NCBI RefSeq assembly: GCF_002087085.1
Contig: NZ_MWQY01000007.1
Location: 124,001-188,000, forward strand
Direction: 5' to 3'
DNA: 64,000 nt
The position numbers were made by a program, and so were the translations under genes. Shown in pieces: positions 1-64,000 of the stretch. The notes below the pieces were generated by a model. It did no database searches, had not been told where the DNA came from, and was given only the letters and a program-made list of their open reading frames with translations. The stretch's first letter is position 1; every line of letters begins with the position of its first letter.

Positions 1-1
1 G

Positions 2-1060
2 CTGCTTATTGCCGGCAGGGACAATACTCACGCCCGGTACGTGCTTGCGGCCCTGGAACACGATATCGATTCCCTGGTGGAAAAACCGATGGCCGCCGGT
101 GCCGAGGACTGCCAGAAGATCATCGACGCGGAAAAGAAGAGCAAAGGCCGGGTCCAGGTCACCTTCAATTACCGCTATACCGCCATACACCGGCGCATCA
201 AGGAGATGATCCTCCAGGGCAAGGTTGGACGTATTACCTCCATCGACCTTAACTGGTACATCGACACCTACCACGGATCAAGTTACTTCCGGCGCTGGAA
301 CCGTTACCGGGAAATCTCCGGGGGTCTTTCCATCCACAAGGCTTCGCACCACTTCGACCTGGTAAACTGGTGGACCGGACAGCGCCCCGAGGAGGTCTTC
401 GCCTTCGGAGCACTGAACTACTACGGTCCCGAGGGACCAAAGAATCCTTCAATAAAGGACGGCCGTTTCTGTCAGACCTGTGACGAAAAGGACCAGTGCA
501 TCTACTACCGCCGCTGGAATCACCGCACCGGCGACGCGGAGGTAAAGGACGACCACCTGGACCTGGACGAGGCCAGGAAAGCCAATTTTACCGGCTACCG
601 TACCGACGCCTGTATCTTTGATTCGGACATACAGATCGAGGATACCTATACGGCGACCATCCGCTATGACAAGGGGGCGATGCTCTCCTATTCGGTCAAC
701 TTTTCCACCCCCTGGGAGGGTTACCGGGTGGCCATCAACGGAACGGAGGGGCGTATAGAATCCACGGAATACCATATGCCCCAGCGTATTCCCTTCCCCT
801 TCGAGGAGCACCAGACAATCGAATACTATCCCCTCTTCGGCTCCAAGGAGATCATCCACGTGGTCGAGCGTCCCGGCGGCCATCACGGCGCAGATCCTGT
901 TCTGCTGGAGGATGTCTTTCTGGGACCGGATCCTTCACGGGACTACGAGATCGCCTCGAGCTCCCTTGACGGAGCCCTTGCGGTGGCCACCGGAGAGGCT
1001 GTCTGGAAATCCGTACGGGACAGGCGCCCCTACAAGCTCCGGGAACTGCTCACGTATTAG
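2..1060 (+). CDS. Gfo/Idh/MocA family oxidoreductase (5'-truncated by window edge)
   Basis: Frame is open from base 2 (LLIAGRDNTHARYVLAAL...). EKP motif, FNYRY, and GGLSIHKASHHFD catalytic region. Confidence 0.9.
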   Translation: MLIAGRDNTHARYVLAALEHDIDSLVEKPMAAGAEDCQKIIDAEKKSKGRVQVTFNYRYTAIHRRIKEMILQGKVGRITSIDLNWYIDTYHGSSYFRRWNRYREISGGLSIHKASHHFDLVNWWTGQRPEEVFAFGALNYYGPEGPKNPSIKDGRFCQTCDEKDQCIYYRRWNHRTGDAEVKDDHLDLDEARKANFTGYRTDACIFDSDIQIEDTYTATIRYDKGAMLSYSVNFSTPWEGYRVAINGTEGRIESTEYHMPQRIPFPFEEHQTIEYYPLFGSKEIIHVVERPGGHHGADPVLLEDVFLGPDPSRDYEIASSSLDGALAVATGEAVWKSVRDRRPYKLRELLTY

Positions 1061-1131
1061 TACTTCGACAAAACCGGGGCCTTCATCCATGAAAAGAATC
1101 CGAAGGCCCCGTTGTACTCCGGCAGCAGGGT

Positions 1132-2175
1132 CTAATATCCCTTCTTGCCCTTATAAAACTGCTTAACAGATTTGGAAATCTGTTTCCAGCGACGCTCCTC
1201 CTCGGCCCGGGCCTGTTCATCGCTTCTGCGGTGCAGATAATTCAACTCCTTCCGCAGTTCCAGATAGCTCTCATAGCGTTCGTGGGAAAGCTCCCCGTCC
1301 ACAAGGGCCTGCTGCACTGCACAGCCCGGTTCCCCCTGGTGGGTGCAGTCGCGAAAGCGGCAGTTCCGGGCATGGTGGTCCAGGTCATGAAAGACCTCAT
1401 CCAGGGAGGCTTCTCCGGCCCAGAGCCGGAGTTCCCGTAAGCCCGGGGTATCTATCAGGGCACCACCTCCTGGAATAAAAACCAGATTGCGACTGGTCGA
1501 GGTATGTCTGCCCCGGTGGTCGCTTTCCCTGGTCTCTCCCCTGGAAAGCCGGTCTTCCCCCAGCAGGGCATTTATGAGGGAGGATTTTCCAACCCCCGAG
1601 GGGCCCAGGACAACCCCGGTCAATCCGGGGCTCAAAACACCGGCCAGTTCCTTCATACCGTCACCGGTACGGGCACTGGTCAGGATCTGCCGGACCCCGG
1701 GAGCTGCCTCCTCCGCGGCCTGAAGGGCGCTGACAATGTCGGAACACAGATCCAGCTTGTTCAAAACCAGGACCGCTTCGGCCCCGCTCTCACGAACCAT
1801 TACCAGATAGCGCTCGATTCCCCGTCGGGTAAGATTACGGCCGCCGTCCAGGCCGGCGACGATAAAAACCAGGTCCACATTGGCGGCCAGGATCTGCCGC
1901 TCCGTGGTCCCTCCGGCACTGGCGCGGGCTATACAGGCCTCCCGCCGAAGGACTCCTTCAATCAGAGATCCTTCTCTGCGCAGGGCGACCCAGTCCCCGG
2001 TAACGGGATAATCCCCTTTTTCTCCGGCGGCATGGCGAAAACCGCCGCTTACCCGGCACAGAAGCTCGTCCTCATCGCTGAGAACCTTGTAGAGATGCTG
2101 TCCTTCCCCCACGACCCGGCCGGGAGTACAGCCCGGGAAGGCTTTTTCGCATTCGGTTTTTCTATCTTCAGCCAT
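1132..2175 (-). CDS. rsgA: Ribosome small subunit-dependent GTPase A (circularly permuted GTPase)
   Basis: NKLD, GPSGVGKSS, GRHTST, DTPG and Zn finger CRFRDCTHQGEPGC. Start placed at ATG 2175 (MAEDRK), overlapping the end of the upstream RNHCP gene. Confidence 0.93.
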   Translation of the reverse strand: MAEDRKTECEKAFPGCTPGRVVGEGQHLYKVLSDEDELLCRVSGGFRHAAGEKGDYPVTGDWVALRREGSLIEGVLRREACIARASAGGTTERQILAANVDLVFIVAGLDGGRNLTRRGIERYLVMVRESGAEAVLVLNKLDLCSDIVSALQAAEEAAPGVRQILTSARTGDGMKELAGVLSPGLTGVVLGPSGVGKSSLINALLGEDRLSRGETRESDHRGRHTSTSRNLVFIPGGGALIDTPGLRELRLWAGEASLDEVFHDLDHHARNCRFRDCTHQGEPGCAVQQALVDGELSHERYESYLELRKELNYLHRRSDEQARAEEERRWKQISKSVKQFYKGKKGY

Positions 2176-2572
2176 GGAGCACACCCTCTGTAGTATGAAA
2201 TTCCGCCATCCTGTCCGCAATAGCGGATACAGGAAAGGGGAGCAGGGACACAGGCCTCAGGGCCAGGCTAAGCAGCGCGCCTTCGTTGTCGTTCCCGGCA
2301 ATCCTGTTATGCTTCAGCATACCGCATTTTGTGCAGCGGTGAATCAATGACCACTCTCCGTCGGGCATAACCCAGATACCGACGGGTTCCATTTTGTTCC
2401 GGCAGCCTGAGCGCCGGTCTCCGGTGCGTACATCCACGTGCAGACTCCACAGGCAGTGGCAGCAGTGGTTTCTGTGCTGCGTACCGGACAGAGAAGGGGG
2501 GACTATCCGGCCGCAGTGACGGCAGATAAAGGCGGTGTTTTCCCGGGTATGATGTATTTTGTTTCTGGACAT
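2168..2572 (-). CDS. RNHCP domain-containing protein (Cys-rich, likely Zn-binding)
   Basis: FICRHCG...RNHCCHCLWSLHVD...GDR...C...HRCTKCG...NRIAGNDN is the typical RNHCP pattern (here RNHCC). Start ATG 2572 follows GGAGA. Confidence 0.85.
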   Translation of the reverse strand: MSRNKIHHTRENTAFICRHCGRIVPPSLSGTQHRNHCCHCLWSLHVDVRTGDRRSGCRNKMEPVGIWVMPDGEWSLIHRCTKCGMLKHNRIAGNDNEGALLSLALRPVSLLPFPVSAIADRMAEFHTTEGVLHG

Positions 2573-2759
2573 AAAAGTCTCCGTTCCCCTGTGAAATGAA
2601 CACACGGGGATCACACGTTCCTGCAGCAATGATGTGCAGATCCGAAGTCTTTGAGAAGAATGAACCGGAAACTCTTCCGCTGTGAAAAATTATTAAAAGA
2701 CGGGTTCCTGAAGAGATACGTTTTTAGATGGCCTACAGGTCAAAACAGCGTATCAGGAA

Positions 2760-2804
2760 TCAAGCGACCCGCTCGCGGAGGCTTCCGCACAATCCAACAC
2801 TCAT
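2760..2804 (-). CDS. Putative 14-aa leader peptide MSVGLCGSLRERVA (uORF of the RNHCP-rsgA operon)
   Basis: Perfect SD AGGAGGT (2812-2818) 7 nt before ATG 2804. TGA at 2760-2762, immediately followed by a stem-loop. Confidence 0.6.
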   Translation of the reverse strand: MSVGLCGSLRERVA

Positions 2805-2872
2805 CAACACTACCTCCTGTAAAATGAGCATGCTTCTTTTTAATCCTTTTTACAGGTATCGTCAACTGTCCC

Positions 2873-3616
2873 TTACGATACCTCACGATAGAGCAGCATG
2901 GCGGCAAAGCTCTCGCTGCCGTCATCCAGATAGCCCCGTACAATGGTCGAGCCGGGTCCATCACAGCGTTTCAATGTCACGGTGTCATTCCAGCCGGCGG
3001 CCCGGGAGTAGTTGATATCAAAACCGGTCAGATCGAGACGGTCGAATTCCTGGGGAGAAAAACAGTCCAGGAACCAGCGAACATAGCGGGTGTTGTTGAC
3101 ATGATCGTTCTGGTCGAGGTCCGAGTACCTGGCGGTAACCCTGACCTGACTCCCCTCCCCGTCGCAGCCCGGGACCTTGGGAGCGGATCCCTGGACAGCC
3201 TCCCCCACGCCGGAGAAATCAAAATCCTTGAATACCTGCTGCGGTCGCACCGGACGCATGCCGGCCGTATCCAGGAGCATCCAGCCGCTGGTGGCCCGGG
3301 CACAGAGTTCTCCGTCGGCACCGAAGATGCGGAAATCGCGCCGCGCCAGGGGGCCCTGGGGTTCCTTCGGCCAGGTCTCCACCCGTATTGTTTCACGATG
3401 GACCGGGGACCTGTCAAACTCCACCCGCAGCCGGGACAGGACCCACATCCGCCCCTCCGCCGCGCAGTAGGACTCGCCAAAACCGAGTTTCTCCGCCTGG
3501 AGCAGGGCCGCCTCCTGAAAGATGGCGGAAAAAGAGGGAAGCGCCAGGCGCCCCCTGGTGTCTATCTCGCTGTAGATAATGGTATGGGAAAAGCTGTAGT
3601 GCATATCTGTCGCCAT
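2873..3616 (-). CDS. Acyl-ACP thioesterase (FatA-like, double hot-dog fold)
   Basis: WVLSR, ETWP, RYSDLDQNDHVNNTRY catalytic motif. Confidence 0.9.
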   Translation of the reverse strand: MATDMHYSFSHTIIYSEIDTRGRLALPSFSAIFQEAALLQAEKLGFGESYCAAEGRMWVLSRLRVEFDRSPVHRETIRVETWPKEPQGPLARRDFRIFGADGELCARATSGWMLLDTAGMRPVRPQQVFKDFDFSGVGEAVQGSAPKVPGCDGEGSQVRVTARYSDLDQNDHVNNTRYVRWFLDCFSPQEFDRLDLTGFDINYSRAAGWNDTVTLKRCDGPGSTIVRGYLDDGSESFAAMLLYREVS

Positions 3617-3697
3617 GGTTTCTCCGGTTCACAGGATTCAATCATCCTAAAAAAAGAGGGAAGCAATGGCAATAGTACCGGGGCATCTCTAAACACT

Positions 3698-3727
3698 AAA
3701 AGCCCCCCGGCTGTACCGGAGGGCTTT
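3698..3727 (-). terminator. Intrinsic terminator of oadGAB
   Basis: Minus strand aaagccctccgg-tacag-ccggggggc-tttt, just downstream of oadB. Confidence 0.7.
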
Positions 3728-3754
3728 GAGAGAGTGTCGTGAGAAAAGGCTGTA

Positions 3755-4978
3755 TCAGCCGCCTGCAAGCTTGGGAATAACACCCAGCAGCACACCGGCA
3801 GCGACGGCCGATCCGATAACGCCGGCCACATTGGGTCCCATGGCATGCATCAGAAGGAAGTTCTGAGAGTTGGCCTCTTTACCGACTTTGTTCACTACCC
3901 GGGCCGCCATGGGCACCGCGGAAACACCCGCCGCACCGATCAGGGGATTGATGGGTTTCTTGGAAACCAGGTTCATGCCCTTGGCCAGAAGCAGACCGGT
4001 GGCAGTACCGATGGCAAAAGCGATCAGACCCAGCAGCAGGATTCCCAGGGTATTCATGTTCAGGAAGGATTCGGCCTGCATCTTGGAGCCTACGGCCAGA
4101 CCCAGCATGATGGTAACAATGTTCATCAGGGCGTTCTGCATGGTGTCGGAGAGTCTTTCCACAACACCGCACTCCCGGGCAAGGTTACCGAACATCAGCG
4201 CACCGATCAGAGGGGTAGCTGAGGGCAGCAGGATTATACAGGTGATAAGTACAACCAGGGGAAAAAGAATCTTCTCCCGTTTGCTTACATGGCGCAGCTG
4301 CTCCATCTTTATCTGCCGCTCCTCTTTGGTGGTGAGCAGACGCATGATGGGAGGCTGAATAATCGGCACCAGGGCCATGTAGGAGTAGGCCGCGACGGCT
4401 ATTGCGCCCAGGAGCTCCGGCTTGAGCCGGGAGGCGACATAGATCGCCGTCGGTCCGTCCGCCCCGCCAATGATTCCGATGGAACCGGCGGCAAAGAGGT
4501 CGAAGTTGATTCCCGGAACATATTTTCCCAGGAACAGAGCGCCGAGAACCGCCACAAAGATACCAAACTGTGCTGCGGCACCGAGCAGGAAGGTCTTGGG
4601 GTCCGCCAGCAAGGGTCCGAAGTCGGTCATGGCACCTACGCCCATGAAGATCAGCAGCGGAAAGAGGCCCGAACCGATACCGAAGTCGTAAAAGAGCCCG
4701 ATAAATCCGCCGGAAATCTCCCTGACCGCCAGGGCGGTCTCGCTGATATTTCCGGTTATTACCGTGTGGGCGGCGATTTCCGCGAAGGGGATATTCGACA
4801 GAATCGCCCCAAGCCCGATGGGTACCAGCAGCAGGGGCTCAAAGCCTTTCTTGATGGCCAGGTAAAGAAGCAGGAAGCCGACAAGAATCATGAGAACGCT
4901 CTGCCATCCGCCCTCCTGCATAAAGCCGTAAAGACCTGTTGTGGTCCATAAATCGTAAAATGCGCTTCCAAAGTTCAT
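3755..4978 (-). CDS. oadB: Na+-translocating decarboxylase beta subunit
   Basis: [45 protein letters not shown]; polytopic membrane protein. Confidence 0.95.
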
Positions 4979-4990
4979 ATCCGGCCCCCC

Positions 4991-6790
4991 TTACTGGATT
5001 TCTACCAGAGTGTCGCCGGCTGCTACCTGATCTCCCTGCTTTACAGGAATGTTCGCGATTACTCCGGAGGCGGGAGAATGGATCTCGTTCTCCATTTTCA
5101 TGGATTCCATCACCATGATTACCTCGCCCTCGCTGACGCTGTCGCCCTCGCCCTTGCTGAGGCGCAGGATGAGACCGGGAAGAGGTGCGGAAACCTTGAC
5201 GCCTTCTCCGGTGCCGCCGGAGGCAGCTGCAGCGCCACCCTCATCGATCCCGGGGGTCACGTTCACAGAGTAGCTCTTGCCGTTGACGACAGCCTTGTCG
5301 CCTTCCAGTTTGACCTTGAAGGTCTTGCCTTCAAGCTTGACGGTGTAACCGCCGGCAGCAGCTTCGCCGCCCTCGGCGGGTTTGCTTCTGTCGATCTTGC
5401 GAACGCCGGACTTGGCCTCTCCCTTCAGGTAGGTAATGCCCTTCTCCTTACAGGTGGCGGCGATGAATAGGTTCTCTTCCGTCTCTTCGATACCGGCTTC
5501 CTGGAGCATCTTCCTGGCAGCGGGAATACCCTTTTTGGGGTCCGCATCGTTGATTTCCAGGACCTTCTTCTCCGTGGGTTCCAGACCGAGCTGCTCGGAA
5601 GCAAGCTTAACGATTTCAGGATCCGCGGGGACCGGGGTCTTGCCGAAGTATCCCAGGACCATCTTGCCGTAGCCCTCGGCGATCTTTTCCCAGGGGCCGA
5701 TCAGGGTGTTGTTGAAGGCCTGCTGGAAGTAGAACTGGCTCACGGGGGTAACGGAGGTTCCGAAACCGCCGCGACGGACGACCTCGCCCATGTTGGCGGA
5801 GATCTCGACGTACTTGTCCATCAGGTTGTTGTCCCGCAGCATCTGGGTATTTGCGGTCAGGGCCCCGCCGGGCATGGGGCTGAAGGGGATCAGAGGCTCG
5901 ACGGTGGTAGCCTCGGGGGGCATGAAGTAGTCCTTCATGCAATCCTTGAAAACCTCTTCGGCCTTTTCAATCTTCTTGATGTCAACTCCAAGGTCAAAAT
6001 CGGTTCCCCGCAGGGCATGCCACATGGTCATGACGTCGGTCTGACAGGTACCGCCCGAACAGGGCGCCAGGGAAAGGTCGATCTGGTTGGCTCCGCCTTC
6101 CAGGGCGGCCATGTACTGGGCTACACCGATACCGGCGGTCTCGTGACTGTGGAACACCAGCTGTACATCATCGCCGAGCATCTTCCTTGCCTGCTTGATG
6201 GTCTCAAACACCTTGCTGGGAACCGAGGTTCCGGAGGCGTCCTTGAAACAGACTGAATCGAAGGGGATTCCCGCGTCCAGAATGTCCTTCAGGGACTGGA
6301 TATAGAATTCGGGGGTGTGGGAGCCTTCGCATCCGGGAGGAAGCTCCATCATGGTCACGACGACCTCGTGCTTCAGTCCGGCGTCAACGATGCACTGACC
6401 GGAATAGATCAGGTTGTTCACATCGTTCAGGGCATCGAAGTTACGGATCGTGGTTATGCCGTGCTTCTTGAACATCCTGGCATGGAGATCGATAACATCA
6501 CTGGACTGGGAGTCGAGCCCTACGACGTTTACACCCCTGGCAAGGGTCTGCAGGTTCACGTCCGGACCGGCGGCCTGGCGGAAAGAATCCATCATATCGA
6601 AGGCATTCTCGTTGCAGTAAAAGAAAAGGGACTGGAAACGGGCGCCGCCGCCTGCTTCAAAGTGGTTGATTCCTGCTTCAACCGCCGCTTCAACGGCGGG
6701 CAGAAAGTCCTTGGTAAAAACACGGGCTCCGTAGGCGGACTGAAATCCGTCCCGGAAGGCTGTAACCATGAAATCTACGCGCTTTTTCAT
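4991..6790 (-). CDS. oadA: Oxaloacetate decarboxylase alpha subunit with C-terminal biotin carrier
   Basis: RDGFQS, FKD, HSH and MPGG carboxyltransferase motifs; biotinylation motif ESMKMEN; lies between oadG and oadB. Confidence 0.92.
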   Translation of the reverse strand: MKKRVDFMVTAFRDGFQSAYGARVFTKDFLPAVEAAVEAGINHFEAGGGARFQSLFFYCNENAFDMMDSFRQAAGPDVNLQTLARGVNVVGLDSQSSDVIDLHARMFKKHGITTIRNFDALNDVNNLIYSGQCIVDAGLKHEVVVTMMELPPGCEGSHTPEFYIQSLKDILDAGIPFDSVCFKDASGTSVPSKVFETIKQARKMLGDDVQLVFHSHETAGIGVAQYMAALEGGANQIDLSLAPCSGGTCQTDVMTMWHALRGTDFDLGVDIKKIEKAEEVFKDCMKDYFMPPEATTVEPLIPFSPMPGGALTANTQMLRDNNLMDKYVEISANMGEVVRRGGFGTSVTPVSQFYFQQAFNNTLIGPWEKIAEGYGKMVLGYFGKTPVPADPEIVKLASEQLGLEPTEKKVLEINDADPKKGIPAARKMLQEAGIEETEENLFIAATCKEKGITYLKGEAKSGVRKIDRSKPAEGGEAAAGGYTVKLEGKTFKVKLEGDKAVVNGKSYSVNVTPGIDEGGAAAASGGTGEGVKVSAPLPGLILRLSKGEGDSVSEGEVIMVMESMKMENEIHSPASGVIANIPVKQGDQVAAGDTLVEIQ

Positions 6791-6807
6791 GACGAATAAT
6801 TCCTTTC

Positions 6808-7014
6808 TTATGAGATATAAGCTTTTACCGCGGCAATAACCGCAGCAATCTCTGCGTCCTTCGAACCTGAAGACTCAGCTACTTCCACCACCGGTTCGGG
6901 GAAGTAGCGGATGACAACCGCCGAGAGAACGTTCATGAGAATGACGAGGAGTGTTAAAAACAGAAACACCACCGTCATGCCGACAACTGTTAATACTAAC
7001 CCTTGCGCAATCAC
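6808..7014 (-). CDS. oadG: Decarboxylase gamma subunit (OadG family)
   Basis: QGLVLTVVGMTVVFLFL TM helix and C-terminal EIAAVIAAV. Start GTG 7014 follows CAGGAG. Confidence 0.88.
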   Translation of the reverse strand: MIAQGLVLTVVGMTVVFLFLTLLVILMNVLSAVVIRYFPEPVVEVAESSGSKDAEIAAVIAAVKAYIS

Positions 7015-7161
7015 GACATACTCCTGTTCTGAAAGTGATAGCGGATCCAAGACAAAGATCCATCCGTTCGGGCATGATAATAGTCCGTCCAGAAGGCGAA
7101 TTTCAAGAGGCGAAAAGGTCGTTATCCGACAGATTAGCCGAAGAACACGGTTTAAATTGGA

Positions 7162-7198
7162 GAAAACCGGCATCCCGGACTGGAAATCCGGACGCCGG
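7162..7198 (-). terminator. Probable intrinsic terminator downstream of hsp20
   Basis: Minus strand ccggcgtccgga-tttccag-tccgggatgccgg-ttttct. Confidence 0.55.
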
Positions 7199-7340
7199 CC
7201 GCCTTATATGGCCCTATTTTTCCGGATCATCCCCATTCTGCCTGTTCTGCAGAGAATGAAGGATCCTGCCGACGAATATCTCGAGCTGGGGCTTGAAAAT
7301 GTAACCCAGAGCGACACCAATGATCAGCCAGAACAGCATG

Positions 7341-7850
7341 TCAGTCTTCCTCTTTCACTATTTCGATTTTGATCTCTTTGTGACTCTCAGCCTGCTCCCG
7401 GGCGGGAAGGCTTACTGTCAGAATTCCGTTGCGGTAGATCGCTTTGACCGCATTCCTGTCGAATTTATCCTCCGGCGCGTAATACTTCTGATCCGCAATC
7501 TCCTTGAATTTCAGCCTGCGTTTCAGAAACTTGATTTCATCGTCTCCCCTGCGCTCTTCCGGCAGTCCGGCATTGAGAACCATGTAATCGCCCTTGAACT
7601 CAAGGGAGATCTCTTTTTCATTGAAACCCGCCAGGGCGAACTCGAATACCAGGCTCTTGTCGGCCGTAAAATAGATGTTCGCCGGCGGATAGGAATAGGC
7701 GGGATAGTAATCCACGCTGTCGTCCCATTTAAAAACCGGGCTGCCCGGATGGGAGCGAAATCCTTCCTTGAAGGCACCTCCGAAATTCTGGGTCGCATCG
7801 AACAGATCATCCATGATCTGTCCAAGATCGATAATAATCTTGTCTTTCAT
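7341..7850 (-). CDS. Hsp20/alpha-crystallin family small heat shock protein
   Basis: YPPANIY, FALAGF, AIYRNGILTVSLP. Start ATG 7850 follows GGTGGAG. Confidence 0.9.
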   Translation of the reverse strand: MKDKIIIDLGQIMDDLFDATQNFGGAFKEGFRSHPGSPVFKWDDSVDYYPAYSYPPANIYFTADKSLVFEFALAGFNEKEISLEFKGDYMVLNAGLPEERRGDDEIKFLKRRLKFKEIADQKYYAPEDKFDRNAVKAIYRNGILTVSLPAREQAESHKEIKIEIVKEED

Positions 7851-8059
7851 ACTCCACCTCTTTATCTTCTCGCAGGGCGAGGAGTCTGTACACCCTTTCC
7901 CGTAGTCCGGGCAAAAGGCGGGCCTGCAGTGCACGGCCTGATTATAATATAGCCAAAAACGGACCTGAGCAAAAGACCCCTTCACCCGAAAGAGGAATAT
8001 CGTGTATTCTTAGCTCCCGTCCGGGGATACCCAATATTCGGGGAACGAAAGGAAACATT

Positions 8060-8878
8060 TTGTCTGTACGAATTTTCTGCATGGGAGAGATCGTCGGCAA
8101 GGCCGGCGTTTTTTGTGTAAAATCACTGTTAAAGGATTTCCGGAAAGAGAAGAAGATCGATCTCGTGGTCGCTAACGGCGAAGGAACCACCGGGGGTTTC
8201 GGTCTCGGAAAGAATCACTCCATCTACCTTCACAAGCTGGGAATCGATGTGATTACCGGCGGCGAATGTATCTATTACAAGCGGGACATGGTTTCCCACA
8301 TCCGCCAGGCTCCCTACATACTGCGGCCGGCCAATTATCCCCCGGGAAATCCGGGCCGGGGCTGGTGGGTATACCAGGTGGGAGAATACAAGGTGGGTGT
8401 TATATCCCTGCTGGGTCAGTCGGGATTCCGACGGGTGCATTTGAGCAACCCCTTCAGTTTTCTTCCCGCCATCGTGGACAAGATCCGCAGGGAAACGCCG
8501 ATCATTCTGCTGGATTTCCATGCCGCCACCACGGCGGAAAAATATACCATGTTTCATCACGCCGACGGTCAGGTATCCGCCATCGCCGGAACCCACAACA
8601 AGGCGCTCAGTGCCGATGAGTGCATTCTGCCCAGGGGGACCGGCATGATCTGCGATACCGGGCGTACCGGAAGCATTGATTCCGTGGGCGGACTGGATAT
8701 CGAGACGGAAATTGGGCAATTTATAACCCAGATCCCGGAACGCTCGAAGGAGGCCTGGGACGGACTTGAGATGCAGGGAGTGATCTTCGAAATCAACGCC
8801 GAGGGACGAACCACCGCGGTTGAGCGGGTCAGGATTCCCTGCAGGGAGGTTCCCGATGAACGAAAGAGTGAAAGTTAA
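8060..8878 (+). CDS. ymdB: YmdB/TIGR00282 family metallophosphoesterase
   Basis: GEIVGKAG, ANGE, RPANYP, DFHA, GTH motifs. Confidence 0.85.
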   Translation: MSVRIFCMGEIVGKAGVFCVKSLLKDFRKEKKIDLVVANGEGTTGGFGLGKNHSIYLHKLGIDVITGGECIYYKRDMVSHIRQAPYILRPANYPPGNPGRGWWVYQVGEYKVGVISLLGQSGFRRVHLSNPFSFLPAIVDKIRRETPIILLDFHAATTAEKYTMFHHADGQVSAIAGTHNKALSADECILPRGTGMICDTGRTGSIDSVGGLDIETEIGQFITQIPERSKEAWDGLEMQGVIFEINAEGRTTAVERVRIPCREVPDERKSES

Positions 8879-9269
8879 GTCGATTGCCGGCGACAGGCTT
8901 ATATGCAGCTGCACGACATCGGCCTGCAAATCCTGCAGCGGCAACAGCTTCTGCAATATAAAAATACGGGAGATAGAGGCTCTGAAGCCCGGGAATGTCC
9001 CGGTGGAGGTCGGGGATACCGTGGAGATACATCTTCCCCCGGGAAAGACCATCTTCGCGGGCTTCATGGTAATGATACTGCCCCTGATCCTCTTCGGAGT
9101 CTTTTTCTTCCTGGCAGGACTGGCCCTTCCGGAATCCGGTGAGGGCCTGCGCGTCCTTGCGGGGGTTCTTGGACTTGTTTCCGGCTTTGGGGCAAGCTGG
9201 CTCTATTCAAAGGCCACCAACAGCCGCAACCTGCCCGAAGTGGTCCGGGTCCTGGGAAAGACGGATTAG
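8856..9269 (+). CDS. SoxR reducing system RseC family membrane protein
   Basis: SACKSCSGNSFC Cys cluster, VEVGDTVEI, and two C-terminal TM helices. Start ATG 8856. Confidence 0.8.
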   Translation: MNERVKVKSIAGDRLICSCTTSACKSCSGNSFCNIKIREIEALKPGNVPVEVGDTVEIHLPPGKTIFAGFMVMILPLILFGVFFFLAGLALPESGEGLRVLAGVLGLVSGFGASWLYSKATNSRNLPEVVRVLGKTD

Positions 9270-9270
9270 A

Positions 9271-10437
9271 TCAGCCCCCGTAGGAGGGGCTTCGCACAAG
9301 TCGTCCGATGGTATCCGCCATATCCTGCAGTTTTACGATGTGATCGATATATCCGTGATCGACCGCAACCTTGGGCATCCCGTAGACAATGCATGACTCC
9401 TCATCCTGGGCCAGGGTCACTCCACCCATACGATGAATGGTCCCGATCTCCCGGGCACCGTCCCGTCCCATGCCGGTCATGATAACCGCCAGGGCGCGGT
9501 TGCCGTATTCGGCGGCCACGGATTTGAACAGAACATCCGCGGAAGGCCGGTGTCCGTTGACCGGCTCGTCGTCGCTCAGGTGGACAATGCCGGAAAGTCG
9601 GCGTTTTTCCACCCGGATATGTTTGTTGCCCGGGGTAATCAGCACGCGTCCCGGACTCAGAAGGTCTCCCTCCTCCGCCTCCTTGACCTCGAGGCCGGAG
9701 ATCCTGTCCAGACTGCGGGCGAACTCCTGGGTAAAACCCGCGGGCATGTGCTGTACAACGACAACCGGAACCGGAAGCTCCCGGTCCATGGCGGCGAAAA
9801 CCTTGCGCAGGGCGTTGGGACCGCCGGTGGATATGCCGATGGCCAGAAGGTCGATCCCCGCGGGAAGCTGCCGTTCATGCCGCGGCCGGGGCGCCGGAAA
9901 ATCGTCTATCCGCTTTTCCCGGATCTCCCGCAGCAGAGTCGGCGCAGGTGCGGCAGGCCGGGGCATAACCGACGCGGAAACGGGACTGTCCGGCACCAGG
10001 GGTACGTTCCCGGTCTGCCGGCGATACTGAGATCCGTAGGCCCGCACGGTCTCCACGATCTGATCGCCCACCACGTGGATGTCCTCGGAAATGGATCCCG
10101 AAGGTTTCATGATAAAATCCGAAGCCCCCAGGTTCAGGGCTTCCATGGTAATCTGGGCTCCCCGGCGGGCCAGGGACGAGAGGATTACCACCGGGACCTT
10201 TATTCCCTGCCTGCGGCGCTCCTTGAGAAACTCGATGCCGTTCATCTCGGGCATCTCGATATCCAGCAGAATCAGGTCGGGCTTCAGAAGGGGTATCTTC
10301 TGGAGGGCGAACTTTCCGTTCATCGCCTTGCCCACCACCGTCAGCCCTTCTGCTCCATCGACAATACGGGAAATCAGATTGCGCATCAGCGCAGAGTCGT
10401 CACAAACCAGAACCCCAAGGGGAAGATTCTCCGTCAC
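9271..10437 (-). CDS. cheB: Chemotaxis response regulator protein-glutamate methylesterase
   Basis: Receiver domain (DD, LDIEMP) plus methylesterase motifs ISTGGP, QHMP, TGMGRDG. Confidence 0.96.
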   Translation of the reverse strand: MTENLPLGVLVCDDSALMRNLISRIVDGAEGLTVVGKAMNGKFALQKIPLLKPDLILLDIEMPEMNGIEFLKERRRQGIKVPVVILSSLARRGAQITMEALNLGASDFIMKPSGSISEDIHVVGDQIVETVRAYGSQYRRQTGNVPLVPDSPVSASVMPRPAAPAPTLLREIREKRIDDFPAPRPRHERQLPAGIDLLAIGISTGGPNALRKVFAAMDRELPVPVVVVQHMPAGFTQEFARSLDRISGLEVKEAEEGDLLSPGRVLITPGNKHIRVEKRRLSGIVHLSDDEPVNGHRPSADVLFKSVAAEYGNRALAVIMTGMGRDGAREIGTIHRMGGVTLAQDEESCIVYGMPKVAVDHGYIDHIVKLQDMADTIGRLVRSPSYGG

Positions 10438-10451
10438 CCTTACCTCCCTGA

Positions 10452-11279
10452 TCAGGTGAATTTACGATAAATGCAGGCCCAGTCGGTCTTGAGAAACTCA
10501 AAACCCGTCTTCATGCCGAAAAGGGATTCGGAATGGCCGATGAACAGATAGGAATGGCCGTTCATGGCCTGCCAGAACTTCTGTATGACCGCCTCCTGGG
10601 CGGGCTCGTCGAAATAGATAATCACATTGCGGCAGAAAACAAGATCGAGATTCCGCTGCCCCGAATCGAACTTCAGGTTGTGATAATCAAATTTGATGAG
10701 TCTCTTTATCTCCTCGTTGACGCGAAAACCGTCGCCCTCGGGACTGAAAAAGCGTTTTACATACTTGTCCGGAACCCCGTTCAGCCGCGGTTCGGGGTAC
10801 AGGCCCTCCTTCGCGGTCATCAGGGATTTGAGACTCAGGTCCGAGGCAACGATTTCGACGGTGAACCCTGCCGGGAGCAGGTCCTTGCAGACCATGGCCA
10901 GGGAATAGGGTTCCTCCCCGGTGGAACACCCGGCGCTCCAGATGCGCAGGGTTTTATTCCCGCTGTCCTGCTTGTGGCGGATCAGATCGGGAATTACGTA
11001 GTATTCCAGAGTCTGAAAATGAGCAGTATTTCTGAAAAAACGGGTCAGATTGGTGGTCACCGAGTCAAGCAGCACCTTCATCTCGTCACCATTCTCCCGT
11101 ATCCGTTTCAGATAGAGGGCCGGGGTCTCGACCTTGGTAAGGCGGAGACGTTCCTTGAGCCGGCTCTCCAGAATAGAGCGATTGGAGGCGGAAAAGTGGA
11201 TCCCGCTCTCATTATATATCAGTTCCCGGTACTGATCGAACTCCTGATCGTTTAAAAAGCTTGTTCCCATAGTAATCAC
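10452..11279 (-). CDS. cheR: Chemotaxis protein methyltransferase
   Basis: TTNLTRFFR, WSAGCSTGEEPYS, FCRNVIIYFD, GHSESL. Start is GTG 11279 or ATG 11270. Confidence 0.95.
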   Translation of the reverse strand: MITMGTSFLNDQEFDQYRELIYNESGIHFSASNRSILESRLKERLRLTKVETPALYLKRIRENGDEMKVLLDSVTTNLTRFFRNTAHFQTLEYYVIPDLIRHKQDSGNKTLRIWSAGCSTGEEPYSLAMVCKDLLPAGFTVEIVASDLSLKSLMTAKEGLYPEPRLNGVPDKYVKRFFSPEGDGFRVNEEIKRLIKFDYHNLKFDSGQRNLDLVFCRNVIIYFDEPAQEAVIQKFWQAMNGHSYLFIGHSESLFGMKTGFEFLKTDWACIYRKFT

Positions 11280-11284
11280 TATCA

Positions 11285-11313
11285 AGTGTATGGACTGGCC
11301 GCGGGGGTGTCAA
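11285..11313 (-). promoter_or_regulatory. Sigma70-type promoter of cheRB
   Basis: TTGACA (11313-11308), 17-nt spacer, TACACT (11290-11285). Confidence 0.65.
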
Positions 11314-11370
11314 CGTGGGTAACAAAAAAACAGGAAAATGCTGAGTAAAGTGATATACTCTGGAATTGAA

Positions 11371-11850
11371 ATGAAGCATACCATTACAGTCGCGGAAGTG
11401 CAGGGAATTGCTCTTGACCGGGAATCCCAGTTGCCAATCGTCCTGCTTAAAACCAGCCATCCCGGCCGGATTATTCCCATCCCCGTGGGACCCTCCGAGG
11501 CCAGCGCAATTATTGTGGAGGTTGAGAAGGTTCACCCTCCCCGGCCCCTGACCCACGACCTGATTGCGGAACTTTTTCATCGCCACAATTTTTCCCTGCT
11601 GTACAGCGAAATCCGCGACCGTATCGAGGATACCTACACCGCCTTTATTCATTATCGCCGGCATTTCCGGAAACACAGTATGGAGGTACGTCCCAGCGAC
11701 GCCATAGCCCTCGCCCTGCGCATGGAAGCGCCCATCCATATAAACCCCCTGCTCCTGGCTGAGGCGGAACACTCCCTGGATGTCTTCCGTCATTTACACG
11801 GCGACGACATCCTGCTCCTGGAACCTGACTATAGAGACCACGCCGTTTAA
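11371..11850 (+). CDS. Bifunctional nuclease family protein (DUF151)
   Basis: IPIPVGPSEASAI, PPRPLTHDL, RPSDAIALALR. Confidence 0.88.
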   Translation: MKHTITVAEVQGIALDRESQLPIVLLKTSHPGRIIPIPVGPSEASAIIVEVEKVHPPRPLTHDLIAELFHRHNFSLLYSEIRDRIEDTYTAFIHYRRHFRKHSMEVRPSDAIALALRMEAPIHINPLLLAEAEHSLDVFRHLHGDDILLLEPDYRDHAV

Positions 11851-11852
11851 GG

Positions 11853-11882
11853 TTGACCACGCCCCCCCGATTCCGGGATAAT
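11853..11882 (+). promoter_or_regulatory. Putative sigma70 promoter of pyrG
   Basis: TTGACC (11853-11858), 18-nt spacer, GATAAT (11877-11882), ending 8 nt before the ATG. Confidence 0.5.
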
Positions 11883-11890
11883 CGGAGTAC

Positions 11891-13501
11891 ATGAAGAAAT
11901 ACATATTCGTTACCGGCGGGGTCTGTTCAAGCCTCGGAAAGGGTATCGCCGCGTCTTCTCTGGGAAGCCTTCTGGAGTGTCGCGGTCTGCGCATTCGAAT
12001 GATCAAGATAGATCCCTACATCAACGTCGATGCAGGGACCATGAGCCCCTATCAGCACGGCGAGGTCTACGTTACAGATGACGGCGCTGAAACAGACCTG
12101 GACCTGGGAAACTACGCCCGGTTCACCAACTCCCCCTTGAGCAGGGAACACTCCATAACTACCGGCCAGGTCTATCAGTCGGTAATTACCAAGGAGCGGG
12201 AGGGCCGCTACCTTGGCCGCACCGTCCAGGTCATTCCCCACATAACCGACGAAATCAAGCAGCGTATTTTCCGCATCGGGGAGGCCCAGGATGCGGACGT
12301 AACCCTCATCGAGGTGGGCGGAACCGTCGGCGACATCGAGAGCATCCCCTTTCTGGAGGCCGCCCGGCAGTTCAGCCACGACGTGGGCAAAAAGAACGTG
12401 GTTTTTATCCACCTCACCCTGGTACCCGAGGTAACCGGAGGGGAAATGAAGACCAAACCCACCCAGCATTCGGTCAAGCAGCTCCTTGAAATCGGAATCG
12501 TGCCGGACATCCTGCTCTGCCGCTCCACCAAGCCTCTTGAAGAGAGCATGCGCTCCAAGATCGCCCTCTTTACCAACGTGGACGACGAAGCGGTTATCTC
12601 CGCCCACGACGCGGGTTCCACCATCTACGAGGTTCCCCTGAACTACCACGCCGAAGGCCTGGACGACATCGCCGTGGCGAAGCTGGGAATCGAGACCCGG
12701 CCCATTGATCTTTCGGAATGGGAAAAGGTGGTGAACACGATTATCGGGGCCCGGCATACTGAGCGGATCGCCCTGGTGGGCAAGTATATCGACCTTCACG
12801 ACACCTATAAATCGGTCCACGAGGCCCTCTACCACGGTGGAATCGCCAACACGGTCAAGGTGGATATCATCAAGATCGATGCGGAAGAGCTGGAAAAGAC
12901 CGAGGACCTGGACTCCCTGATGGAAGGCATCCACGGCATCCTCATCCCCGGCGGATTCGGTCAGCGGGGAATAACCGGCATGGTAAAGGCCGCCCGGTAC
13001 GCCCGGCAGAACGCCCTGCCCTGCTTCGGAATATGCCTGGGACTGCAGGTAATGGTCATCGAGTACTCACGGAACGTTCTGGAGATAGAGGACGCCGATT
13101 CATCGGAGTTTTCCCCGGACGGCAAGAACTCCGTGGTCAGCCTCCTGGAGGAACAGGTGGACGTGACCCACTACGGCGGAACCATGCGCCTGGGACGCAG
13201 CGAAACCAGGCTGAAGGCCGGAACCATGATCCGCGACATTTACGGGGAGGAGACCATCTTCGAACGCCACCGGCACCGTTACGAGGTATCGAACCGTTTC
13301 CGTCCCCTCCTCGAGGAAAAGGGATTAATCATAAGCGGGGTAACCCCGGACGAAGCCCTGGTGGAATCCATCCAGTGGCCGGACCATCCCTGGGGAATCG
13401 GGGTTCAGTACCACCCGGAATTCCAGTCAAAACCGATCAAAGCTCACCCCCTCTTTACCAGTTTTATTGCCGCCGCCGACGAGGTCCGGGGCAGAGGATG
13501 A
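11891..13501 (+). CDS. pyrG: CTP synthase
   Basis: GGVCSSLGKG, DPYINVDAGTMSP, KTKPTQHSV, GICLG, ERHRHRYE, QYHPE. Confidence 0.98.
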   Translation: MKKYIFVTGGVCSSLGKGIAASSLGSLLECRGLRIRMIKIDPYINVDAGTMSPYQHGEVYVTDDGAETDLDLGNYARFTNSPLSREHSITTGQVYQSVITKEREGRYLGRTVQVIPHITDEIKQRIFRIGEAQDADVTLIEVGGTVGDIESIPFLEAARQFSHDVGKKNVVFIHLTLVPEVTGGEMKTKPTQHSVKQLLEIGIVPDILLCRSTKPLEESMRSKIALFTNVDDEAVISAHDAGSTIYEVPLNYHAEGLDDIAVAKLGIETRPIDLSEWEKVVNTIIGARHTERIALVGKYIDLHDTYKSVHEALYHGGIANTVKVDIIKIDAEELEKTEDLDSLMEGIHGILIPGGFGQRGITGMVKAARYARQNALPCFGICLGLQVMVIEYSRNVLEIEDADSSEFSPDGKNSVVSLLEEQVDVTHYGGTMRLGRSETRLKAGTMIRDIYGEETIFERHRHRYEVSNRFRPLLEEKGLIISGVTPDEALVESIQWPDHPWGIGVQYHPEFQSKPIKAHPLFTSFIAAADEVRGRG

Positions 13502-14073
13502 CCCTGCGCCGCCTCCTCCATATCGCCGCCGCCGCCGCGGCCCTTGGAACAGGGTGCAGCCTGGAGTATCAGGAACTGGCGGAGAGCCTGGACGACGAGA
13601 CCCCTGCCCTGCGAATGAGCAGCGTCACAGTGGTCACCGTGGAGGAGGGACAGGAAAAGTTCCGCGTGCAGGCAGATTCCCTGGAGGATTACGAGAACAC
13701 CTTCCGTCGGATCCTTCGGGGGGCCGAATTCATCGAGTATGACCGGGAAGGCGAAGTCAGTACCCGGGGCAGGGCCGATCTGGTTGAGTTCGACACCCGC
13801 ACCGATAATGCCCTTCTCGAGGGCAATATCAGTTTTACCTCAGAGAAGGACAGCGCCACAGTGTCGGCTGATTACCTGGAGTGGATCGACGGGGAACGGC
13901 GCCTCGCCGGGCGCCCCGAGGGCGAGGTATACCTGGAACGAAAGAACGGCACCGGCATCAGGGGCTTCGGCTTCAGCGCGGACTTCCCGTCCCGGATTTT
14001 CCGCTTCAGCCGCGGAGTCTCCGGCCGCTACGTCTTTGATTCCGATGACGGCGGAGAGGGCAGCGAACCGTGA
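13498..14073 (+). CDS. lptC: LptC-like LPS/glycolipid export periplasmic protein (lipoprotein)
   Basis: Start ATG 13498 overlaps the pyrG stop. Lipobox-like LGTGC, beta-jellyroll-like composition, upstream of lptA/lptB. Confidence 0.75.
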   Translation: MTLRRLLHIAAAAAALGTGCSLEYQELAESLDDETPALRMSSVTVVTVEEGQEKFRVQADSLEDYENTFRRILRGAEFIEYDREGEVSTRGRADLVEFDTRTDNALLEGNISFTSEKDSATVSADYLEWIDGERRLAGRPEGEVYLERKNGTGIRGFGFSADFPSRIFRFSRGVSGRYVFDSDDGGEGSEP

Positions 14074-14747
14074 GATCCCCCTGCCATGTCAGCTGTCTTG
14101 TTCTCCTGCTGATCACCTCATTGCCCCTGGCGGCTGAAGAGAGTCTCTACTTTTCTGCGGATTCCACCGTCGCCCGCTTCGCCGAAGGCAGGGAACAGAC
14201 GGAACTTTCCGGCAACGCCCTGGTGGAAACAGAAGACCTGCTGATACAGGCAGACCGGATCGAGCTGTTCGGAGAGAATTTCCGCTACCTTCGCTGCAGC
14301 GGCGATATAAAGCTGGAGAACAGAAAGCAGGATTTCCTGATCCGCTCCTCCGTTATTTTTGTAGACCGGGAGCGGGAGATCTCCCGCATAGAAGGCTACG
14401 CGGAAATGGAGGACGGGGCCAACGGTCTTCTGATCCGGGGCGGGTTCTTTGAGGACCGGGGAGACGACGAGGGAGTAACCCTCATCCAGATGGGCGTCAG
14501 AATCATCAAGATTTCCGACGGCGAGGTGATGATCTGCAGGTCCGAGTTCGCCCGCTATTTCCGGGAAGAGAAGGTCCTGGAGCTGTCGGGTCTACCCCGG
14601 GTTGACTGGAAGGGAGATGTCTACCAGGCCTCCCGTATCCTGGTCGACCTGGAGACGGACGAAATCAGGCTTGAAGGACAGGTTACCGGTACCGTGGAAA
14701 CACAGGTCAAAGAAGAAGAGAATCTCCCGGCGGAGGCGGCGCCATGA
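14070..14747 (+). CDS. lptA: LptA/OstA family protein
   Basis: Signal peptide, FSADS, LSGNA, IQADRIEL, LSGLP; lies between lptC and lptB. Confidence 0.75.
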   Translation: MRSPCHVSCLVLLLITSLPLAAEESLYFSADSTVARFAEGREQTELSGNALVETEDLLIQADRIELFGENFRYLRCSGDIKLENRKQDFLIRSSVIFVDREREISRIEGYAEMEDGANGLLIRGGFFEDRGDDEGVTLIQMGVRIIKISDGEVMICRSEFARYFREEKVLELSGLPRVDWKGDVYQASRILVDLETDEIRLEGQVTGTVETQVKEEENLPAEAAP

Positions 14748-15469
14748 GCAAACTGATTGTGGAGGGGCTCGCGAAATCCTTCGGCAGGAAGCTTGCCGTA
14801 AAGGACGTCAGCTTCGCCATGCAGAACGGAGAGATTGTCGGTCTCCTTGGTCCCAACGGCGCGGGAAAAACCACCGTCTTTTACATGATCGTGGGATTCA
14901 TAAAATCCGGGGGAGGAACGATTCTTCTGGATGAAGAAGAGATCACCCATCTTCCCATGTTCAAGCGGGCCCGGCTGGGCATATCCTATCTGCCCCAGGA
15001 GCCCTCGGTATTCAGGAAAATGAGCGCGGAAGACAACATCCGGGCCATTCTGGAAACCCGCCGGGACCTGGATAACCAGGCCCGATCGGCGAGGCTGGAG
15101 GAACTCCTGGAAGAACTGGGGATAGCCCACGTACGCCGGCAGAAGGGCTACACCCTCTCCGGGGGGGAACGACGACGCACGGAGATCGCCAGATCCCTGG
15201 CGGCGGAGCCCCGCTTTCTTCTGCTGGATGAACCCTTTGCAGGAATCGATCCCATAGCGGTGCATGAAATCAAGCGGATAATCCGCTCCCTGGCATCCAA
15301 GGGAATCGGTATTCTGATTACCGACCACAATGTGCGGGATACCCTGGAGATTACCGACCGCTCCTATATCATCAACATGGGAGAGATCCTGGTAAGCGGC
15401 GGCAGAACGGAAATTCTTGAAAGCGAAACCGCCAGGGAGATCTATCTGGGAGCGGAATTCCGGATGTAA
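14744..15469 (+). CDS. lptB: LPS export ABC transporter ATP-binding protein
   Basis: GPNGAGKTT, YLPQEPSVFR, LSGGERRR, LLDEPFAGIDP, TDHNVRDTL. Confidence 0.95.
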   Translation: MSKLIVEGLAKSFGRKLAVKDVSFAMQNGEIVGLLGPNGAGKTTVFYMIVGFIKSGGGTILLDEEEITHLPMFKRARLGISYLPQEPSVFRKMSAEDNIRAILETRRDLDNQARSARLEELLEELGIAHVRRQKGYTLSGGERRRTEIARSLAAEPRFLLLDEPFAGIDPIAVHEIKRIIRSLASKGIGILITDHNVRDTLEITDRSYIINMGEILVSGGRTEILESETAREIYLGAEFRM

Positions 15470-15495
15470 GCCGGCGGGATAACAAAAAGCTTCAA

Positions 15496-15524
15496 TTGAC
15501 AAATCACAAATGCAACTCTAGAAT
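15496..15524 (+). promoter_or_regulatory. Sigma70 promoter of rpoN
   Basis: TTGACA (15496-15501), 17-nt spacer, TAGAAT (15519-15524). Confidence 0.75.
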
Positions 15525-15549
15525 TCAGAGAACTCCCCCGGAGGGTATA

Positions 15550-16920
15550 GTGCAGTATCAGAGACCAGTACTTGTTCAGCAGCAGAAACTCAAGATGAGT
15601 CCCCAGCTTTACCAGTCCATCCAGATGATGGCCCTGCCCATCCAGGAACTGCGTCAGAAGATCCGGGAGGAACTGGAACGGAATCCCGCCCTGGAGATTG
15701 TCTCGGAAAAGCAGGCCCTTTCCATCGACGAGAACAGGCCGAACACCGAGGACTTCGATGCCTTCGAGAACTCCTCGGATCCCGGATACAACCAGAGCCG
15801 AGACCGGGAAGCGGGGGACCGGAAGCAGAAATTCCTGGAGGGAGCCCTGTCCCGGAGCGAATCCCTCCATGACCACCTGCTATGGCAGTGGCAGCTGCAG
15901 CCCGTCGACCGGGATCTCTACGAAACCGGGGAGCTGTTGATTCAGAACCTGGACCATAACGGATTCCATATCGAGGAACCCTCCACGTTTCTTTCTCCCC
16001 GCCAGATGGAACGCTTCCAGGAGGCGGCGGAACGTATCCGGCAGCTTGAACCGGCCGGCACCTGTACAGCCAACTTCAAAGAGAGCCTCATCGTGCAGGC
16101 CAGGCTCTCTCCGGCCGCCCCGGACAGAATCGAGGAGGTCATCGAAAAGCACATGGAACTCCTGGAACGAGGGCGTTATCAGGATGTGGCCCGGAAAATG
16201 CATATAGACCTTGAGGATGTGGACGAGATTCTCGAGTTTTTACGGACCCTGAACCCCTTTCCCGGACGCCTGTACTCCTCCGATGAAGTCTGCTTTGTCG
16301 TTCCCGACGTGATGGTGGTGATGCTCGACGGTGAATACCAGCCGATCCTGAATGATGAAGAGGTTCCGGTCCTGGGCATCAACGATTTTTACACCCAGCT
16401 CCTCAGGGAGAACAAAGCCCGGGACCAGAAAGAGGTCCGCAGCTTTGTCCGGGACCATGTAAAGGACGCTCAGTGGTTTATCCGTTCCGTTACACAGCGC
16501 AACCAGACCCTTCTGCGCATATCCAAGGCGGTTGTCGAATTTCAGCGGGACTTTTTTCGCCGGGGGCCAAAATACCTGAAGCCCCTTACACTGAAGGATA
16601 TTGCCCAGGCGGTGGATGTTCACGAAACAACTGTTTCCCGTATCGCAAATTCTAAGTATATTCAGACTGAATGGGGTATATTCGAACTGAAGTACTTCTT
16701 TACAAATTCCATATCCGGCGCCGGTTCAACGGGGTCGCAATTTTCGAAAGAGGGGGTAAAACACCGAATACGTGAGATTATCGAAGAGCACAGCAGCAGC
16801 AAACGGCTCTCGGACCAGAAAATCGCTGATATCCTCGCAGAGCGGGGAATCAAGATCGCCAGGAGGACGGTTGCCAAGTATCGTCAGGAGCTTGATATCC
16901 TCTCTTCCTACGATCGATAA
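15550..16920 (+). CDS. rpoN: RNA polymerase sigma-54 factor
   Basis: Q-rich region I, NPALE, HETTVSR HTH and RpoN box ARRTVAKYR. Start GTG 15550 follows GGAGGG. Confidence 0.96.
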   Translation: MQYQRPVLVQQQKLKMSPQLYQSIQMMALPIQELRQKIREELERNPALEIVSEKQALSIDENRPNTEDFDAFENSSDPGYNQSRDREAGDRKQKFLEGALSRSESLHDHLLWQWQLQPVDRDLYETGELLIQNLDHNGFHIEEPSTFLSPRQMERFQEAAERIRQLEPAGTCTANFKESLIVQARLSPAAPDRIEEVIEKHMELLERGRYQDVARKMHIDLEDVDEILEFLRTLNPFPGRLYSSDEVCFVVPDVMVVMLDGEYQPILNDEEVPVLGINDFYTQLLRENKARDQKEVRSFVRDHVKDAQWFIRSVTQRNQTLLRISKAVVEFQRDFFRRGPKYLKPLTLKDIAQAVDVHETTVSRIANSKYIQTEWGIFELKYFFTNSISGAGSTGSQFSKEGVKHRIREIIEEHSSSKRLSDQKIADILAERGIKIARRTVAKYRQELDILSSYDR

Positions 16921-16941
16921 AACACTTTTGAGGGGGACTTC

Positions 16942-17235
16942 ATGCACTTTGAACTTAAAGGCGTCCACTATCATGTAAGCGAAAACACCACTGATTACAT
17001 TGAGAAGAAGATGCTTCGCCTGGAATCGGTAAAGGAGAATCTGGAAACGCTCCATATTACCATCACCAAAGAGAAGAACCTGTTCAAAGTAGAGGTGAAT
17101 TTTCACTTCAGCTGGGGAGCACCCTCCCATATCCGGGTGGACGGTCATGAACTCTGGCCTGCCATTGATGTGCTGTTCGATAAGCTTATTGTCAAGATAA
17201 AAAAAGAGAAGGAGAAGATTAACTCGCACCACTAG
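16942..17235 (+). CDS. hpf: Ribosome hibernation factor (RaiA/HPF, short)
   Basis: 97 aa directly after rpoN; YIEKK...LWPAIDVLFDKL...KEK. Confidence 0.85.
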   Translation: MHFELKGVHYHVSENTTDYIEKKMLRLESVKENLETLHITITKEKNLFKVEVNFHFSWGAPSHIRVDGHELWPAIDVLFDKLIVKIKKEKEKINSHH

Positions 17236-17259
17236 GTACGGGATTCCATAATCACGCCA

Positions 17260-18243
17260 ATGGACAAGTTTACTGTACTGGATCTGCTTGATCTGGAATT
17301 AAAGGAACAGAACGATCTCCGCCTCAGCTGCATCGGCGGACGGCCCGGCCTTGAACGGGAAATTGTCGTCCCGGACATCAACAGGCCGGGTCTCGCCCTG
17401 AGCGGTTTTTTCGACAATTTCGGAGGACAGCGGGTCCAGCTTCTTGGCCGGGGAGAGTACGCCTACCTGCAGAAACTGGAAGGCGAAAACAACTACGATA
17501 CAATCCGGGAGTTCTTCACCTATTCGATTCCCTGCTGTATCTTCTCCCATTCCCTCCAGCCCCATCCGCGTTTCATGGAGCTCGCCGAAGAAGCGGAATG
17601 TCCCGTCCTGCAGACCGACCTCAACTCCTCAGAATTCGCCACCAGGCTTAACCGGGCCCTGGGGAATATCTTTGCCCCCACCAGAATCATTCACGGAGTT
17701 CTGGTGGAGGTTTTCGGAATCGGCGTGCTGATTACCGGCAACTCCGGTGTGGGCAAGAGCGAAACCGCCCTGGAACTGATCGAGCGGGGTCACCGGCTGA
17801 TAACCGATGATTCAGTGGAGATGAAGTGTGTGAGCGGCAGCATTATCATCGGCTCCGCCGCCAACGCCGTAACAGGGCATCACATGGAAATACGGGGTCT
17901 GGGGATAATTAATATTTCCCACCTCTTCGGGGTCGGGGCCATCAGGGATCAGAAGCAGGTGCAGCTCATCGTCGATCTTGAGGAGTGGGACTCAAGCAAG
18001 GTGTATGACCGCCTGGGAACCGGGGACAACATTACCGAAATCCTGGGTGTCGGTATTCCGACGGTCACCCTCCCGGTTAAACCGGGACGCAACGTACCGA
18101 TTATCATAGAAACCGCCGCCATGAATGAGCGGTTGAAAAAAATGGGCTACTATTCCGCCAGGGAGTTCAACCAGAACATCCTCAAGTGGCTGGAAAGTGA
18201 GAACGCCCGGGCCCTCTATTTTCAGAAAAAAGATATCTTTTAG
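17260..18243 (+). CDS. hprK: HPr kinase/phosphorylase
   Basis: NRPGLALSG, HGVLVEV, GNSGVGKSETALELIERGH, EIRGLGI, PGRN. Confidence 0.96.
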   Translation: MDKFTVLDLLDLELKEQNDLRLSCIGGRPGLEREIVVPDINRPGLALSGFFDNFGGQRVQLLGRGEYAYLQKLEGENNYDTIREFFTYSIPCCIFSHSLQPHPRFMELAEEAECPVLQTDLNSSEFATRLNRALGNIFAPTRIIHGVLVEVFGIGVLITGNSGVGKSETALELIERGHRLITDDSVEMKCVSGSIIIGSAANAVTGHHMEIRGLGIINISHLFGVGAIRDQKQVQLIVDLEEWDSSKVYDRLGTGDNITEILGVGIPTVTLPVKPGRNVPIIIETAAMNERLKKMGYYSAREFNQNILKWLESENARALYFQKKDIF

Positions 18244-18252
18244 GAAGTAGGC

Positions 18253-18519
18253 ATGGTTTCCAAAGAGGTTGTAATCAAGAACCGGGCGGGGATTCACGCC
18301 CGTCCGGCGGCGATGATTGTAAAGACGGCTAATGAATTTGACTCTCAGGTTTATCTGGAAAAGGACAGTACCCGGATAAACAGTAAATCCATAATGGGCA
18401 TAATAACCCTGGGGGCCTCCTTCAACACAAAGCTGCGGGTCGTTGCCGAAGGTGATGATGAAGAGGCAGCGGTGGAAGCCATTGTCCATCTGTTCGAAAG
18501 TCGTTTTGAAGAAGAGTAA
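18253..18519 (+). CDS. ptsH: Phosphocarrier protein HPr
   Basis: GIHARPA (His15) and NSKSIMG (Ser46). Confidence 0.95.
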   Translation: MVSKEVVIKNRAGIHARPAAMIVKTANEFDSQVYLEKDSTRINSKSIMGIITLGASFNTKLRVVAEGDDEEAAVEAIVHLFESRFEEE

Positions 18520-19066
18520 GCGATCGGTTCTGGTTCTCCTTGCATTGACTGCTGGAATCTTCCTTTATTCCCAGGAGGTCAGCGTCGATTCGGTACGCAG
18601 ACACGGGGAGATCTTTCTTCTGGACTGCCGGATTCTTCTCGAGGATACCCGGCGGCTGCTCTCATCCCTGAATGAGGGAAACACCGTCATGATAGGCATC
18701 CGCCTGCGGGAGGGCTCATCGGAAAGCTCCATGTTCAATCCCCGGGCCGGGTACTATGAATATCAGCGCAGGGTAAGCTGGGACTCCGTGGAACGACTCT
18801 ACGTGATCGAGGACCCCGAGGGTGAACGCCGCTTTTTTTCCCACAAGGATGCCCTGCTTGATGCGGTGCTGTCCTTCCGGGAACTGCCGATACAGGTGCC
18901 CTCCGGCAAACACAGCTTCCGCCTGAGGGGAGAAATACAGTGGAAGATGCTGCTTCCTCCCCTGAATATTCTCAGTCCCTTCCTGACAAAGCTGCGTTCC
19001 GCGGGGGAATGGAAGATGATAGACCTGTACAGACAAAAAAGTTCGGCGGGGATAAACGCAGAATGA
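18506..19066 (+). CDS. Exported protein, DUF4390-like, upstream of the NtrY-like kinase
   Basis: Signal peptide from TTG 18506; C-terminal LLPPL..L.PF; position before an ntrYX-like pair. Confidence 0.55.
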   Translation: MKKSKRSVLVLLALTAGIFLYSQEVSVDSVRRHGEIFLLDCRILLEDTRRLLSSLNEGNTVMIGIRLREGSSESSMFNPRAGYYEYQRRVSWDSVERLYVIEDPEGERRFFSHKDALLDAVLSFRELPIQVPSGKHSFRLRGEIQWKMLLPPLNILSPFLTKLRSAGEWKMIDLYRQKSSAGINAE

Positions 19067-20823
19067 GAAGAGGAAAACACCAGCCCCTGGGACCTATCAG
19101 CAGCATCCTCACCGTCACCCTGCTCTACATCATTCTGATTATCCTGGTCCTTGTTCTCGCCCGGCAGATCCTTATCGATATTTCCGCCGGCGAGCAGCTG
19201 GACAATATTTATATTATTCCCCTGGGAATCGTGCTGCCGGTCTTTCTTTTCGGAACCGTGGGATTACAGATAATCAAACTGATACGGGATCGCAGGGAAA
19301 ACCGGCCGGGAACACGGTTCAAGACCAAACTGATGGTCTTTTTTTTCGCCATCAGCCTCCTCGCATCCCTCCCGCAGGCGATACTTTCTCTGGCCTTCAT
19401 CGATACGGCCCTCCACTCCTGGTATTCCACGGATCTGGGCGAAGCCCTGGACGGCGGAGTAGAGATTGCCCTGGCCTATAACAGCGAGCGGGTGGACAAT
19501 CTGGTCAATCTTGCCGAGAGCTCCCTCTTTTACCGTCTGCTGAATGAGTCGGATTACAGTTCCCTGTGGGAATCCCTGCAGGAAGCGAACAGTGCCGTTG
19601 ACAGCCTGCAGATTTTCAGAGGTTTCGAGTCGGTCCATTTCTCCGGAGATCCGGTATTGATGCTCGATGAACCGCCGGAGACAATCGCCGAGAATGGTAT
19701 TGTCCCGAAGGAGTACCTGGGTCCCGTTACGGTCCAGCGGGTAGCCAGGGAGTTCCGCGTAGGGGACGGCGATATAGTAAATATTGTATTCAGCAGCCGT
19801 TTCCCCGATGATTTCGGAGCTTCTGCGGAGAAACTGACCCAGAGCCGTCAGTCCTACCGCCAGATTCAGGAGTACAAGAACATATTCAGGATCATCCTGC
19901 TGATCTTTTTCTCCTATTTTTCCTTACCGGTATTTCTGCTCGCCATCCTGGTCAGTTTTCTTCTCAGCGACGAACTGATCCGGCCCATAGTCTCCCTGGA
20001 GGAGGCAACCCGCAGGGCCTCGGAGGGGGACTTCTCCTACCGGATTCTCGGACGCTCTCGGGACGAGCTTTCCATCCTGACCGCCTCCTTCAACCGGATG
20101 ATGTCGGAACTGGAAAACAGCCGCCGCACCACCCTGCAGACCGAAAAGGTGACCGCCTGGCAGGAGATAGCCCAACGCCTGGCCCACGAAATCCGGAACC
20201 CCCTGACTCCCATCAAGCTCTCGGCCCAGCGAATACTCAGACGCTACGAAAAGGACCCGGGAAGGATCGGAGAAATCCTGGAAGGAGCAGTAAGTTCCAT
20301 TATACGGGAGGTGGAAAACCTGGATCTGCTGCTTCAGGAGTTTCGGGATTTCGCCAGACTGCCCCGTCCTTCAAGGTATCCCATCAAACTGGCGAATCTC
20401 CTTGACGAGATAGGTTCCCAGTACCGTTCGGGATACCCCGATATATCCTTCGATTTCTCCGCCGTGGACCGGGATATCGAGCTGCCCCTGGACAGGGAAC
20501 AGATCAGCCGGGTATTCACCAATCTTTTCAAGAACGCCGTGGAAGCCATGGGCAGCGAAGGAAGAATAATAGTCAGGACCGACCTTGTCCGAAAGGGAAA
20601 TACCCGCTATTGTAGAGTGCAGGTTGAAGATTCCGGTAGCGGAATTGCGACGGAAAACCAGGGAGAAGTTTTTCATCCCTATTTTACCACCAAATCCCAC
20701 GGCACCGGTCTCGGACTCCCCATTGTTGAACGTATTGTATTTGATCATCACGGTCAGATCTGGTTTGAATCCGCCATCGGGGTCGGCACGACCTTTTTTA
20801 TCGATCTACCCCTGGAGCTTTAA
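19063..20823 (+). CDS. NtrY-like HAMP sensor histidine kinase
   Basis: Several TM helices, HAMP domain, AWQEIAQRLAHEIRNPLTPI H-box, NLFKNA, DSGSG, GTGLGL. Confidence 0.9.
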   Translation: MRRGKHQPLGPISSILTVTLLYIILIILVLVLARQILIDISAGEQLDNIYIIPLGIVLPVFLFGTVGLQIIKLIRDRRENRPGTRFKTKLMVFFFAISLLASLPQAILSLAFIDTALHSWYSTDLGEALDGGVEIALAYNSERVDNLVNLAESSLFYRLLNESDYSSLWESLQEANSAVDSLQIFRGFESVHFSGDPVLMLDEPPETIAENGIVPKEYLGPVTVQRVAREFRVGDGDIVNIVFSSRFPDDFGASAEKLTQSRQSYRQIQEYKNIFRIILLIFFSYFSLPVFLLAILVSFLLSDELIRPIVSLEEATRRASEGDFSYRILGRSRDELSILTASFNRMMSELENSRRTTLQTEKVTAWQEIAQRLAHEIRNPLTPIKLSAQRILRRYEKDPGRIGEILEGAVSSIIREVENLDLLLQEFRDFARLPRPSRYPIKLANLLDEIGSQYRSGYPDISFDFSAVDRDIELPLDREQISRVFTNLFKNAVEAMGSEGRIIVRTDLVRKGNTRYCRVQVEDSGSGIATENQGEVFHPYFTTKSHGTGLGLPIVERIVFDHHGQIWFESAIGVGTTFFIDLPLEL

Positions 20824-20825
20824 GC

Positions 20826-22193
20826 ATGAGTTTGGTACTGGTTATCGACGATGAACCCGGCATTCGCAGCGTTCTCCATGATATTCTCACCGATGAAGGT
20901 TACTCGGTCATCAGCGCCGAAGACGGTATCGAAGGTCTCGCCCTGCTCAGGGAGAATCCCGTCGATCTGGTAATCCTCGATGTATGGCTCCCCAACATGG
21001 GGGGAATCGATGTGCTGAAGCAGATCAAGGAGGAGTATCCCGATCTTGAGGTCATCGTGATTTCAGGACACGCGAACATCGACATGGCTGTTAAGGCGGT
21101 AAAACTGGGAGCCTTCGACTTCATTGAAAAACCCCTCTCCCTGGACAGACTTCTCACCATCTGCCGTAACGCCTTTCAGCTGGAAGAACTGCGCAGGGAA
21201 AACACCAACCTGAAAAGGTCCCTCTTCATCGAGGATGAGATTATCGGAGAGAGTCCGGGGATCAATAAGGTCAGGGAACGGATCCGTCAGAGCGCCGCCT
21301 CCGACGCCAAGGTCCTGATCCTGGGGGATAACGGTACGGGAAAAGAGCTGGTTGCCCGGGAGATCCACCGCCAGAGCGGCAGGGCCGCCGGGCCTTTTGT
21401 GGAGGTAAACTGCGCCGCCATTCCCGATACCCTGATCGAAAGCGAACTCTTCGGCCACGAAAAAGGGGCTTTTACCGGGGCAGTTTCCCGGAGAAAGGGC
21501 AAATTTGAGTCCGCCGACGGCGGTACCCTCTTTCTTGACGAGATAGCCGATATGTCCCTGAACGCCCAGGCCAAGGTTCTGCGGGTGATTCAGGAGCAGC
21601 TCTTTCAGCGTGTCGGCGGTGAGGTACAGATCAGCGTGAATGTACGCCTGCTGGCGGCAACGAACAAGGACATTCAGGCGGAGATCCGGGCCGGCCGCTT
21701 TCGGGAGGACCTGTTTTTCCGGCTCAACGTGGTACCTGTTCATGTTCCCTCTCTGCGGGATCGGCTGGAGGACCTGCCCCTGCTGGTGGAGTATTTTATG
21801 CGGAGATACGCCTCCGATGACCCCGCGGGGACAGTCAGGCATTTCTCCAATGAAGCAATGCAGGTTTTACAGAATTATTTATGGCCCGGAAACATAAGGG
21901 AATTGAAAAATTTCATAGAACGGATTAATATAATGAGCGACGAAGAGAGTATTTCAGCCGAGACCGCGTTATATTATCTTGGTGAACAGCAGGTCAGCCC
22001 TGCGCATACCGATCTTCGGGACTACCTCGATTTGAGACTGAACGAAGCAAAAGAGCTCTTTGAGAAACGGTTTCTTGAAACCAAGTTGCAGGAATGCGGA
22101 TACAACATATCGCAGACCGCGGGGAATCTGGGTATCTATCCCAGTAACCTGCACAGTAAGATTAAGAAATACAGTATCGAGATCAAGAAATGA
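20826..22193 (+). CDS. NtrX/NtrC-family sigma54-dependent response regulator
   Basis: Receiver domain, GDNGTGKE, GAFTGA, FREDLFFRLNV, WPGNIREL, Fis-type HTH. Confidence 0.93.
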   Translation: MSLVLVIDDEPGIRSVLHDILTDEGYSVISAEDGIEGLALLRENPVDLVILDVWLPNMGGIDVLKQIKEEYPDLEVIVISGHANIDMAVKAVKLGAFDFIEKPLSLDRLLTICRNAFQLEELRRENTNLKRSLFIEDEIIGESPGINKVRERIRQSAASDAKVLILGDNGTGKELVAREIHRQSGRAAGPFVEVNCAAIPDTLIESELFGHEKGAFTGAVSRRKGKFESADGGTLFLDEIADMSLNAQAKVLRVIQEQLFQRVGGEVQISVNVRLLAATNKDIQAEIRAGRFREDLFFRLNVVPVHVPSLRDRLEDLPLLVEYFMRRYASDDPAGTVRHFSNEAMQVLQNYLWPGNIRELKNFIERINIMSDEESISAETALYYLGEQQVSPAHTDLRDYLDLRLNEAKELFEKRFLETKLQECGYNISQTAGNLGIYPSNLHSKIKKYSIEIKK

Positions 22194-22798
22194 AGAAACT
22201 GACCAGTCGACAGAACGAAGTCCTCAGTTTTATTAAAGAGTATCTATCAGACCACCGGTATCCTCCAACGATCCGTGAGATTGCTTCCAATTTCTCCATC
22301 TCGGTTAAAGGAGCCTACGACCACGTTAAGGCCCTGGAAAAGAAGGGACACCTGCGTTCGGGCTCCAGTAAAAGCCGCGCCCTCGAGATCATCTCCCAGG
22401 ATGGCTCCTCCGGTGACGAAATACTGGATATCCCGGTCCTTGGAAACGTAGCAGCGGGTATTCCGCTCTTTGCGGAGGAAAACTTCGACGGACAGGTCAG
22501 GGTTCCCGCTTCCCAGCTTTCCCGGGGTGAACATTTTGCCCTGAAGGTAAAGGGAGACAGCATGCAGAACGCAGGAATACTGGATGGAGACACAGCCGTC
22601 TTCCTGAAAACCGAGAGCGCCTATAACGGGGACATCATCGTTGCCCGCATAAACGACGAAGCGGTTACCCTGAAACGTTTCTACCGGGAAAAAAACCGGG
22701 TCAAACTGAAATCCGAGAATCCCGTCTACCCGCCTATCTACACCCAGAATGTCCGCGTTCTTGGAAAACTTCAGTATCTGATCCGCTGTTATGAGTAA
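22190..22798 (+). CDS. lexA: SOS repressor LexA
   Basis: LTSRQ, PPTIREI, VAAG cleavage site, GDSM (Ser), VTLKR (Lys). Confidence 0.95.
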   Translation: MKKLTSRQNEVLSFIKEYLSDHRYPPTIREIASNFSISVKGAYDHVKALEKKGHLRSGSSKSRALEIISQDGSSGDEILDIPVLGNVAAGIPLFAEENFDGQVRVPASQLSRGEHFALKVKGDSMQNAGILDGDTAVFLKTESAYNGDIIVARINDEAVTLKRFYREKNRVKLKSENPVYPPIYTQNVRVLGKLQYLIRCYE

Positions 22799-23795
22799 AT
22801 CCATCTTTCTTCTCCTGGGCCCCGAAAACGGGGAAAAGGAACGTTTTATCGCCCGTCTCCGCAGTGATCTGGAAAAGAAGGCCGGAGGGTCCCTGGAAAC
22901 ATCGAGCTTCTATCCCTACGACACCTCCATGGCGGATGTTGTTTCGGATATGCGAAACGGCTCACTCTTCGCTTCCAGCAAACTGGTAAAAATCAGCCGC
23001 ATCGAGGATCTGAAAAAAGAGGGAGTAGATTCCCTGATCGAATATATCGCCTCCCCTGCCCCGGGAGTGACCCTGCTTCTCCTTTCAGATGAAATCGGGA
23101 GTGACCCGAAAAGCCCTCCGGGAAAACTGAAAAAGCCTCTTCCAAAGGAGAATGTTAAGATCTTCTGGGAGCTCTTTGAGAACCAGAAACAGGGCTGGAT
23201 TCTCTCCTACTTCCGGGAAAAAAAGATGGGGATCCATCAGGAGGCCCTGGAACTTCTTCTGGACCTGGTGGACAACAACACCCTGGACCTGAAGGAGGCC
23301 TGCGGACGCCTTGCCCTTTACTATGGAGAAGGACGCCAGCTGAGTGTGGAGGATGTGGAAAGCCAGATACTCCACAGCAAGGAAGAGAACGTCTTCAGCC
23401 TCTTTGCCAAGATTGCCGAGGGGGATCTGGCCGGCAGCCTGGATATCTGCATCAAGATTCTGGAATCCGGAGCAGGTCAGGCGGTGCAGATCCTGGGAGG
23501 GATAATCTGGCAGTTCCGCAGGCTCCACGCCCTGCGTCTGCTTTTGGACAGCAACTTCAGCGAACAGGAAGCCCTCAACCGGGTCAACATCCGGGGCAAA
23601 CGGAACGGGCAGATCAGCCTGCAGGGAGCAGCCAACTACAGCTCCGAGGATCTGGGCCGTATTCTCGCCCTCCAGGCCCGCTACGACGGGCTCCTGCGAA
23701 GCACTCCCGCCGAAGCCCATTCCCATGTATTGAGCATGTTTTTCTACTACGCCGTCGCCCGCAAGGGTCTGGAAGAAGAGCCGGTTCTGCCTTAA
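22791..23795 (+). CDS. holA: DNA polymerase III subunit delta
   Basis: FLLLGPE, SLFAS, KEENVFSLF; 334 aa. Confidence 0.85.
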   Translation: MSKSIFLLLGPENGEKERFIARLRSDLEKKAGGSLETSSFYPYDTSMADVVSDMRNGSLFASSKLVKISRIEDLKKEGVDSLIEYIASPAPGVTLLLLSDEIGSDPKSPPGKLKKPLPKENVKIFWELFENQKQGWILSYFREKKMGIHQEALELLLDLVDNNTLDLKEACGRLALYYGEGRQLSVEDVESQILHSKEENVFSLFAKIAEGDLAGSLDICIKILESGAGQAVQILGGIIWQFRRLHALRLLLDSNFSEQEALNRVNIRGKRNGQISLQGAANYSSEDLGRILALQARYDGLLRSTPAEAHSHVLSMFFYYAVARKGLEEEPVLP

Positions 23796-25615
23796 TTTCC
23801 GGAATCCGGTTTCTTCGCCGAGAATTCCGCCACCACCCGTTCCGCCACCGCTTCCGGAAGCCGTCCACGGTTCCGCAGATCCTCGTAACTGGCCGCGGAC
23901 AGCCCGTCGATACCTCCGAACTCCTGAATCAGCGCGGCAGCCCGGCGCTCTCCGATTCCGGGAATACCCGTCAAGCGGCCCAGATGCAGATCAGAGCTCC
24001 TCTGACGGCGGCTCAGGGAGGTGGCGAAACGGTGGGACTCGTCCCGCACCGCCTGCAGGACCTTCAGGGCCTCCGCGGTCTCCGGCAGACTCACCGGATC
24101 ACTCCGGCCGGGAAGAAAGATCTCCTCATTCTTTTTCGCAAGACCGATTACCGCGACCTCCTCAAGACCCAGCCCCCGGATGATTTCCAGTGCCGCATTG
24201 AGCTGACCCTTACCGCCGTCGATGACTACCAGGTCCGGACGGGGAAGACCTTCATTCAGCACCCGGGTATAACGCCGGGCCATGGCCTCCCGCATGGCCT
24301 GAAAATCGTCGATTTCACCTTTTAAACTGCGTATATTGAAGGAGCGGTAGTTCTTCTTGTCAGGGTTCCCGTTGTAGAAGGAGACCAGAGAAGCCACGGT
24401 ATGCTTTCCCGCCAGGTGGGCGATATCAAAGCCCTCGATACGCCGGGGCAGACTCCCGAGTCCCAGTACTATACGAAGTTCCTCCAGGGCAGGCAGATTG
24501 GCCGAGGCCTTCTGTCTCTTCTGGACATCCATGGAGGCGTTCTCCAAGGCCATGTGCACGATGGATCGATGCCGCCCTTCCTCCGGGACCTCCACGGAGC
24601 ATTCAGTCCATCCCTGGGAGCTGAAAAATTCCCCCAGAAGAGCCTTGTTGACCCGGTGGGAGAGATAGATGATCTCCGGTGGCCGGTGGTCCGGGGTATA
24701 ATACTGCAGGAGAAAATCGAAGAGGAGCTCTTCCTCGTCCTGGGGACTCACATTGCCGTAGAGCTCACGGCCCACCAGCTTGCCTCCCCGCATCTGCATT
24801 ACCGCGAAGGATGCAAAGCGTCCCGCCGTTGCCACCGCAAGGTAGTCCCGGGATTCCTCCTGGAAATCCTGGACCTGCTGTCCCTCCTCGACGCTCACCA
24901 CCGCGGCGATGGAATCCCGCAGGGAGGCGGCCTTTTCGAACTTGAGGTCCGCAGCAGCCTCTTCCATCTCCGCCTTCAGATCGGAGATCAGCTCCTCCGT
25001 TGCCCCGGAGAGGAGTTTCCTCACCCGGTCCACCTCTCTGGCGTAATCCTCCCGGCTGATTTTTCCGACGCAGGGGGCCCTGCAGCGGCCGATGTGATAG
25101 TAGAGGCAGGGAGTATCCCGTTTTTTCAGCTTTCCTTTGCACTTTCTCAAGGGAAAGAGCCGCTCGATGAGTTCGAGATAGCGGTCGACACTGCGGGCAT
25201 CCGGATAGGGACCGAAGTATTCCGAACCGTCCCGCACAATCCGGCGGGTACGGAAAACCCGGGGAAACTCATCCGCGGTAATCCGTATTACCGGGTAGCT
25301 CTTCCCGTCCTTGAGGTTCACATTGTAGCGGGGTGTCCACTGCTTGATCAGGTTGTTTTCAAGGACCAGGGCCTCGTACTCGTTGGCAGTTACGATGTAT
25401 TCGATGGAGGCGATACGCTGAACCAGGAAGCGGGTCTTGATGTCCTTTTCCCCGATAAAATAGGAACCCGCCCGCTTGCGCAGGTCCACCGCCTTGCCCA
25501 CGTAGATGACCCGGGAGGAGGAATCCTTCATTATGTAGACCCCCGGGCTGTGGGGGAACTCCGCAACCTGTTCCTTGAGATCGATCAGCCGTTCATCGTC
25601 GCCGCGTTCCTTCAT
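23792..25615 (-). CDS. uvrC: Excinuclease ABC subunit C
   Basis: PGVY...YVGKA GIY-YIG, UVR domain, IEGFDIAH, IDGGKGQ, RDESHRFA, HhH. Start ATG 25615, downstream of the mmsA terminator. Confidence 0.96.
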   Translation of the reverse strand: MKERGDDERLIDLKEQVAEFPHSPGVYIMKDSSSRVIYVGKAVDLRKRAGSYFIGEKDIKTRFLVQRIASIEYIVTANEYEALVLENNLIKQWTPRYNVNLKDGKSYPVIRITADEFPRVFRTRRIVRDGSEYFGPYPDARSVDRYLELIERLFPLRKCKGKLKKRDTPCLYYHIGRCRAPCVGKISREDYAREVDRVRKLLSGATEELISDLKAEMEEAAADLKFEKAASLRDSIAAVVSVEEGQQVQDFQEESRDYLAVATAGRFASFAVMQMRGGKLVGRELYGNVSPQDEEELLFDFLLQYYTPDHRPPEIIYLSHRVNKALLGEFFSSQGWTECSVEVPEEGRHRSIVHMALENASMDVQKRQKASANLPALEELRIVLGLGSLPRRIEGFDIAHLAGKHTVASLVSFYNGNPDKKNYRSFNIRSLKGEIDDFQAMREAMARRYTRVLNEGLPRPDLVVIDGGKGQLNAALEIIRGLGLEEVAVIGLAKKNEEIFLPGRSDPVSLPETAEALKVLQAVRDESHRFATSLSRRQRSSDLHLGRLTGIPGIGERRAAALIQEFGGIDGLSAASYEDLRNRGRLPEAVAERVVAEFSAKKPDSGN

Positions 25616-25649
25616 AAATCGGGATAAAAATACTCCATTTTCAGGGAAG

Positions 25650-25682
25650 AAAAAAGCCGTCCGAAGAAGATCTCCGGACGGC
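25650..25682 (-). terminator. Intrinsic terminator after mmsA
   Basis: Minus strand gccgtccg-gagatcttctt-cggacggc-tttttt. Confidence 0.8.
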
Positions 25683-25703
25683 GGTGATTCAGTTCGGGCA
25701 ATG

Positions 25704-27188
25704 TCAGCCCTCTTCTGACCAGAAGCGTTCGGTAATGATCTTGTCCTCGGTATAAAAATTGACAATCGCCTTGCCCTGGGCCTTGATGTCGGCGAACTGG
25801 GAGTTCTTCATACCGCCGAAGGGAAGGTAGGCCACCGGAGCGGGAATCCCGACGTTCACGCCGATCATGCCGGCCTTGACCTCGATCTTGAACTTCCGGG
25901 CGAACCAGCCGTTCTGGGTGTAGATGGAGGCGCCGTTGCCGTACTGGTGATCGTTGATGATGCCGATTGCCTCGTCCAGGCTGTCGGCCTTCAGAATGAC
26001 CACCACGGGTCCGAAGATCTCGGTCTGGTGGATCTGCATTCCCGGTTTGACCCCGCCGAAAACCGTGGGACCGATATAGTAGCCCTTCTCGTATCCCGCG
26101 ACCTTGATATCCCGGCCGTCCAGGAGCAGTTCGGCCCCCTCCTTGACCCCCGTGTCGATCATCCCCAGGATAAACTCCTTCGCTTTGGCGGAGATTACCG
26201 GTCCCATTACCATGCTCTCGTCGGCCACCGCCGGATCGAGGGGATTGGTGGTGATTACATCCCTGGCTGCCCTGACGAACTCTTCGGTCACCCTGGCGTA
26301 GGTATCGTCCCCGACGCAGACAATGGCGGAGGCAGCCATGCAGCGCTGTCCTGCACAACCGAAACAGGAGGTGATCATGTTCCGGATAACCTCGTTGAGA
26401 CGGGCGTCCGGCATGACCACCAGGTGATTCTTGGCGCCCCCCATGGCCTGGAAGCGTTTGCCGTTCTCAGCGCACTTTCTGGCCATCAGCCTGCAGGTGG
26501 GAGTGGACCCCACCAGGGAGACTCCCTGCACCAGGGGATGTTCCATGAAGGCATCCGCCACAGTCCGGTCACCGTTGATGAGGGTATAGACTCCCGCCGG
26601 AAGTCCCGTCTGATGGATCAGCTCGGTAATGAAGTTCATCGTGTTCGGCACCTGTTTAGAAGCCTTGACGACGAAGCTGTTTCCCGTGGCTATCGCATAG
26701 GGCAGAAACCAGAAGGGGACCATGGCGGGAAAGTTAAAGGGAGCAATCATACCAAAAACCCCCATGGGAAGACGGATCACCTCTCCGTCGATCTCGAAGG
26801 AGGCCCCGATCAGCTTGTCGCCCTGCTGCATCACCGGCATGCCGCAGGCCACCTCGACGTTTTCGAAAACCCGCTTCATCTCCGCCCTGGCGTCAGGCAA
26901 AGACTTGCCCATCTCCTCCACCAGAATGCGGCTGATCTTCTCCTCGTTCTCCTCCAGTAAATCCCGCAGCTTGAAGAGGTAGCTCACCCGCCTGGAGACG
27001 GGAACATCCTTCCAGGAAAGATAGGCCTCGTAGGCTGCTTCAATCGCCCTGTCGGTCTCCTGCCGCGGGGTCAGGGGGACCTGGGAGATCACCTCTCCGG
27101 TGCTCGGGTTTTCAACATCCAGGTAGGACGCGCCGGCGGGATCCACCCACGCGCCGTTTACATAGTTCTTGAGTTTACGGACTGCCAT
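25704..27188 (-). CDS. mmsA: CoA-acylating (methyl)malonate-semialdehyde dehydrogenase
   Basis: APFNFPAMVPFW, VGSTP, MGGAKNH (lacks the ELG glutamate), AGQRCMA, EIFGP, GVNVGIPAP. Confidence 0.88.
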   Translation of the reverse strand: MAVRKLKNYVNGAWVDPAGASYLDVENPSTGEVISQVPLTPRQETDRAIEAAYEAYLSWKDVPVSRRVSYLFKLRDLLEENEEKISRILVEEMGKSLPDARAEMKRVFENVEVACGMPVMQQGDKLIGASFEIDGEVIRLPMGVFGMIAPFNFPAMVPFWFLPYAIATGNSFVVKASKQVPNTMNFITELIHQTGLPAGVYTLINGDRTVADAFMEHPLVQGVSLVGSTPTCRLMARKCAENGKRFQAMGGAKNHLVVMPDARLNEVIRNMITSCFGCAGQRCMAASAIVCVGDDTYARVTEEFVRAARDVITTNPLDPAVADESMVMGPVISAKAKEFILGMIDTGVKEGAELLLDGRDIKVAGYEKGYYIGPTVFGGVKPGMQIHQTEIFGPVVVILKADSLDEAIGIINDHQYGNGASIYTQNGWFARKFKIEVKAGMIGVNVGIPAPVAYLPFGGMKNSQFADIKAQGKAIVNFYTEDKIITERFWSEEG

Positions 27189-27197
27189 TATTTTCTC

Positions 27198-28292
27198 CTA
27201 CTCTCCTTGAATATCTGGATCAGACAACATAAGATCCCGTATCATCTGCAACAGTTTATCATAACCTTCAATAAAAGATCTCAAAGTTCTTCTAGTCGCT
27301 CCAAAAGATTCAAATTCCTCTAGAGTTAATCCCTCTTCATCATAAGCTTTTTGGAAATCCGGGAATTTTCTGTACAGTTCATCGATGATTCTATCATCAA
27401 CAGGATCATCTATTCTGTCCTTAACCGTTATATCAGAAGAATTAAATTTTTTCTGCCATCCATATGGAATAGTCATGGATAATTCTCCACCGATAAATTG
27501 TGACCAATGCATATGGTTTCGATAAGCTGCCGCCAATAAACGGGAAGAATAACCACGTTCTTTAAAAATTTTATAAGCCTTTTTTAGAGTTGCCACCCCT
27601 GCCCATTCAAAATAACCAGGATCGGTAATAATCCCTTTGCGATCAGCAACGATTTTTAACCAATCATCAAGGCGTCCTACCATGATTGTGCAAATAGGAC
27701 TCATTGTCGAGCTATCTATCCCTTCCTTTGCTCTGCGTGAGATTCCTCTTTCCACAGCTTCTGCAACCGCAATACTCTGGGGTACGGTAAAACACACCGT
27801 AGCGTTTATGCTTACACCTTTATACGTAAGTTCTTCTATAGTCTCGATACCGGCCTTTGTAACCGGAATCTTTATGTTATTATTTGGATAGAGAGAAGCA
27901 AAATGAATTGCTTGGTCGACCATAACCTCTGAGTTTCGAAAAAATCTTGGGTTGGTTTGAATTGATAATCTCCCTTTTTTTCCATTACTCTTTTCAAAAA
28001 TAGGATGCAGCAGGATTGCTGCCTTCATAGTCATTTCTTCTATGATTCGCCACGCTAATGTTTCCTCATCGGAATCAGATGATTCATCAATCAATGCTTT
28101 TAACCTGGGTTTCCATTCTTCAAACTCCGCTTTAAGCACATTCCCAACGATAACAGGATTGCTAGTTCCACCTACTGCTCCATTTTCAATGGCATAGCTC
28201 ATTTCATTAACCGAGCATGAGTCGTTCCAAAAATCCGTACATGTTGTCTCTGCCATTTCATGGAGCGGTCCATACAATTTAGCATCTTTCAT
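27198..28292 (-). CDS. Transaldolase family protein
   Basis: WNDS, GGTSNP, KIP (Schiff-base Lys), NATVCF, MVGRLDD. Confidence 0.88.
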   Translation of the reverse strand: MKDAKLYGPLHEMAETTCTDFWNDSCSVNEMSYAIENGAVGGTSNPVIVGNVLKAEFEEWKPRLKALIDESSDSDEETLAWRIIEEMTMKAAILLHPIFEKSNGKKGRLSIQTNPRFFRNSEVMVDQAIHFASLYPNNNIKIPVTKAGIETIEELTYKGVSINATVCFTVPQSIAVAEAVERGISRRAKEGIDSSTMSPICTIMVGRLDDWLKIVADRKGIITDPGYFEWAGVATLKKAYKIFKERGYSSRLLAAAYRNHMHWSQFIGGELSMTIPYGWQKKFNSSDITVKDRIDDPVDDRIIDELYRKFPDFQKAYDEEGLTLEEFESFGATRRTLRSFIEGYDKLLQMIRDLMLSDPDIQGE

Positions 28293-28533
28293 AATTACCT
28301 CTCTTTATTTTATAGCCCTATAAACTGCTTATAAGGCAATTTCTGGTACAAATTATTATGTGTCGTTGTTTTTATATAATCCAGAGGCAATTATACCCTC
28401 TAAGGTTTCCATGGCCTGAGCAACTGTAGTTCTTTTTTGGATTTTTCTGTTACTTTTATTATTGTCTGATAATTTATACATATCGCAATTATAATCATCA
28501 TTATTGACATAAATTCATCTTCCCCAAGGAAAA

Positions 28534-29301
28534 TCACGACACAAGCATTATTATTCCGGTCATACCGAGGACAGCCGATATTATAGGTTTGACATTAAAC
28601 TTACTAAAATAATTGTGAGCCGCATCGCCAATCCATATGCCAAGAAAAAGAAATGGTATCAAAATTGCTGTATCTCGAAAATTTTGCACAGTAAAAGAGC
28701 TTGATATAAAGTAGTTGAGTATTAGAATGGTATTGAAGGTTATCCATAATAAGCTAAGAGTAGATCGAAAGGAACCAAAATCCTTTATAGCTGAGGCAGT
28801 GTATAAAACAATCAGAGGTCCTCCTGAGGCAAAAGCTCCGTGTATTACTCCACCAAGTATTAGCAAGGCATACAAACTCCATCTTTTAACTACACTGAAA
28901 TTATTGATTAGAATCTTGGTTCTATGGGAATTTTTAAATTTTATTATTTTGACTTCAATTAGATTTTTGATAGAGATTATTATAATAAAAATCGCAAGTG
29001 CTTTCTGGAGGAAAGAAGCCTGGAATATCCTGAATATAATTATCCCAAATGGCAATCCAATGGAAACGAAGGCAAGAATAATTAAATATTGCCGGAAAAC
29101 AATCCTTCTCCAATGTAGACATACAATATAAAGAGAGAGAATCCAAGATAAAATCGCTAACGTCGGTATTGCCGCTTTCAGACTAATGATCTGAGATAGA
29201 AAAGGTAAAGCCAGAACTGTCGAACCAAATCCTGTAACAGTTTGAACCAGATGTGTAATTAACACAATAGAACCAGAAGCCAAGATCTGAATAACAGTCA
29301 T
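28534..29301 (-). CDS. TauE/SafE family anion exporter
   Basis: 255-aa membrane protein with TGFGS..LALP and GAFASGGP repeats and FRSTL. Confidence 0.85.
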   Translation of the reverse strand: MTVIQILASGSIVLITHLVQTVTGFGSTVLALPFLSQIISLKAAIPTLAILSWILSLYIVCLHWRRIVFRQYLIILAFVSIGLPFGIIIFRIFQASFLQKALAIFIIIISIKNLIEVKIIKFKNSHRTKILINNFSVVKRWSLYALLILGGVIHGAFASGGPLIVLYTASAIKDFGSFRSTLSLLWITFNTILILNYFISSSFTVQNFRDTAILIPFLFLGIWIGDAAHNYFSKFNVKPIISAVLGMTGIIMLVS

Positions 29302-30509
29302 ATTACCTTTCTCTTGATAATTGAACGTATAAGCTCAAGATCTATTGGAATAATATTATTATTCATTTTGGGATCATCGAGACAAGCATCAAACGCGGCA
29401 AAAGAATCTCCTCTACCATTCGGATGGAACTGGCTTACCATTGCGTTTTCAAGACTGTCAAAATCAGAACCCAAACCCAAATCCGAACGAAGCCTTTTAA
29501 TCGCAACTCCTAGCTTTTTTACTGCGTTATTTATATTACTGCCATCCGCAATGCTCAGCTCCCTTGCAATACGAAAGAGTTTATTAGCAACATACTCATT
29601 TTTCGAGTTAATATCATACACAGCGTCAGTAAAGAAAGCACATGCATAACCATGGGGTACATGCCACATTTCAGATAGAACAAATGAAAGTGCATGAATA
29701 GCAGCTGTTCCAGTCTTATCAAATGCTATCCCAGCTAAGTTTGCTCCACACAATAGCGAATATCGCTCGTTTGCTCCAGGATATCGTTCTTTTTCACTAT
29801 CAGCGGCTTCTTTCCAAGCTTTTCGGATACTGTTATATATCCTTATAAACGCTTGTTCTGCGATACTATCAGAAACTGCTGAAGCATTCTTATTCCACAG
29901 AGCCTCTAAAGCATGGGTTAAAGCATCAAAACCAGTGATCGCTACCAAGAAAGCTGGCAAAGAAGAAACAAGCTCTTCGCACAATATGGCTGCATTTGGA
30001 CGCAGGAGATCAGAAGCTAACGTATGTTTTCTACCACATCCTGATGTGTATACACCGAACCTTGTAACCTCTGACCCTGTTCCTGTGGTTGTGGGAACAA
30101 GTACAAGAGGAATCCCATTTTTTAATACTTTTCGTATCGCATCCCTTCCAAGATACTCATCAAGTTTTCCTTGATTGATTAGAAGCATGGCGACAGCCTT
30201 TGCTGAGTCAAGAGTCGAACCGCCACCGATGCCAATAATCAGATTTGGTTTTAATTTCTTTGCAGACTCAACCATTATGTCTATATCTCGGCATTCAGGA
30301 TTAGGTACAATTCTATCTAAAACAGTTATCTCCTTTTCTATTGAAAGTTTATCCAATACTGTTTCTATAACAGGGTCGCTTCTCGGATCTTTGATAATTA
30401 AGATCGGTCCATCATTAGCGTCCAAATATAATAAAACCCGATTAATAACATCCAAAGAAAAAGTCTTTGTTTCGACAATTTGTACTTGACTTGCCAGGAA
30501 TTCGATCAT
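29298..30509 (-). CDS. Iron-containing (group III) alcohol dehydrogenase
   Basis: PNP, GGGSTLD, PTTTGTGSEVT, DALTHALE, HALS, HG. Confidence 0.92.
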   Translation of the reverse strand: MIEFLASQVQIVETKTFSLDVINRVLLYLDANDGPILIIKDPRSDPVIETVLDKLSIEKEITVLDRIVPNPECRDIDIMVESAKKLKPNLIIGIGGGSTLDSAKAVAMLLINQGKLDEYLGRDAIRKVLKNGIPLVLVPTTTGTGSEVTRFGVYTSGCGRKHTLASDLLRPNAAILCEELVSSLPAFLVAITGFDALTHALEALWNKNASAVSDSIAEQAFIRIYNSIRKAWKEAADSEKERYPGANERYSLLCGANLAGIAFDKTGTAAIHALSFVLSEMWHVPHGYACAFFTDAVYDINSKNEYVANKLFRIARELSIADGSNINNAVKKLGVAIKRLRSDLGLGSDFDSLENAMVSQFHPNGRGDSFAAFDACLDDPKMNNNIIPIDLELIRSIIKRKVI

Positions 30510-30518
30510 TAAAGAACC

Positions 30519-31004
30519 CTATCTCATAGTCCTGGTCTCAAGTTCAACAACTTGATTAAAAGCATTAGTAAGGAAATCTTTCTTGAACTCCATTTTCTGA
30601 GTGAAGGATACCGAAAGCCATGCTTCTACTATCTGTGTTGCAAGAAAAGGGGCTGTTATCCACCCTCCCATAGTGATAATATTAGCATTATTAATAATCT
30701 TAGATCGCTCTGCAGCAAAGACCCCATCCACAACACAGGCATAAATCCCTTTATGCTTGTTGGCTACAATTGCCATTCCCTGACCAGTACCGCATATCAG
30801 AATACCTTTATCCGCCTTTCCCTCTTGGATACATTCTGCTACCTTTGGGGCTTGGATGAAATATGGCTGAGGGTGTTCTTCATCCTCTATTCCAAAATCA
30901 ATAATATTAAGGTCATCTTTTTCTTTCAGATAATCCACAACTGCATTCTTAAGAGGAAAGCCGGATAAATCTGACGCAATAGCGATTGTATTTTCCTTTT
31001 TCAC
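30519..31004 (-). CDS. RpiB/LacA/LacB family sugar isomerase (divergent)
   Basis: IASD.SG, CGTGQGM...ANK, NNAN. Confidence 0.88.
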   Translation of the reverse strand: MKKENTIAIASDLSGFPLKNAVVDYLKEKDDLNIIDFGIEDEEHPQPYFIQAPKVAECIQEGKADKGILICGTGQGMAIVANKHKGIYACVVDGVFAAERSKIINNANIITMGGWITAPFLATQIVEAWLSVSFTQKMEFKKDFLTNAFNQVVELETRTMR

Positions 31005-31936
31005 ATAGCACTCCTATGTAGTACCGCCTGTATAATTGATTCATGACTCAAGCCATAATTCATCTTCAACCATTCTTCTGTTCCAACCTGCCCAAATAAA
31101 TCATCAACTCCAATTCTGACTAATGGTACAGATAGTCCATTTTCTGCTATCAACTCTGCAACTGCACTACCTAGTCCATTTTTTTTCTGATGATTCTCGC
31201 AGGTTAGTACAATTTTAGATTCTTTAATCTCTTTAAGTAACAAATCCTCATCAAGAGGTTTTAATGAAAGAACGTCGATCACAGAAACGTGAACCCCTCG
31301 TTCTTCGAGTTCATTGGCAGCCAAAAGAGCCTCGTTCAGCATAATACCACCCAAAGCCAATAAAAGGACTCCTCCTTCTCCACCATTCTTTACTATTTTT
31401 GCTTTACCAATTTCAAAGGTTTCATCTTCTTTATACAGAACAGGTAATTCCTTCCTGTATAGACGAAAATAGACAGGCCCTGGATAATCTATCACAGATC
31501 TCAATAACCCAATGCATGAAACAGGATCTGAAGGTTCAATAACAGGGAGCCCTGGAATTATTCTCATTAATCCCAAATCCTCGAAGGGCATATGGGTTCC
31601 GCCATTAAAGGCCGCAGCCACACCAGGATCTGTGCCAACAAGCTTAACTCCAAGTTTCGCGTAGGCTGCCGATATAAAGAATTGATCAAATACACGTCTT
31701 GATGCAAAGCAGCCAAAGGTATGCGCAAAAGGTATTTTGCCTACAGAAGCAAGGCCTGCAGCAATACCTATCATGTTTGATTCAGCAACTCCGGCATTTA
31801 TTTTTCTATCTGGATAACTATCAGCAAAAGACGCGGTTGCTCCTGCTTTTCCGAGATCAGCATCTAAGAAAACAATGCGTTTATCTTTCTCAGCTGTTTT
31901 AAGAAGTTCATCCATGAAAACAGTTCGCATATCCAT
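31001..31936 (-). CDS. Transketolase, C-terminal subunit
   Basis: DADL, GVAESNM, THMPFED, GPVYFRL, LKPLD, ENH...GLGS. Confidence 0.92.
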   Translation of the reverse strand: MDMRTVFMDELLKTAEKDKRIVFLDADLGKAGATASFADSYPDRKINAGVAESNMIGIAAGLASVGKIPFAHTFGCFASRRVFDQFFISAAYAKLGVKLVGTDPGVAAAFNGGTHMPFEDLGLMRIIPGLPVIEPSDPVSCIGLLRSVIDYPGPVYFRLYRKELPVLYKEDETFEIGKAKIVKNGGEGGVLLLALGGIMLNEALLAANELEERGVHVSVIDVLSLKPLDEDLLLKEIKESKIVLTCENHQKKNGLGSAVAELIAENGLSVPLVRIGVDDLFGQVGTEEWLKMNYGLSHESIIQAVLHRSAM

Positions 31937-31960
31937 AGCTTCTACACTCCTATTCCTCGC

Positions 31961-32791
31961 CTATCTTAGTTCTCTATCTAATGCTTCTAAGGCGTCTTTT
32001 AACTGAGCTGGACTTACTGACATATTATGACTATTAAGATCACCCTCAGCAAATGAGCATCCTTTTCCTTTAATTGTATCAAGGATTATCATAGTAGGCT
32101 TTTCCTTGCTATTTCGTGCAGAGCATATAGCCGAATCAATGAGTTCATGATCATGTCCATCAGCCCTTAGAACATTCCACCCAAAGCTTTGCCATTTTCC
32201 TTCAATATCACCTAGATCCATAACCTCTTGAGTAGGTCCATCAATCTGCATTTTATTGTAATCTGTAAATGCGATAAGTCGTTTGAGCCTGTATTGTGAA
32301 GCAAACATAGCAGCTTCCCAAATTTGTCCTTCGTCAGTCTCACCATCTCCAATAATGCAGTATATCCATCCATTTATCCCATCTATTTTATATCCAAGAG
32401 CCATCCCACAAGCTGCTGACAACCCTTGACCAAGTGAACCTGTAGTCATATCTATTCCAGGGGTTAAATTCCGATCGCAATGGCTGGGCAGCCGAGTTCC
32501 CCCACAATTAAGAGTTAGCAACCACTCCTGCGGGAAAAAACCAACCAGAGAAAGCGTTGCATAAAGAGCCGGTCCAGCGTGTCCCTTCGAAAGTACCAGC
32601 CGGTCACGATCTATTTTTGATGGATTTTGTGGGTCGCAATTTATCCAACGTCCATACAAGACTGCAAGAGCATCAATAATGGACATGGTACCTCCGACAT
32701 GCCCTACCCCAAGATTTCCTATTCCCTGTAAAGCCAACTTCCGTATTTCTGTAGCAAATCTTACAGATTCGCCGATCTCAGTGGCAGTCAC
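31961..32791 (-). CDS. Transketolase, N-terminal (ThDP-binding) subunit
   Basis: GHVGG, LSKGH, TGSLGQG, GDGE...GQIWEA...N, TIKGKG. Confidence 0.93.
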   Translation of the reverse strand: MTATEIGESVRFATEIRKLALQGIGNLGVGHVGGTMSIIDALAVLYGRWINCDPQNPSKIDRDRLVLSKGHAGPALYATLSLVGFFPQEWLLTLNCGGTRLPSHCDRNLTPGIDMTTGSLGQGLSAACGMALGYKIDGINGWIYCIIGDGETDEGQIWEAAMFASQYRLKRLIAFTDYNKMQIDGPTQEVMDLGDIEGKWQSFGWNVLRADGHDHELIDSAICSARNSKEKPTMIILDTIKGKGCSFAEGDLNSHNMSVSPAQLKDALEALDRELR

Positions 32792-32846
32792 CTCAACAAC
32801 TCCTATTTTTATAAGATTCTCATCACTGTAAAGAAACGCTTTCTTT

Positions 32847-33692
32847 TTATTTTATAGCTCCCATCGTCATCCCTCGTATTACATATTTTTGCAGGAAAAT
32901 GAACGCGATGATAATCGGGAGACTAGCAAGGGCTGAAAAAGACATCATTGTGGTCCAATCTGTAACAAATTCAGAAAGTAAACTGTAAATAGCAATAGTT
33001 AAAACCCTGTTGCTCCATGATTCAACAACAATCATCGCAAAAAGGAATTCATTCCAAGCCAAAAGGAATGTATATAAACCTGTACCGACCATTGCAGGGA
33101 AACTAATTCGAATCGTTACGCGCCATAACGCCCCAAGTCGTGTACATCCGTCAACCATTGCCGCTTCCTCAAGCTCGATGGGCAGTTCCTGAAAATAATT
33201 CCTGAGCATTAAAATGGAAAAAGGCAGGCAAAAACTAAGATACACTAGAATAAGAGATAGGAGATTGTCATAAAGACCCAGTTTTACAACGACCTGGAAA
33301 TATGGCAATGACAGCAATACTAACGGGAAGGTCTGAGTAGCAAGGAGAAAAAGGATTAAAGCTCTTTTCCCGCGGAAATTAAATCGTGCAAGACCATATC
33401 CCGATAAACTTCCAAAAAAAAGAGCAAGTAAGGTAACAGTTAAAGAGACAAAATAACTGTTCCAAAAGCATCGTAAATATCTCAAGTTAGTTAAAACTTT
33501 TTTATATGAATCAAATGTGAATTTTTCGGGAATCCATGTCGGTGGAATCTTCAATACTTCAACATTCGGTCGGAAGGAAACAGTGACCATCCATGCAACT
33601 GGAAGTAGAAGGACTATACCAAAAGAGAGGAGTACAGCATAAAGAGTAAGACGGGAGATTTTCCGTTGAACCCTGTAAGATGACTTAATCAT
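32847..33692 (-). CDS. Carbohydrate ABC transporter permease (MalG-like)
   Basis: LEEAAMVDG EAA loop, WNEF. Confidence 0.93.
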   Translation of the reverse strand: MIKSSYRVQRKISRLTLYAVLLSFGIVLLLPVAWMVTVSFRPNVEVLKIPPTWIPEKFTFDSYKKVLTNLRYLRCFWNSYFVSLTVTLLALFFGSLSGYGLARFNFRGKRALILFLLATQTFPLVLLSLPYFQVVVKLGLYDNLLSLILVYLSFCLPFSILMLRNYFQELPIELEEAAMVDGCTRLGALWRVTIRISFPAMVGTGLYTFLLAWNEFLFAMIVVESWSNRVLTIAIYSLLSEFVTDWTTMMSFSALASLPIIIAFIFLQKYVIRGMTMGAIK

Positions 33693-34605
33693 TCCCAGTC
33701 TCTCCTTTTTTTAAATTACGTATATAGAAAGTACTAAATATCAACATTACCAGGAACATTATAACGGCCTCAGCGGCAGCATATCCCCATTTGAGAGATC
33801 GGAAAGCAAGGTTATATATATGAGTAGTCATGACCTCTGAACTATTCATAGGACCGCCGCCTGTCATGGCAAATATGATATCAAAATGTCTAAAAGTCCA
33901 AATTATATCCAATAATCCTACAGTAAACATTGTCCCTTTCAGTGCAGGGATTGTGATGTAAAAGAAACTTTTAATTGGAGATGCCCCATCAATTCTGGCA
34001 GCTTCATACAGCTCATCAGGGATCCCTTGTAATGCAGCCAGTAACATTACCATCGTAAAAGGATAACCTCTCCAGATATTTACTACTGTAACGGATAATA
34101 ACGAAAGATTTGGATTCCCAATCCAGTTGATGCTCTGGCCGCGTCCACTTAGGAGATTAAATGACGTCAGTAAACCATTCAACATTCCGAAAGGGTTATA
34201 TATGAGTATCCAGATCATTGCGGCAACTGTGGGTGCCAAAAGCCAAGGGATTATCAAAAAACCTCTGAACAAACTACGAATATTAGAATTGATATGTTGA
34301 TTTAGGATCAAAGCCAGGCTCAGTCCGATAAGGAAATGAAATATCACACTGTTTATGGTAAAGTAACTTGTCTGTAATAAAGCTTTCCAGAAAACAGGAT
34401 CAGAAAAAAGTTGAATATAATTTGATAATCCGATAAACTCTCTTTCCAGAAGATTCCCTTGAAAAAAACTCAGAACCATTACTTGAATTAGTGGATACAC
34501 TAAAAGTACAAGTAAAATAATAATGCCGGGTAGAACAAAAAAATATGCCTGCATTTTCTTAAGAGTAAAAAATTTATTGCTACGCAAAATGCCTGTTTCG
34601 ACCAT
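33685..34605 (-). CDS. Carbohydrate ABC transporter permease (MalF-like)
   Basis: FIGLSNY, LYEAARIDGA, MTGGGP. Confidence 0.93.
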   Translation of the reverse strand: MVETGILRSNKFFTLKKMQAYFFVLPGIIILLVLLVYPLIQVMVLSFFQGNLLEREFIGLSNYIQLFSDPVFWKALLQTSYFTINSVIFHFLIGLSLALILNQHINSNIRSLFRGFLIIPWLLAPTVAAMIWILIYNPFGMLNGLLTSFNLLSGRGQSINWIGNPNLSLLSVTVVNIWRGYPFTMVMLLAALQGIPDELYEAARIDGASPIKSFFYITIPALKGTMFTVGLLDIIWTFRHFDIIFAMTGGGPMNSSEVMTTHIYNLAFRSLKWGYAAAEAVIMFLVMLIFSTFYIRNLKKGETGND

Positions 34606-34624
34606 AAATCTACCTTCTAATTTA

Positions 34625-34662
34625 CAATATGCGGGACCATAGTCTTACAGCCCCGCATATTG
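34625..34662 (-). promoter_or_regulatory. Intergenic stem-loop between the SBP and permease genes (partial terminator or mRNA stabiliser)
   Basis: 11-bp inverted repeat caatatgcggg (34625-34635) / cccgcatattg (34652-34662). Confidence 0.6.
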
Positions 34663-34671
34663 GCGATCAAT

Positions 34672-35961
34672 TTACTTAGAAATTAGTTCTTCCCATTTTA
34701 TAGCTGCATCATCAAGTGCTTGTTTTGCGCTCTTTTTTCCATCAACAAAGTTCTGCACTTCTATAGTCATGATTCGATTAAGTTCAACCTGGTATGGAAG
34801 ATGAGGAATTGCCATAGCATTCGGAAGTCCCATCTGTTCGATAAAAACTTTCATATATTTATTTTCTTTTACAAAAGGTTTATCGGCTACAATCTTGTTT
34901 CCTGGCAAATCACCTGTTGCTCGACACCAGATTTCTCCGCCTATCGGACCGGAGATAAACTTAACAAGTTCCCAGGCTCCCTCTAATTTCTTTTCATCCT
35001 TTGCCGTACTCGAGGGTATGGCAAACAATGATCCTCGTACTATGGTTCCGTTTGTCTCTCCCCAAGGAAGAGTAGTAATTCCGAAATCCTTATCAGGATT
35101 CAGGTTTTTTTGTATTGCTACTCCCCAAGGGCCTTCAAACATCATAGCTATATTCCCAGCGGCAAAATTCCCACGTTTTTCCTTTTCACCATTCTGAAGA
35201 ATACCCGGAACAGAAGTTTCGCTCTCAACCATCAGTTCCTTATAAAACTCAAGAGCTTTTACACCAGCGTCACTATTAAATACTGGCTTATTGTTTTCAT
35301 CGACGATCTTTGCCCCAGCTTGAAACATGAGAGGGTAGATATCATACGTCATATTCGTAGGAGGTTCTGTTGCAAGAGTTCCGGTGAACGCATACTGGTT
35401 CTTTTCTGGTTTTGTAACCTTTTTAGCTATTTCCGTCAGTTCAGCCCAACTTTTCGGGGGCTGACTGATCCCCTCCCGTGCAAAAATATCCGTATTATAG
35501 TATAGGGCTACACAACCTGCATGCAGAGGTAGAGAATATCGTTTACCCTCAACCTGCATCTTAAACGCATCATAATACTGATCAAGAAAATTGGCCGGTT
35601 CTTCAGCGACAAGAGGGTCTAGAGTAGTTATGATCTTGGACTGTGCAAATTCTCCAACCCAGTCTACCTGAACAAGGATAACTTCCGGTAACTGTTGCGC
35701 CTGCGCTAATGTAACAACCTTGTCATGAAAACCATTAAAAGGATGATCGACAAGGGTCAGAGTGAAGTCTGGATTGGCTTTCTCAAATTCTGCTTTAAGC
35801 TCATCCATAACCTCTTGACCAACTTCTGTTGTTTTCCACTGCATCCATCTGATCTCTGTCTTTCCATCCGCAGTAGCTTCCTGTCCCCCGCCAGCCCAGA
35901 CGTTCCCAATGGCAATCGTAATAATTATTATTACAGCCACAGTTCTGAGTTTTTTCCTCAT
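34672..35961 (-). CDS. Sugar ABC transporter substrate-binding protein
   Basis: Signal peptide ending WAGGGQE; LYYNTD, PPKSW, AMMFEGPW. Start ATG 35961 follows GGGAGG. Confidence 0.92.
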   Translation of the reverse strand: MRKKLRTVAVIIIITIAIGNVWAGGGQEATADGKTEIRWMQWKTTEVGQEVMDELKAEFEKANPDFTLTLVDHPFNGFHDKVVTLAQAQQLPEVILVQVDWVGEFAQSKIITTLDPLVAEEPANFLDQYYDAFKMQVEGKRYSLPLHAGCVALYYNTDIFAREGISQPPKSWAELTEIAKKVTKPEKNQYAFTGTLATEPPTNMTYDIYPLMFQAGAKIVDENNKPVFNSDAGVKALEFYKELMVESETSVPGILQNGEKEKRGNFAAGNIAMMFEGPWGVAIQKNLNPDKDFGITTLPWGETNGTIVRGSLFAIPSSTAKDEKKLEGAWELVKFISGPIGGEIWCRATGDLPGNKIVADKPFVKENKYMKVFIEQMGLPNAMAIPHLPYQVELNRIMTIEVQNFVDGKKSAKQALDDAAIKWEELISK

Positions 35962-36050
35962 GTATGCCTCCCGAACAATTTTTTTTACAATTCTCATAGT
36001 TAAGAACTGCACTGTTAGAAGAATAAACCCAAAATTCTGGATTCACAATT

Positions 36051-36096
36051 GTACCAAAGTACGCAATTGGTACTAATCCATAGAGTACTTAAGTAC
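36051..36096. promoter_or_regulatory. Putative response-regulator operators (GTAC-N4-GTAC twice) in the divergent promoter region
   Basis: gtaccaaagtac (36051-36062), half site ggtact (36069-36074) and perfect palindrome gtacttaagtac (36085-36096). Confidence 0.5.
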
Positions 36097-36121
36097 CTAC
36101 GCAAGAAAATAAGTTACTTTT

Positions 36122-37354
36122 ATGTTGTTCCGTGTTATAAATATTGATGTGAAGAGTGCTTTTTCAGCGGAAAAAGTCATTTGTCTAACCGCGTTATTAG
36201 GCTATTCCGTAGCTGCTTTACTTTTTCTATTCAGTCCACGAATAATACTATTACCAAAATACTGGGTTCAACAGGTACTAGTATTACTCATCATCGATTG
36301 CGGTTTGTCTATGATTCTATACCGGACAAAAAACTCAGTCGGCATAATCTGTATACTCTTATTGGAATACGCAATACTTTTGCTCATTAGTTACCCTGAA
36401 AGTGACGACCTACAGATTGCGACTGTGTTAATGTTCGTTCTTATTAGTGAGTCAAATTTCAAACTAAAAGGCTTTTCAGGATTCTTTCTTTCTGTAATCT
36501 TTATAGGAGTATTCGTAATAAGCCGACCTTCCGAACCTATCTGGTCATCAAACTTTTTTACGCCATCAGCAACGGATTTGATTGCCTTTTGTTTCTTTAG
36601 TCTTTTTACCTCCTCTTTAACAACTCTTCTCCACATGTATCAATCGATAGCAGTGCGAGAAATGCAGACGATTAAACAACTGGAAAATAACATCCATAAA
36701 TTGACAAATGTAAATATCGATTTTCAAGATTATGCAGCGGCAATCGGTTTTCAATCCATTGAAAATGAACGAAAAAGAATCTCACGGGAAATCCATGATA
36801 CAATTGGATATTCCCTTACAAATATAATAATGATGATGGAAGCAGCTTCAGATATTACTCCACAAGATTCTGAAAAGCTCTCATCTCTTATAGAAATCAC
36901 AAGAACCCAGGCTCAGATGAGTCTGCAGGAAACTCGGCGTGCTCTTCGTGAGCTTCGAATAAATGAGCAAGAACAAATTTCTGGACAAAAGGCGATTAAT
37001 AAACTTATTACAATCTTTGAGAAAGTAACAGGTGTTGAGGTTTCAATCGAATATGGAAATATACCATTAGTACTACCAGACGAGGTAAATAGTTTTTTGT
37101 ATAGAATGATTCAGGAAGGGCTAACAAATGCATTTAAGCATGGTAAGGCAACCAGAATCTCAATTTATTTTTGGATGACCGAACAAAAGATTTTATATAT
37201 CCATGTCCGCGATAATGGAATAGGAGACACAGGGGAGATAATTGAAGGAATTGGCATTGCAGGAATGAAGGAACGAGCAGAGAAATTACACGGTAAGGTA
37301 GAAGCGCGGTACGTATTCGATGGTTTCCAGTTATTTGCAGAAATTCCGCTTTAA
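36122..37354 (+). CDS. Membrane sensor histidine kinase (HisKA_3/NarX-like)
   Basis: About six TM helices, ERKRISREIHDTIG, QEGLTNAFKHG, DNGIG, GIAGMKER. True start may be GTG 36149. Confidence 0.92.
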   Translation: MLFRVINIDVKSAFSAEKVICLTALLGYSVAALLFLFSPRIILLPKYWVQQVLVLLIIDCGLSMILYRTKNSVGIICILLLEYAILLLISYPESDDLQIATVLMFVLISESNFKLKGFSGFFLSVIFIGVFVISRPSEPIWSSNFFTPSATDLIAFCFFSLFTSSLTTLLHMYQSIAVREMQTIKQLENNIHKLTNVNIDFQDYAAAIGFQSIENERKRISREIHDTIGYSLTNIIMMMEAASDITPQDSEKLSSLIEITRTQAQMSLQETRRALRELRINEQEQISGQKAINKLITIFEKVTGVEVSIEYGNIPLVLPDEVNSFLYRMIQEGLTNAFKHGKATRISIYFWMTEQKILYIHVRDNGIGDTGEIIEGIGIAGMKERAEKLHGKVEARYVFDGFQLFAEIPL

Positions 37355-37390
37355 TTAAATTGTTAATCAAACTATTAGGGGTGCAATATC

Positions 37391-38086
37391 GTGATGGATT
37401 CTATTCGGGTATTGATGGTCGACGATCAGTTACTTTTTGTTGAGAGTCTGAAGGCAGTAATTGAAACGAGAGCAGATGATATATCCATAGTTGGAATAGC
37501 TAGTGACGGAAATGAAGCAATAACCATGGCCGAGCATTTTCGACCTGATGTTATTCTCATGGATGTGCGTATGCCTTCGTTGGACGGGGTAAAAGCAACC
37601 AGGATTATACATGAAAGATTTCCGGATATCCAGGTAATGATGTTAACAACTTTCGATGATGATGAATATGTTTGCGAAGCTCTTTCCTGTGGGGCAGTCG
37701 GCTATCTTTTGAAAGATATTCCGCCAAGTGAGGTAATTGCATCAATTCGAGCAGTTAAAGAAGGGTCGGTCTTAATTTCTGCTTCAGTAGCATCTAAAAT
37801 CATTCGGATAATTTCTTCTAGTCATATTAAAGAAGAACATGAAAAGAATAGCGAAAAATTACCCGATGAACTAAAAGACCTCAGCCACAGAGAAAGGGAA
37901 GTACTTGTTCTCTTATCAAAAGGTTTGAACAATAAAGAAATTGCTGACCGTCTGTTTTTAGCGGAGCAAAGTGTTAAGAACCTTGTGAGTGTAATTTATT
38001 CAAAAATTGGTACTCATAGCAGGCTTGAAGCTATGCGCATCGTAATGAAGACAAATCTTTTTGATTCCGACCCCGATAACGATTAA
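37391..38086 (+). CDS. NarL/LuxR family response regulator
   Basis: VDDQ, MDVRMP, LTTFDD, LSHREREVL...NKEIA HTH. Confidence 0.95.
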   Translation: MMDSIRVLMVDDQLLFVESLKAVIETRADDISIVGIASDGNEAITMAEHFRPDVILMDVRMPSLDGVKATRIIHERFPDIQVMMLTTFDDDEYVCEALSCGAVGYLLKDIPPSEVIASIRAVKEGSVLISASVASKIIRIISSSHIKEEHEKNSEKLPDELKDLSHREREVLVLLSKGLNNKEIADRLFLAEQSVKNLVSVIYSKIGTHSRLEAMRIVMKTNLFDSDPDND

Positions 38087-38100
38087 CTTAATCCTGGGAA

Positions 38101-41100
38101 TCAGGATTTCAAAGCTTTGCTCAGTAATAGAATAGTGTCCATCCAATGTTGGAGTTCGGCGACTGCTTTTTCCAAGTCCGACAGCTCTTCGTCCTGGTGA
38201 GCAATATAATGGTTCCTAAAATCATTAACCCGGCTCACTGCCTGGAGCATATGCTTAGCACCGTTGAAGTCGAACACCTTTCTCACAGCCGAAAAGACTC
38301 CTCCGATCTCCAACGTATCTTCCAAGGCAAACTGCAGACAGTTCCGAAGTAATCCCGTCGGGGAGAGGCCGTTCCCGAAGACAATAGTCCGTTTGAGGTT
38401 GTATCCAAGCTGTTCGATCCGTTTCTGTTCTCCGTGTTCAAGGTCCGGAGGTAGCTTCGGAGTAAACCACCGCTTTTGATCCTCCACGGATCGTGGCAGG
38501 AGAGGCTCCAGCTGTTTCTGTACCACTCGGGTGCATACGTCGTCTATGGGGCCAAGAAGAGCGGTGAACGCCGGAGCGTAGCTCTTCGATTTCTTGTTGG
38601 CGAGGAACTCGGCCAGTTGTCCTGCCTGGACGACGGCATCCTTGTACCGGTCAGGAAGATACTGGAGGGTTTCTTCGGCGACCCACTTCAGGGTTTCCTC
38701 CTCTTCCTCGTCGTAGGGTTGCGCCTGTGCGAAAAGCGGCAAGTCGGGCATCCGTTCTTCGTCCAGGAGGGACTGGAGGCTCGGTTCGCACGCACGTGCA
38801 AGGGCTGATATCTCTGTAGCCGTTGAGCGTTTGTAGACCCCCTCCTGTATGTAGAGGTACTGCCATTTGGTACCAATCTGAGAAGCGGACTCGCACCAGG
38901 CTACCGCAGCTCGGGCTTTGCGGGGTACATCCCGGTCTTCCCTGCCTTTGGTCTCAACGAGAAAGTACGTTCCAACCTTGGTGCGGACGATGAAGTCCGG
39001 AGTGTAGAAGGCCAGCATCCCGGATCCCGCAATGTAGTCGATCCGGAGGCACTGGGGACCGGCATTCTTGGCGAAAGCGGCGACATCCGTTGCCTGGGTA
39101 TCCGTAAACTGAGCAAAGCCGAGCTCGAGGCTGCGGTTGCAGGGAACGAGGTTGAATGGCGTGCGGTCCGCCTGGATTGTCGGATGCTTCTCACTGTGAG
39201 TGACCTGATAGGGCTTCCACTCCGAGAGCTTCATGGCATCCGGCAGATGCGACCGTTCCTGCCGCTTCGTGATCCGGGATCGGATAAGAGGTACGAACAC
39301 AGCCCTGACATGCTCGGCAACGTCGGAATCGCCGATCCGGTTGGCGAGCTCCTGATCAAAGATGCTTGTCGGATTGTCGAACAGCACTGATTCGAAAAAG
39401 TGCTGAAGCAGGGGTGCCAGTTGCTTGTGCAAGCCCCGGACCCGGCAGACTTCTTCGAGCTCACGGGTGTAGTAGGAAATTGCTCCGGCACCATTGCTTA
39501 GGAGCGGGAGGTGAAGCTTCATCCGTTCGACGACTTCATTGGTAAGGAGTTGTCGTCCCTCGTACTCCAACTCCGTTGACGTAACACTTCCAAGGGGTAG
39601 CTTCGTGTACTTCGACTTCAACCACTCCTGCTCGATATCCTTCTTGGACAGACCGGAGACGTCGGCAACGGTCCGATAGCCGGGTGCCAGGCTTGGAACC
39701 TCGAGTTCCAACTCATCCAGGTCCTTATCCGGGTTATCGACATCCGGAAAGATCGAAACGGTGGTGCGAGGAACCTTCTCGGCGTCGACCTCGTCGATGA
39801 ACAGCCCTTCCTGCTGAAGCTCCTGCCGATAGAGGGAGGTGAACTTGGGATGATCGACGATCGTCAGCATCTCGTGTGCGCCGGAGCTTCCCGGAGGCGT
39901 CATTCGACGCAGACCGCGCCCCATTGTCTGTTCAGGAAGGATGTTGGCCTTGGAACTGTACGGCCTCAACGGAACGATCGTGGTAACGTTTCTGACGTCC
40001 CATCCTTCACGAAGCATCAGGACAGACACGATGCAGCGATAGGGGCTTGAGTTCTGATCGAGCTCTCGGCTGAGTTTGCGAAGCTCATTGAGATCGTCGT
40101 CACTGATGTCCTTCTCGGATTCCTCAAAGACGTAGTAGGCGCTGTCTCCACGCCCCTTCTTCTTCAGCTTGCCCTTGAGGTTTGTGTGAAGGTTGATCGT
40201 ACGACCGTTGAGCTCTTCAAAGGTGGGGTCGGTGTTGAGCCGTTGCGCGATCTGGTCGGCTTCCGTCGTATCGGAACACATCACGAAGAGCAATGGCTTC
40301 TTACCGCTTTGCTCCCATTCTTCTTTGCTCTTCTGCCATCGACCGTAGCCGAGGCGTAGATGAGTGTCGTATCGGTAGGCTGCATTGTCTGATGCGCCTT
40401 CATTGAGTGCCTGGCTGGTCCGTCCAATGATCGGCGTCTTGACGATACCGGAATCAACGGCTTCTCCCAGGGGCGTGTCACAGATGATGTGCTTGAAGAG
40501 CTGGCCCTTGTTGTCTTTGGGCGTGGCGCTCAGATCGATCTGTGCAAAGATACCGGTGCCACCGGATTGCTCGATGGAAGTGTGAAGGTAGGCGATTGCC
40601 TCGCTCCAGGCCGAACCGGGGTCCCAGACGTGGTGAGCCTCGTCGTTGAGGACCATAATCGTACGCTTACCAGCAATACGCTCCCGGAGCTCTGCACCGG
40701 AGTTAAATACCTTCGCCTTCTGAACCGTAGGACCCATGAAGGAGTGGAACTCTGCCTGCTTCTTGCCCTTCTTCTTGCTGTTGTCGTAGAGGCGATGAAT
40801 ATTCGTCAGGTAGATCGTCCCGCCGATACTGTCCGGAGCAGCTTCGTCCTGGAGCACAACGCTCATGTTCCAGTCGCCCTTCCATTCCGGGGGAATGAGA
40901 GGGTCGGTCTCGAAGATCTTGCCGTCACCGAAATCTTCCCGCAGACGCTCGTACACGGTGAGGTTTGGAGCGATGATCACGAAATGCTTCGCGGCGTTCG
41001 AGTAGGATTCTCGGAGGTTGTGAAAATAGCTCCACACAACCGCCAGGCTCATAATCTTGGTCTTTCCGGCACCGGTAGCGATCTTCTCCGCGTACCGTGG

Positions 41101-41547
41101 CCACAGATCCTCGTCAGGGGCAATACCGTAAGCGGCTTCCTTCTGCTGATCTGTTCCAAACTTCTCATAAAGTCCGCTCAATGTCGGGCTGTTGTGGATC
41201 TCGGCCAAATAGACGAGGGTCTCGATGGCTTCCCGCTGGCAGAAGTAGTAGCGGAAATCATACTCTTCCCCAGCAGGCGTGGTCTGCCGGTGGGCGCGCT
41301 GAAACCAGTACCCGAAGAGCTGGCGGGTCGTATCACTGGCTCCAGGGTAGTAGTTCTCCCGCCATTCGCTCACCTCACGTCGTAGACTCTGAACGATGGA
41401 GATCGAAGACCTGCGACGACCTGTCTTGATTTCAGATTGCCCAGCCTGCTTCCTTGCCGCTACACGATGAGAGTTGGGCTCTTCCCACGGCTCATAGAGT
41501 GGTTCGATGGCTCCAAGATTGATCCCGGCATTCGTTGATTCAGCCAC
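38101..41547 (-). CDS. Type III-like restriction enzyme Res subunit (SF2 helicase plus PD-(D/E)XK) with extra C-terminal domain
   Basis: ATGAGKT, DEAHH, SATP, LREGWD, EQTMGRGLR; nuclease YTPDFIV...LVETKG; ~220 additional C-terminal residues containing RNHYIAH. Confidence 0.88.
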   Translation of the reverse strand: MAESTNAGINLGAIEPLYEPWEEPNSHRVAARKQAGQSEIKTGRRRSSISIVQSLRREVSEWRENYYPGASDTTRQLFGYWFQRAHRQTTPAGEEYDFRYYFCQREAIETLVYLAEIHNSPTLSGLYEKFGTDQQKEAAYGIAPDEDLWPRYAEKIATGAGKTKIMSLAVVWSYFHNLRESYSNAAKHFVIIAPNLTVYERLREDFGDGKIFETDPLIPPEWKGDWNMSVVLQDEAAPDSIGGTIYLTNIHRLYDNSKKKGKKQAEFHSFMGPTVQKAKVFNSGAELRERIAGKRTIMVLNDEAHHVWDPGSAWSEAIAYLHTSIEQSGGTGIFAQIDLSATPKDNKGQLFKHIICDTPLGEAVDSGIVKTPIIGRTSQALNEGASDNAAYRYDTHLRLGYGRWQKSKEEWEQSGKKPLLFVMCSDTTEADQIAQRLNTDPTFEELNGRTINLHTNLKGKLKKKGRGDSAYYVFEESEKDISDDDLNELRKLSRELDQNSSPYRCIVSVLMLREGWDVRNVTTIVPLRPYSSKANILPEQTMGRGLRRMTPPGSSGAHEMLTIVDHPKFTSLYRQELQQEGLFIDEVDAEKVPRTTVSIFPDVDNPDKDLDELELEVPSLAPGYRTVADVSGLSKKDIEQEWLKSKYTKLPLGSVTSTELEYEGRQLLTNEVVERMKLHLPLLSNGAGAISYYTRELEEVCRVRGLHKQLAPLLQHFFESVLFDNPTSIFDQELANRIGDSDVAEHVRAVFVPLIRSRITKRQERSHLPDAMKLSEWKPYQVTHSEKHPTIQADRTPFNLVPCNRSLELGFAQFTDTQATDVAAFAKNAGPQCLRIDYIAGSGMLAFYTPDFIVRTKVGTYFLVETKGREDRDVPRKARAAVAWCESASQIGTKWQYLYIQEGVYKRSTATEISALARACEPSLQSLLDEERMPDLPLFAQAQPYDEEEEETLKWVAEETLQYLPDRYKDAVVQAGQLAEFLANKKSKSYAPAFTALLGPIDDVCTRVVQKQLEPLLPRSVEDQKRWFTPKLPPDLEHGEQKRIEQLGYNLKRTIVFGNGLSPTGLLRNCLQFALEDTLEIGGVFSAVRKVFDFNGAKHMLQAVSRVNDFRNHYIAHQDEELSDLEKAVAELQHWMDTILLLSKALKS

Positions 41548-41558
41548 TTCTCACACCC

Positions 41559-43634
41559 TCATACCGCAACGTCGACAGTGATACTGGTATCACATCCAAA
41601 GGTGTCCACAACCTTCACGCAGATCGTGTACGTTCCCGGCTTCTCGTATTGATGCTCTGCCTTACTGACCGTACTCAGCGACCTGTCCTTCCGGGTCCGG
41701 TAGTCCTGCCAGTGATGGTTGAAGGGACGGCTCGGATCCCAGTCGAAGTCGACAGCCCAGAAGTCGATGAAGTCGAACCCGCTTTTCACCGCGCGCTCCC
41801 TGATGGCCTCAAGCTCCTTGGTCGGAACCTCAGCCAGGGACGGCATGAAGTTGGTAAGTTTCACGTCCACCGTAGTTCCGGAAGCACTCTGCTTCACCAC
41901 GGGCTCTGCCTCCAGGACGGCGACCTCCAACCACGGCGGCGGGGCAGTACGATTCCGTTCCATGATCTCCCTTGGGATTTGGATGAGTTTTAGCCGGACT
42001 CCATGCTTCTTCTCCAGGGCATTGACCGTGAGTCTGAGATCCATCTCAAACTCCCAGGAGAGGCAGTAACACTCGGAAGCCCCAGCTTGTGCGGTAGCGA
42101 CGGCAACCTGTTCGGCTTCGTCGCGAGTGAAGATCGAGTCGATTTGATCCACGTGGCATAGGGCAGTACCTTTCCGTCCATGGATCAGCGGTGACGGCCG
42201 GTTCCTAGAGCCAAGGATCTCGGCCCGGAAGAATTCCAGCACGATCTTCCGGTGCTCTTCGTCGGCTCCCTCCAGATACTCCGCCTGCCACCACTGTCGT
42301 TCATAACGTCCGAGGTTGTAGACATCGAAAGCTCGGTACGGCTTCTGCTGATCTGCAAGCTCCCGTTGCACGTCGATCATGCGCTTGCGGGAGGTATGGA
42401 TGGCATACCGTCCCAAGTCGGCCATTATCCAGCGGCGACCGAGCTTCTCTGCAACGGCTCCGGTGGTACCGCTCCCGCAGAAGAAATCAGCGACGAGGGC
42501 TCCTTCATTGCTACTTGCAGTCACTATTCTCTCAAGTAGTTGCTCTGGTTTTTGCGTAGCGAATCCCAATCGCTCATCTGACTGAGGAGGCACGATGCCG
42601 ATGTCATCCCAAAGATTCTGAACCGCTTCTCCTTCGTTCTCGTCCAGGAAACGTCTGCGCTGGATTCTGCCACTCTTGTTTGCAGGGAATTGAAGACGAC
42701 CTTCCTTATCCCACTCCTCCATCTTTGTTCGCGAAATCGCCCAGCCCTTCTCCGGCGGTTGGTACCCTTTGTATTCATACTTGAGGTTTGGCCGATAGCT
42801 CGGACTCGACAAATCTGCTATCCGATAACGTCGCCCATTCTCATCCGTGAATCGATAGAACTTGTCAACGTAGGACTGTTTCAATGGTTTCAGCGGAGTT
42901 ATGAATGTGTTGGTGCTCGATTTCGTGAAAAAGAGTATGGAATCGGTCTGAGTTCCAAACTCGGTGGGTACCTTGTTTGTCTGGCCGCGGCCCGTCTTTC
43001 TCTTCCAGATAATCTCGTTCCTAAACGAAGCCCTTCCGAAGACCTCTTCGAGAATAGGCCTGATATACCCAACTGCCTGCCATCCAAGGTGGACGTAGAT
43101 GCTACCGCTATCACAGAGGAGTTCACGTGCAAGAGTGAGCCGCTCATACATCATCTGAACGTAGCTATCCGTTCCCTTTCCCCAAGTGTCTCGATACGCA
43201 ACCATCTCCAAGGTCGATTGGTCCTTGCCCAATGTTTCTTTCCCGTCTCCGATCGGCACGTTCATCGTGAAGTCCGCCCCTACATCAAACGGCGGATCGA
43301 TGTAGATTAGGTCAATGCGTCCCCGAAACTCCTTCAGCAGACTCGCCATGACGAGCTTGTTGTCACCCCAAATCAGCCGGCTCCGAAAGTCGTCATTACG
43401 GCTTGTGGTCTTCTCGAAGTCCAGGAGAAACTCGCCGCCCTTAGAAGCCGCTTCACTCCGGGGCTGGTCGATCGTCTCGATCTTCTGCATCGGCATGGAG
43501 CTGCCGGCAACGTCAACCTCCCGGCGGTTGCCGAACTCGTCGTACTTGCCTTCCCAGACCAGCTCGGTCTTCATCGTCGAGAGCGGGTGCGGATTGTCTG
43601 GTCCCCAGGGACGGGTCGAATTTGATTTGGGCAC
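41559..43634 (-). CDS. Type III-like Mod subunit, beta-class amino (likely N6-adenine) DNA methyltransferase
   Basis: GDNKLV, IYIDPPF (motif IV), [20 protein letters not shown] (motif I), C-terminal PKD-like tail ([15 protein letters not shown]). Confidence 0.92.
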
Positions 43635-43745
43635 TTTTGCAGGTACTCCCTTAACTCTATTCTATCTCACAGTACAAATTAGAATTATATTAATTAGTGT
43701 ACCATAATCTCTGGCAGTCGTCGATTCGTATCTGCTGGAATATAC

Positions 43746-43837
43746 TTCCTGCTCATCCTTCTCATTTTTGTTTCACAGTCCCTCAATGTTCATCAGTGGC
43801 CTTCCCTATCCTGTCCATCCTCCCCATCTTTGTTTCA
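43746..43837 (+). repeat. Two tandem copies of a pyrimidine-rich 30-bp unit (9-nt internal period), left flank of the CGGC gene
   Basis: ttcctgctcatccttctcatttttgtttca (43746-43775) matches atcctgtccatcctccccatctttgtttca (43808-43837) at 24/30. 43799-43836 is identical to 44538-44575. Confidence 0.8.
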
Positions 43838-43928
43838 GATTCCCATCCGGTACTCCATGTCGACTTGTATCTGACACTGGACGACATTAATTCCGGGTGA
43901 AATACTATGCGATAAAGGAGATAGAAAA

Positions 43929-44366
43929 ATGAAAAAGATAGGAATCATAATTTGTCATAGATACCATACCTGTGCAGGGGGAAAATGCCTCCGGGCCATG
44001 CGCAACCGGGAAGGCGGCTTCTCTCTTTACAAGAATGATGAAATTGAACTTGTGGGAATCACAACCTGCGGAGGGTGTCCCGGGGGTAACGTTGAATATG
44101 CTCCGGCTGAGATGAAAAAGAATGGTGCTGAAGTCATCCATCTGGCCACCGGACTCGTAGTGGGGTATCCCCCCTGTCCGCGTATCGAATCGTTTTGCAA
44201 TTTCATCCCTGCGAAATACGGATTAGAGGTGGTAATCGGTACACATCCGATTCCTCAGAACTATTTTACCACCCATGAAAAACTGGGGACCTGGAAAGGC
44301 AATGCATGGAAGGAACGTATCAAGCACGTACTTGCGGACGAGCCCCTTCGACTGGCCTATGATTGA
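43929..44366 (+). CDS. CGGC domain-containing protein (predicted metal/Fe-S binding)
   Basis: KIGIIIC, CAGGKC, TCGGCPG, IHLA, PCP, GTH. SD AAGGAG. Confidence 0.88.
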   Translation: MKKIGIIICHRYHTCAGGKCLRAMRNREGGFSLYKNDEIELVGITTCGGCPGGNVEYAPAEMKKNGAEVIHLATGLVVGYPPCPRIESFCNFIPAKYGLEVVIGTHPIPQNYFTTHEKLGTWKGNAWKERIKHVLADEPLRLAYD

Positions 44367-44397
44367 GGCAGATAGCAAGGGATGATCGGCAAGATTC

Positions 44398-44575
44398 GCC
44401 ACGGAGGCACGGAGATTTTTTGGAACACAGATAGACAGGACGGGAAGGATAGGATCTTAGGAAAGGAATGGAACTACGGAGACTCAGAGAACACAGAGAT
44501 TATTCTATAATTCCTCTGCATCCCCGGTGCCTCGGTTGCCTTCCCTATCCTGTCCATCCTCCCCATCTTTGTTTC
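44398..44575. repeat. Nested imperfect inverted-repeat element with 9-nt periodicity
   Basis: Purine-rich arms gccacggaggcacggag (44398), ggaacacagatagacaggacgggaaggatagga (44422-44454) and tacggagactcagagaacacagag (44475-44498). They are mirrored by ctctgcatccccggtgcctcggtt (44514-44537) and ccctatcctgtccatcctccccatctttgtttc (44543-44575). Confidence 0.75.
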
Positions 44576-44588
44576 TGTTTTGTCTGTG

Positions 44589-45920
44589 CTACACTTCCGG
44601 CAGGCTTTCGGCTTCGTCCACCACGTGCTGTTCTTCATCAACCTGGTTCAGTGAAGGGGGCAGGATCAGGTTCAGAACAATTCCCACAAAGGTAGCCAGA
44701 GCAACATCGGCGAGTTCAAAATTGAGTCCTTCGGTGATGGGGAAGAAGATCTTTCCGCCGCCGATGCCGATTACCAGGATTACCGAGGTAATGGTCAGGT
44801 TCCGTTTGCAGGTATAGTCAACGCCGCTCTCAACGACGGTGCGGATACCTGCAGAGGCGATAATCCCGAAAAGCATCATACTGATTCCTCCCATAACGGG
44901 GGTCGGAATAGTCTGAATAAGGGCACCCACCTTCTGAATAAAGGAAAGCAGAACCGCGATCACCGCAGCACCGCCGATGACCCATACCGAATAAACCCGG
45001 CTGATTGCCATGGCGCCGATATTCTCACCGTAGGTTGTATTCGGCGGTCCCCCGAAAAGGGATGCCAGGGCAGTTGCCGCTCCGTCGCCGGCCAGCGTCC
45101 GGTGGATCCCCGGATTCTTGTAGAAATCCCTGCCCACAACCTTGCTCAGCACCATGGTATCTCCCAGGTGTTCGGCTATGGTGGCCATGGAGACCAGCAG
45201 GAAGGTCACGATGGGAACAATGCTGAACTTTGGAAGAACGAGTTTCGCAAAACCGAACCAGGAGGCTTCTGCCACGGGGGTAAAATCTATCAGACTGAAG
45301 GCCGGCAGAAAACTCCCCATGATCAGCGTAAACAGATAGCCCCCGGCGATTCCGATCAGGATCGGGATTACCGTGAAAAACCCTTTGAGCACGATCATGG
45401 AGACAATCGCTATACCCAGGGTCACAGCCGCGATAAGCGCGAAGCCGCCGTTGTATCCCTGGGAGGGGTCTGCAAAGGGGTACATGGCCATGTTCATGGC
45501 GGTGGGTGCCAGCTTGAGTCCGATTACGATGATGACACTGCCGATAACCACGGGAGGAAGCATCCTGTCCAGCCAGCCAGTCCCCGCCTGACGGATGATG
45601 AAGGCCACCAGCAGGTAGAAGAGTCCGACGCAGAATCCAGCGCCCAGGGCATACTCGACCCCGTAGGAAGCGCTGACGGCAATCAGGGGCGCGATATAGG
45701 CGAAAGAAGACCCCAGATACGTTGGGACCTTGCCGCGGGTTATTACAATGTACAGCAGGGTTCCGATACCCGAGGTGAACAGGGCCACAGCCGGATTCAA
45801 TCCGGTAAGCAGGGGTACCAGCACCGTTGCACTGAACATGGCAAAGACGTGCTGGAAACTCAGGGGAATCCAGCGGCTTAAGGGCGGACGCTGTTCAACA
45901 TCGTAAACAGGTTTGGACAT
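44589..45920 (-). CDS. uraA: Uracil permease (NCS2 family)
   Basis: QHVFAMF, YLGSSFA, EHLGD, PNTTYGEN signature. Start ATG 45920 follows AAGGAG. Confidence 0.92.
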   Translation of the reverse strand: MSKPVYDVEQRPPLSRWIPLSFQHVFAMFSATVLVPLLTGLNPAVALFTSGIGTLLYIVITRGKVPTYLGSSFAYIAPLIAVSASYGVEYALGAGFCVGLFYLLVAFIIRQAGTGWLDRMLPPVVIGSVIIVIGLKLAPTAMNMAMYPFADPSQGYNGGFALIAAVTLGIAIVSMIVLKGFFTVIPILIGIAGGYLFTLIMGSFLPAFSLIDFTPVAEASWFGFAKLVLPKFSIVPIVTFLLVSMATIAEHLGDTMVLSKVVGRDFYKNPGIHRTLAGDGAATALASLFGGPPNTTYGENIGAMAISRVYSVWVIGGAAVIAVLLSFIQKVGALIQTIPTPVMGGISMMLFGIIASAGIRTVVESGVDYTCKRNLTITSVILVIGIGGGKIFFPITEGLNFELADVALATFVGIVLNLILPPSLNQVDEEQHVVDEAESLPEV

Positions 45921-45985
45921 GACGACTCCTTGGAATAATGGTTTTTTCTGGACCGATTCATGGAAACACTTCTTGAGGTGTGGGC

Positions 45986-46030
45986 AAAAAAAAAGCTTTC
46001 CCGCCGTTCGTGACAAACGACAGGAAAGCT
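45986..46030 (-). terminator. Attenuator terminator in the uraA 5' leader
   Basis: Minus strand agctttcctgtcgtt-tgtcacg-aacggcgggaaagc followed by T9, located between promoter and start codon. Confidence 0.85.
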
Positions 46031-46094
46031 ATCTCCGAGGACCCTCGGCCCAAAAGTCCGGAAACTTATGTAGATGTTTCTTCCGTGCTTCCAT
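46029..46094 (-). CDS. Putative 21-aa leader peptide MEARKKHLHKFPDFWAEGPRR upstream of uraA
   Basis: ATG 46094 lies 11 nt after the -10 box. Its TAG overlaps the first bases of the terminator stem. Confidence 0.45.
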   Translation of the reverse strand: MEARKKHLHKFPDFWAEGPRR

Positions 46095-46105
46095 AATTGA
46101 AAGCG

Positions 46106-46135
46106 TTTATACCCGGAAAAGAACTCCCGCGTCAA
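46106..46135 (-). promoter_or_regulatory. Sigma70 promoter of uraA
   Basis: TTGACG (46135-46130), 18-nt spacer, TATAAA (46111-46106). Confidence 0.6.
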
Positions 46136-46157
46136 GGGGCGGACCCCGGATATAGAT

Positions 46158-46871
46158 CTAGAGCCTGTCGATCCCCAGCATTTCCAGCTGATGGGTTATG
46201 CTGTAGCGTCCCGCAACCCGTTCAGCTCCGGCCTCGATGAAGGCCGCCGCATCCTCCAGGGTCCAGACACCCCCCGAGGCTTTAACCTTGATCCGGCCCT
46301 TTGCGCGCTGATGGAGCAGAGAAATATCGTGGACGGTTGCTTTGCCTTCGGCAAAACCGGTACAGGTCTTTACAAAATCGGCTCCCGCATTGCATATGAC
46401 TTCCACCGCTTCAATCTTGTCGATATCCGAGAGAAATCCTGTTTCTATAATAACCTTTACCGTTACATCCGCGGATTTCGCTACATCCACAACGGCCCGG
46501 ATATCCTCTTCCGCCTTCTTGTATTCGCCGTCCACCAGAAAACCGATGTTGATTACCATGTCGATCTCCCCGGCTCCGTCGACGATTCCCTGCTCAGCCT
46601 CCTTTACCTTGACGCTGGTCCTGGCTCCACCGGAGGGAAAGCCCACCACCACCTGGGGAGCGATCCCGGTTCCCTTCAGCTCCTCCGCCACCATGGGGAT
46701 GTAGGCGGGGAAAACGGGAACCGCAGCGTACTTCATCCGTTGTGCTTCTTCGCAGGCTTTGCGGACCATCCCGGCGGTGGCATTCGGCACCAGGGCCCCG
46801 GAATAGTCCAGAATCGAGCAGATTTTTCGTATGGTTTGCAGATCTTCAGCAGAATTGGTCAGTAATTTCAT
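46158..46871 (-). CDS. deoC: Deoxyribose-phosphate aldolase family protein (divergent)
   Basis: VVGFPSG, EIDMVIN, KVIIETG, FVKTCTG, VKASGG. Confidence 0.8.
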   Translation of the reverse strand: MKLLTNSAEDLQTIRKICSILDYSGALVPNATAGMVRKACEEAQRMKYAAVPVFPAYIPMVAEELKGTGIAPQVVVGFPSGGARTSVKVKEAEQGIVDGAGEIDMVINIGFLVDGEYKKAEEDIRAVVDVAKSADVTVKVIIETGFLSDIDKIEAVEVICNAGADFVKTCTGFAEGKATVHDISLLHQRAKGRIKVKASGGVWTLEDAAAFIEAGAERVAGRYSITHQLEMLGIDRL

Positions 46872-46931
46872 GGTATCAGGCTCCTGTCCTGGAGATATAG
46901 GCTGTACTCCCTATTATCGAGGTTCGGAATC

Positions 46932-48944
46932 TTATCCGTCAACCAGTTTTTCCTTCGGTACACTGAGCAGTTTTGCGTTGATCGCCACAATTACCGTAGA
47001 CAGGGACATCAGAATAGCCCCCACCTCCGGAGACATGATAATCCCCAGGGGAAAAAGGACACCCCCGGCAAGGGGTATCGCCACAACATTGTACCCCGTG
47101 GCCCATATGAGATTCTGAACCATCTTTCTGTGGGTTGCCCTGCCAAAGAGGATCAGGGCCGAAACATCCAGGGGATTTGAATTGACCAGGATTATATCCG
47201 CCGTGGCCGCCGCCACATCGGTACCCGATCCGACTGCAATCCCTATCTGGGCCTGGGCCAGGGCGGGAGAATCGTTGACACCGTCGCCGGTCATGGCCAC
47301 ATACTCCCCCTCTTCCTGAAGCTCCCGTATCTTCTCCTGCTTCTGGTCCGGCAGAACCTGGGCAAAGTATCCGTCAACTCCCAGTTCATCCGCCACTGCG
47401 GCGGCTGTCTGCTCATTGTCCCCTGTCAGTATCCAGCACTTGATCCCCCGGGACTGAAGCTGTTGTACAGCCTTGTAGGACTCCGGACGGATGGTATCCG
47501 CAAGGGCAATGGAACCGGTCAGTACCTTGTCTACAAGCAGAAATACCCTGGTTTCCGCCCCCTTGTCAGTTCCTCCCGGGACTTCAATATCCATTTCCGA
47601 CAGGGCACCCGGGCTGAGGAGCATCACATTTTTCCCTTCAAGGCTTCCCCGTACCCCTTTTCCCTTGATGGCTTCAAAATCTTCAACCTCGGGTATTTTC
47701 AGTTTACGCCTTTCGGCCTCATGGACGATCCCCTTTCCAATGGGATGTTCCGAGTGCCCCTCAAGGCCCGCAGCCATGGAAACGACACGATCTTCGTCAT
47801 ACCCATCGGCAAAGGTGCTCACCTCACTGACCTCGAAATTTCCTTTTGTCAGGGTCCCGGTTTTATCAAAAACAACAGTGGTAATCCTGCGGGCATTTTC
47901 AAAAGCGGTCCGGTTCCGGATCAGCAGTCCGTTCTGTGCCGACTTCGAAGTGGAGACCGCCACTACAAGAGGTATGGCCAGGCCCAGGGCGTGGGGACAG
48001 GTAATAACCATCACGGTAGCCATCCGCGCAATGGAAAACTGGAGATCCCGGCCCGCAATGAGCCAGGCACTGAGGGTGATAATCCCGGCACTGATCGCGA
48101 TAAGGGTCAACCAGAAGGCCGCTTTGTCCGAAAGGGCCTGCGTTCTGGATTTGTCGGCCTGGGCTTTCCGGACCATGTCGATTACCTGGTTCAGATAGTT
48201 ATCTTCACCGGAACTCTCGACCCTGATCTCCAGAGAACCGTCTCCGTTGACGGAACCGCCGATAACCTCATCGCCTTCCCCCTTATCAACGGGTTTTGAC
48301 TCACCCGTCAGCATGGATTCATCAAGATAGCTCTTTCCGCTGGAGACGATCCCGTCGGAAGGAATCTTCTCTCCCGGTTTAATCAGCAGGATATCTCCCT
48401 TTTCGACCTCTTCCAGAGGAATGTCCTCAACATTATTTCCATTTTTCCTGTGAGCCTCGGAGGGCATCAGCTGGGCCAGTTCCTCCAGGGCCGAAGATGC
48501 ACTCAGCACCGATGACATCTCGATCCAGTGTCCGGCCAGCATGATGGCGATCAGGGTGGCAAGCTCCCAGTAGAAGGGTGTCCCTTCCAGACCAAAGCTC
48601 ACTGCGGCGCTGTACAGATATGCAACCGATATGGCCAGGCCGATGAGGGTCATCATGCCGGGATTCCTGTTCCCGAGCTCATCTGCAAGGCCTTTCAGGA
48701 AGGGCCATCCGCCATACAGAAATATGGCCGTGGAAAGCAGAAAGACAAGGTAATCCGCACCGGGAAAGCTGAAACTGAATCCCAGCCAGCCCTGAATGAG
48801 CTCTGAAAGCCCGAGGACCGGGACCGACAGTACAAGAGTCCAGTAAAAACGTCGCCGGAAATCCCGTATCATCATTCTGTGGTGATCAGTGTGGGAATGA
48901 TTCTTTTTCGTTCCGTGGTTTTTCGGGTTTGCTTCTGACTTCAT
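46932..48944 (-). CDS. copB: Copper-translocating P1B-type ATPase (CPH motif, His-rich N-terminus)
   Basis: TGES, CPHALGL, DKTGTLT, SEHP, GDGVND, YN and MSLS TM motifs. Confidence 0.9.
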   Translation of the reverse strand: MKSEANPKNHGTKKNHSHTDHHRMMIRDFRRRFYWTLVLSVPVLGLSELIQGWLGFSFSFPGADYLVFLLSTAIFLYGGWPFLKGLADELGNRNPGMMTLIGLAISVAYLYSAAVSFGLEGTPFYWELATLIAIMLAGHWIEMSSVLSASSALEELAQLMPSEAHRKNGNNVEDIPLEEVEKGDILLIKPGEKIPSDGIVSSGKSYLDESMLTGESKPVDKGEGDEVIGGSVNGDGSLEIRVESSGEDNYLNQVIDMVRKAQADKSRTQALSDKAAFWLTLIAISAGIITLSAWLIAGRDLQFSIARMATVMVITCPHALGLAIPLVVAVSTSKSAQNGLLIRNRTAFENARRITTVVFDKTGTLTKGNFEVSEVSTFADGYDEDRVVSMAAGLEGHSEHPIGKGIVHEAERRKLKIPEVEDFEAIKGKGVRGSLEGKNVMLLSPGALSEMDIEVPGGTDKGAETRVFLLVDKVLTGSIALADTIRPESYKAVQQLQSRGIKCWILTGDNEQTAAAVADELGVDGYFAQVLPDQKQEKIRELQEEGEYVAMTGDGVNDSPALAQAQIGIAVGSGTDVAAATADIILVNSNPLDVSALILFGRATHRKMVQNLIWATGYNVVAIPLAGGVLFPLGIIMSPEVGAILMSLSTVIVAINAKLLSVPKEKLVDG

Positions 48945-49101
48945 CTTTAAAAGGTACTAGACAGGAGCAGAGAGTCAAATTTTGTCCTCCGGGGAATATG
49001 CATCGGTGCCTGTCCCCATATTTTTATACATATTTTTTCAGTAGATTATCCTTATGCGCTCCTATATACTGAAATCAGCTGAATTACACGGAGACAGGAC
49101 T

Positions 49102-50673
49102 ATGCTGACAACTCAGGAAGAGGCTCTTACGCAACTCGTTCGGACCAGCATGCTGATGTCCGAGGAGTTCCAGTTCCGCCCCCTGATATCGCGCCTGGTG
49201 GAGCAGGCCCAGGACGTTACCCAGTCCGACCTGTCTGCCTTTTATGTCTACGAGAATCCCGCAAACGCAAAAAGCAGACTGCGTCTCGGATACAAACGGG
49301 GCCGCTACGAAATTCCCAAATCCCTGAATGCCGGCAACGAGATCGTCGATTTCATAGGAGACTGCGGTGAGGCGGTGGTTCTGCTGGAACGTAAACCGAG
49401 TCCATTCCTCGGGGTCCTTCTCCATGACGAAATGAAAAGCGGAATGGCGATTCCCATAAAGACGGCCAGGGAAAAAATCGGGATACTCTTTATCAACTCC
49501 CGCAGCACCGGCTTTTACAGCCGGATACGCTTTGCCTTCGTAGAGTCCTTTACCCGGCTCGCCGGAGGCATGCTGCATAACGCCCGGCTGCTTCAGGAGA
49601 CCCGGGAATACCTGCAGCGAATCGAGGAGATGGAACGCTACCAGGAGAATATCTTCTCTTCCATGACGAACCTTCTGATTACCACGGATGAATCCGGAGC
49701 TATCCATTATTTCAACCAGGCCGCGGCGGAGCGTATGAATCTTTCCCGGGAAGACATTGGACGCCGTATCAGCGATTTCTTTCACAAACGGATAGGGAAA
49801 AAGGTCATCAATGCCCTGGAAAAAACCCAGGAAAGCGGAAACGAGGTCCTTGGAATCGAAGGTATTTTCAAGGGAAATGAGAAAGAGATAGATTTCTCCC
49901 TGAACCTGTCACCCCTGAAGGGCAAGCGGGGACGACACGAAGGGCTTACCCTGCTGTTCACCGACCAGAGCCGGGAACGGGAACTGAAGGAGAACATGGA
50001 AGTCGCCAAGGAAGAGCGGCGGGTAATCAAGGACATGTTCGCCCGCTACATGTCCAACGATCTGGTGCAGCAGCTGATGGATACCCCGGACCTTATCAAA
50101 CCCGGGGGAGACCAGAAGCGGGCGACCCTTTTCTTTGCCGACATCGTGGGCTACACTGCCTTTTCCGAAGGCAAGGAACCTGCTTATATTATCGAACTGC
50201 TGAACGGATTCTTCTCCGAGGCCGTCGAGGTTGTTCTGAAAAACCGGGGCTATATCGACAAGTTTATCGGCGACTGCATTATGGCGGCCTGGGGCGTTCC
50301 CCTCTTTTCAGAGGAACAGGATGCGGTTAACGCTGTTTCCACCGCGGTGGAGCTCCAGCATATGGTTAAAGACAAAAAGCGGCGGTTCTTTACCGGTGAG
50401 GCAAAGGACCTGCGTCTCGCCATCGGCATGAACACAGGCCCTCTGGTGGCGGGGAACCTCGGCAGCAGCCAGCGAATGGACTACACGGTTATCGGAGACA
50501 CGGTGAACCTGGCGGCCCGCCTGGAGGGAGTCGCCGGGGCAGACGAGATTATAATTACCCAGGAAACCCTTGAGCTGATCGATGGAAAATTCAAAGTCGA
50601 AAAGCGGGAGCCCGTCCGGGTCAAGGGTAAAGTGAAACCTATTCAGATATACAATGTGACCGATTTCCGTTGA
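49102..50673 (+). CDS. Class III adenylate cyclase with GAF and PAS domains
   Basis: FADIVGYT, DKFIGD (Lys, ATP-specifying), DYTVIGDTVNLAARLE; N-terminal GAF-like and PAS-like regions. Start ATG 49102 follows GGAGA/AGGA. Confidence 0.9.
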   Translation: MLTTQEEALTQLVRTSMLMSEEFQFRPLISRLVEQAQDVTQSDLSAFYVYENPANAKSRLRLGYKRGRYEIPKSLNAGNEIVDFIGDCGEAVVLLERKPSPFLGVLLHDEMKSGMAIPIKTAREKIGILFINSRSTGFYSRIRFAFVESFTRLAGGMLHNARLLQETREYLQRIEEMERYQENIFSSMTNLLITTDESGAIHYFNQAAAERMNLSREDIGRRISDFFHKRIGKKVINALEKTQESGNEVLGIEGIFKGNEKEIDFSLNLSPLKGKRGRHEGLTLLFTDQSRERELKENMEVAKEERRVIKDMFARYMSNDLVQQLMDTPDLIKPGGDQKRATLFFADIVGYTAFSEGKEPAYIIELLNGFFSEAVEVVLKNRGYIDKFIGDCIMAAWGVPLFSEEQDAVNAVSTAVELQHMVKDKKRRFFTGEAKDLRLAIGMNTGPLVAGNLGSSQRMDYTVIGDTVNLAARLEGVAGADEIIITQETLELIDGKFKVEKREPVRVKGKVKPIQIYNVTDFR

Positions 50674-50716
50674 GACCGATGCGTCGGGATCATCGTTTTA
50701 TACTAGGGGGATATGC

Positions 50717-53305
50717 ATGAATATACCAGGACTCCTTGGCTCACTGCCGCTATGGATCTATATCGTCGATGCGCTTCTTGTTGCAGGAATAATTGCGGCT
50801 TTGATCTGGAGCTTTATCAGTCGTTCCATCTTCAAAAGAAGGCTGGAAAAGGCAGCCGTTGATGAAGAGGCTGCCCGGCACCTGGTGCTGGAAAAATACG
50901 ATACCGGGGCTCTCATCCGGCGTTCCCGGATGATCGAAGCCGGAGCGGATAAGTACGGGGACGGACTGCTGAAAAACCTTGGGATTAGCAGGATCTGGGT
51001 AGAGCTTGTTCGGCGCCGCAAGCGGGTATCGGACATCCGGCGGGTGCTCAAATTTATCCCTGAAGAGGGGCTCTTTTACGTGTTTCTGGCAGTTCTCGAC
51101 AAACCACGGAAAACCAGATATCTGACGGACTGGCTCAAGGAGAGCGGGGATCTGCTGGCCATGCGCCGTATAGCCCTTTCCGGAAAAGGTGAGGATTTCG
51201 ACGGCCGCAAGGCGCTGGAGATCTTCGGGGAATACATCTCCCACATCCGTGAGATGACCGGGGATCCCGAGTGGGCCTCCCGTTATTTCGCGGTCAAGAT
51301 CCTTCTGCATCACGATGACGAGCGTTCACAGCGGGCGGTCTGGGACTGTCTGCATGATACCCATGCCCTGGTACGGCGTACGGTGGCCACCGAGCTGAAG
51401 ACCGACAGGGAGGATAAATTCTTCGAAGCCCTGAAAAGCCTTTTCACCGGAGATCCGGTATTCGAGGTCCGCCGGGCTGCGAAGGAGAGAATCAACCTGG
51501 ACTTTGCGGATCGGGAAGTGCTGGACGTAAAAAAACTCAGCGAAGTCCAGGCCTTTCATGTCCTCGACCTGATGAATCCGGAATTCGCCCAGGACGAAAA
51601 CACCGCCCTCTCCTTTCTGGACAATGACAACAAAGAACTTCGCCTGAGTGCAGCGTTCTTTCTGAGCCGCCTGGGTACACTGGACCGCCTCTTCCAGCAG
51701 GTTGATCTGGGAGACCGGGAGCTGCTGGACCGAAATTTCAAACTTCTTACCAAGGCAGCGGAAGTCGGTATTACCGGATTCATGAAGGCTGTATCTTCGA
51801 ACAGCAACCCGGCGACCCTGCTGATCGCCGCACGGCTGCTTCAGAAAACAGGATCCAGAGAACTGATCAACAGTCTCGCCAGGGCAGTGTTTTCCTTCAG
51901 CGATGAGGAAAAAACTCATTCCGATAAAAAAAGACTTTACGAAGAAACCTTGAAAGCAATCAAACTGCGGGGAACCTGCGATGCAGTTCAGCTGATATGC
52001 GAGGAACTGGAGAGGCAGTCCCACAAGACCGCCTTTCTGAATCGAATCCTCCCCTCCCTCCCGGAAAGCGGAGACTTTCTTGTTGCCCCGCTCCTTGTCA
52101 GAATGCTGAAGGATCCCGATGTACCGGAGCGGGATCTTGTACGGGAAACCCTGCTGCGATTTGACGAGTGCTTTTACCAGGGGGAGATAATCGCCATTCT
52201 CAAAGCGGAACGGGAGGAATATCCCCATCAGGTGCGTATCGATGCCCTTAAGCTCCTGGCCCAGCTGAAGAAACCATACTGTCTCCAGCACGTTCTGGAA
52301 AACCTCGCAATTCTGCCCCTTGATGAAGCACGTTATTTTACCACCATCCTCGCCGATTTCAGCGGAGACCTTTTCAACAAGCGGGTTGAAGGCATCCTGG
52401 AAAGCGATGACGCCCATGTCCGGGCCTCCCTTATTGCCGCCCTGCCGGCCACCGGCATCAAGGAGTTTGTAGCCCCCATCCGTAAGGCCCTCAAGGATGC
52501 GGACCCTGAGGTTCGCATCGCTGCTGTCTGGGCACTCCACGATTACCAGGAACAGCGAGCCCTGAACAGTACCGTGGAGATGCTCCGGGATCCGGTGGAA
52601 CGGGTCAGGGTACAGGTCGCCAGGGCCCTCGGCTCCCACGGTACTGAAACTGTTCTGGACCGCCTCAAGGAACTCCTCTTCGACGAAAACGAGGTATCCA
52701 CCGTCAAGAAAGCCGCCATCGCAGGGCTCAGTTTCTCGGAGACCCGGGGCAGCGTTGATGTTCTGGTGGAAAAGCTGAGGGACATGACCGGAGAACTGAA
52801 GGATGAGGTCATTCGGGCCCTGGCGGAAAAACACGACGCCCGCAGTCTTACCCGCATGATCGAGGTTTTCAAGGACGCGGAACCTAAAATCAGGGAAGCC
52901 ATGAGCGAAGCCTTTAAACGGATGCGCAGCAGGGGGGAGGAATCCCTGGTAAGCCTGCTGGATGAGGACATTCCCTCTCTTCTGCCCCTTATTTACAACA
53001 TCCTTGAGGAAACCGGCTGGGTGGAAAGCATAATCCGGCGACTGGCCAAACGGGACCCGAAGGAACGACGGGAAGCGGCCGCCCTTCTGGCCCGTATCGG
53101 GACCAGAGCAGCCTTCAGAGGTATCGTCCTCGCCGCCCGGGACCCCGACGAGGACGTCCGGGTTGAGGTTACCAAAGCCCTCGAGTATCTGAACACCCCT
53201 GAAGGAGCCGAGATACTCTCCGACCTGGAGAATGATCCCGACAAGCGGGTGCGCAAATATACCCTGTGGGCCCTGGAGCGGATAAAAGCCAGGAACCTGG
53301 ACTAA
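50717..53305 (+). CDS. Membrane-anchored HEAT-repeat protein
   Basis: N-terminal TM helix and many D.D..VR..A...L repeats. Confidence 0.85.
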   Translation: MNIPGLLGSLPLWIYIVDALLVAGIIAALIWSFISRSIFKRRLEKAAVDEEAARHLVLEKYDTGALIRRSRMIEAGADKYGDGLLKNLGISRIWVELVRRRKRVSDIRRVLKFIPEEGLFYVFLAVLDKPRKTRYLTDWLKESGDLLAMRRIALSGKGEDFDGRKALEIFGEYISHIREMTGDPEWASRYFAVKILLHHDDERSQRAVWDCLHDTHALVRRTVATELKTDREDKFFEALKSLFTGDPVFEVRRAAKERINLDFADREVLDVKKLSEVQAFHVLDLMNPEFAQDENTALSFLDNDNKELRLSAAFFLSRLGTLDRLFQQVDLGDRELLDRNFKLLTKAAEVGITGFMKAVSSNSNPATLLIAARLLQKTGSRELINSLARAVFSFSDEEKTHSDKKRLYEETLKAIKLRGTCDAVQLICEELERQSHKTAFLNRILPSLPESGDFLVAPLLVRMLKDPDVPERDLVRETLLRFDECFYQGEIIAILKAEREEYPHQVRIDALKLLAQLKKPYCLQHVLENLAILPLDEARYFTTILADFSGDLFNKRVEGILESDDAHVRASLIAALPATGIKEFVAPIRKALKDADPEVRIAAVWALHDYQEQRALNSTVEMLRDPVERVRVQVARALGSHGTETVLDRLKELLFDENEVSTVKKAAIAGLSFSETRGSVDVLVEKLRDMTGELKDEVIRALAEKHDARSLTRMIEVFKDAEPKIREAMSEAFKRMRSRGEESLVSLLDEDIPSLLPLIYNILEETGWVESIIRRLAKRDPKERREAAALLARIGTRAAFRGIVLAARDPDEDVRVEVTKALEYLNTPEGAEILSDLENDPDKRVRKYTLWALERIKARNLD

Positions 53306-53646
53306 AAGGTAATAAGCGTATACCCCTGGTCAATATAGGCGCTCATGGAGGGATGCCCCTTCATGTCGCCTCCCAGGGGCAGTCCCTGGGCCTCCACTTC
53401 AGCGCTTACCCCCAGCTTGGCCGAACAGGCCCTGCAGACCACATCGATCATTCCGGAACCCTTCAGATTTTCCCACAAGGGTGCAAAGGCCGCCCCCGGT
53501 TCCGCCATGGCCTTAGGGATTGTGACGGCGCTGCCTTCCAGAACTACTTTTACCTCATGCCCCTTTTCACGCATATCAAAAGCGTTGAGCATTACATGAA
53601 CAAAACAGATCGGGTCCCCGTTAAAGGCAAACAATACATATTTCAT
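53302..53646 (-). CDS. DsrE-like small protein
   Basis: CFVHVMLNA, VKVVLEG, VCRACS, GHP, GYTLITF. Confidence 0.75.
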   Translation of the reverse strand: MKYVLFAFNGDPICFVHVMLNAFDMREKGHEVKVVLEGSAVTIPKAMAEPGAAFAPLWENLKGSGMIDVVCRACSAKLGVSAEVEAQGLPLGGDMKGHPSMSAYIDQGYTLITF

Positions 53647-53792
53647 GGTCCGTTTCTCCTACTGAAATGCAGAAATCGTCCTGTCTCATGATAAAGAAAG
53701 AACTAAAAGAAATAAACCATGGATATGTACAATTTATTTACGGCCCCTCCCCGGCGTGAGAGCATTGATTCAATCAATCCAAGGAGGCTTGT

Positions 53793-54809
53793 ATGAAAAT
53801 CTTTGCACGACTAAGTATCACTGCTCTTCTTCTGTTGGGACTCGTTTTTACATTGACAGCGGAAGGAAATCAGGAATCCGGCAGTGCTTCGGGAGAAATA
53901 ACCGAAGAAATCGTAATCAAACTGGGGCACATCGCCGATCCTTCCCATCCCTATGCCAAGGGGGCTGAGGAGTTTGCCAGACTTGCTTCAGAGAAATCCG
54001 GAGGGATGATCCAGGTCAAGGTATTTCCCTCCTCACAGCTTGGGGGTCAAAAAGAGCTGATAGAAGGAATAACCTACGGCTCCATCGATATGGCCCTTGT
54101 GGGAACCGCCGTCCTGGGTCAGTTCCAGCCTCAGATTTCTCTCTTTGACCTGCCCTTCCTCTTCAGGGACCGGGACCATGCATACGAATCCCTCGATACC
54201 GTCGGAATGGAACTGGGTGAGGAGCTTGAGAAAAACGGAATCAAGCTTCTGGGATACATGGAAAACGGCATCCGCCACCTGACTAATGACCGTCGGGAGG
54301 TCACCTCCCCCGCCGATATGAAAGGACTCAAGATCCGGGTCATGACCAACAAGATCTACATTGCCATGATGAAATCTCTCGGAGCGTCCCCGACTCCCAT
54401 GGCCTTCGGCGAACTCTATTCCGCCATGCAGCAGGGCGTTGTTGACGGCCAGGAAAACCCGAGCGCCCACATCTGGACGAGCCGTTTCTTTGAGGTACAA
54501 CAGTATGCCTCAAAAACTGCCCACGCCTATGCTCCGGAGCCCGTTCTGATTTCCATGGTTACCTGGAAGAAACTTCCTGCTCAGGCCCGGGATATCATTC
54601 TTGAATCCGCCAAAGAAGCCATTTCCTGGCAGCGCCAGCTTTCCACCGACCAGGACAACGAATTCTGGGACAAAATTATCGCCACCGGCAAAATGAAGGT
54701 AACCGAAGTTGACCGTCAACCCTTCGTTGAAGCCACGAATCCGGTTTATGCCGAGTTTGCAGAAATGGTGGGACAGGCAAATATCGATGCCGTCCAGGCA
54801 ATCAAATAA
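53793..54809 (+). CDS. dctP: TRAP transporter solute-binding subunit
   Basis: FPSSQLG, LPFLF, NGIRH, GLKIR, GVVDGQENP. Confidence 0.93.
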   Translation: MKIFARLSITALLLLGLVFTLTAEGNQESGSASGEITEEIVIKLGHIADPSHPYAKGAEEFARLASEKSGGMIQVKVFPSSQLGGQKELIEGITYGSIDMALVGTAVLGQFQPQISLFDLPFLFRDRDHAYESLDTVGMELGEELEKNGIKLLGYMENGIRHLTNDRREVTSPADMKGLKIRVMTNKIYIAMMKSLGASPTPMAFGELYSAMQQGVVDGQENPSAHIWTSRFFEVQQYASKTAHAYAPEPVLISMVTWKKLPAQARDIILESAKEAISWQRQLSTDQDNEFWDKIIATGKMKVTEVDRQPFVEATNPVYAEFAEMVGQANIDAVQAIK

Positions 54810-54826
54810 GCATACCACTCCACTCC

Positions 54827-54860
54827 TCCCGGGACCCTTTGCCGGGTCCCGGGACTCTTT
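54827..54860 (+). terminator. Intra-operon stem-loop after dctP
   Basis: tcccgggaccc-tttgcc-gggtcccggga-ctcttt (11-bp stem). Confidence 0.65.
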
Positions 54861-54872
54861 ACAGGAAATACA

Positions 54873-55364
54873 ATGGAAAGATTATTCTTCGCCCTGAGAA
54901 AAATTTTATATTTCATCTCCATAGCCGCCATTGCCCTGATGCTGGTAATCATTTTTTTCCAGGTCATATCCCGCTACATCTTCGGCTACACCTTTGACTG
55001 GTCTGAAGAACTGTCGAGGTTTCTCTTTGTCTGGGTTGTCTTTATCGGTTCCGCCCTGATTATCGGGGACAAGGGACACATGGCGGTTCAGCTTCTTCCG
55101 GACATGCTTTCCGGAAAACGGACCGGCTTTTATCTGCAAATCTTCATAAAACTCGCGAGTCTCGTATTCATTCTTCTGCTCATCGGGCAGGGATCAAAGA
55201 TGACCAGGACCATGATGTTCCAGACCGCACCGGCACTCAACCTGCCCATGGGAATCGTCTATGCAATTATTCCTGTCAGCGGGGTGCTGATGCTGCTCTA
55301 TCTGACAAGGGATTCCCTGGTCCTGTTTGCAGAAAACAGGAAAACCCGCGGAAAGGAGGCCTGA
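54873..55364 (+). CDS. dctQ: TRAP transporter small permease
   Basis: QVISRY, WSEELSR, four TM helices. Confidence 0.92.
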   Translation: MERLFFALRKILYFISIAAIALMLVIIFFQVISRYIFGYTFDWSEELSRFLFVWVVFIGSALIIGDKGHMAVQLLPDMLSGKRTGFYLQIFIKLASLVFILLLIGQGSKMTRTMMFQTAPALNLPMGIVYAIIPVSGVLMLLYLTRDSLVLFAENRKTRGKEA

Positions 55365-56647
55365 TGATGGAAATTCTATTACTCGGATCGTTTCTCGTGC
55401 TGACCTTTCTGGGGGTACCCGTCGCCTTCTCCCTGGCCCTTTCGGCGGCGATAGTCCTGGTCGGCTTTCTTGACCTTCCCCTGGTACTGATTCCGCAGCA
55501 GATGTACGGGGGAATCGACTCCTTCTCCTTTATGGCGGTGCCCTTTTTCATGCTCGCCGGGGCATTCATGTCCGCCGGAGGGGTAACAAAACGGCTGGTA
55601 AACTTTGCCTCAGCCCTGGTTGGATGGCTTACCGGAGGACTGGCACAGGTCGTAGCCGTGGCGGGCATGTTCTTCGCCGCCATATCCGGCTCTTCCGCGG
55701 CCACCACCGCCGCCATCGGGTCCACCATGGTGGATGAGATGGAAAAGAAGGGCTACGACCGCGAATGGGCAACCGGCGTCGTCGCTTCAGGCGGTACCGT
55801 CGGCATCGTCATCCCCCCCTCCATCACCCTGGTTGTATACGGGGTAATTGCGGGAACCTCCATCGGCGATCTCTTTGTCGGAGGATTTGCCCCGGGAATC
55901 CTGATGGGCATAAGCATGTGTCTGATCAGTTTCTTCCTGGCAAAAAAGAAGGGACTGCAGCCGGAGGGAAAATTCTCTCCGAAACAGGTGATCGTTTCCT
56001 TTAAAGACTCCTTCTTTGCCCTTATGACGCCGGTCATCATCATCGGCGGAATTTACGGCGGAATCTTCACTCCCACCGAAGCCGCCGCGGTTGCCGCGGT
56101 TTACGGAATTGTCGTCGGCATGTTCATCTACAAGGAACTCAAGCTGAAGGATTTTCCCGGGATCCTGTTCGACGCGGTGATAAGCACCACCCTTATCATG
56201 TTCATCGTGGGGGCGGCCAAGATGTTCGGCTGGCTGCTCACCAACATGGAGATTCCCCACCGCCTGGGCCATTTTATCGTCTCCGTCACGGAATCACCGG
56301 TGATATTTCTGATGGCCATGAACGTTCTTCTGCTGGTCATCGGGACCCTGGTCAACGCCTCTGCGGCTGTCATCATCCTTACCCCTATCTTCCTGCCTGT
56401 AGCACTGCAACTCGGTATCGATCCCCTCTTCTTCGGGGTTCTGATGGTAGTCAACCTGGCGATCGGCTGTATTACCCCTCCCGTGGGACTGGACCTCTTT
56501 GTAGCCAGCGCCATCACCAAGGTTCCCCTGGAGCGGGTCATGCGCGCAGTATTTCCCTATCTGGCGGGACTTCTTGTGTGCCTGATCATCCTTACCATGG
56601 TGCCTGATATCATCACCTTCCTGCCTGATTTATTAACCAGCTTATAA
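55364..56647 (+). CDS. dctM: TRAP transporter large permease
   Basis: AVPFF, SGSSAA, IPPS, TPTEAA, TPPVG. Confidence 0.94.
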   Translation: MMEILLLGSFLVLTFLGVPVAFSLALSAAIVLVGFLDLPLVLIPQQMYGGIDSFSFMAVPFFMLAGAFMSAGGVTKRLVNFASALVGWLTGGLAQVVAVAGMFFAAISGSSAATTAAIGSTMVDEMEKKGYDREWATGVVASGGTVGIVIPPSITLVVYGVIAGTSIGDLFVGGFAPGILMGISMCLISFFLAKKKGLQPEGKFSPKQVIVSFKDSFFALMTPVIIIGGIYGGIFTPTEAAAVAAVYGIVVGMFIYKELKLKDFPGILFDAVISTTLIMFIVGAAKMFGWLLTNMEIPHRLGHFIVSVTESPVIFLMAMNVLLLVIGTLVNASAAVIILTPIFLPVALQLGIDPLFFGVLMVVNLAIGCITPPVGLDLFVASAITKVPLERVMRAVFPYLAGLLVCLIILTMVPDIITFLPDLLTSL

Positions 56648-56659
56648 AAGGACATACAG

Positions 56660-58114
56660 ATGAAAGAGATTTCTTTAAGCCTTGATAATCTTGATGAACT
56701 TTTTTCCGAAACCCTGGACCAGGCGCAAACCGCGGCTGCCAAGACCCTCTTCCTCAAAAAACTGGCGGAGTCTTCCCACCGCTTTTACGGGGGGAAAATG
56801 CAGACTCTGCCCAAGGCGGGGGTCTTCGGCTTCAACTGGTTCAACGTCTGGTACACCCCCGGGGTGTCGCAGATCTCAACCACCATCCGGGACAACAATC
56901 AATCCTCCTGGGAACTCTCCAACCGCGGCAACCTGGTGGCGGTAGTCAGTGACTCGACCCGGGTCCTGGGGGACGGTAACTGTACACCCCCGGGAGGTTT
57001 GGGGGTCATGGAAGGCAAGGCCTTTCTGATGAAGTATCTCGGCGGAATCGACGCCACCGCGGTCTGCATGGACAGCCGTAACGAGCAGGGTGAACACGAT
57101 CCTGACGCCATAATCGAGTTTGTAAAACGTCTGCAACCCTCCTTCGGTGCCGTCAACCTGGAAGACATCTCCCAGCCCAACTGCTACAAGGTGCTGGACA
57201 CCCTCAGGGAGGAGTGTGAGATACCTGTCTGGCACGACGACGCCCAGGGAACAGCCTGCGTCACCCTGGCGGGACTTATCAATGCCCTGAAGGTGGCGGA
57301 AAAAAAGATGGAAGAGGTCAGGATCGTGATGCTGGGCGCAGGGGCCTCCAACGCCACCATTGCCCGCATCATAATCAAAGCCGGAGGGAACCCGGAGAAT
57401 ATGATCATCTTCGATTCCAAGGGCTCCCTCCACGCCGGACGGGAGGACATCCGGGCTGATTCCCGTTTCTACCGAAAATGGGACCTCTGCCTCAAAACCA
57501 ACCCCAAAAAAATCCCCACAGTAGAAGAAGCAATCAAGGGAGCGGATGTACTTATCGCTCTTTCAAAGCCCGGTCCTGATACGGTCAAGCCCGAATGGAT
57601 CAGTTCCATGGCCCCGAAATCGATCGTGTTCGCCTGTGCAAACCCTGTGCCGGAGATTTATCCCTACGCAGCCAAAGAAGCGGGAGCCTTTATCGTCGCC
57701 ACCGGCAGGGGAGATTTTCCCAACCAGGTAAACAATTCCGTCGGTTTCCCGGGGATACTGAAAGGGGCTCTCCTTGTACGGGCCGGAAAGATCTCCGACG
57801 GCATGACCATCGCGGCAGCCGAATCCCTGGCAAGCTTCGCCGAGAAACGGGGAATCGGCCCGGACAATATAATCGCCACCATGGACGAGACCGGGGTGTT
57901 TCCCTACGAGGCCGCGGATGTCGCCCTCCAGGCAATGAAAGAAGGACTCGCTCGTCTGAGCCTGACCCGGGAGGAGATCTACGCGGCGGCTGAAAGGGAC
58001 ATCAAGGAAGCCCGGGAGCTGACCAGAATGATGATCGACGGCGGATATATTCAGCAGCCGCCCCAGGAAATGCTTCAGGAGGCCTTCGAATGGGCCCTGG
58101 CAAGACTGGAATGA
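56660..58114 (+). CDS. NAD(P)-dependent malic enzyme
   Basis: YTPGV, VLGDG, MEGKA, NLEDI, HDDAQGT, GAGA, ANPVPEI, TGRGDFPNQVNN. Confidence 0.92.
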   Translation: MKEISLSLDNLDELFSETLDQAQTAAAKTLFLKKLAESSHRFYGGKMQTLPKAGVFGFNWFNVWYTPGVSQISTTIRDNNQSSWELSNRGNLVAVVSDSTRVLGDGNCTPPGGLGVMEGKAFLMKYLGGIDATAVCMDSRNEQGEHDPDAIIEFVKRLQPSFGAVNLEDISQPNCYKVLDTLREECEIPVWHDDAQGTACVTLAGLINALKVAEKKMEEVRIVMLGAGASNATIARIIIKAGGNPENMIIFDSKGSLHAGREDIRADSRFYRKWDLCLKTNPKKIPTVEEAIKGADVLIALSKPGPDTVKPEWISSMAPKSIVFACANPVPEIYPYAAKEAGAFIVATGRGDFPNQVNNSVGFPGILKGALLVRAGKISDGMTIAAAESLASFAEKRGIGPDNIIATMDETGVFPYEAADVALQAMKEGLARLSLTREEIYAAAERDIKEARELTRMMIDGGYIQQPPQEMLQEAFEWALARLE

Positions 58115-58124
58115 AACTGTGAAG

Positions 58125-58805
58125 CTATCTCTGACTTGAATACACCACCAGAGGACGGCCGACCTTCCGGTATTCGAAATCCTTGGAAACCAGGCCTCTT
58201 TCGTGGAGGTATTCAAGATACCTCCGGACGGTGATCTTCGAAAGGGAGACCCGGCTTATTACATCCTCGATGGTAAAGGATGTATGTAACGAATCAAGGG
58301 CCTCAATTATTCTGTCCAGGGTATATCGCGTTATACCCTTGGGCAGTTTTTCCATGGAATCGGGATGCTGATTATAGGCAACAAATTCATTGATTTTTTC
58401 CTGGTTGTAATGCCTGTTCTCATTCAGGGAATCCTTGTAGTCCCGGTATTGTTCAAGGGCGTCCCTGAAGCGGGTAAAGGCAAAGGGTTTTACGATATAA
58501 TCGAAGATGCCGTATCGCATGGAGCATTCAACTGTTTCCGCATCATGGGCTGCAGTAATAAGAATGATGTCCGCGGCGTATTCATGTTTTCGAACCATCT
58601 TCAGGAGTTCGGTCCCATGCATATCGGGAAGATAAATATCGAGAATAATCAGATCTATCGGATTGTTTTCCAGATAGGTCAGCGCCTCTGCGGCATCTTT
58701 GGCAATCTTCTCAACACTGAAGCCGCTAACCTCTTCAGCAAATTCTTTGTTGATCTCGGCAACTTTAAAATCATCCTCTACTATCATCGTTCTGATGCTT
58801 TTCAT
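58125..58805 (-). CDS. CitB/DcuR/MalR family response regulator
   Basis: EDD, LDIYLPD, ITAA, LPKGI, TVRRYLEYL, GRP. Confidence 0.92.
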   Translation of the reverse strand: MKSIRTMIVEDDFKVAEINKEFAEEVSGFSVEKIAKDAAEALTYLENNPIDLIILDIYLPDMHGTELLKMVRKHEYAADIILITAAHDAETVECSMRYGIFDYIVKPFAFTRFRDALEQYRDYKDSLNENRHYNQEKINEFVAYNQHPDSMEKLPKGITRYTLDRIIEALDSLHTSFTIEDVISRVSLSKITVRRYLEYLHERGLVSKDFEYRKVGRPLVVYSSQR

Positions 58806-58987
58806 ATGCGCCCCCGCACATCATCCCTGACAGTGATACAATACCTCCGTTACCGATATCCGTTCTCTGTCGCTGCAAGACATGATAGGAGAGAAAACTT
58901 GACCAGTCAAGAAAGAAAAACCGCGGTCTCGTCACCGTTCCATGGCACTCGGGAGAAAACCGTGATAGGCTGTGGAGGTTTTTCAGC

Positions 58988-60559
58988 ATGAAACAGGTAT
59001 TTTCCCTGCAGGCCAGAATCTTTCTGTTCATCGCCGTGCTGCTCCTCTTTGCCCTGGGCATCGAAATAATCACCTTTAACAAGCAGATTGAGCAGCATAT
59101 AATCAACGAAGGAAAGAGGCAGACCCTCACCATCGCGGATACAGTCTCCCGGGACCCCAGGATTATCGAAGCTTTTTCTGAGGCGGACCCTTCATCCACA
59201 ATCCAGCCTGTAACAAAAAACCTGCAGGAGATGACGGGTGTGAGTTTTATCGTCGTCATGAACATGGAGTCCATCCGTTATTCCCATCCGGAACCCGACA
59301 GAATCGGCAAGCATTTTGTGGGCGGTGATGAACAGGAAGCCATCCGGGGAAAACGGTATACCTCCACAGCAAAGGGCACTCTGGGGATTTCCCTCAGGAG
59401 CTTTGTACCCATCCTCTCGGAAGACGGGCAGATTGGGGTGGTCTCCGTGGGCAAGCTGCTGACGGATATAAAAAACCAGCAGCGAAAATATACGGCGGTA
59501 CTGAACCTGCTGACCCTCGGAACCCTTGTTATAGGACTGATCGGTGCAATCCTGTTGTCCAGGAATATCAAGAAAACCATCTTCGGACTGGAACCCTACG
59601 AGATTGCCGCCCTTATGGAGGAAAGGGATATTCTTCTTTCCAGCATAAACGAGGGAATCATCGCCATTGACAGAGAGCGCACTATAATCGAGTTGAATGA
59701 AAACGCAAAACGACTGTTATCCCTGGACGGCGATTGTATCGGAAAACCGCTGCAGGAACTGTTCCCGGAGACACGGCTTCCGGAGATTATGAAATCCGGA
59801 ATCCCCCTCATCGATCAGGAGGAGACCATAAACGGTCGAATCGTCCTCTGCAGCCGTAAACCGATGATATCCAGGGGAGAAACAATAGGGGCTGTCGCCT
59901 CCTACCGCGATATGAGCGAAATCAGGAAACTGGCCGAGGAACTTACAGAAGTAAAAAGTTACATAAACGCCCTGCGGGCCCAGCACCACGAACACCTGAA
60001 CAAGCTCCATGTAATATCCGGCCTGATTCAGCTGCACCGTTTTAAGGAAGCCGCCAGTTACATTACCGCCACCATGACAAAGCAGCAGGAACTCTTCGAC
60101 TTCCTGAGGAACAGGATCGGATCGCCGGCTATCTCCGGACTGCTGCTGGCGAAAATAAAAGAGGCGGGGGAGAACCACATTGAATGCACAATTGATCCAG
60201 AAAGCTCTTTTCCCAGGATACATACGGAAAATGTGGATTCCTTTGTAATAATCATAGGAAACCTCATTCAAAACGCCATAGACGCCCTTAAAACGGATAA
60301 AGCCTCAGTGAAGAAAATCACGGTTCTCCTGAAGCACGGGACAGATTCTATACTGATCGGGGTTCGGGATACCGGACCGGGAATCCCGAAGAAGTACCAT
60401 GACCTGATCTTCACCAAAGGCTATACCACCAAGGAGGAATCGGGAAAACGAGGCTACGGACTCTTTCTGCTGAAGCAGCACGTATCCAGACTGGATGGGT
60501 CCATAGAGATAGAAACCTCAGGAGGAACCTGCTTTGTGGTAAAAATACCGAGGCATTAG
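58988..60559 (+). CDS. CitA/DcuS/MalK family sensor kinase
   Basis: sCache RYSHP...IG...GTLG.S.R, PAS, LRAQHHEHLNKLH, GNLIQNA, GYGL. Confidence 0.93.
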   Translation: MKQVFSLQARIFLFIAVLLLFALGIEIITFNKQIEQHIINEGKRQTLTIADTVSRDPRIIEAFSEADPSSTIQPVTKNLQEMTGVSFIVVMNMESIRYSHPEPDRIGKHFVGGDEQEAIRGKRYTSTAKGTLGISLRSFVPILSEDGQIGVVSVGKLLTDIKNQQRKYTAVLNLLTLGTLVIGLIGAILLSRNIKKTIFGLEPYEIAALMEERDILLSSINEGIIAIDRERTIIELNENAKRLLSLDGDCIGKPLQELFPETRLPEIMKSGIPLIDQEETINGRIVLCSRKPMISRGETIGAVASYRDMSEIRKLAEELTEVKSYINALRAQHHEHLNKLHVISGLIQLHRFKEAASYITATMTKQQELFDFLRNRIGSPAISGLLLAKIKEAGENHIECTIDPESSFPRIHTENVDSFVIIIGNLIQNAIDALKTDKASVKKITVLLKHGTDSILIGVRDTGPGIPKKYHDLIFTKGYTTKEESGKRGYGLFLLKQHVSRLDGSIEIETSGGTCFVVKIPRH

Positions 60560-60596
60560 TTGCATTTTTACACTTATACTGTATAATTAGTGTAAA
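60560..60596 (+). promoter_or_regulatory. tetR-MMPL promoter with overlapping palindromic operator
   Basis: TTGCAT (60560-60565), 16-nt spacer, TATAAT (60582-60587). Inverted repeat tttacact (60567-60574) / agtgtaaa (60589-60596). Confidence 0.7.
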
Positions 60597-60598
60597 TT

Positions 60599-61231
60599 AT
60601 GTCCCAGGGTATGAAAAACAGGATCATCCAGGGAGCCGCCGAGCTCTTTACCCGTTTCGGTTACGCCAAGGTCAGAATGGAAGAGATTTCTGAGCGTCTT
60701 GGAATCAGCAAGAAAACTATTTATAACCATTTCGCCAGCAAAGAGACTCTTTTCAACTCGATGATCGAGACCATGGTAGAACGTATCAGCTCCGAGATGG
60801 AGCGGATTACCGACGACCTTTCCATTCCTTTTCCGGAAAAGCTCAACCGTATTCTGGAACACGCTTATCATGAGATCGGCATGAAGGATTCCGCTTTCTT
60901 CAAGGACCTGAACCGATACCACGAGGGCCTTGATTCCCGTCCCATCGTACTTCTCAGAGAGTCCACCCTGGACGTCATTACCAAGCTTATCCAGCAGGCG
61001 GAAGAGGAGGGGATTATAGCCGTTTCGATTCCCCGACAGCGCCTTGCTCAGGTTTTTCAGAATATTGTGGAAGGAGTTACCTCGCAAAAACACCGGGAAG
61101 AGAGCGCTGTATCCCGGGTCCAGGTACTCAAGGACAGTGTAAAGATAACCCTGGAAGGAATACTGACCCCCAAAGGCAGGGATCTTCTCACGGATTCAGT
61201 CCTGAAACCGGTCATCCCGCTGGAAGGGTAA
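60599..61231 (+). CDS. TetR/AcrR family regulator
   Basis: IIQGAAELF...GY...MEEI...GISKKTIYNHFASKETL HTH. Confidence 0.93.
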   Translation: MSQGMKNRIIQGAAELFTRFGYAKVRMEEISERLGISKKTIYNHFASKETLFNSMIETMVERISSEMERITDDLSIPFPEKLNRILEHAYHEIGMKDSAFFKDLNRYHEGLDSRPIVLLRESTLDVITKLIQQAEEEGIIAVSIPRQRLAQVFQNIVEGVTSQKHREESAVSRVQVLKDSVKITLEGILTPKGRDLLTDSVLKPVIPLEG

Positions 61232-61237
61232 ACCTTT

Positions 61238-63898
61238 ATGAAACTGCTTTATCGCTACCCCATGATCAACATACTGCTGTTTCTCGGAATAACCCTGTTC
61301 TTTAGCCTGCAGCTTCCGGATCTGAGATTCGATAACGAGGTACTGAACTTTCTGCCCGAGGACAACCCCGCCAGGCTCGCGGTGAAGGAACAGCAGGAGC
61401 TCTTCGGCGGAGTCATGCTGATCGATGTGGCTATGGAAGCCCCGGAGGACAGCATCCTGCAGCCCGAAGCCCTTGGAATCCTGCGGGATATAACCCGCCG
61501 TATGGAAGAAATTCCCGGCGTGGAGGAGGTGAAGTCCCTCTTCTCCACTGACTACATTCGAGGAACCCGGGGAGGAATGGTCGTTGAAGCCCTGATCCCC
61601 GGGGAGGGGCCCTATACCCCGGAGGACGCGGCGGCCCTCAAAGAGAAGCTGATCTCCTGGAAGATCTATCATGGTCTCCTGATCTCCCGGGATTACAGCG
61701 CAACCCAGATCGGGGTCCGCTATTCAACTGAGCTCAGTCCGGAGGAACAGGAGACCATCTATCGGGAAATCCTGAATATAACCGATACGTACGCCGAGAC
61801 CCCCTATCGTTTCCATGTTGCCGGAACACCAGCCCTCACCGTCCTTGTCAGCAATAATATGCGCAGTGACCTGAAAACCCTGGTTCCCTTCGTGCTGATT
61901 GTGCTTCTGCTTGTCCTGAGTCTTACCTTCCGCCGCCTCCTGGGGGTTCTGCTCCCGATGATTACCGTGAGCATCAGCACTGTCTGGATTATCGGTGTCA
62001 TGGCGCTGCTGCATATCCCCCTGTCGATACTCGGCACGGTCATCCCGGTACTGATGCTGGCTGTGGGATCGGCCTACGGAATTCACCTGATGAGCCGCTA
62101 TTTCGACGAAGCCGATCCGAAGGAGGAGCAGAGGGAGATAGTCTTCAGAACGTTGCGCCACGTGGGGCAGCCTGTCGCCCTCGCAGGAATAACCACAATC
62201 ATCGGCTTCGGTTCCCTGGGAGTCAGTCAAATTGTTCCCATGCGCAGCTTCGGCATTTTTACCGCCCTGGGGGTCGTAATCGCCCTGATTACCGCCCTGC
62301 TCTTTCTGCCGTCTGTCCTGCTCCTGAGGCGGCGACCATATCAGAAGAGGCGTCCGGGCACAGGCAGCGGAGGGGTCTTCATGAGAACCCTTCTGGAGAA
62401 GCTGCTCGCTAATACCACGAAGGGGAAAACCGCCGTACTCGTTATTGCTCTCCTCGTAAGCCTCGGTGCCGCCTGGGGCGCCGCACAGCTGATTGTGGAT
62501 AACGCCCTGGTGGAATACTTCAAGGATTCCACCCACATAAGGATTTCCGACCGTTTTATCCGGGAAAAGTTCGTGGGGACCAAAAGCTTCGACATCATCA
62601 TCTCAGGGGAAAAGCCCGGCGACATGGCGGAGCCCCGGATACTCGCCGCCATGGATAAACTCGCCGCCTGGCTGGAAAAGAACTATTCACAGGTTGCGAA
62701 GGTCGTCTCCTTCTCCGATTTCATTCGGCGAATGAACCAGGTCATGCACGTTGACGAACCGGGGAAACTGGGCTCCGAAAACATTCCGGCTGCAGACAGC
62801 AGCTGGAGTGAAAGCGAGGAATGGTCGGAATCCGCCTTCTCACGGAACGATCCGAAAAGCGGCACGGAGCATGACCCCTGGGCGGAAGCCGCCGCCTGGA
62901 GTACCGGTCCGGAGATCCAGGAAACGAAACAGGCCAACACCGCTGCAGCGGACCCATATACCGCGGCGGCGGAACTTCTGTTCCAGGCCTGCGCCGGGGC
63001 CGATACCATGGAGATTGGAACCTCCGAACTGATCCGCCTTACCGGAGTCCTTACCAACCGCGACGGCCTTGCCTGGGACGAGATCCCCGCCGATCCGCTG
63101 CGTTACGGACTGGAAAGCCCTGAGGATCTCAGGAATCTGATAAGCCAGTACCTGCTGCTCTACTCCGGGAGCCTGGACTCCTTCGCCGACGACGGCCTGG
63201 AACCCCGGACCGCCCGCATGGCCGTCAGCCTCTCAACACCGGGAAATATCTTTACAAAGGAACTACTGCAGGCAATCGAAACCTTTGTGTCAAAGAACTT
63301 CCCCCCCGGGTACTCCGTCGGGTATGCCGGAATCGCCCTTGCAGAGAAGGCGGTGAGTGATCTTGTTACCGGGGCTGCGATTCAGAGTATCCTGCTATCC
63401 CTGGCAGCTGTTTTCATTATCGTTTCACTGAACCACCGTTCCCTGGCGGTCGGACTTATCGGCGCAGTCCCCCTGGGACTGACCGTGCTGATAAACTTTG
63501 GAGTGATGGGGATAAGCGGTATAAAACTGGACATCGCGACCTCCATGGTGGGAAGCGTTGCCATCGGGATCGGTATTGACTACACCATCCATTTTCTGTC
63601 CGCCTACCGCCAGGCCCGCCTGGTAACGGAGGATGTATCCCAGGTTACCGCATCGGCTCTCCGGACCAGCGGAAAAGCCATCATCTATAATGCCCTGTCT
63701 GTAGCGGCGGGCTTCCTGGTACTGGGTTTCTCCCGTTTCAATCCCCTCATGTACCTGGGGATTCTGATTTCCCTTACCATGATTACATCCGCCGTTGCCT
63801 CACTGACCGTGGTTCCCGGACTCCTCAATACCTTCAAGCCTGCAGGCATGGCAAGGAGTCCAGGACCTCACCTGACCAATCAAAAGGAGGATACGTAA
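61238..63898 (+). CDS. MMPL/RND family transporter
   Basis: Two repeats of TM1-loop-5TM; GSAYGIH, GIGIDYTIH, GKAIIYNA. Confidence 0.9.
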   Translation: MKLLYRYPMINILLFLGITLFFSLQLPDLRFDNEVLNFLPEDNPARLAVKEQQELFGGVMLIDVAMEAPEDSILQPEALGILRDITRRMEEIPGVEEVKSLFSTDYIRGTRGGMVVEALIPGEGPYTPEDAAALKEKLISWKIYHGLLISRDYSATQIGVRYSTELSPEEQETIYREILNITDTYAETPYRFHVAGTPALTVLVSNNMRSDLKTLVPFVLIVLLLVLSLTFRRLLGVLLPMITVSISTVWIIGVMALLHIPLSILGTVIPVLMLAVGSAYGIHLMSRYFDEADPKEEQREIVFRTLRHVGQPVALAGITTIIGFGSLGVSQIVPMRSFGIFTALGVVIALITALLFLPSVLLLRRRPYQKRRPGTGSGGVFMRTLLEKLLANTTKGKTAVLVIALLVSLGAAWGAAQLIVDNALVEYFKDSTHIRISDRFIREKFVGTKSFDIIISGEKPGDMAEPRILAAMDKLAAWLEKNYSQVAKVVSFSDFIRRMNQVMHVDEPGKLGSENIPAADSSWSESEEWSESAFSRNDPKSGTEHDPWAEAAAWSTGPEIQETKQANTAAADPYTAAAELLFQACAGADTMEIGTSELIRLTGVLTNRDGLAWDEIPADPLRYGLESPEDLRNLISQYLLLYSGSLDSFADDGLEPRTARMAVSLSTPGNIFTKELLQAIETFVSKNFPPGYSVGYAGIALAEKAVSDLVTGAAIQSILLSLAAVFIIVSLNHRSLAVGLIGAVPLGLTVLINFGVMGISGIKLDIATSMVGSVAIGIGIDYTIHFLSAYRQARLVTEDVSQVTASALRTSGKAIIYNALSVAAGFLVLGFSRFNPLMYLGILISLTMITSAVASLTVVPGLLNTFKPAGMARSPGPHLTNQKEDT

Positions 63899-64000
63899 TG
63901 AGCAGGAAAATCTTTTTTCTGGCGAGTATTCTGTTCCTCTCTGCTGCCGCTGCAAACGCCCAGACCGGGCGTGAGATAATGGAATGGCTGGACGCTGCAA
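63898..64000 (+). CDS. Exported protein, probably LolA-like lipoprotein-sorting protein (3'-truncated)
   Basis: TAATG-coupled to the MMPL gene; signal peptide MSRKIFFLASILFLSAAAANA then QTGREIM; typical position after MMPL. Confidence 0.6.
   Translation, partial: MSRKIFFLASILFLSAAAANAQTGREIMEWLDAA

Follow-up and report, generated by a model that had tools for sequence, protein, structure and literature searches.

A possible mosaic of a sulfo-transketolase-like core and a transaldolase-MmsA pair at the left end of an acquired spirochaete island

Introduction

A run of ten co-oriented genes in a spirochaete genome combines a sugar importer, a split transketolase, a transaldolase-family enzyme and an aldehyde dehydrogenase, and raises the question of whether such genes serve one pathway or several, and for which substrate. 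A preliminary description of this DNA had proposed a single kinase-free route for an already anionic sugar. Here we analyzed the stretch that holds the run (64,000 nucleotides, hereafter the window; assembly GCF_002087085.1, contig NZ_MWQY01000007.1, positions 124,001 to 188,000). The available parts of two papers (PMC9594981, PMC12890257) trace the sulfo-transketolase (sulfo-TK) pathway, formed by SqvD, SqwGH, SqwI, SqwF and SqwE, to Clostridium sp. MSTE9, and the latter, a review, lists Spirochaetes among the bacteria that have it.

Results and discussion

Layout of the gene run

All ten genes, from the substrate-binding protein (SBP) to mmsA, were found in the ORF list on the minus strand at positions 25704..36012, and Pfam and NCBIfam bore out the family of each, as first described. 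The run and its surroundings comprise the following features.

34672-36012, minus strand: ABC substrate-binding protein (SBP), CUT1 type (Pfam SBP_bac_1, E 8e-42)
33685-34605 and 32847-33692, minus strand: two ABC permeases (Pfam BPD_transp_1)
31961-32791, minus strand: tktN, N subunit of a split transketolase, SqwG/SqwH-like pair (Pfam Transketolase_N, Transket_pyr and Transketolase_C over the pair)
31001-31936, minus strand: tktC, C subunit of the same SqwG/SqwH-like pair (same three Pfam families over the pair)
30519-31004, minus strand: RpiB/LacAB-family isomerase, SqwI-like (Pfam LacAB_rpiB, E 2.8e-39)
29298-30509, minus strand: iron-type alcohol dehydrogenase (Fe-ADH), SqwF-like, predicted sulfoacetaldehyde reductase (Pfam Fe-ADH, ADH_Fe_C)
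28534-29301, minus strand: TauE/SafE-family membrane protein, SqwE-like predicted exporter (Pfam TauE, 69.7 bits, cut-off 32.6)
28293..28533, no strand: AT-rich gap of 241 nt between TauE and transaldolase
27198-28292, minus strand: long atypical transaldolase-family enzyme (TAL) of "F2 type", 364 aa (alignment to PDB 3r5e and 3clm)
25704-27188, minus strand: mmsA, resident CoA-acylating (methyl)malonate-semialdehyde dehydrogenase of MmsA/IolA type (TIGR01722, 514 bits, cut-off 448.5)
25656..25682, minus strand: terminator-like hairpin directly 3' of mmsA (12-pair stem with 8 G-C pairs, then a T run)
36122-37354, plus strand: HisKA_3 histidine kinase of a divergent two-component system (Pfam HisKA_3, HATPase_c)
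37391-38086, plus strand: NarL/LuxR-type response regulator of the same system (Pfam Response_reg, GerE)
38101-41547, minus strand: restriction endonuclease (NF046055, 270 bits; Pfam ResIII)
41559-43634, minus strand: adenine DNA methyltransferase (models NF008572, NF050803)
27200..44391, no strand: the whole inserted island, ~17.2 kb (GC, synteny and a metagenome contig)

The preliminary description had also stressed the lack of a sugar kinase, PTS or glycosidase, and Pfam and NCBIfam indeed revealed no such domain in the 15 ORFs scanned from 22791 to 41547. The rpiB-like and tktC genes share a 4-nt overlap, as do the TauE and Fe-ADH genes, and the ORF lists of loci L002, L009 and L013 contain the latter overlap as well. 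A terminator scan returned a single terminator-like site in the run, the one after mmsA. The 241-nt gap has neither a minus-strand terminator-like site nor an Rfam match, and folds no better than its shuffles (z = -0.92). This gap, the divergent two-component genes (36122-38086), the GC drop (27200-38100) and the resident status of mmsA were absent from the preliminary description.

An acquired island joined to a resident mmsA

The segment from 27200 to ~44400 was acquired horizontally and forms an island of ~17.2 kb, with the ten-gene run at its left end. GC ranges from 0.31 to 0.49 (300-nt windows) over its left 10.9 kb (27200-38100), the two-component pair included, against 0.53 for the genome. 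Host-like GC was observed within mmsA (0.57-0.61, about 0.59) and in the right part of the island, which consists of the restriction endonuclease and methyltransferase genes and does not match the DNA of any of five genomes of the same genus. DNA of G004, a relative of the same genus that lacks the island, aligns at 93% up to window position 27199 and ends there. Synteny with G004 and with G002 breaks off at 27199 and is regained on the right flank at ~44540-44590, where identity to G004 is 87%. In a close relative, a metagenome contig joins 27199 directly to 44392, a join that is weak alone since its shorter side has only 23 letters.

The mmsA gene is resident and the other nine genes are imported; MmsA shares 98% identity with its counterpart in the island-free G004 and 94% with the one in G002. 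Gene order in G002 is mmsA, GntR, uracil permease and deoC, with GntR divergent and upstream of mmsA. The interval occupied by the island holds the GntR gene in G002, and in G004 this gene is seen on the mmsA side. Likeness to G004 and G002 begins ~12-20 nt upstream of the mmsA ATG. The island, bringing the transaldolase with it, would thus have joined no more than ~20 nt upstream of the resident start codon and deleted the GntR regulator, in which case mmsA must now depend on the island for its transcription.

Low-depth contigs of run X1 align to 27837-30918 with few differences (1/319, 10/609, 7/382, 4/346 and 1/343). One 532-nt X1 contig spans the mmsA/TAL junction and, within mmsA, differs at 50/324 places; a second lineage therefore has this TAL-mmsA join together with a different mmsA allele. 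The tight co-oriented layout, the lost regulator of mmsA and the same arrangement in X1 would fit one functional unit too.

A sulfo-transketolase-like core

We observed that tktN-tktC-rpiB-FeADH-TauE matches the sulfoquinovose (SQ) transketolase core SqwG/H/I/F/E as a set of orthologues, from which its chemistry is predicted. As in the sulfo-TK pathway of the published descriptions available, an RpiB-family isomerase adjoins a split transketolase, the other members are a metal-dependent alcohol dehydrogenase and a TauE-type transporter, and no kinase is present. The order and the overlaps of its genes are those of spirochaete sulfo-TK clusters, in agreement with the likeness first proposed. 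The five-gene order is not due to chance, since 18 of 80 related loci share it (13 of the 80 when the rpiB product must reach at least 60% identity), and in related loci the core adjoins sulfoquinovosidase, SQ isomerase and DUF4867 genes. The isomerase has a counterpart of at least 60% identity (62-76%) in 25 of these 80 loci, 18 of which carry an SQ marker gene; among the remaining 55 only 5 do, and these are of Bacteroidales type. Within the class, 67 of the 401 genomes contain an isomerase match at E<=1e-45. The GH31 genes of L013, L021 and L030 scored 826-921 bits (cut-off 553) on NF007746, which we take to be the YihQ sulfoquinovosidase model, and a 445-aa gene matches the SftI sulfoquinovose-isomerase model at E 5e-61, under that model's cut-off.

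Fe-ADH reached 148.5 bits on the NCBIfam SarD model, far under the cut-off of 700. TauE of this type is present in a single copy in the genome. The best relatives of the transketolase (64-66% identity) lie in two Treponema MAG loci. Ala31 and Asp103 stand where ordinary transketolases have a Ser and a His that bind phosphate, and Arg4 and Arg161 are kept. Other observations count against a sulfo-TK reading. The transketolase groups in its tree with those of L001 and L002 alone, and Fe-ADH and TauE are each only 35-43% identical to the same-position proteins of related loci. "RAFDR"-type transketolase residues were considered as a sulfonate marker and rejected, Asp103 being present in 80/80 relatives, including 50 loci without any SQ-related gene.

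A probably separate transaldolase-MmsA module

TAL and MmsA constitute a separate, widely conserved two-gene module. Their genes are adjacent in at least seven spirochaete loci without sulfo-TK genes (L087, L088, L121, L122, L137, L159 and L160), and sulfo-TK genes are absent from all 20 transaldolase loci fetched. In a tree, the window TAL is sister to TALs of two same-genus genomes (support 96/95), and it is 57-73% identical to mmsA-paired and iol-operon TALs vs 50% to the TAL of the L021 SQ cluster.

The classical end steps of myo-inositol degradation in Bacillus subtilis rely on the kinase IolC, the aldolase IolJ and IolA (= MmsA). The module resembles this pathway in that MmsA is of IolA type and in that L136 and L140 carry both genes inside iol operons, where the same TAL type adjoins IolA, IolB, IolD, IolE and IolG; in L136, IolB, IolD, IolE and IolG each exceed their cut-offs. 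It differs in that a Schiff-base transaldolase-family enzyme occupies the place of the kinase and the class II aldolase, and no IolC match above cut-off was found in the L136 and L140 genomes. Among 301 genomes, TAL is present in 75, IolD in 65 and both in 35, of which 23 have the two within 20 kb on one contig (as read from the coordinates). TAL is not a clean replacement of IolC, because 12 of these 35 genomes also contain an IolC-like gene (at least 282 bits) and 25 of the 65 IolD genomes have neither. Also against an inositol-type reading of the pair, IolB and IolE were not found in the window's genome, and IolD and IolG had only weak general-family matches there (24-29% identity).

In fructose-6-phosphate aldolase (FSA) of E. 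coli, a member of the transaldolase family, Gln replaces the catalytic Glu. Alignment to PDB 3r5e and 3clm revealed the same change (Gln112) in the window TAL, whose Met204 stands at a position that we take to be Phe in TalB and Tyr in FSA. Unlike FSA, the window TAL belongs to a long subfamily of ~360 aa and, judging by the surrounding genes, would use anionic ketoses without a phosphate. From this context, TAL probably acts on a ketose such as 5-dehydro-2-deoxygluconate; the release of malonate semialdehyde from this compound, suggested in the preliminary description, is the best reading of the pair, given the occurrence of this TAL type next to IolA in iol operons.

The FSA change is also raised in the discussion, as far as available, of a study on Faecalicatena sp. 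DSM22707 (PMC11659671), whose F2 candidate has residues D23, Q111, K140, N162 and T201, equivalent to D24, Q112, K141, N163 and T202 of the window TAL. The bifurcated sulfo-TK/sulfo-TAL clusters of this strain and of Caproiciproducens (PMC13219744) likewise combine a transketolase module with a long transaldolase-family protein, and this combination, given in the preliminary description as a departure from the sulfo-TK pathway, had already been published for Faecalicatena. In the available text of both papers, the clusters further include F1, a short bona fide sulfofructose (SF) transaldolase, together with an SQ isomerase, a sulfoquinovosidase and a mutarotase candidate, and the window has none of these; and, unlike in the window, no MMSDH-type dehydrogenase appears beside F2.

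The first alternative is a single bifurcated pathway for a sulfonated sugar, in essence that of the preliminary description. Imported sulfofructose would be split by the transketolase, yielding sulfoacetaldehyde, and by the long TAL, yielding sulfolactaldehyde; Fe-ADH would reduce the aldehyde, TauE would export the product, and MmsA would oxidize part of the sulfoacetaldehyde to sulfoacetyl-CoA for redox balance, on the premise that its normal substrate malonate semialdehyde is shaped like sulfoacetaldehyde. The ten co-oriented genes before a single terminator-like site, the loss of the GntR regulator and promoter region of mmsA, the same TauE-side/TAL/mmsA arrangement in the second lineage of X1 and the F2-type transaldolase of the L021 SQ cluster are all in its favor, as are the SQ induction of the Faecalicatena F2 candidate (PMC11659671) and the existence of an oxidative variant of sulfo-TK that employs a CoA-acylating sulfoacetaldehyde dehydrogenase (PMC12890257), both from the parts of these papers available. 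However, that variant uses another aldehyde dehydrogenase type, an ADP-forming ligase and a Na/sulfate-symporter-like protein, none of which was found in the genome (tblastn, E<=1e-6) apart from one aldehyde dehydrogenase match at 23% identity. Furthermore, no short SF transaldolase was found in the assembly, TAL is nearer to the mmsA-paired and iol TALs than to that of L021, and the transaldolase loci free of sulfo-TK genes and the resident mmsA allele both speak against one pathway. We consider this alternative unlikely, and the ten genes do not appear to form the single pathway initially proposed.

Missing upper-pathway genes and a different importer

Compared with the sulfo-TK pathway, the cluster lacks an SQ isomerase, DUF4867, a sulfoquinovosidase and a ROK regulator, and presents another SBP family, a two-component regulator in place of the ROK-family gene of related sulfo-TK loci, and a foreign-GC island setting. 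The isomerase and sulfoquinovosidase genes, whose absence had been described first, and DUF4867 could be found neither in the cluster nor elsewhere in the assembly, which is 97% complete. Searching the assembly by tblastn with the L030 and L021 proteins (GH31, DUF4867 and short TAL) gave 0 matches, HMM searches with NF007746 and PF16161 gave none in the genome, nor was a PF07221 match found there, and the only SftI-like match (66 bits) lies on a different contig. Along with its sulfoquinovosidase, DUF4867 and SQ isomerase genes, the core has lost the usual ROK regulator and an SBP of SQ type.

Judged by its sequence, the SBP differs from the SQ-type SBP of other sulfo-TK clusters: tblastn against SBPs of SQ clusters gave no match at E<=1e-10 over half the length, except at 19-25% in four loci. 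Its orthologues at 63-81% belong to one spirochaete family, and those at 47-62% lie in 68 metagenome loci next to a 470-aa aldolase-like gene (29 of the 34 loci with room upstream) and PfkB (16 of the 30 with room downstream). These neighbors point to a neutral, phosphorylated sugar and count against a sulfonated substrate. The preliminary description had named kinases in homologous clusters as evidence against its pathway, and for the importer such neighbors were observed.

Such neighbors favor an alternative in which the core peels C2 units off an imported neutral or carboxylated ketose (a rare ketohexose or a keto-uronate), leaving glycolaldehyde, acetaldehyde or glyoxylate for reduction by Fe-ADH. 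The best PDB match of the SBP is a generic sugar-binding protein (5ci5, E 1.4e-29), and no SQ-binding protein appeared at E<=1e-10; the transketolase Asp103 is shared with the 50 loci free of SQ-related genes, and no SQ marker gene was seen in L001 or L002, the clade mates of the window transketolase, whose contigs are both short. In contrast, the isomerase is 62-78% identical to those of clusters that carry GH31 genes of YihQ type, FeADH and TauE remain a translationally coupled pair, with no obvious role for a TauE-family anion transporter in handling a neutral product, and SQ-cluster SBPs share 55% identity with the SBP of L001, the closest locus. This alternative is quite improbable.

A proposed mosaic at the left end of the island

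We favor, with middling confidence, the explanation that the run is a mosaic of a sulfo-TK core, a different importer and regulator, and a separate TAL-MmsA module. By analogy with the known pathway, the split transketolase would move a C2 unit from 6-deoxy-6-sulfofructose to glyceraldehyde-3-P to give xylulose-5-P, the RpiB-type isomerase would convert the sulfo-tetrose to a ketose that the transketolase cuts again, and the leftover sulfoacetaldehyde would be reduced to isethionate and exported. A kinase would be unnecessary in this scheme because phosphate enters with glyceraldehyde-3-P. The upper genes would have been replaced by an importer of a kinase-linked sugar-cluster family and a two-component regulator. 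The cell would presumably import its ketose ready-made, requiring no glycosidase or aldose-ketose isomerase, most plausibly, as a best guess, sulfofructose or another sulfonated ketose. In the second module, TAL would act on an anionic ketose without a phosphate, for instance 5-dehydro-2-deoxygluconate, by cleaving it or by transferring its C3 unit, and MmsA would oxidize the malonate semialdehyde released to acetyl-CoA. The spirochaete would then have gained the middle of a known sulfosugar-degrading pathway, minus its first enzymes, beside a little-studied pair of TAL and aldehyde dehydrogenase. Of the kinase-free anionic-sugar pathway first proposed, the sulfo-TK-like core, the absent SQ genes and the 5-dehydro-2-deoxygluconate example are retained, and the single pathway is not.

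That the cargo is an incomplete, useless SQ-cluster fragment carried with a restriction-modification system, with only the accidental TAL-mmsA fusion of any consequence, would fit the upper-pathway genes missing genome-wide, the restriction enzyme and methyltransferase on the island and a GC far from the host's that suggests recent arrival, but it is very unlikely, as all twelve low-GC ORFs are intact, the cluster has its own importer and regulator, and near-identical X1 copies with a different mmsA allele indicate persistence in more than one lineage.

The cluster contains no ATPase gene for its ABC importer, and a MalK-like ATPase, 54% identical to a MalK-type query, is encoded elsewhere in the genome (C3:80347-81432).

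Nine genes of the ten-gene run lie on an acquired island

The genes of the run and those surrounding it are arranged as follows.

24401-25627, plus strand: 408-aa ORF between holA and mmsA
25704-27188, minus strand: mmsA, IolA-type dehydrogenase (MMSDH)
27198-28292, minus strand: TAL, long transaldolase-family protein of 364 aa
25704-36012, minus strand: the complete run, SBP, two permeases, tktN, tktC, rpiB-like, Fe-ADH, TauE, TAL and mmsA
36122-38086, divergent from the run: two-component pair, histidine kinase and NarL/LuxR-type regulator
38101-43634: 1148-aa restriction endonuclease and 691-aa adenine methyltransferase
44589-46871: uracil permease and deoC

All ten ORFs of the preliminary description were found, and their families were upheld by Pfam and NCBIfam (SBP_bac_1, two BPD_transp_1, split transketolase, LacAB/RpiB, iron-type ADH, TauE, TAL_FSA and MMSDH). 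Sugar kinase, PTS and glycosidase domains, which it had reported as missing, were absent from the 15 ORFs scanned between 22791 and 41547. MmsA scored 514.2 bits on TIGR01722 (CoA-acylating MMSDH), above the cut-off of 448.5. The same description had omitted the two-component pair and the 241-nt spacing between TauE and the transaldolase gene. This gap folds no better than shuffled sequences, and a search of Rfam (E≤0.1) over 25000-45000 returned zero matches. Promoter-like sites were uninformative because 21 were counted against a mean of 30 in shuffles. The sole terminator-like hairpin of the run is placed after mmsA. The 408-aa ORF had no match in Pfam and NCBIfam searches; it is found at 74% in G004, the closest genome of the same genus, and at 54% in G002, another genome of the genus.

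The genome has a GC content of 53% (5-kb windows, mean 0.533, sd 0.037). In 300-nt windows, GC ranged from 0.31 to 0.49 over 27200-38100, from 0.57 to 0.61 in mmsA, and from 0.53 to 0.59 to the right of 38400. The DNA match with G004 (93%) ends at position 27199, and right-flank synteny is back at approximately 44540 for G004 (87%) and 44590 for G002. G004 MmsA is 98% identical to that of the window, with a divergent GntR gene upstream of G004 mmsA. The layout is alike in G002, with the gene order mmsA, GntR, uracil permease, deoC. Furthermore, in a metagenome contig from a close relative the sequence reaches 27199 and then continues at 44392; its shorter side of 23 letters is weak alone and agrees with the synteny. 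Synteny with G004 and G002 and the breakpoints of this contig thus indicate that approximately 17.2 kb took the place of the GntR gene, and that the run, apart from the resident mmsA, is on an acquired island.

The low-GC left part of this island contains the catabolic genes and the two-component system, and the right part encodes the restriction enzyme and the adenine methyltransferase. No integrase was found. The restriction endonuclease scored 270 bits on the BPTD_3080-family model, under the cut-off. Its region (38101-43634) has a host-like GC content, and a DNA match to it was absent from five same-genus genomes. The uracil permease and deoC are resident neighbours of mmsA, and on this ground the native role of mmsA in the genus may be pyrimidine or deoxynucleoside breakdown rather than sugar catabolism.

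The transketolase-to-TauE segment resembles a sulfo-TK core

A scan with TktC yielded 80 related loci, spirochaetes for the most part. The order tktN-tktC-rpiB-FeADH-TauE is kept in 18 of the 80, and 13 of these 18 have an isomerase at least 60% identical to that of the window. The 4-nt overlaps tktC/rpiB and FeADH/TauE were found again elsewhere, for instance in L013, one of the related loci. The RpiB-like isomerase (PF02502, E 2.8e-39), whose gene overlaps tktC by 4 nt, shares 62-76% identity with the isomerases of 25 loci. The sulfoquinovose (SQ) markers are three, namely a GH31 sulfoquinovosidase, an SQ isomerase and DUF4867, and 18 of the 25 loci have one or more of them. Seven loci have an isomerase at or above 60% without an SQ marker, and four of them are contigs of 10 kb or less. 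SQ markers were detected in 5 of the 55 remaining loci (isomerase below 60%). The isomerase is present in 67 of 401 genomes of the class, and G003, of the same genus, has a typical ROK and GH31 cluster.

TauE (PF01925, 69.7 bits vs 32.6) has the same position and 4-nt overlap with Fe-ADH as in L002, L009 and L013. Fe-ADH and TauE share just 35-43% identity with their counterparts in related loci, with family and position conserved. Fe-ADH scored 148.5 bits on the SarD model (cut-off 700), methanol dehydrogenases were its best PDB relatives, and of 121 pattern hits in a metagenome scan, none was confirmed as a relative. Gene order and family membership argue that the transketolase-to-TauE segment is a sulfo-TK core, in which TauE is a predicted exporter and Fe-ADH a predicted sulfoacetaldehyde reductase.

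Full loci also carry a GH31 gene with 826-921 bits on NF007746, the YihQ sulfoquinovosidase model (cut-off 553). They contain DUF4867 and a regulator of the ROK family as well, together with a 445-aa gene matching the SftI sulfoquinovose-isomerase model (E 5e-61, under the cut-off). Other loci contain an aldehyde dehydrogenase, a SucCD-like ligase and a Na/sulfate-symporter-like protein instead of FeADH-TauE, a set that fits the oxidative sulfo-TK variant set out in PMC12890257. Five loci from Bacteroidales and relatives (L008, L026, L027, L028 and L048) have a second form of the five-gene core, with an isomerase just 34-37% identical; SftI-like and DUF4867 genes are present in four of the five, and a LacI-type regulator in L027, the sole annotated locus.

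The core lacks the upper enzymes of sulfoquinovose degradation

The GH31, DUF4867 and short transaldolase proteins of two related loci (L030 and L021) gave nothing in tblastn against the 97%-complete assembly (E≤1e-5 for the short transaldolase of L021), and an HMM search of the assembly with NF007746 (sulfoquinovosidase, GH31 YihQ type) gave no candidate. For the NAD-dependent type of sulfoquinovosidase, the sole result in the genome was generic GFO-family matches of 26-30% identity, in a search that is not type-specific. No SQ isomerase of the SqvD/SftI type was found in the window, and the only genome match to NF048012, on contig C13, reached 66 bits (cut-off 700). PF07221 had no match in the genome, with uncertain sensitivity as the E. 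coli control was also silent. PF16161 had none either; the absence of DUF4867 rests on tblastn because PF16161 was silent in every control genome. The regulator is a two-component system in place of a ROK protein. These missing genes are the unusual feature of the locus. With two of the pathway's defining upper enzymes lacking, we class the core as a member-like variant of the known pathway and not as sulfo-TK in complete form.

Alignment to PDB 6yaj placed Arg4, Ala31, Asp103 and Arg161 in the transketolase, such that the Ser to Ala and His to Asp changes are present among these four positions. In PMC11659671, the motif 'RAFDR' instead of 'RSFHR', with the phosphate-binding Ser and His replaced, is proposed as a signature of sulfofructose (SF) transketolases. 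The motif fails as a sulfonate marker here: Asp103 is common to all 80 related loci. Fifty of these have no SQ-related gene, and the signature is the mark of a wide clade and not of sulfonate use.

In a FastTree phylogeny of TktC, the window grouped with L001 and L002 (support 1.0). Both loci have the isomerase and L002 also has FeADH-TauE; no SQ marker was visible in either of these short contigs. L001, a Treponema MAG and the nearest transketolase locus, has at 2086-4410 a 774-aa ORF without Pfam or NCBIfam match, flanked by a ROK gene and by an SQ-type SBP that is 55% identical to the SBPs of L013 and L021, in the slot that sulfoquinovosidase occupies in other clusters.

Our best guess for the substrate of the core is a sulfonated ketose, taken up directly. 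If active, the core may allow some bacteria to scavenge intermediates of the pathway, or other sulfonated ketoses, in place of sulfoquinovose, which ranks among the most plentiful organosulfur compounds. Marker genes, yihQ for instance, are the basis of surveys of SQ degraders, which would miss an orphan sulfo-TK core that has a different importer.

The importer belongs to a family found beside PfkB kinases

The SBP had no significant tblastn match with the SBPs of SQ clusters, and no SQ-binding protein was among its PDB matches at E≤1e-10, the best of which was 5ci5 (E 1.4e-29). One spirochaete family has orthologues of 63-81% identity; their contigs are uninformative, being too short. A transketolase-like gene upstream of these orthologues was dropped as a functional link, being dxs by Pfam in one such locus (L153).

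Orthologues of 47-62% were found in 68 metagenome loci. Thirty-four of these loci extend far enough upstream, and 29 of them have a 470-aa class-II-aldolase-like gene ahead of the SBP. Thirty extend far enough downstream, and 16 of them have a PfkB kinase gene after permB. Genes for Zn-ADH, SDR and DeoR occur too. NCBIfam supplies no name for the aldolase-like gene, which may relate to tagatose or hexitol catabolism. Both this gene and a close PfkB are absent from the window's genome. The preliminary description had proposed an already anionic substrate, and for the importer the PfkB genes in the loci of its family speak against this by a criterion that the description itself had set. Specificity can still differ at 50-60% identity.

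TAL and MmsA form a separate, conserved module

Gln112 of TAL occupies the catalytic Glu position of PDB 3r5e and 3clm, so that the Glu of the TalB-type Asp/Glu/Lys triad is not present. All 27 long TALs compared have Gln at this position and share the complete residue set (D24, Q112, K141, N163 and T202). The same set (D23, Q111, K140, N162 and T201) is found in the 'F2' protein of Faecalicatena, which is sulfoquinovose-induced according to PMC11659671. The bifurcated sulfo-TK/TAL cluster has a short SF transaldolase (SqvA/F1 type); in the window's genome, tblastn at E≤1e-5 with the short one of L021 found none.

This type of TAL is common, having been detected in 75 of 301 class genomes, and it is frequently located in inositol operons and paired with IolA. 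The 20 TAL loci fetched are all devoid of the sulfo-TK isomerase, a TauE of the window type and SQ markers, and no Fe-ADH in them exceeds 25% identity. TAL has an MmsA-type gene as its immediate neighbour in L087 and L088, which are of the same genus and have the order GntR-TAL-mmsA-GntR, as well as in L121, L122, L137, L159 and L160. In the TAL tree, the window protein is sister to same-genus TALs (96/95), inside a clade of eight rows (starred) of which six are mmsA-adjacent. These genomic contexts point to TAL-MmsA being a separate, conserved module. A TauE gene upstream of GntR-TAL-mmsA in the relative G001 was rejected as a TauE-TAL link, as it is unrelated to the window TauE (BLASTP E 0.053).

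Several TAL loci contain inositol genes. In L136 (G165:C2), the TAL-MmsA pair adjoins IolB, IolG, IolD and IolE, each over its cut-off; in L140 (G043:C1), TAL is part of an IolG-IolD-IolE-IolG-TAL-IolB-like-MMSDH operon; and in L124, IolN and IolO-like genes precede it. IolC over cut-off is absent from the genomes of L136 and L140. IolD was detected in 65 genomes of the same set of 301, and 35 of these also carry TAL; judging from the coordinates, the two genes lie within 20 kb of each other in 23 of the 35. An IolC-like gene of at least 282 bits is retained in 12 of these 35, which led us to reject TAL as a strict replacement of IolC; TAL and IolC are both missing from 25 of the IolD genomes. 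The window's genome has no IolB or IolE; its IolD and IolG matches are just 24-29% matches to general family members, its best TIGR04378 match is 29 bits, and IolD was not found at E≤1e-150.

The substrate of MmsA is malonate semialdehyde, which 5-dehydro-2-deoxygluconate (DKG) would yield upon removal of a C3 unit. Transaldolase cleavage of DKG to malonate semialdehyde, a side example in the preliminary description, is the best-supported reading of the pair, judged solely by gene context. No publication was found that gives the TAL-MmsA pair, or a transaldolase in iol clusters, a function, and the biochemistry of the pair appears to be undescribed in the literature. If true, kinase-free cleavage of DKG would be a new end-game for inositol catabolism and would account for the unexplained 'F2' protein. 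Across the class, an IolC-like kinase of at least 282 bits is present in just 17 of the 65 IolD genomes, and 23 of the other 48 have a Gln-type long TAL, in many cases no more than 20 kb from IolD; most inositol clusters of the class may end non-canonically.

The modules may have been joined before transfer

Upstream of mmsA, likeness to G004 and G002 starts approximately 12-20 nt before the ATG, and the sequence farther out is the intact C-terminus of TAL. In contigs from sequencing run X1, identity to TAL, TauE, Fe-ADH and rpiB is 98-99.7%. One contig spans the join between TAL and mmsA, reaching 62 and 54 letters to its two sides, and its mmsA part shows 50 differences in 324. Matching to the runs left out uncovered parts, 38544-43191 for X1 and most of X2, X3 and X4 within the island. 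A second lineage thus carries this TAL-mmsA join with a different mmsA allele. A donor with TAL-mmsA already behind the core could have recombined at the start of mmsA, and the X1 pattern fits this scenario. We treat this evidence as supportive and not as independent because X1 may be related to the source sample.

A single pathway of ten genes, as first described, is possible, if unlikely, given that TAL-MmsA occurs without sulfo-TK genes in all 20 fetched TAL loci. We consider distinctly improbable a more specific form of it, in which the ten genes would jointly constitute one route, free of kinase, glycosidase and SQ isomerase, for a sulfonated ketose, such as sulfofructose, released by neighbouring microbes. 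A ketohexose-type ABC importer would have been re-purposed for the sulfosugar, and flux would be divided between the transketolase, yielding sulfoacetaldehyde, and the Gln-type transaldolase/aldolase, yielding sulfolactaldehyde. The malonate-semialdehyde dehydrogenase would have been recruited as a CoA-acylating sulfoacetaldehyde dehydrogenase alongside the reductase, with redox balanced between isethionate and sulfoacetyl-CoA.

Further transketolase and transaldolase genes in the host genome

A distant paralogue of TAL (27% identity, signature NQKNSII) is encoded in C13:1084-5265 of the same genome. Its neighbours there are an IolN-like gene (35%) and a 524-aa open frame whose SftI-like match is weak (66 bits). 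This region is possibly another ketose pathway. The genome also contains four further split transketolase pairs, 30-42% identical to that of the window, with an RpiB-like gene beside one and an Fe-ADH near one. The host seems to have many transketolase-based sugar routes.

Further split transketolase pairs in the host genome (contig:positions)
C12:7733-9994
C12:36076-40371
C2:169229-171000
C1:296915-298617
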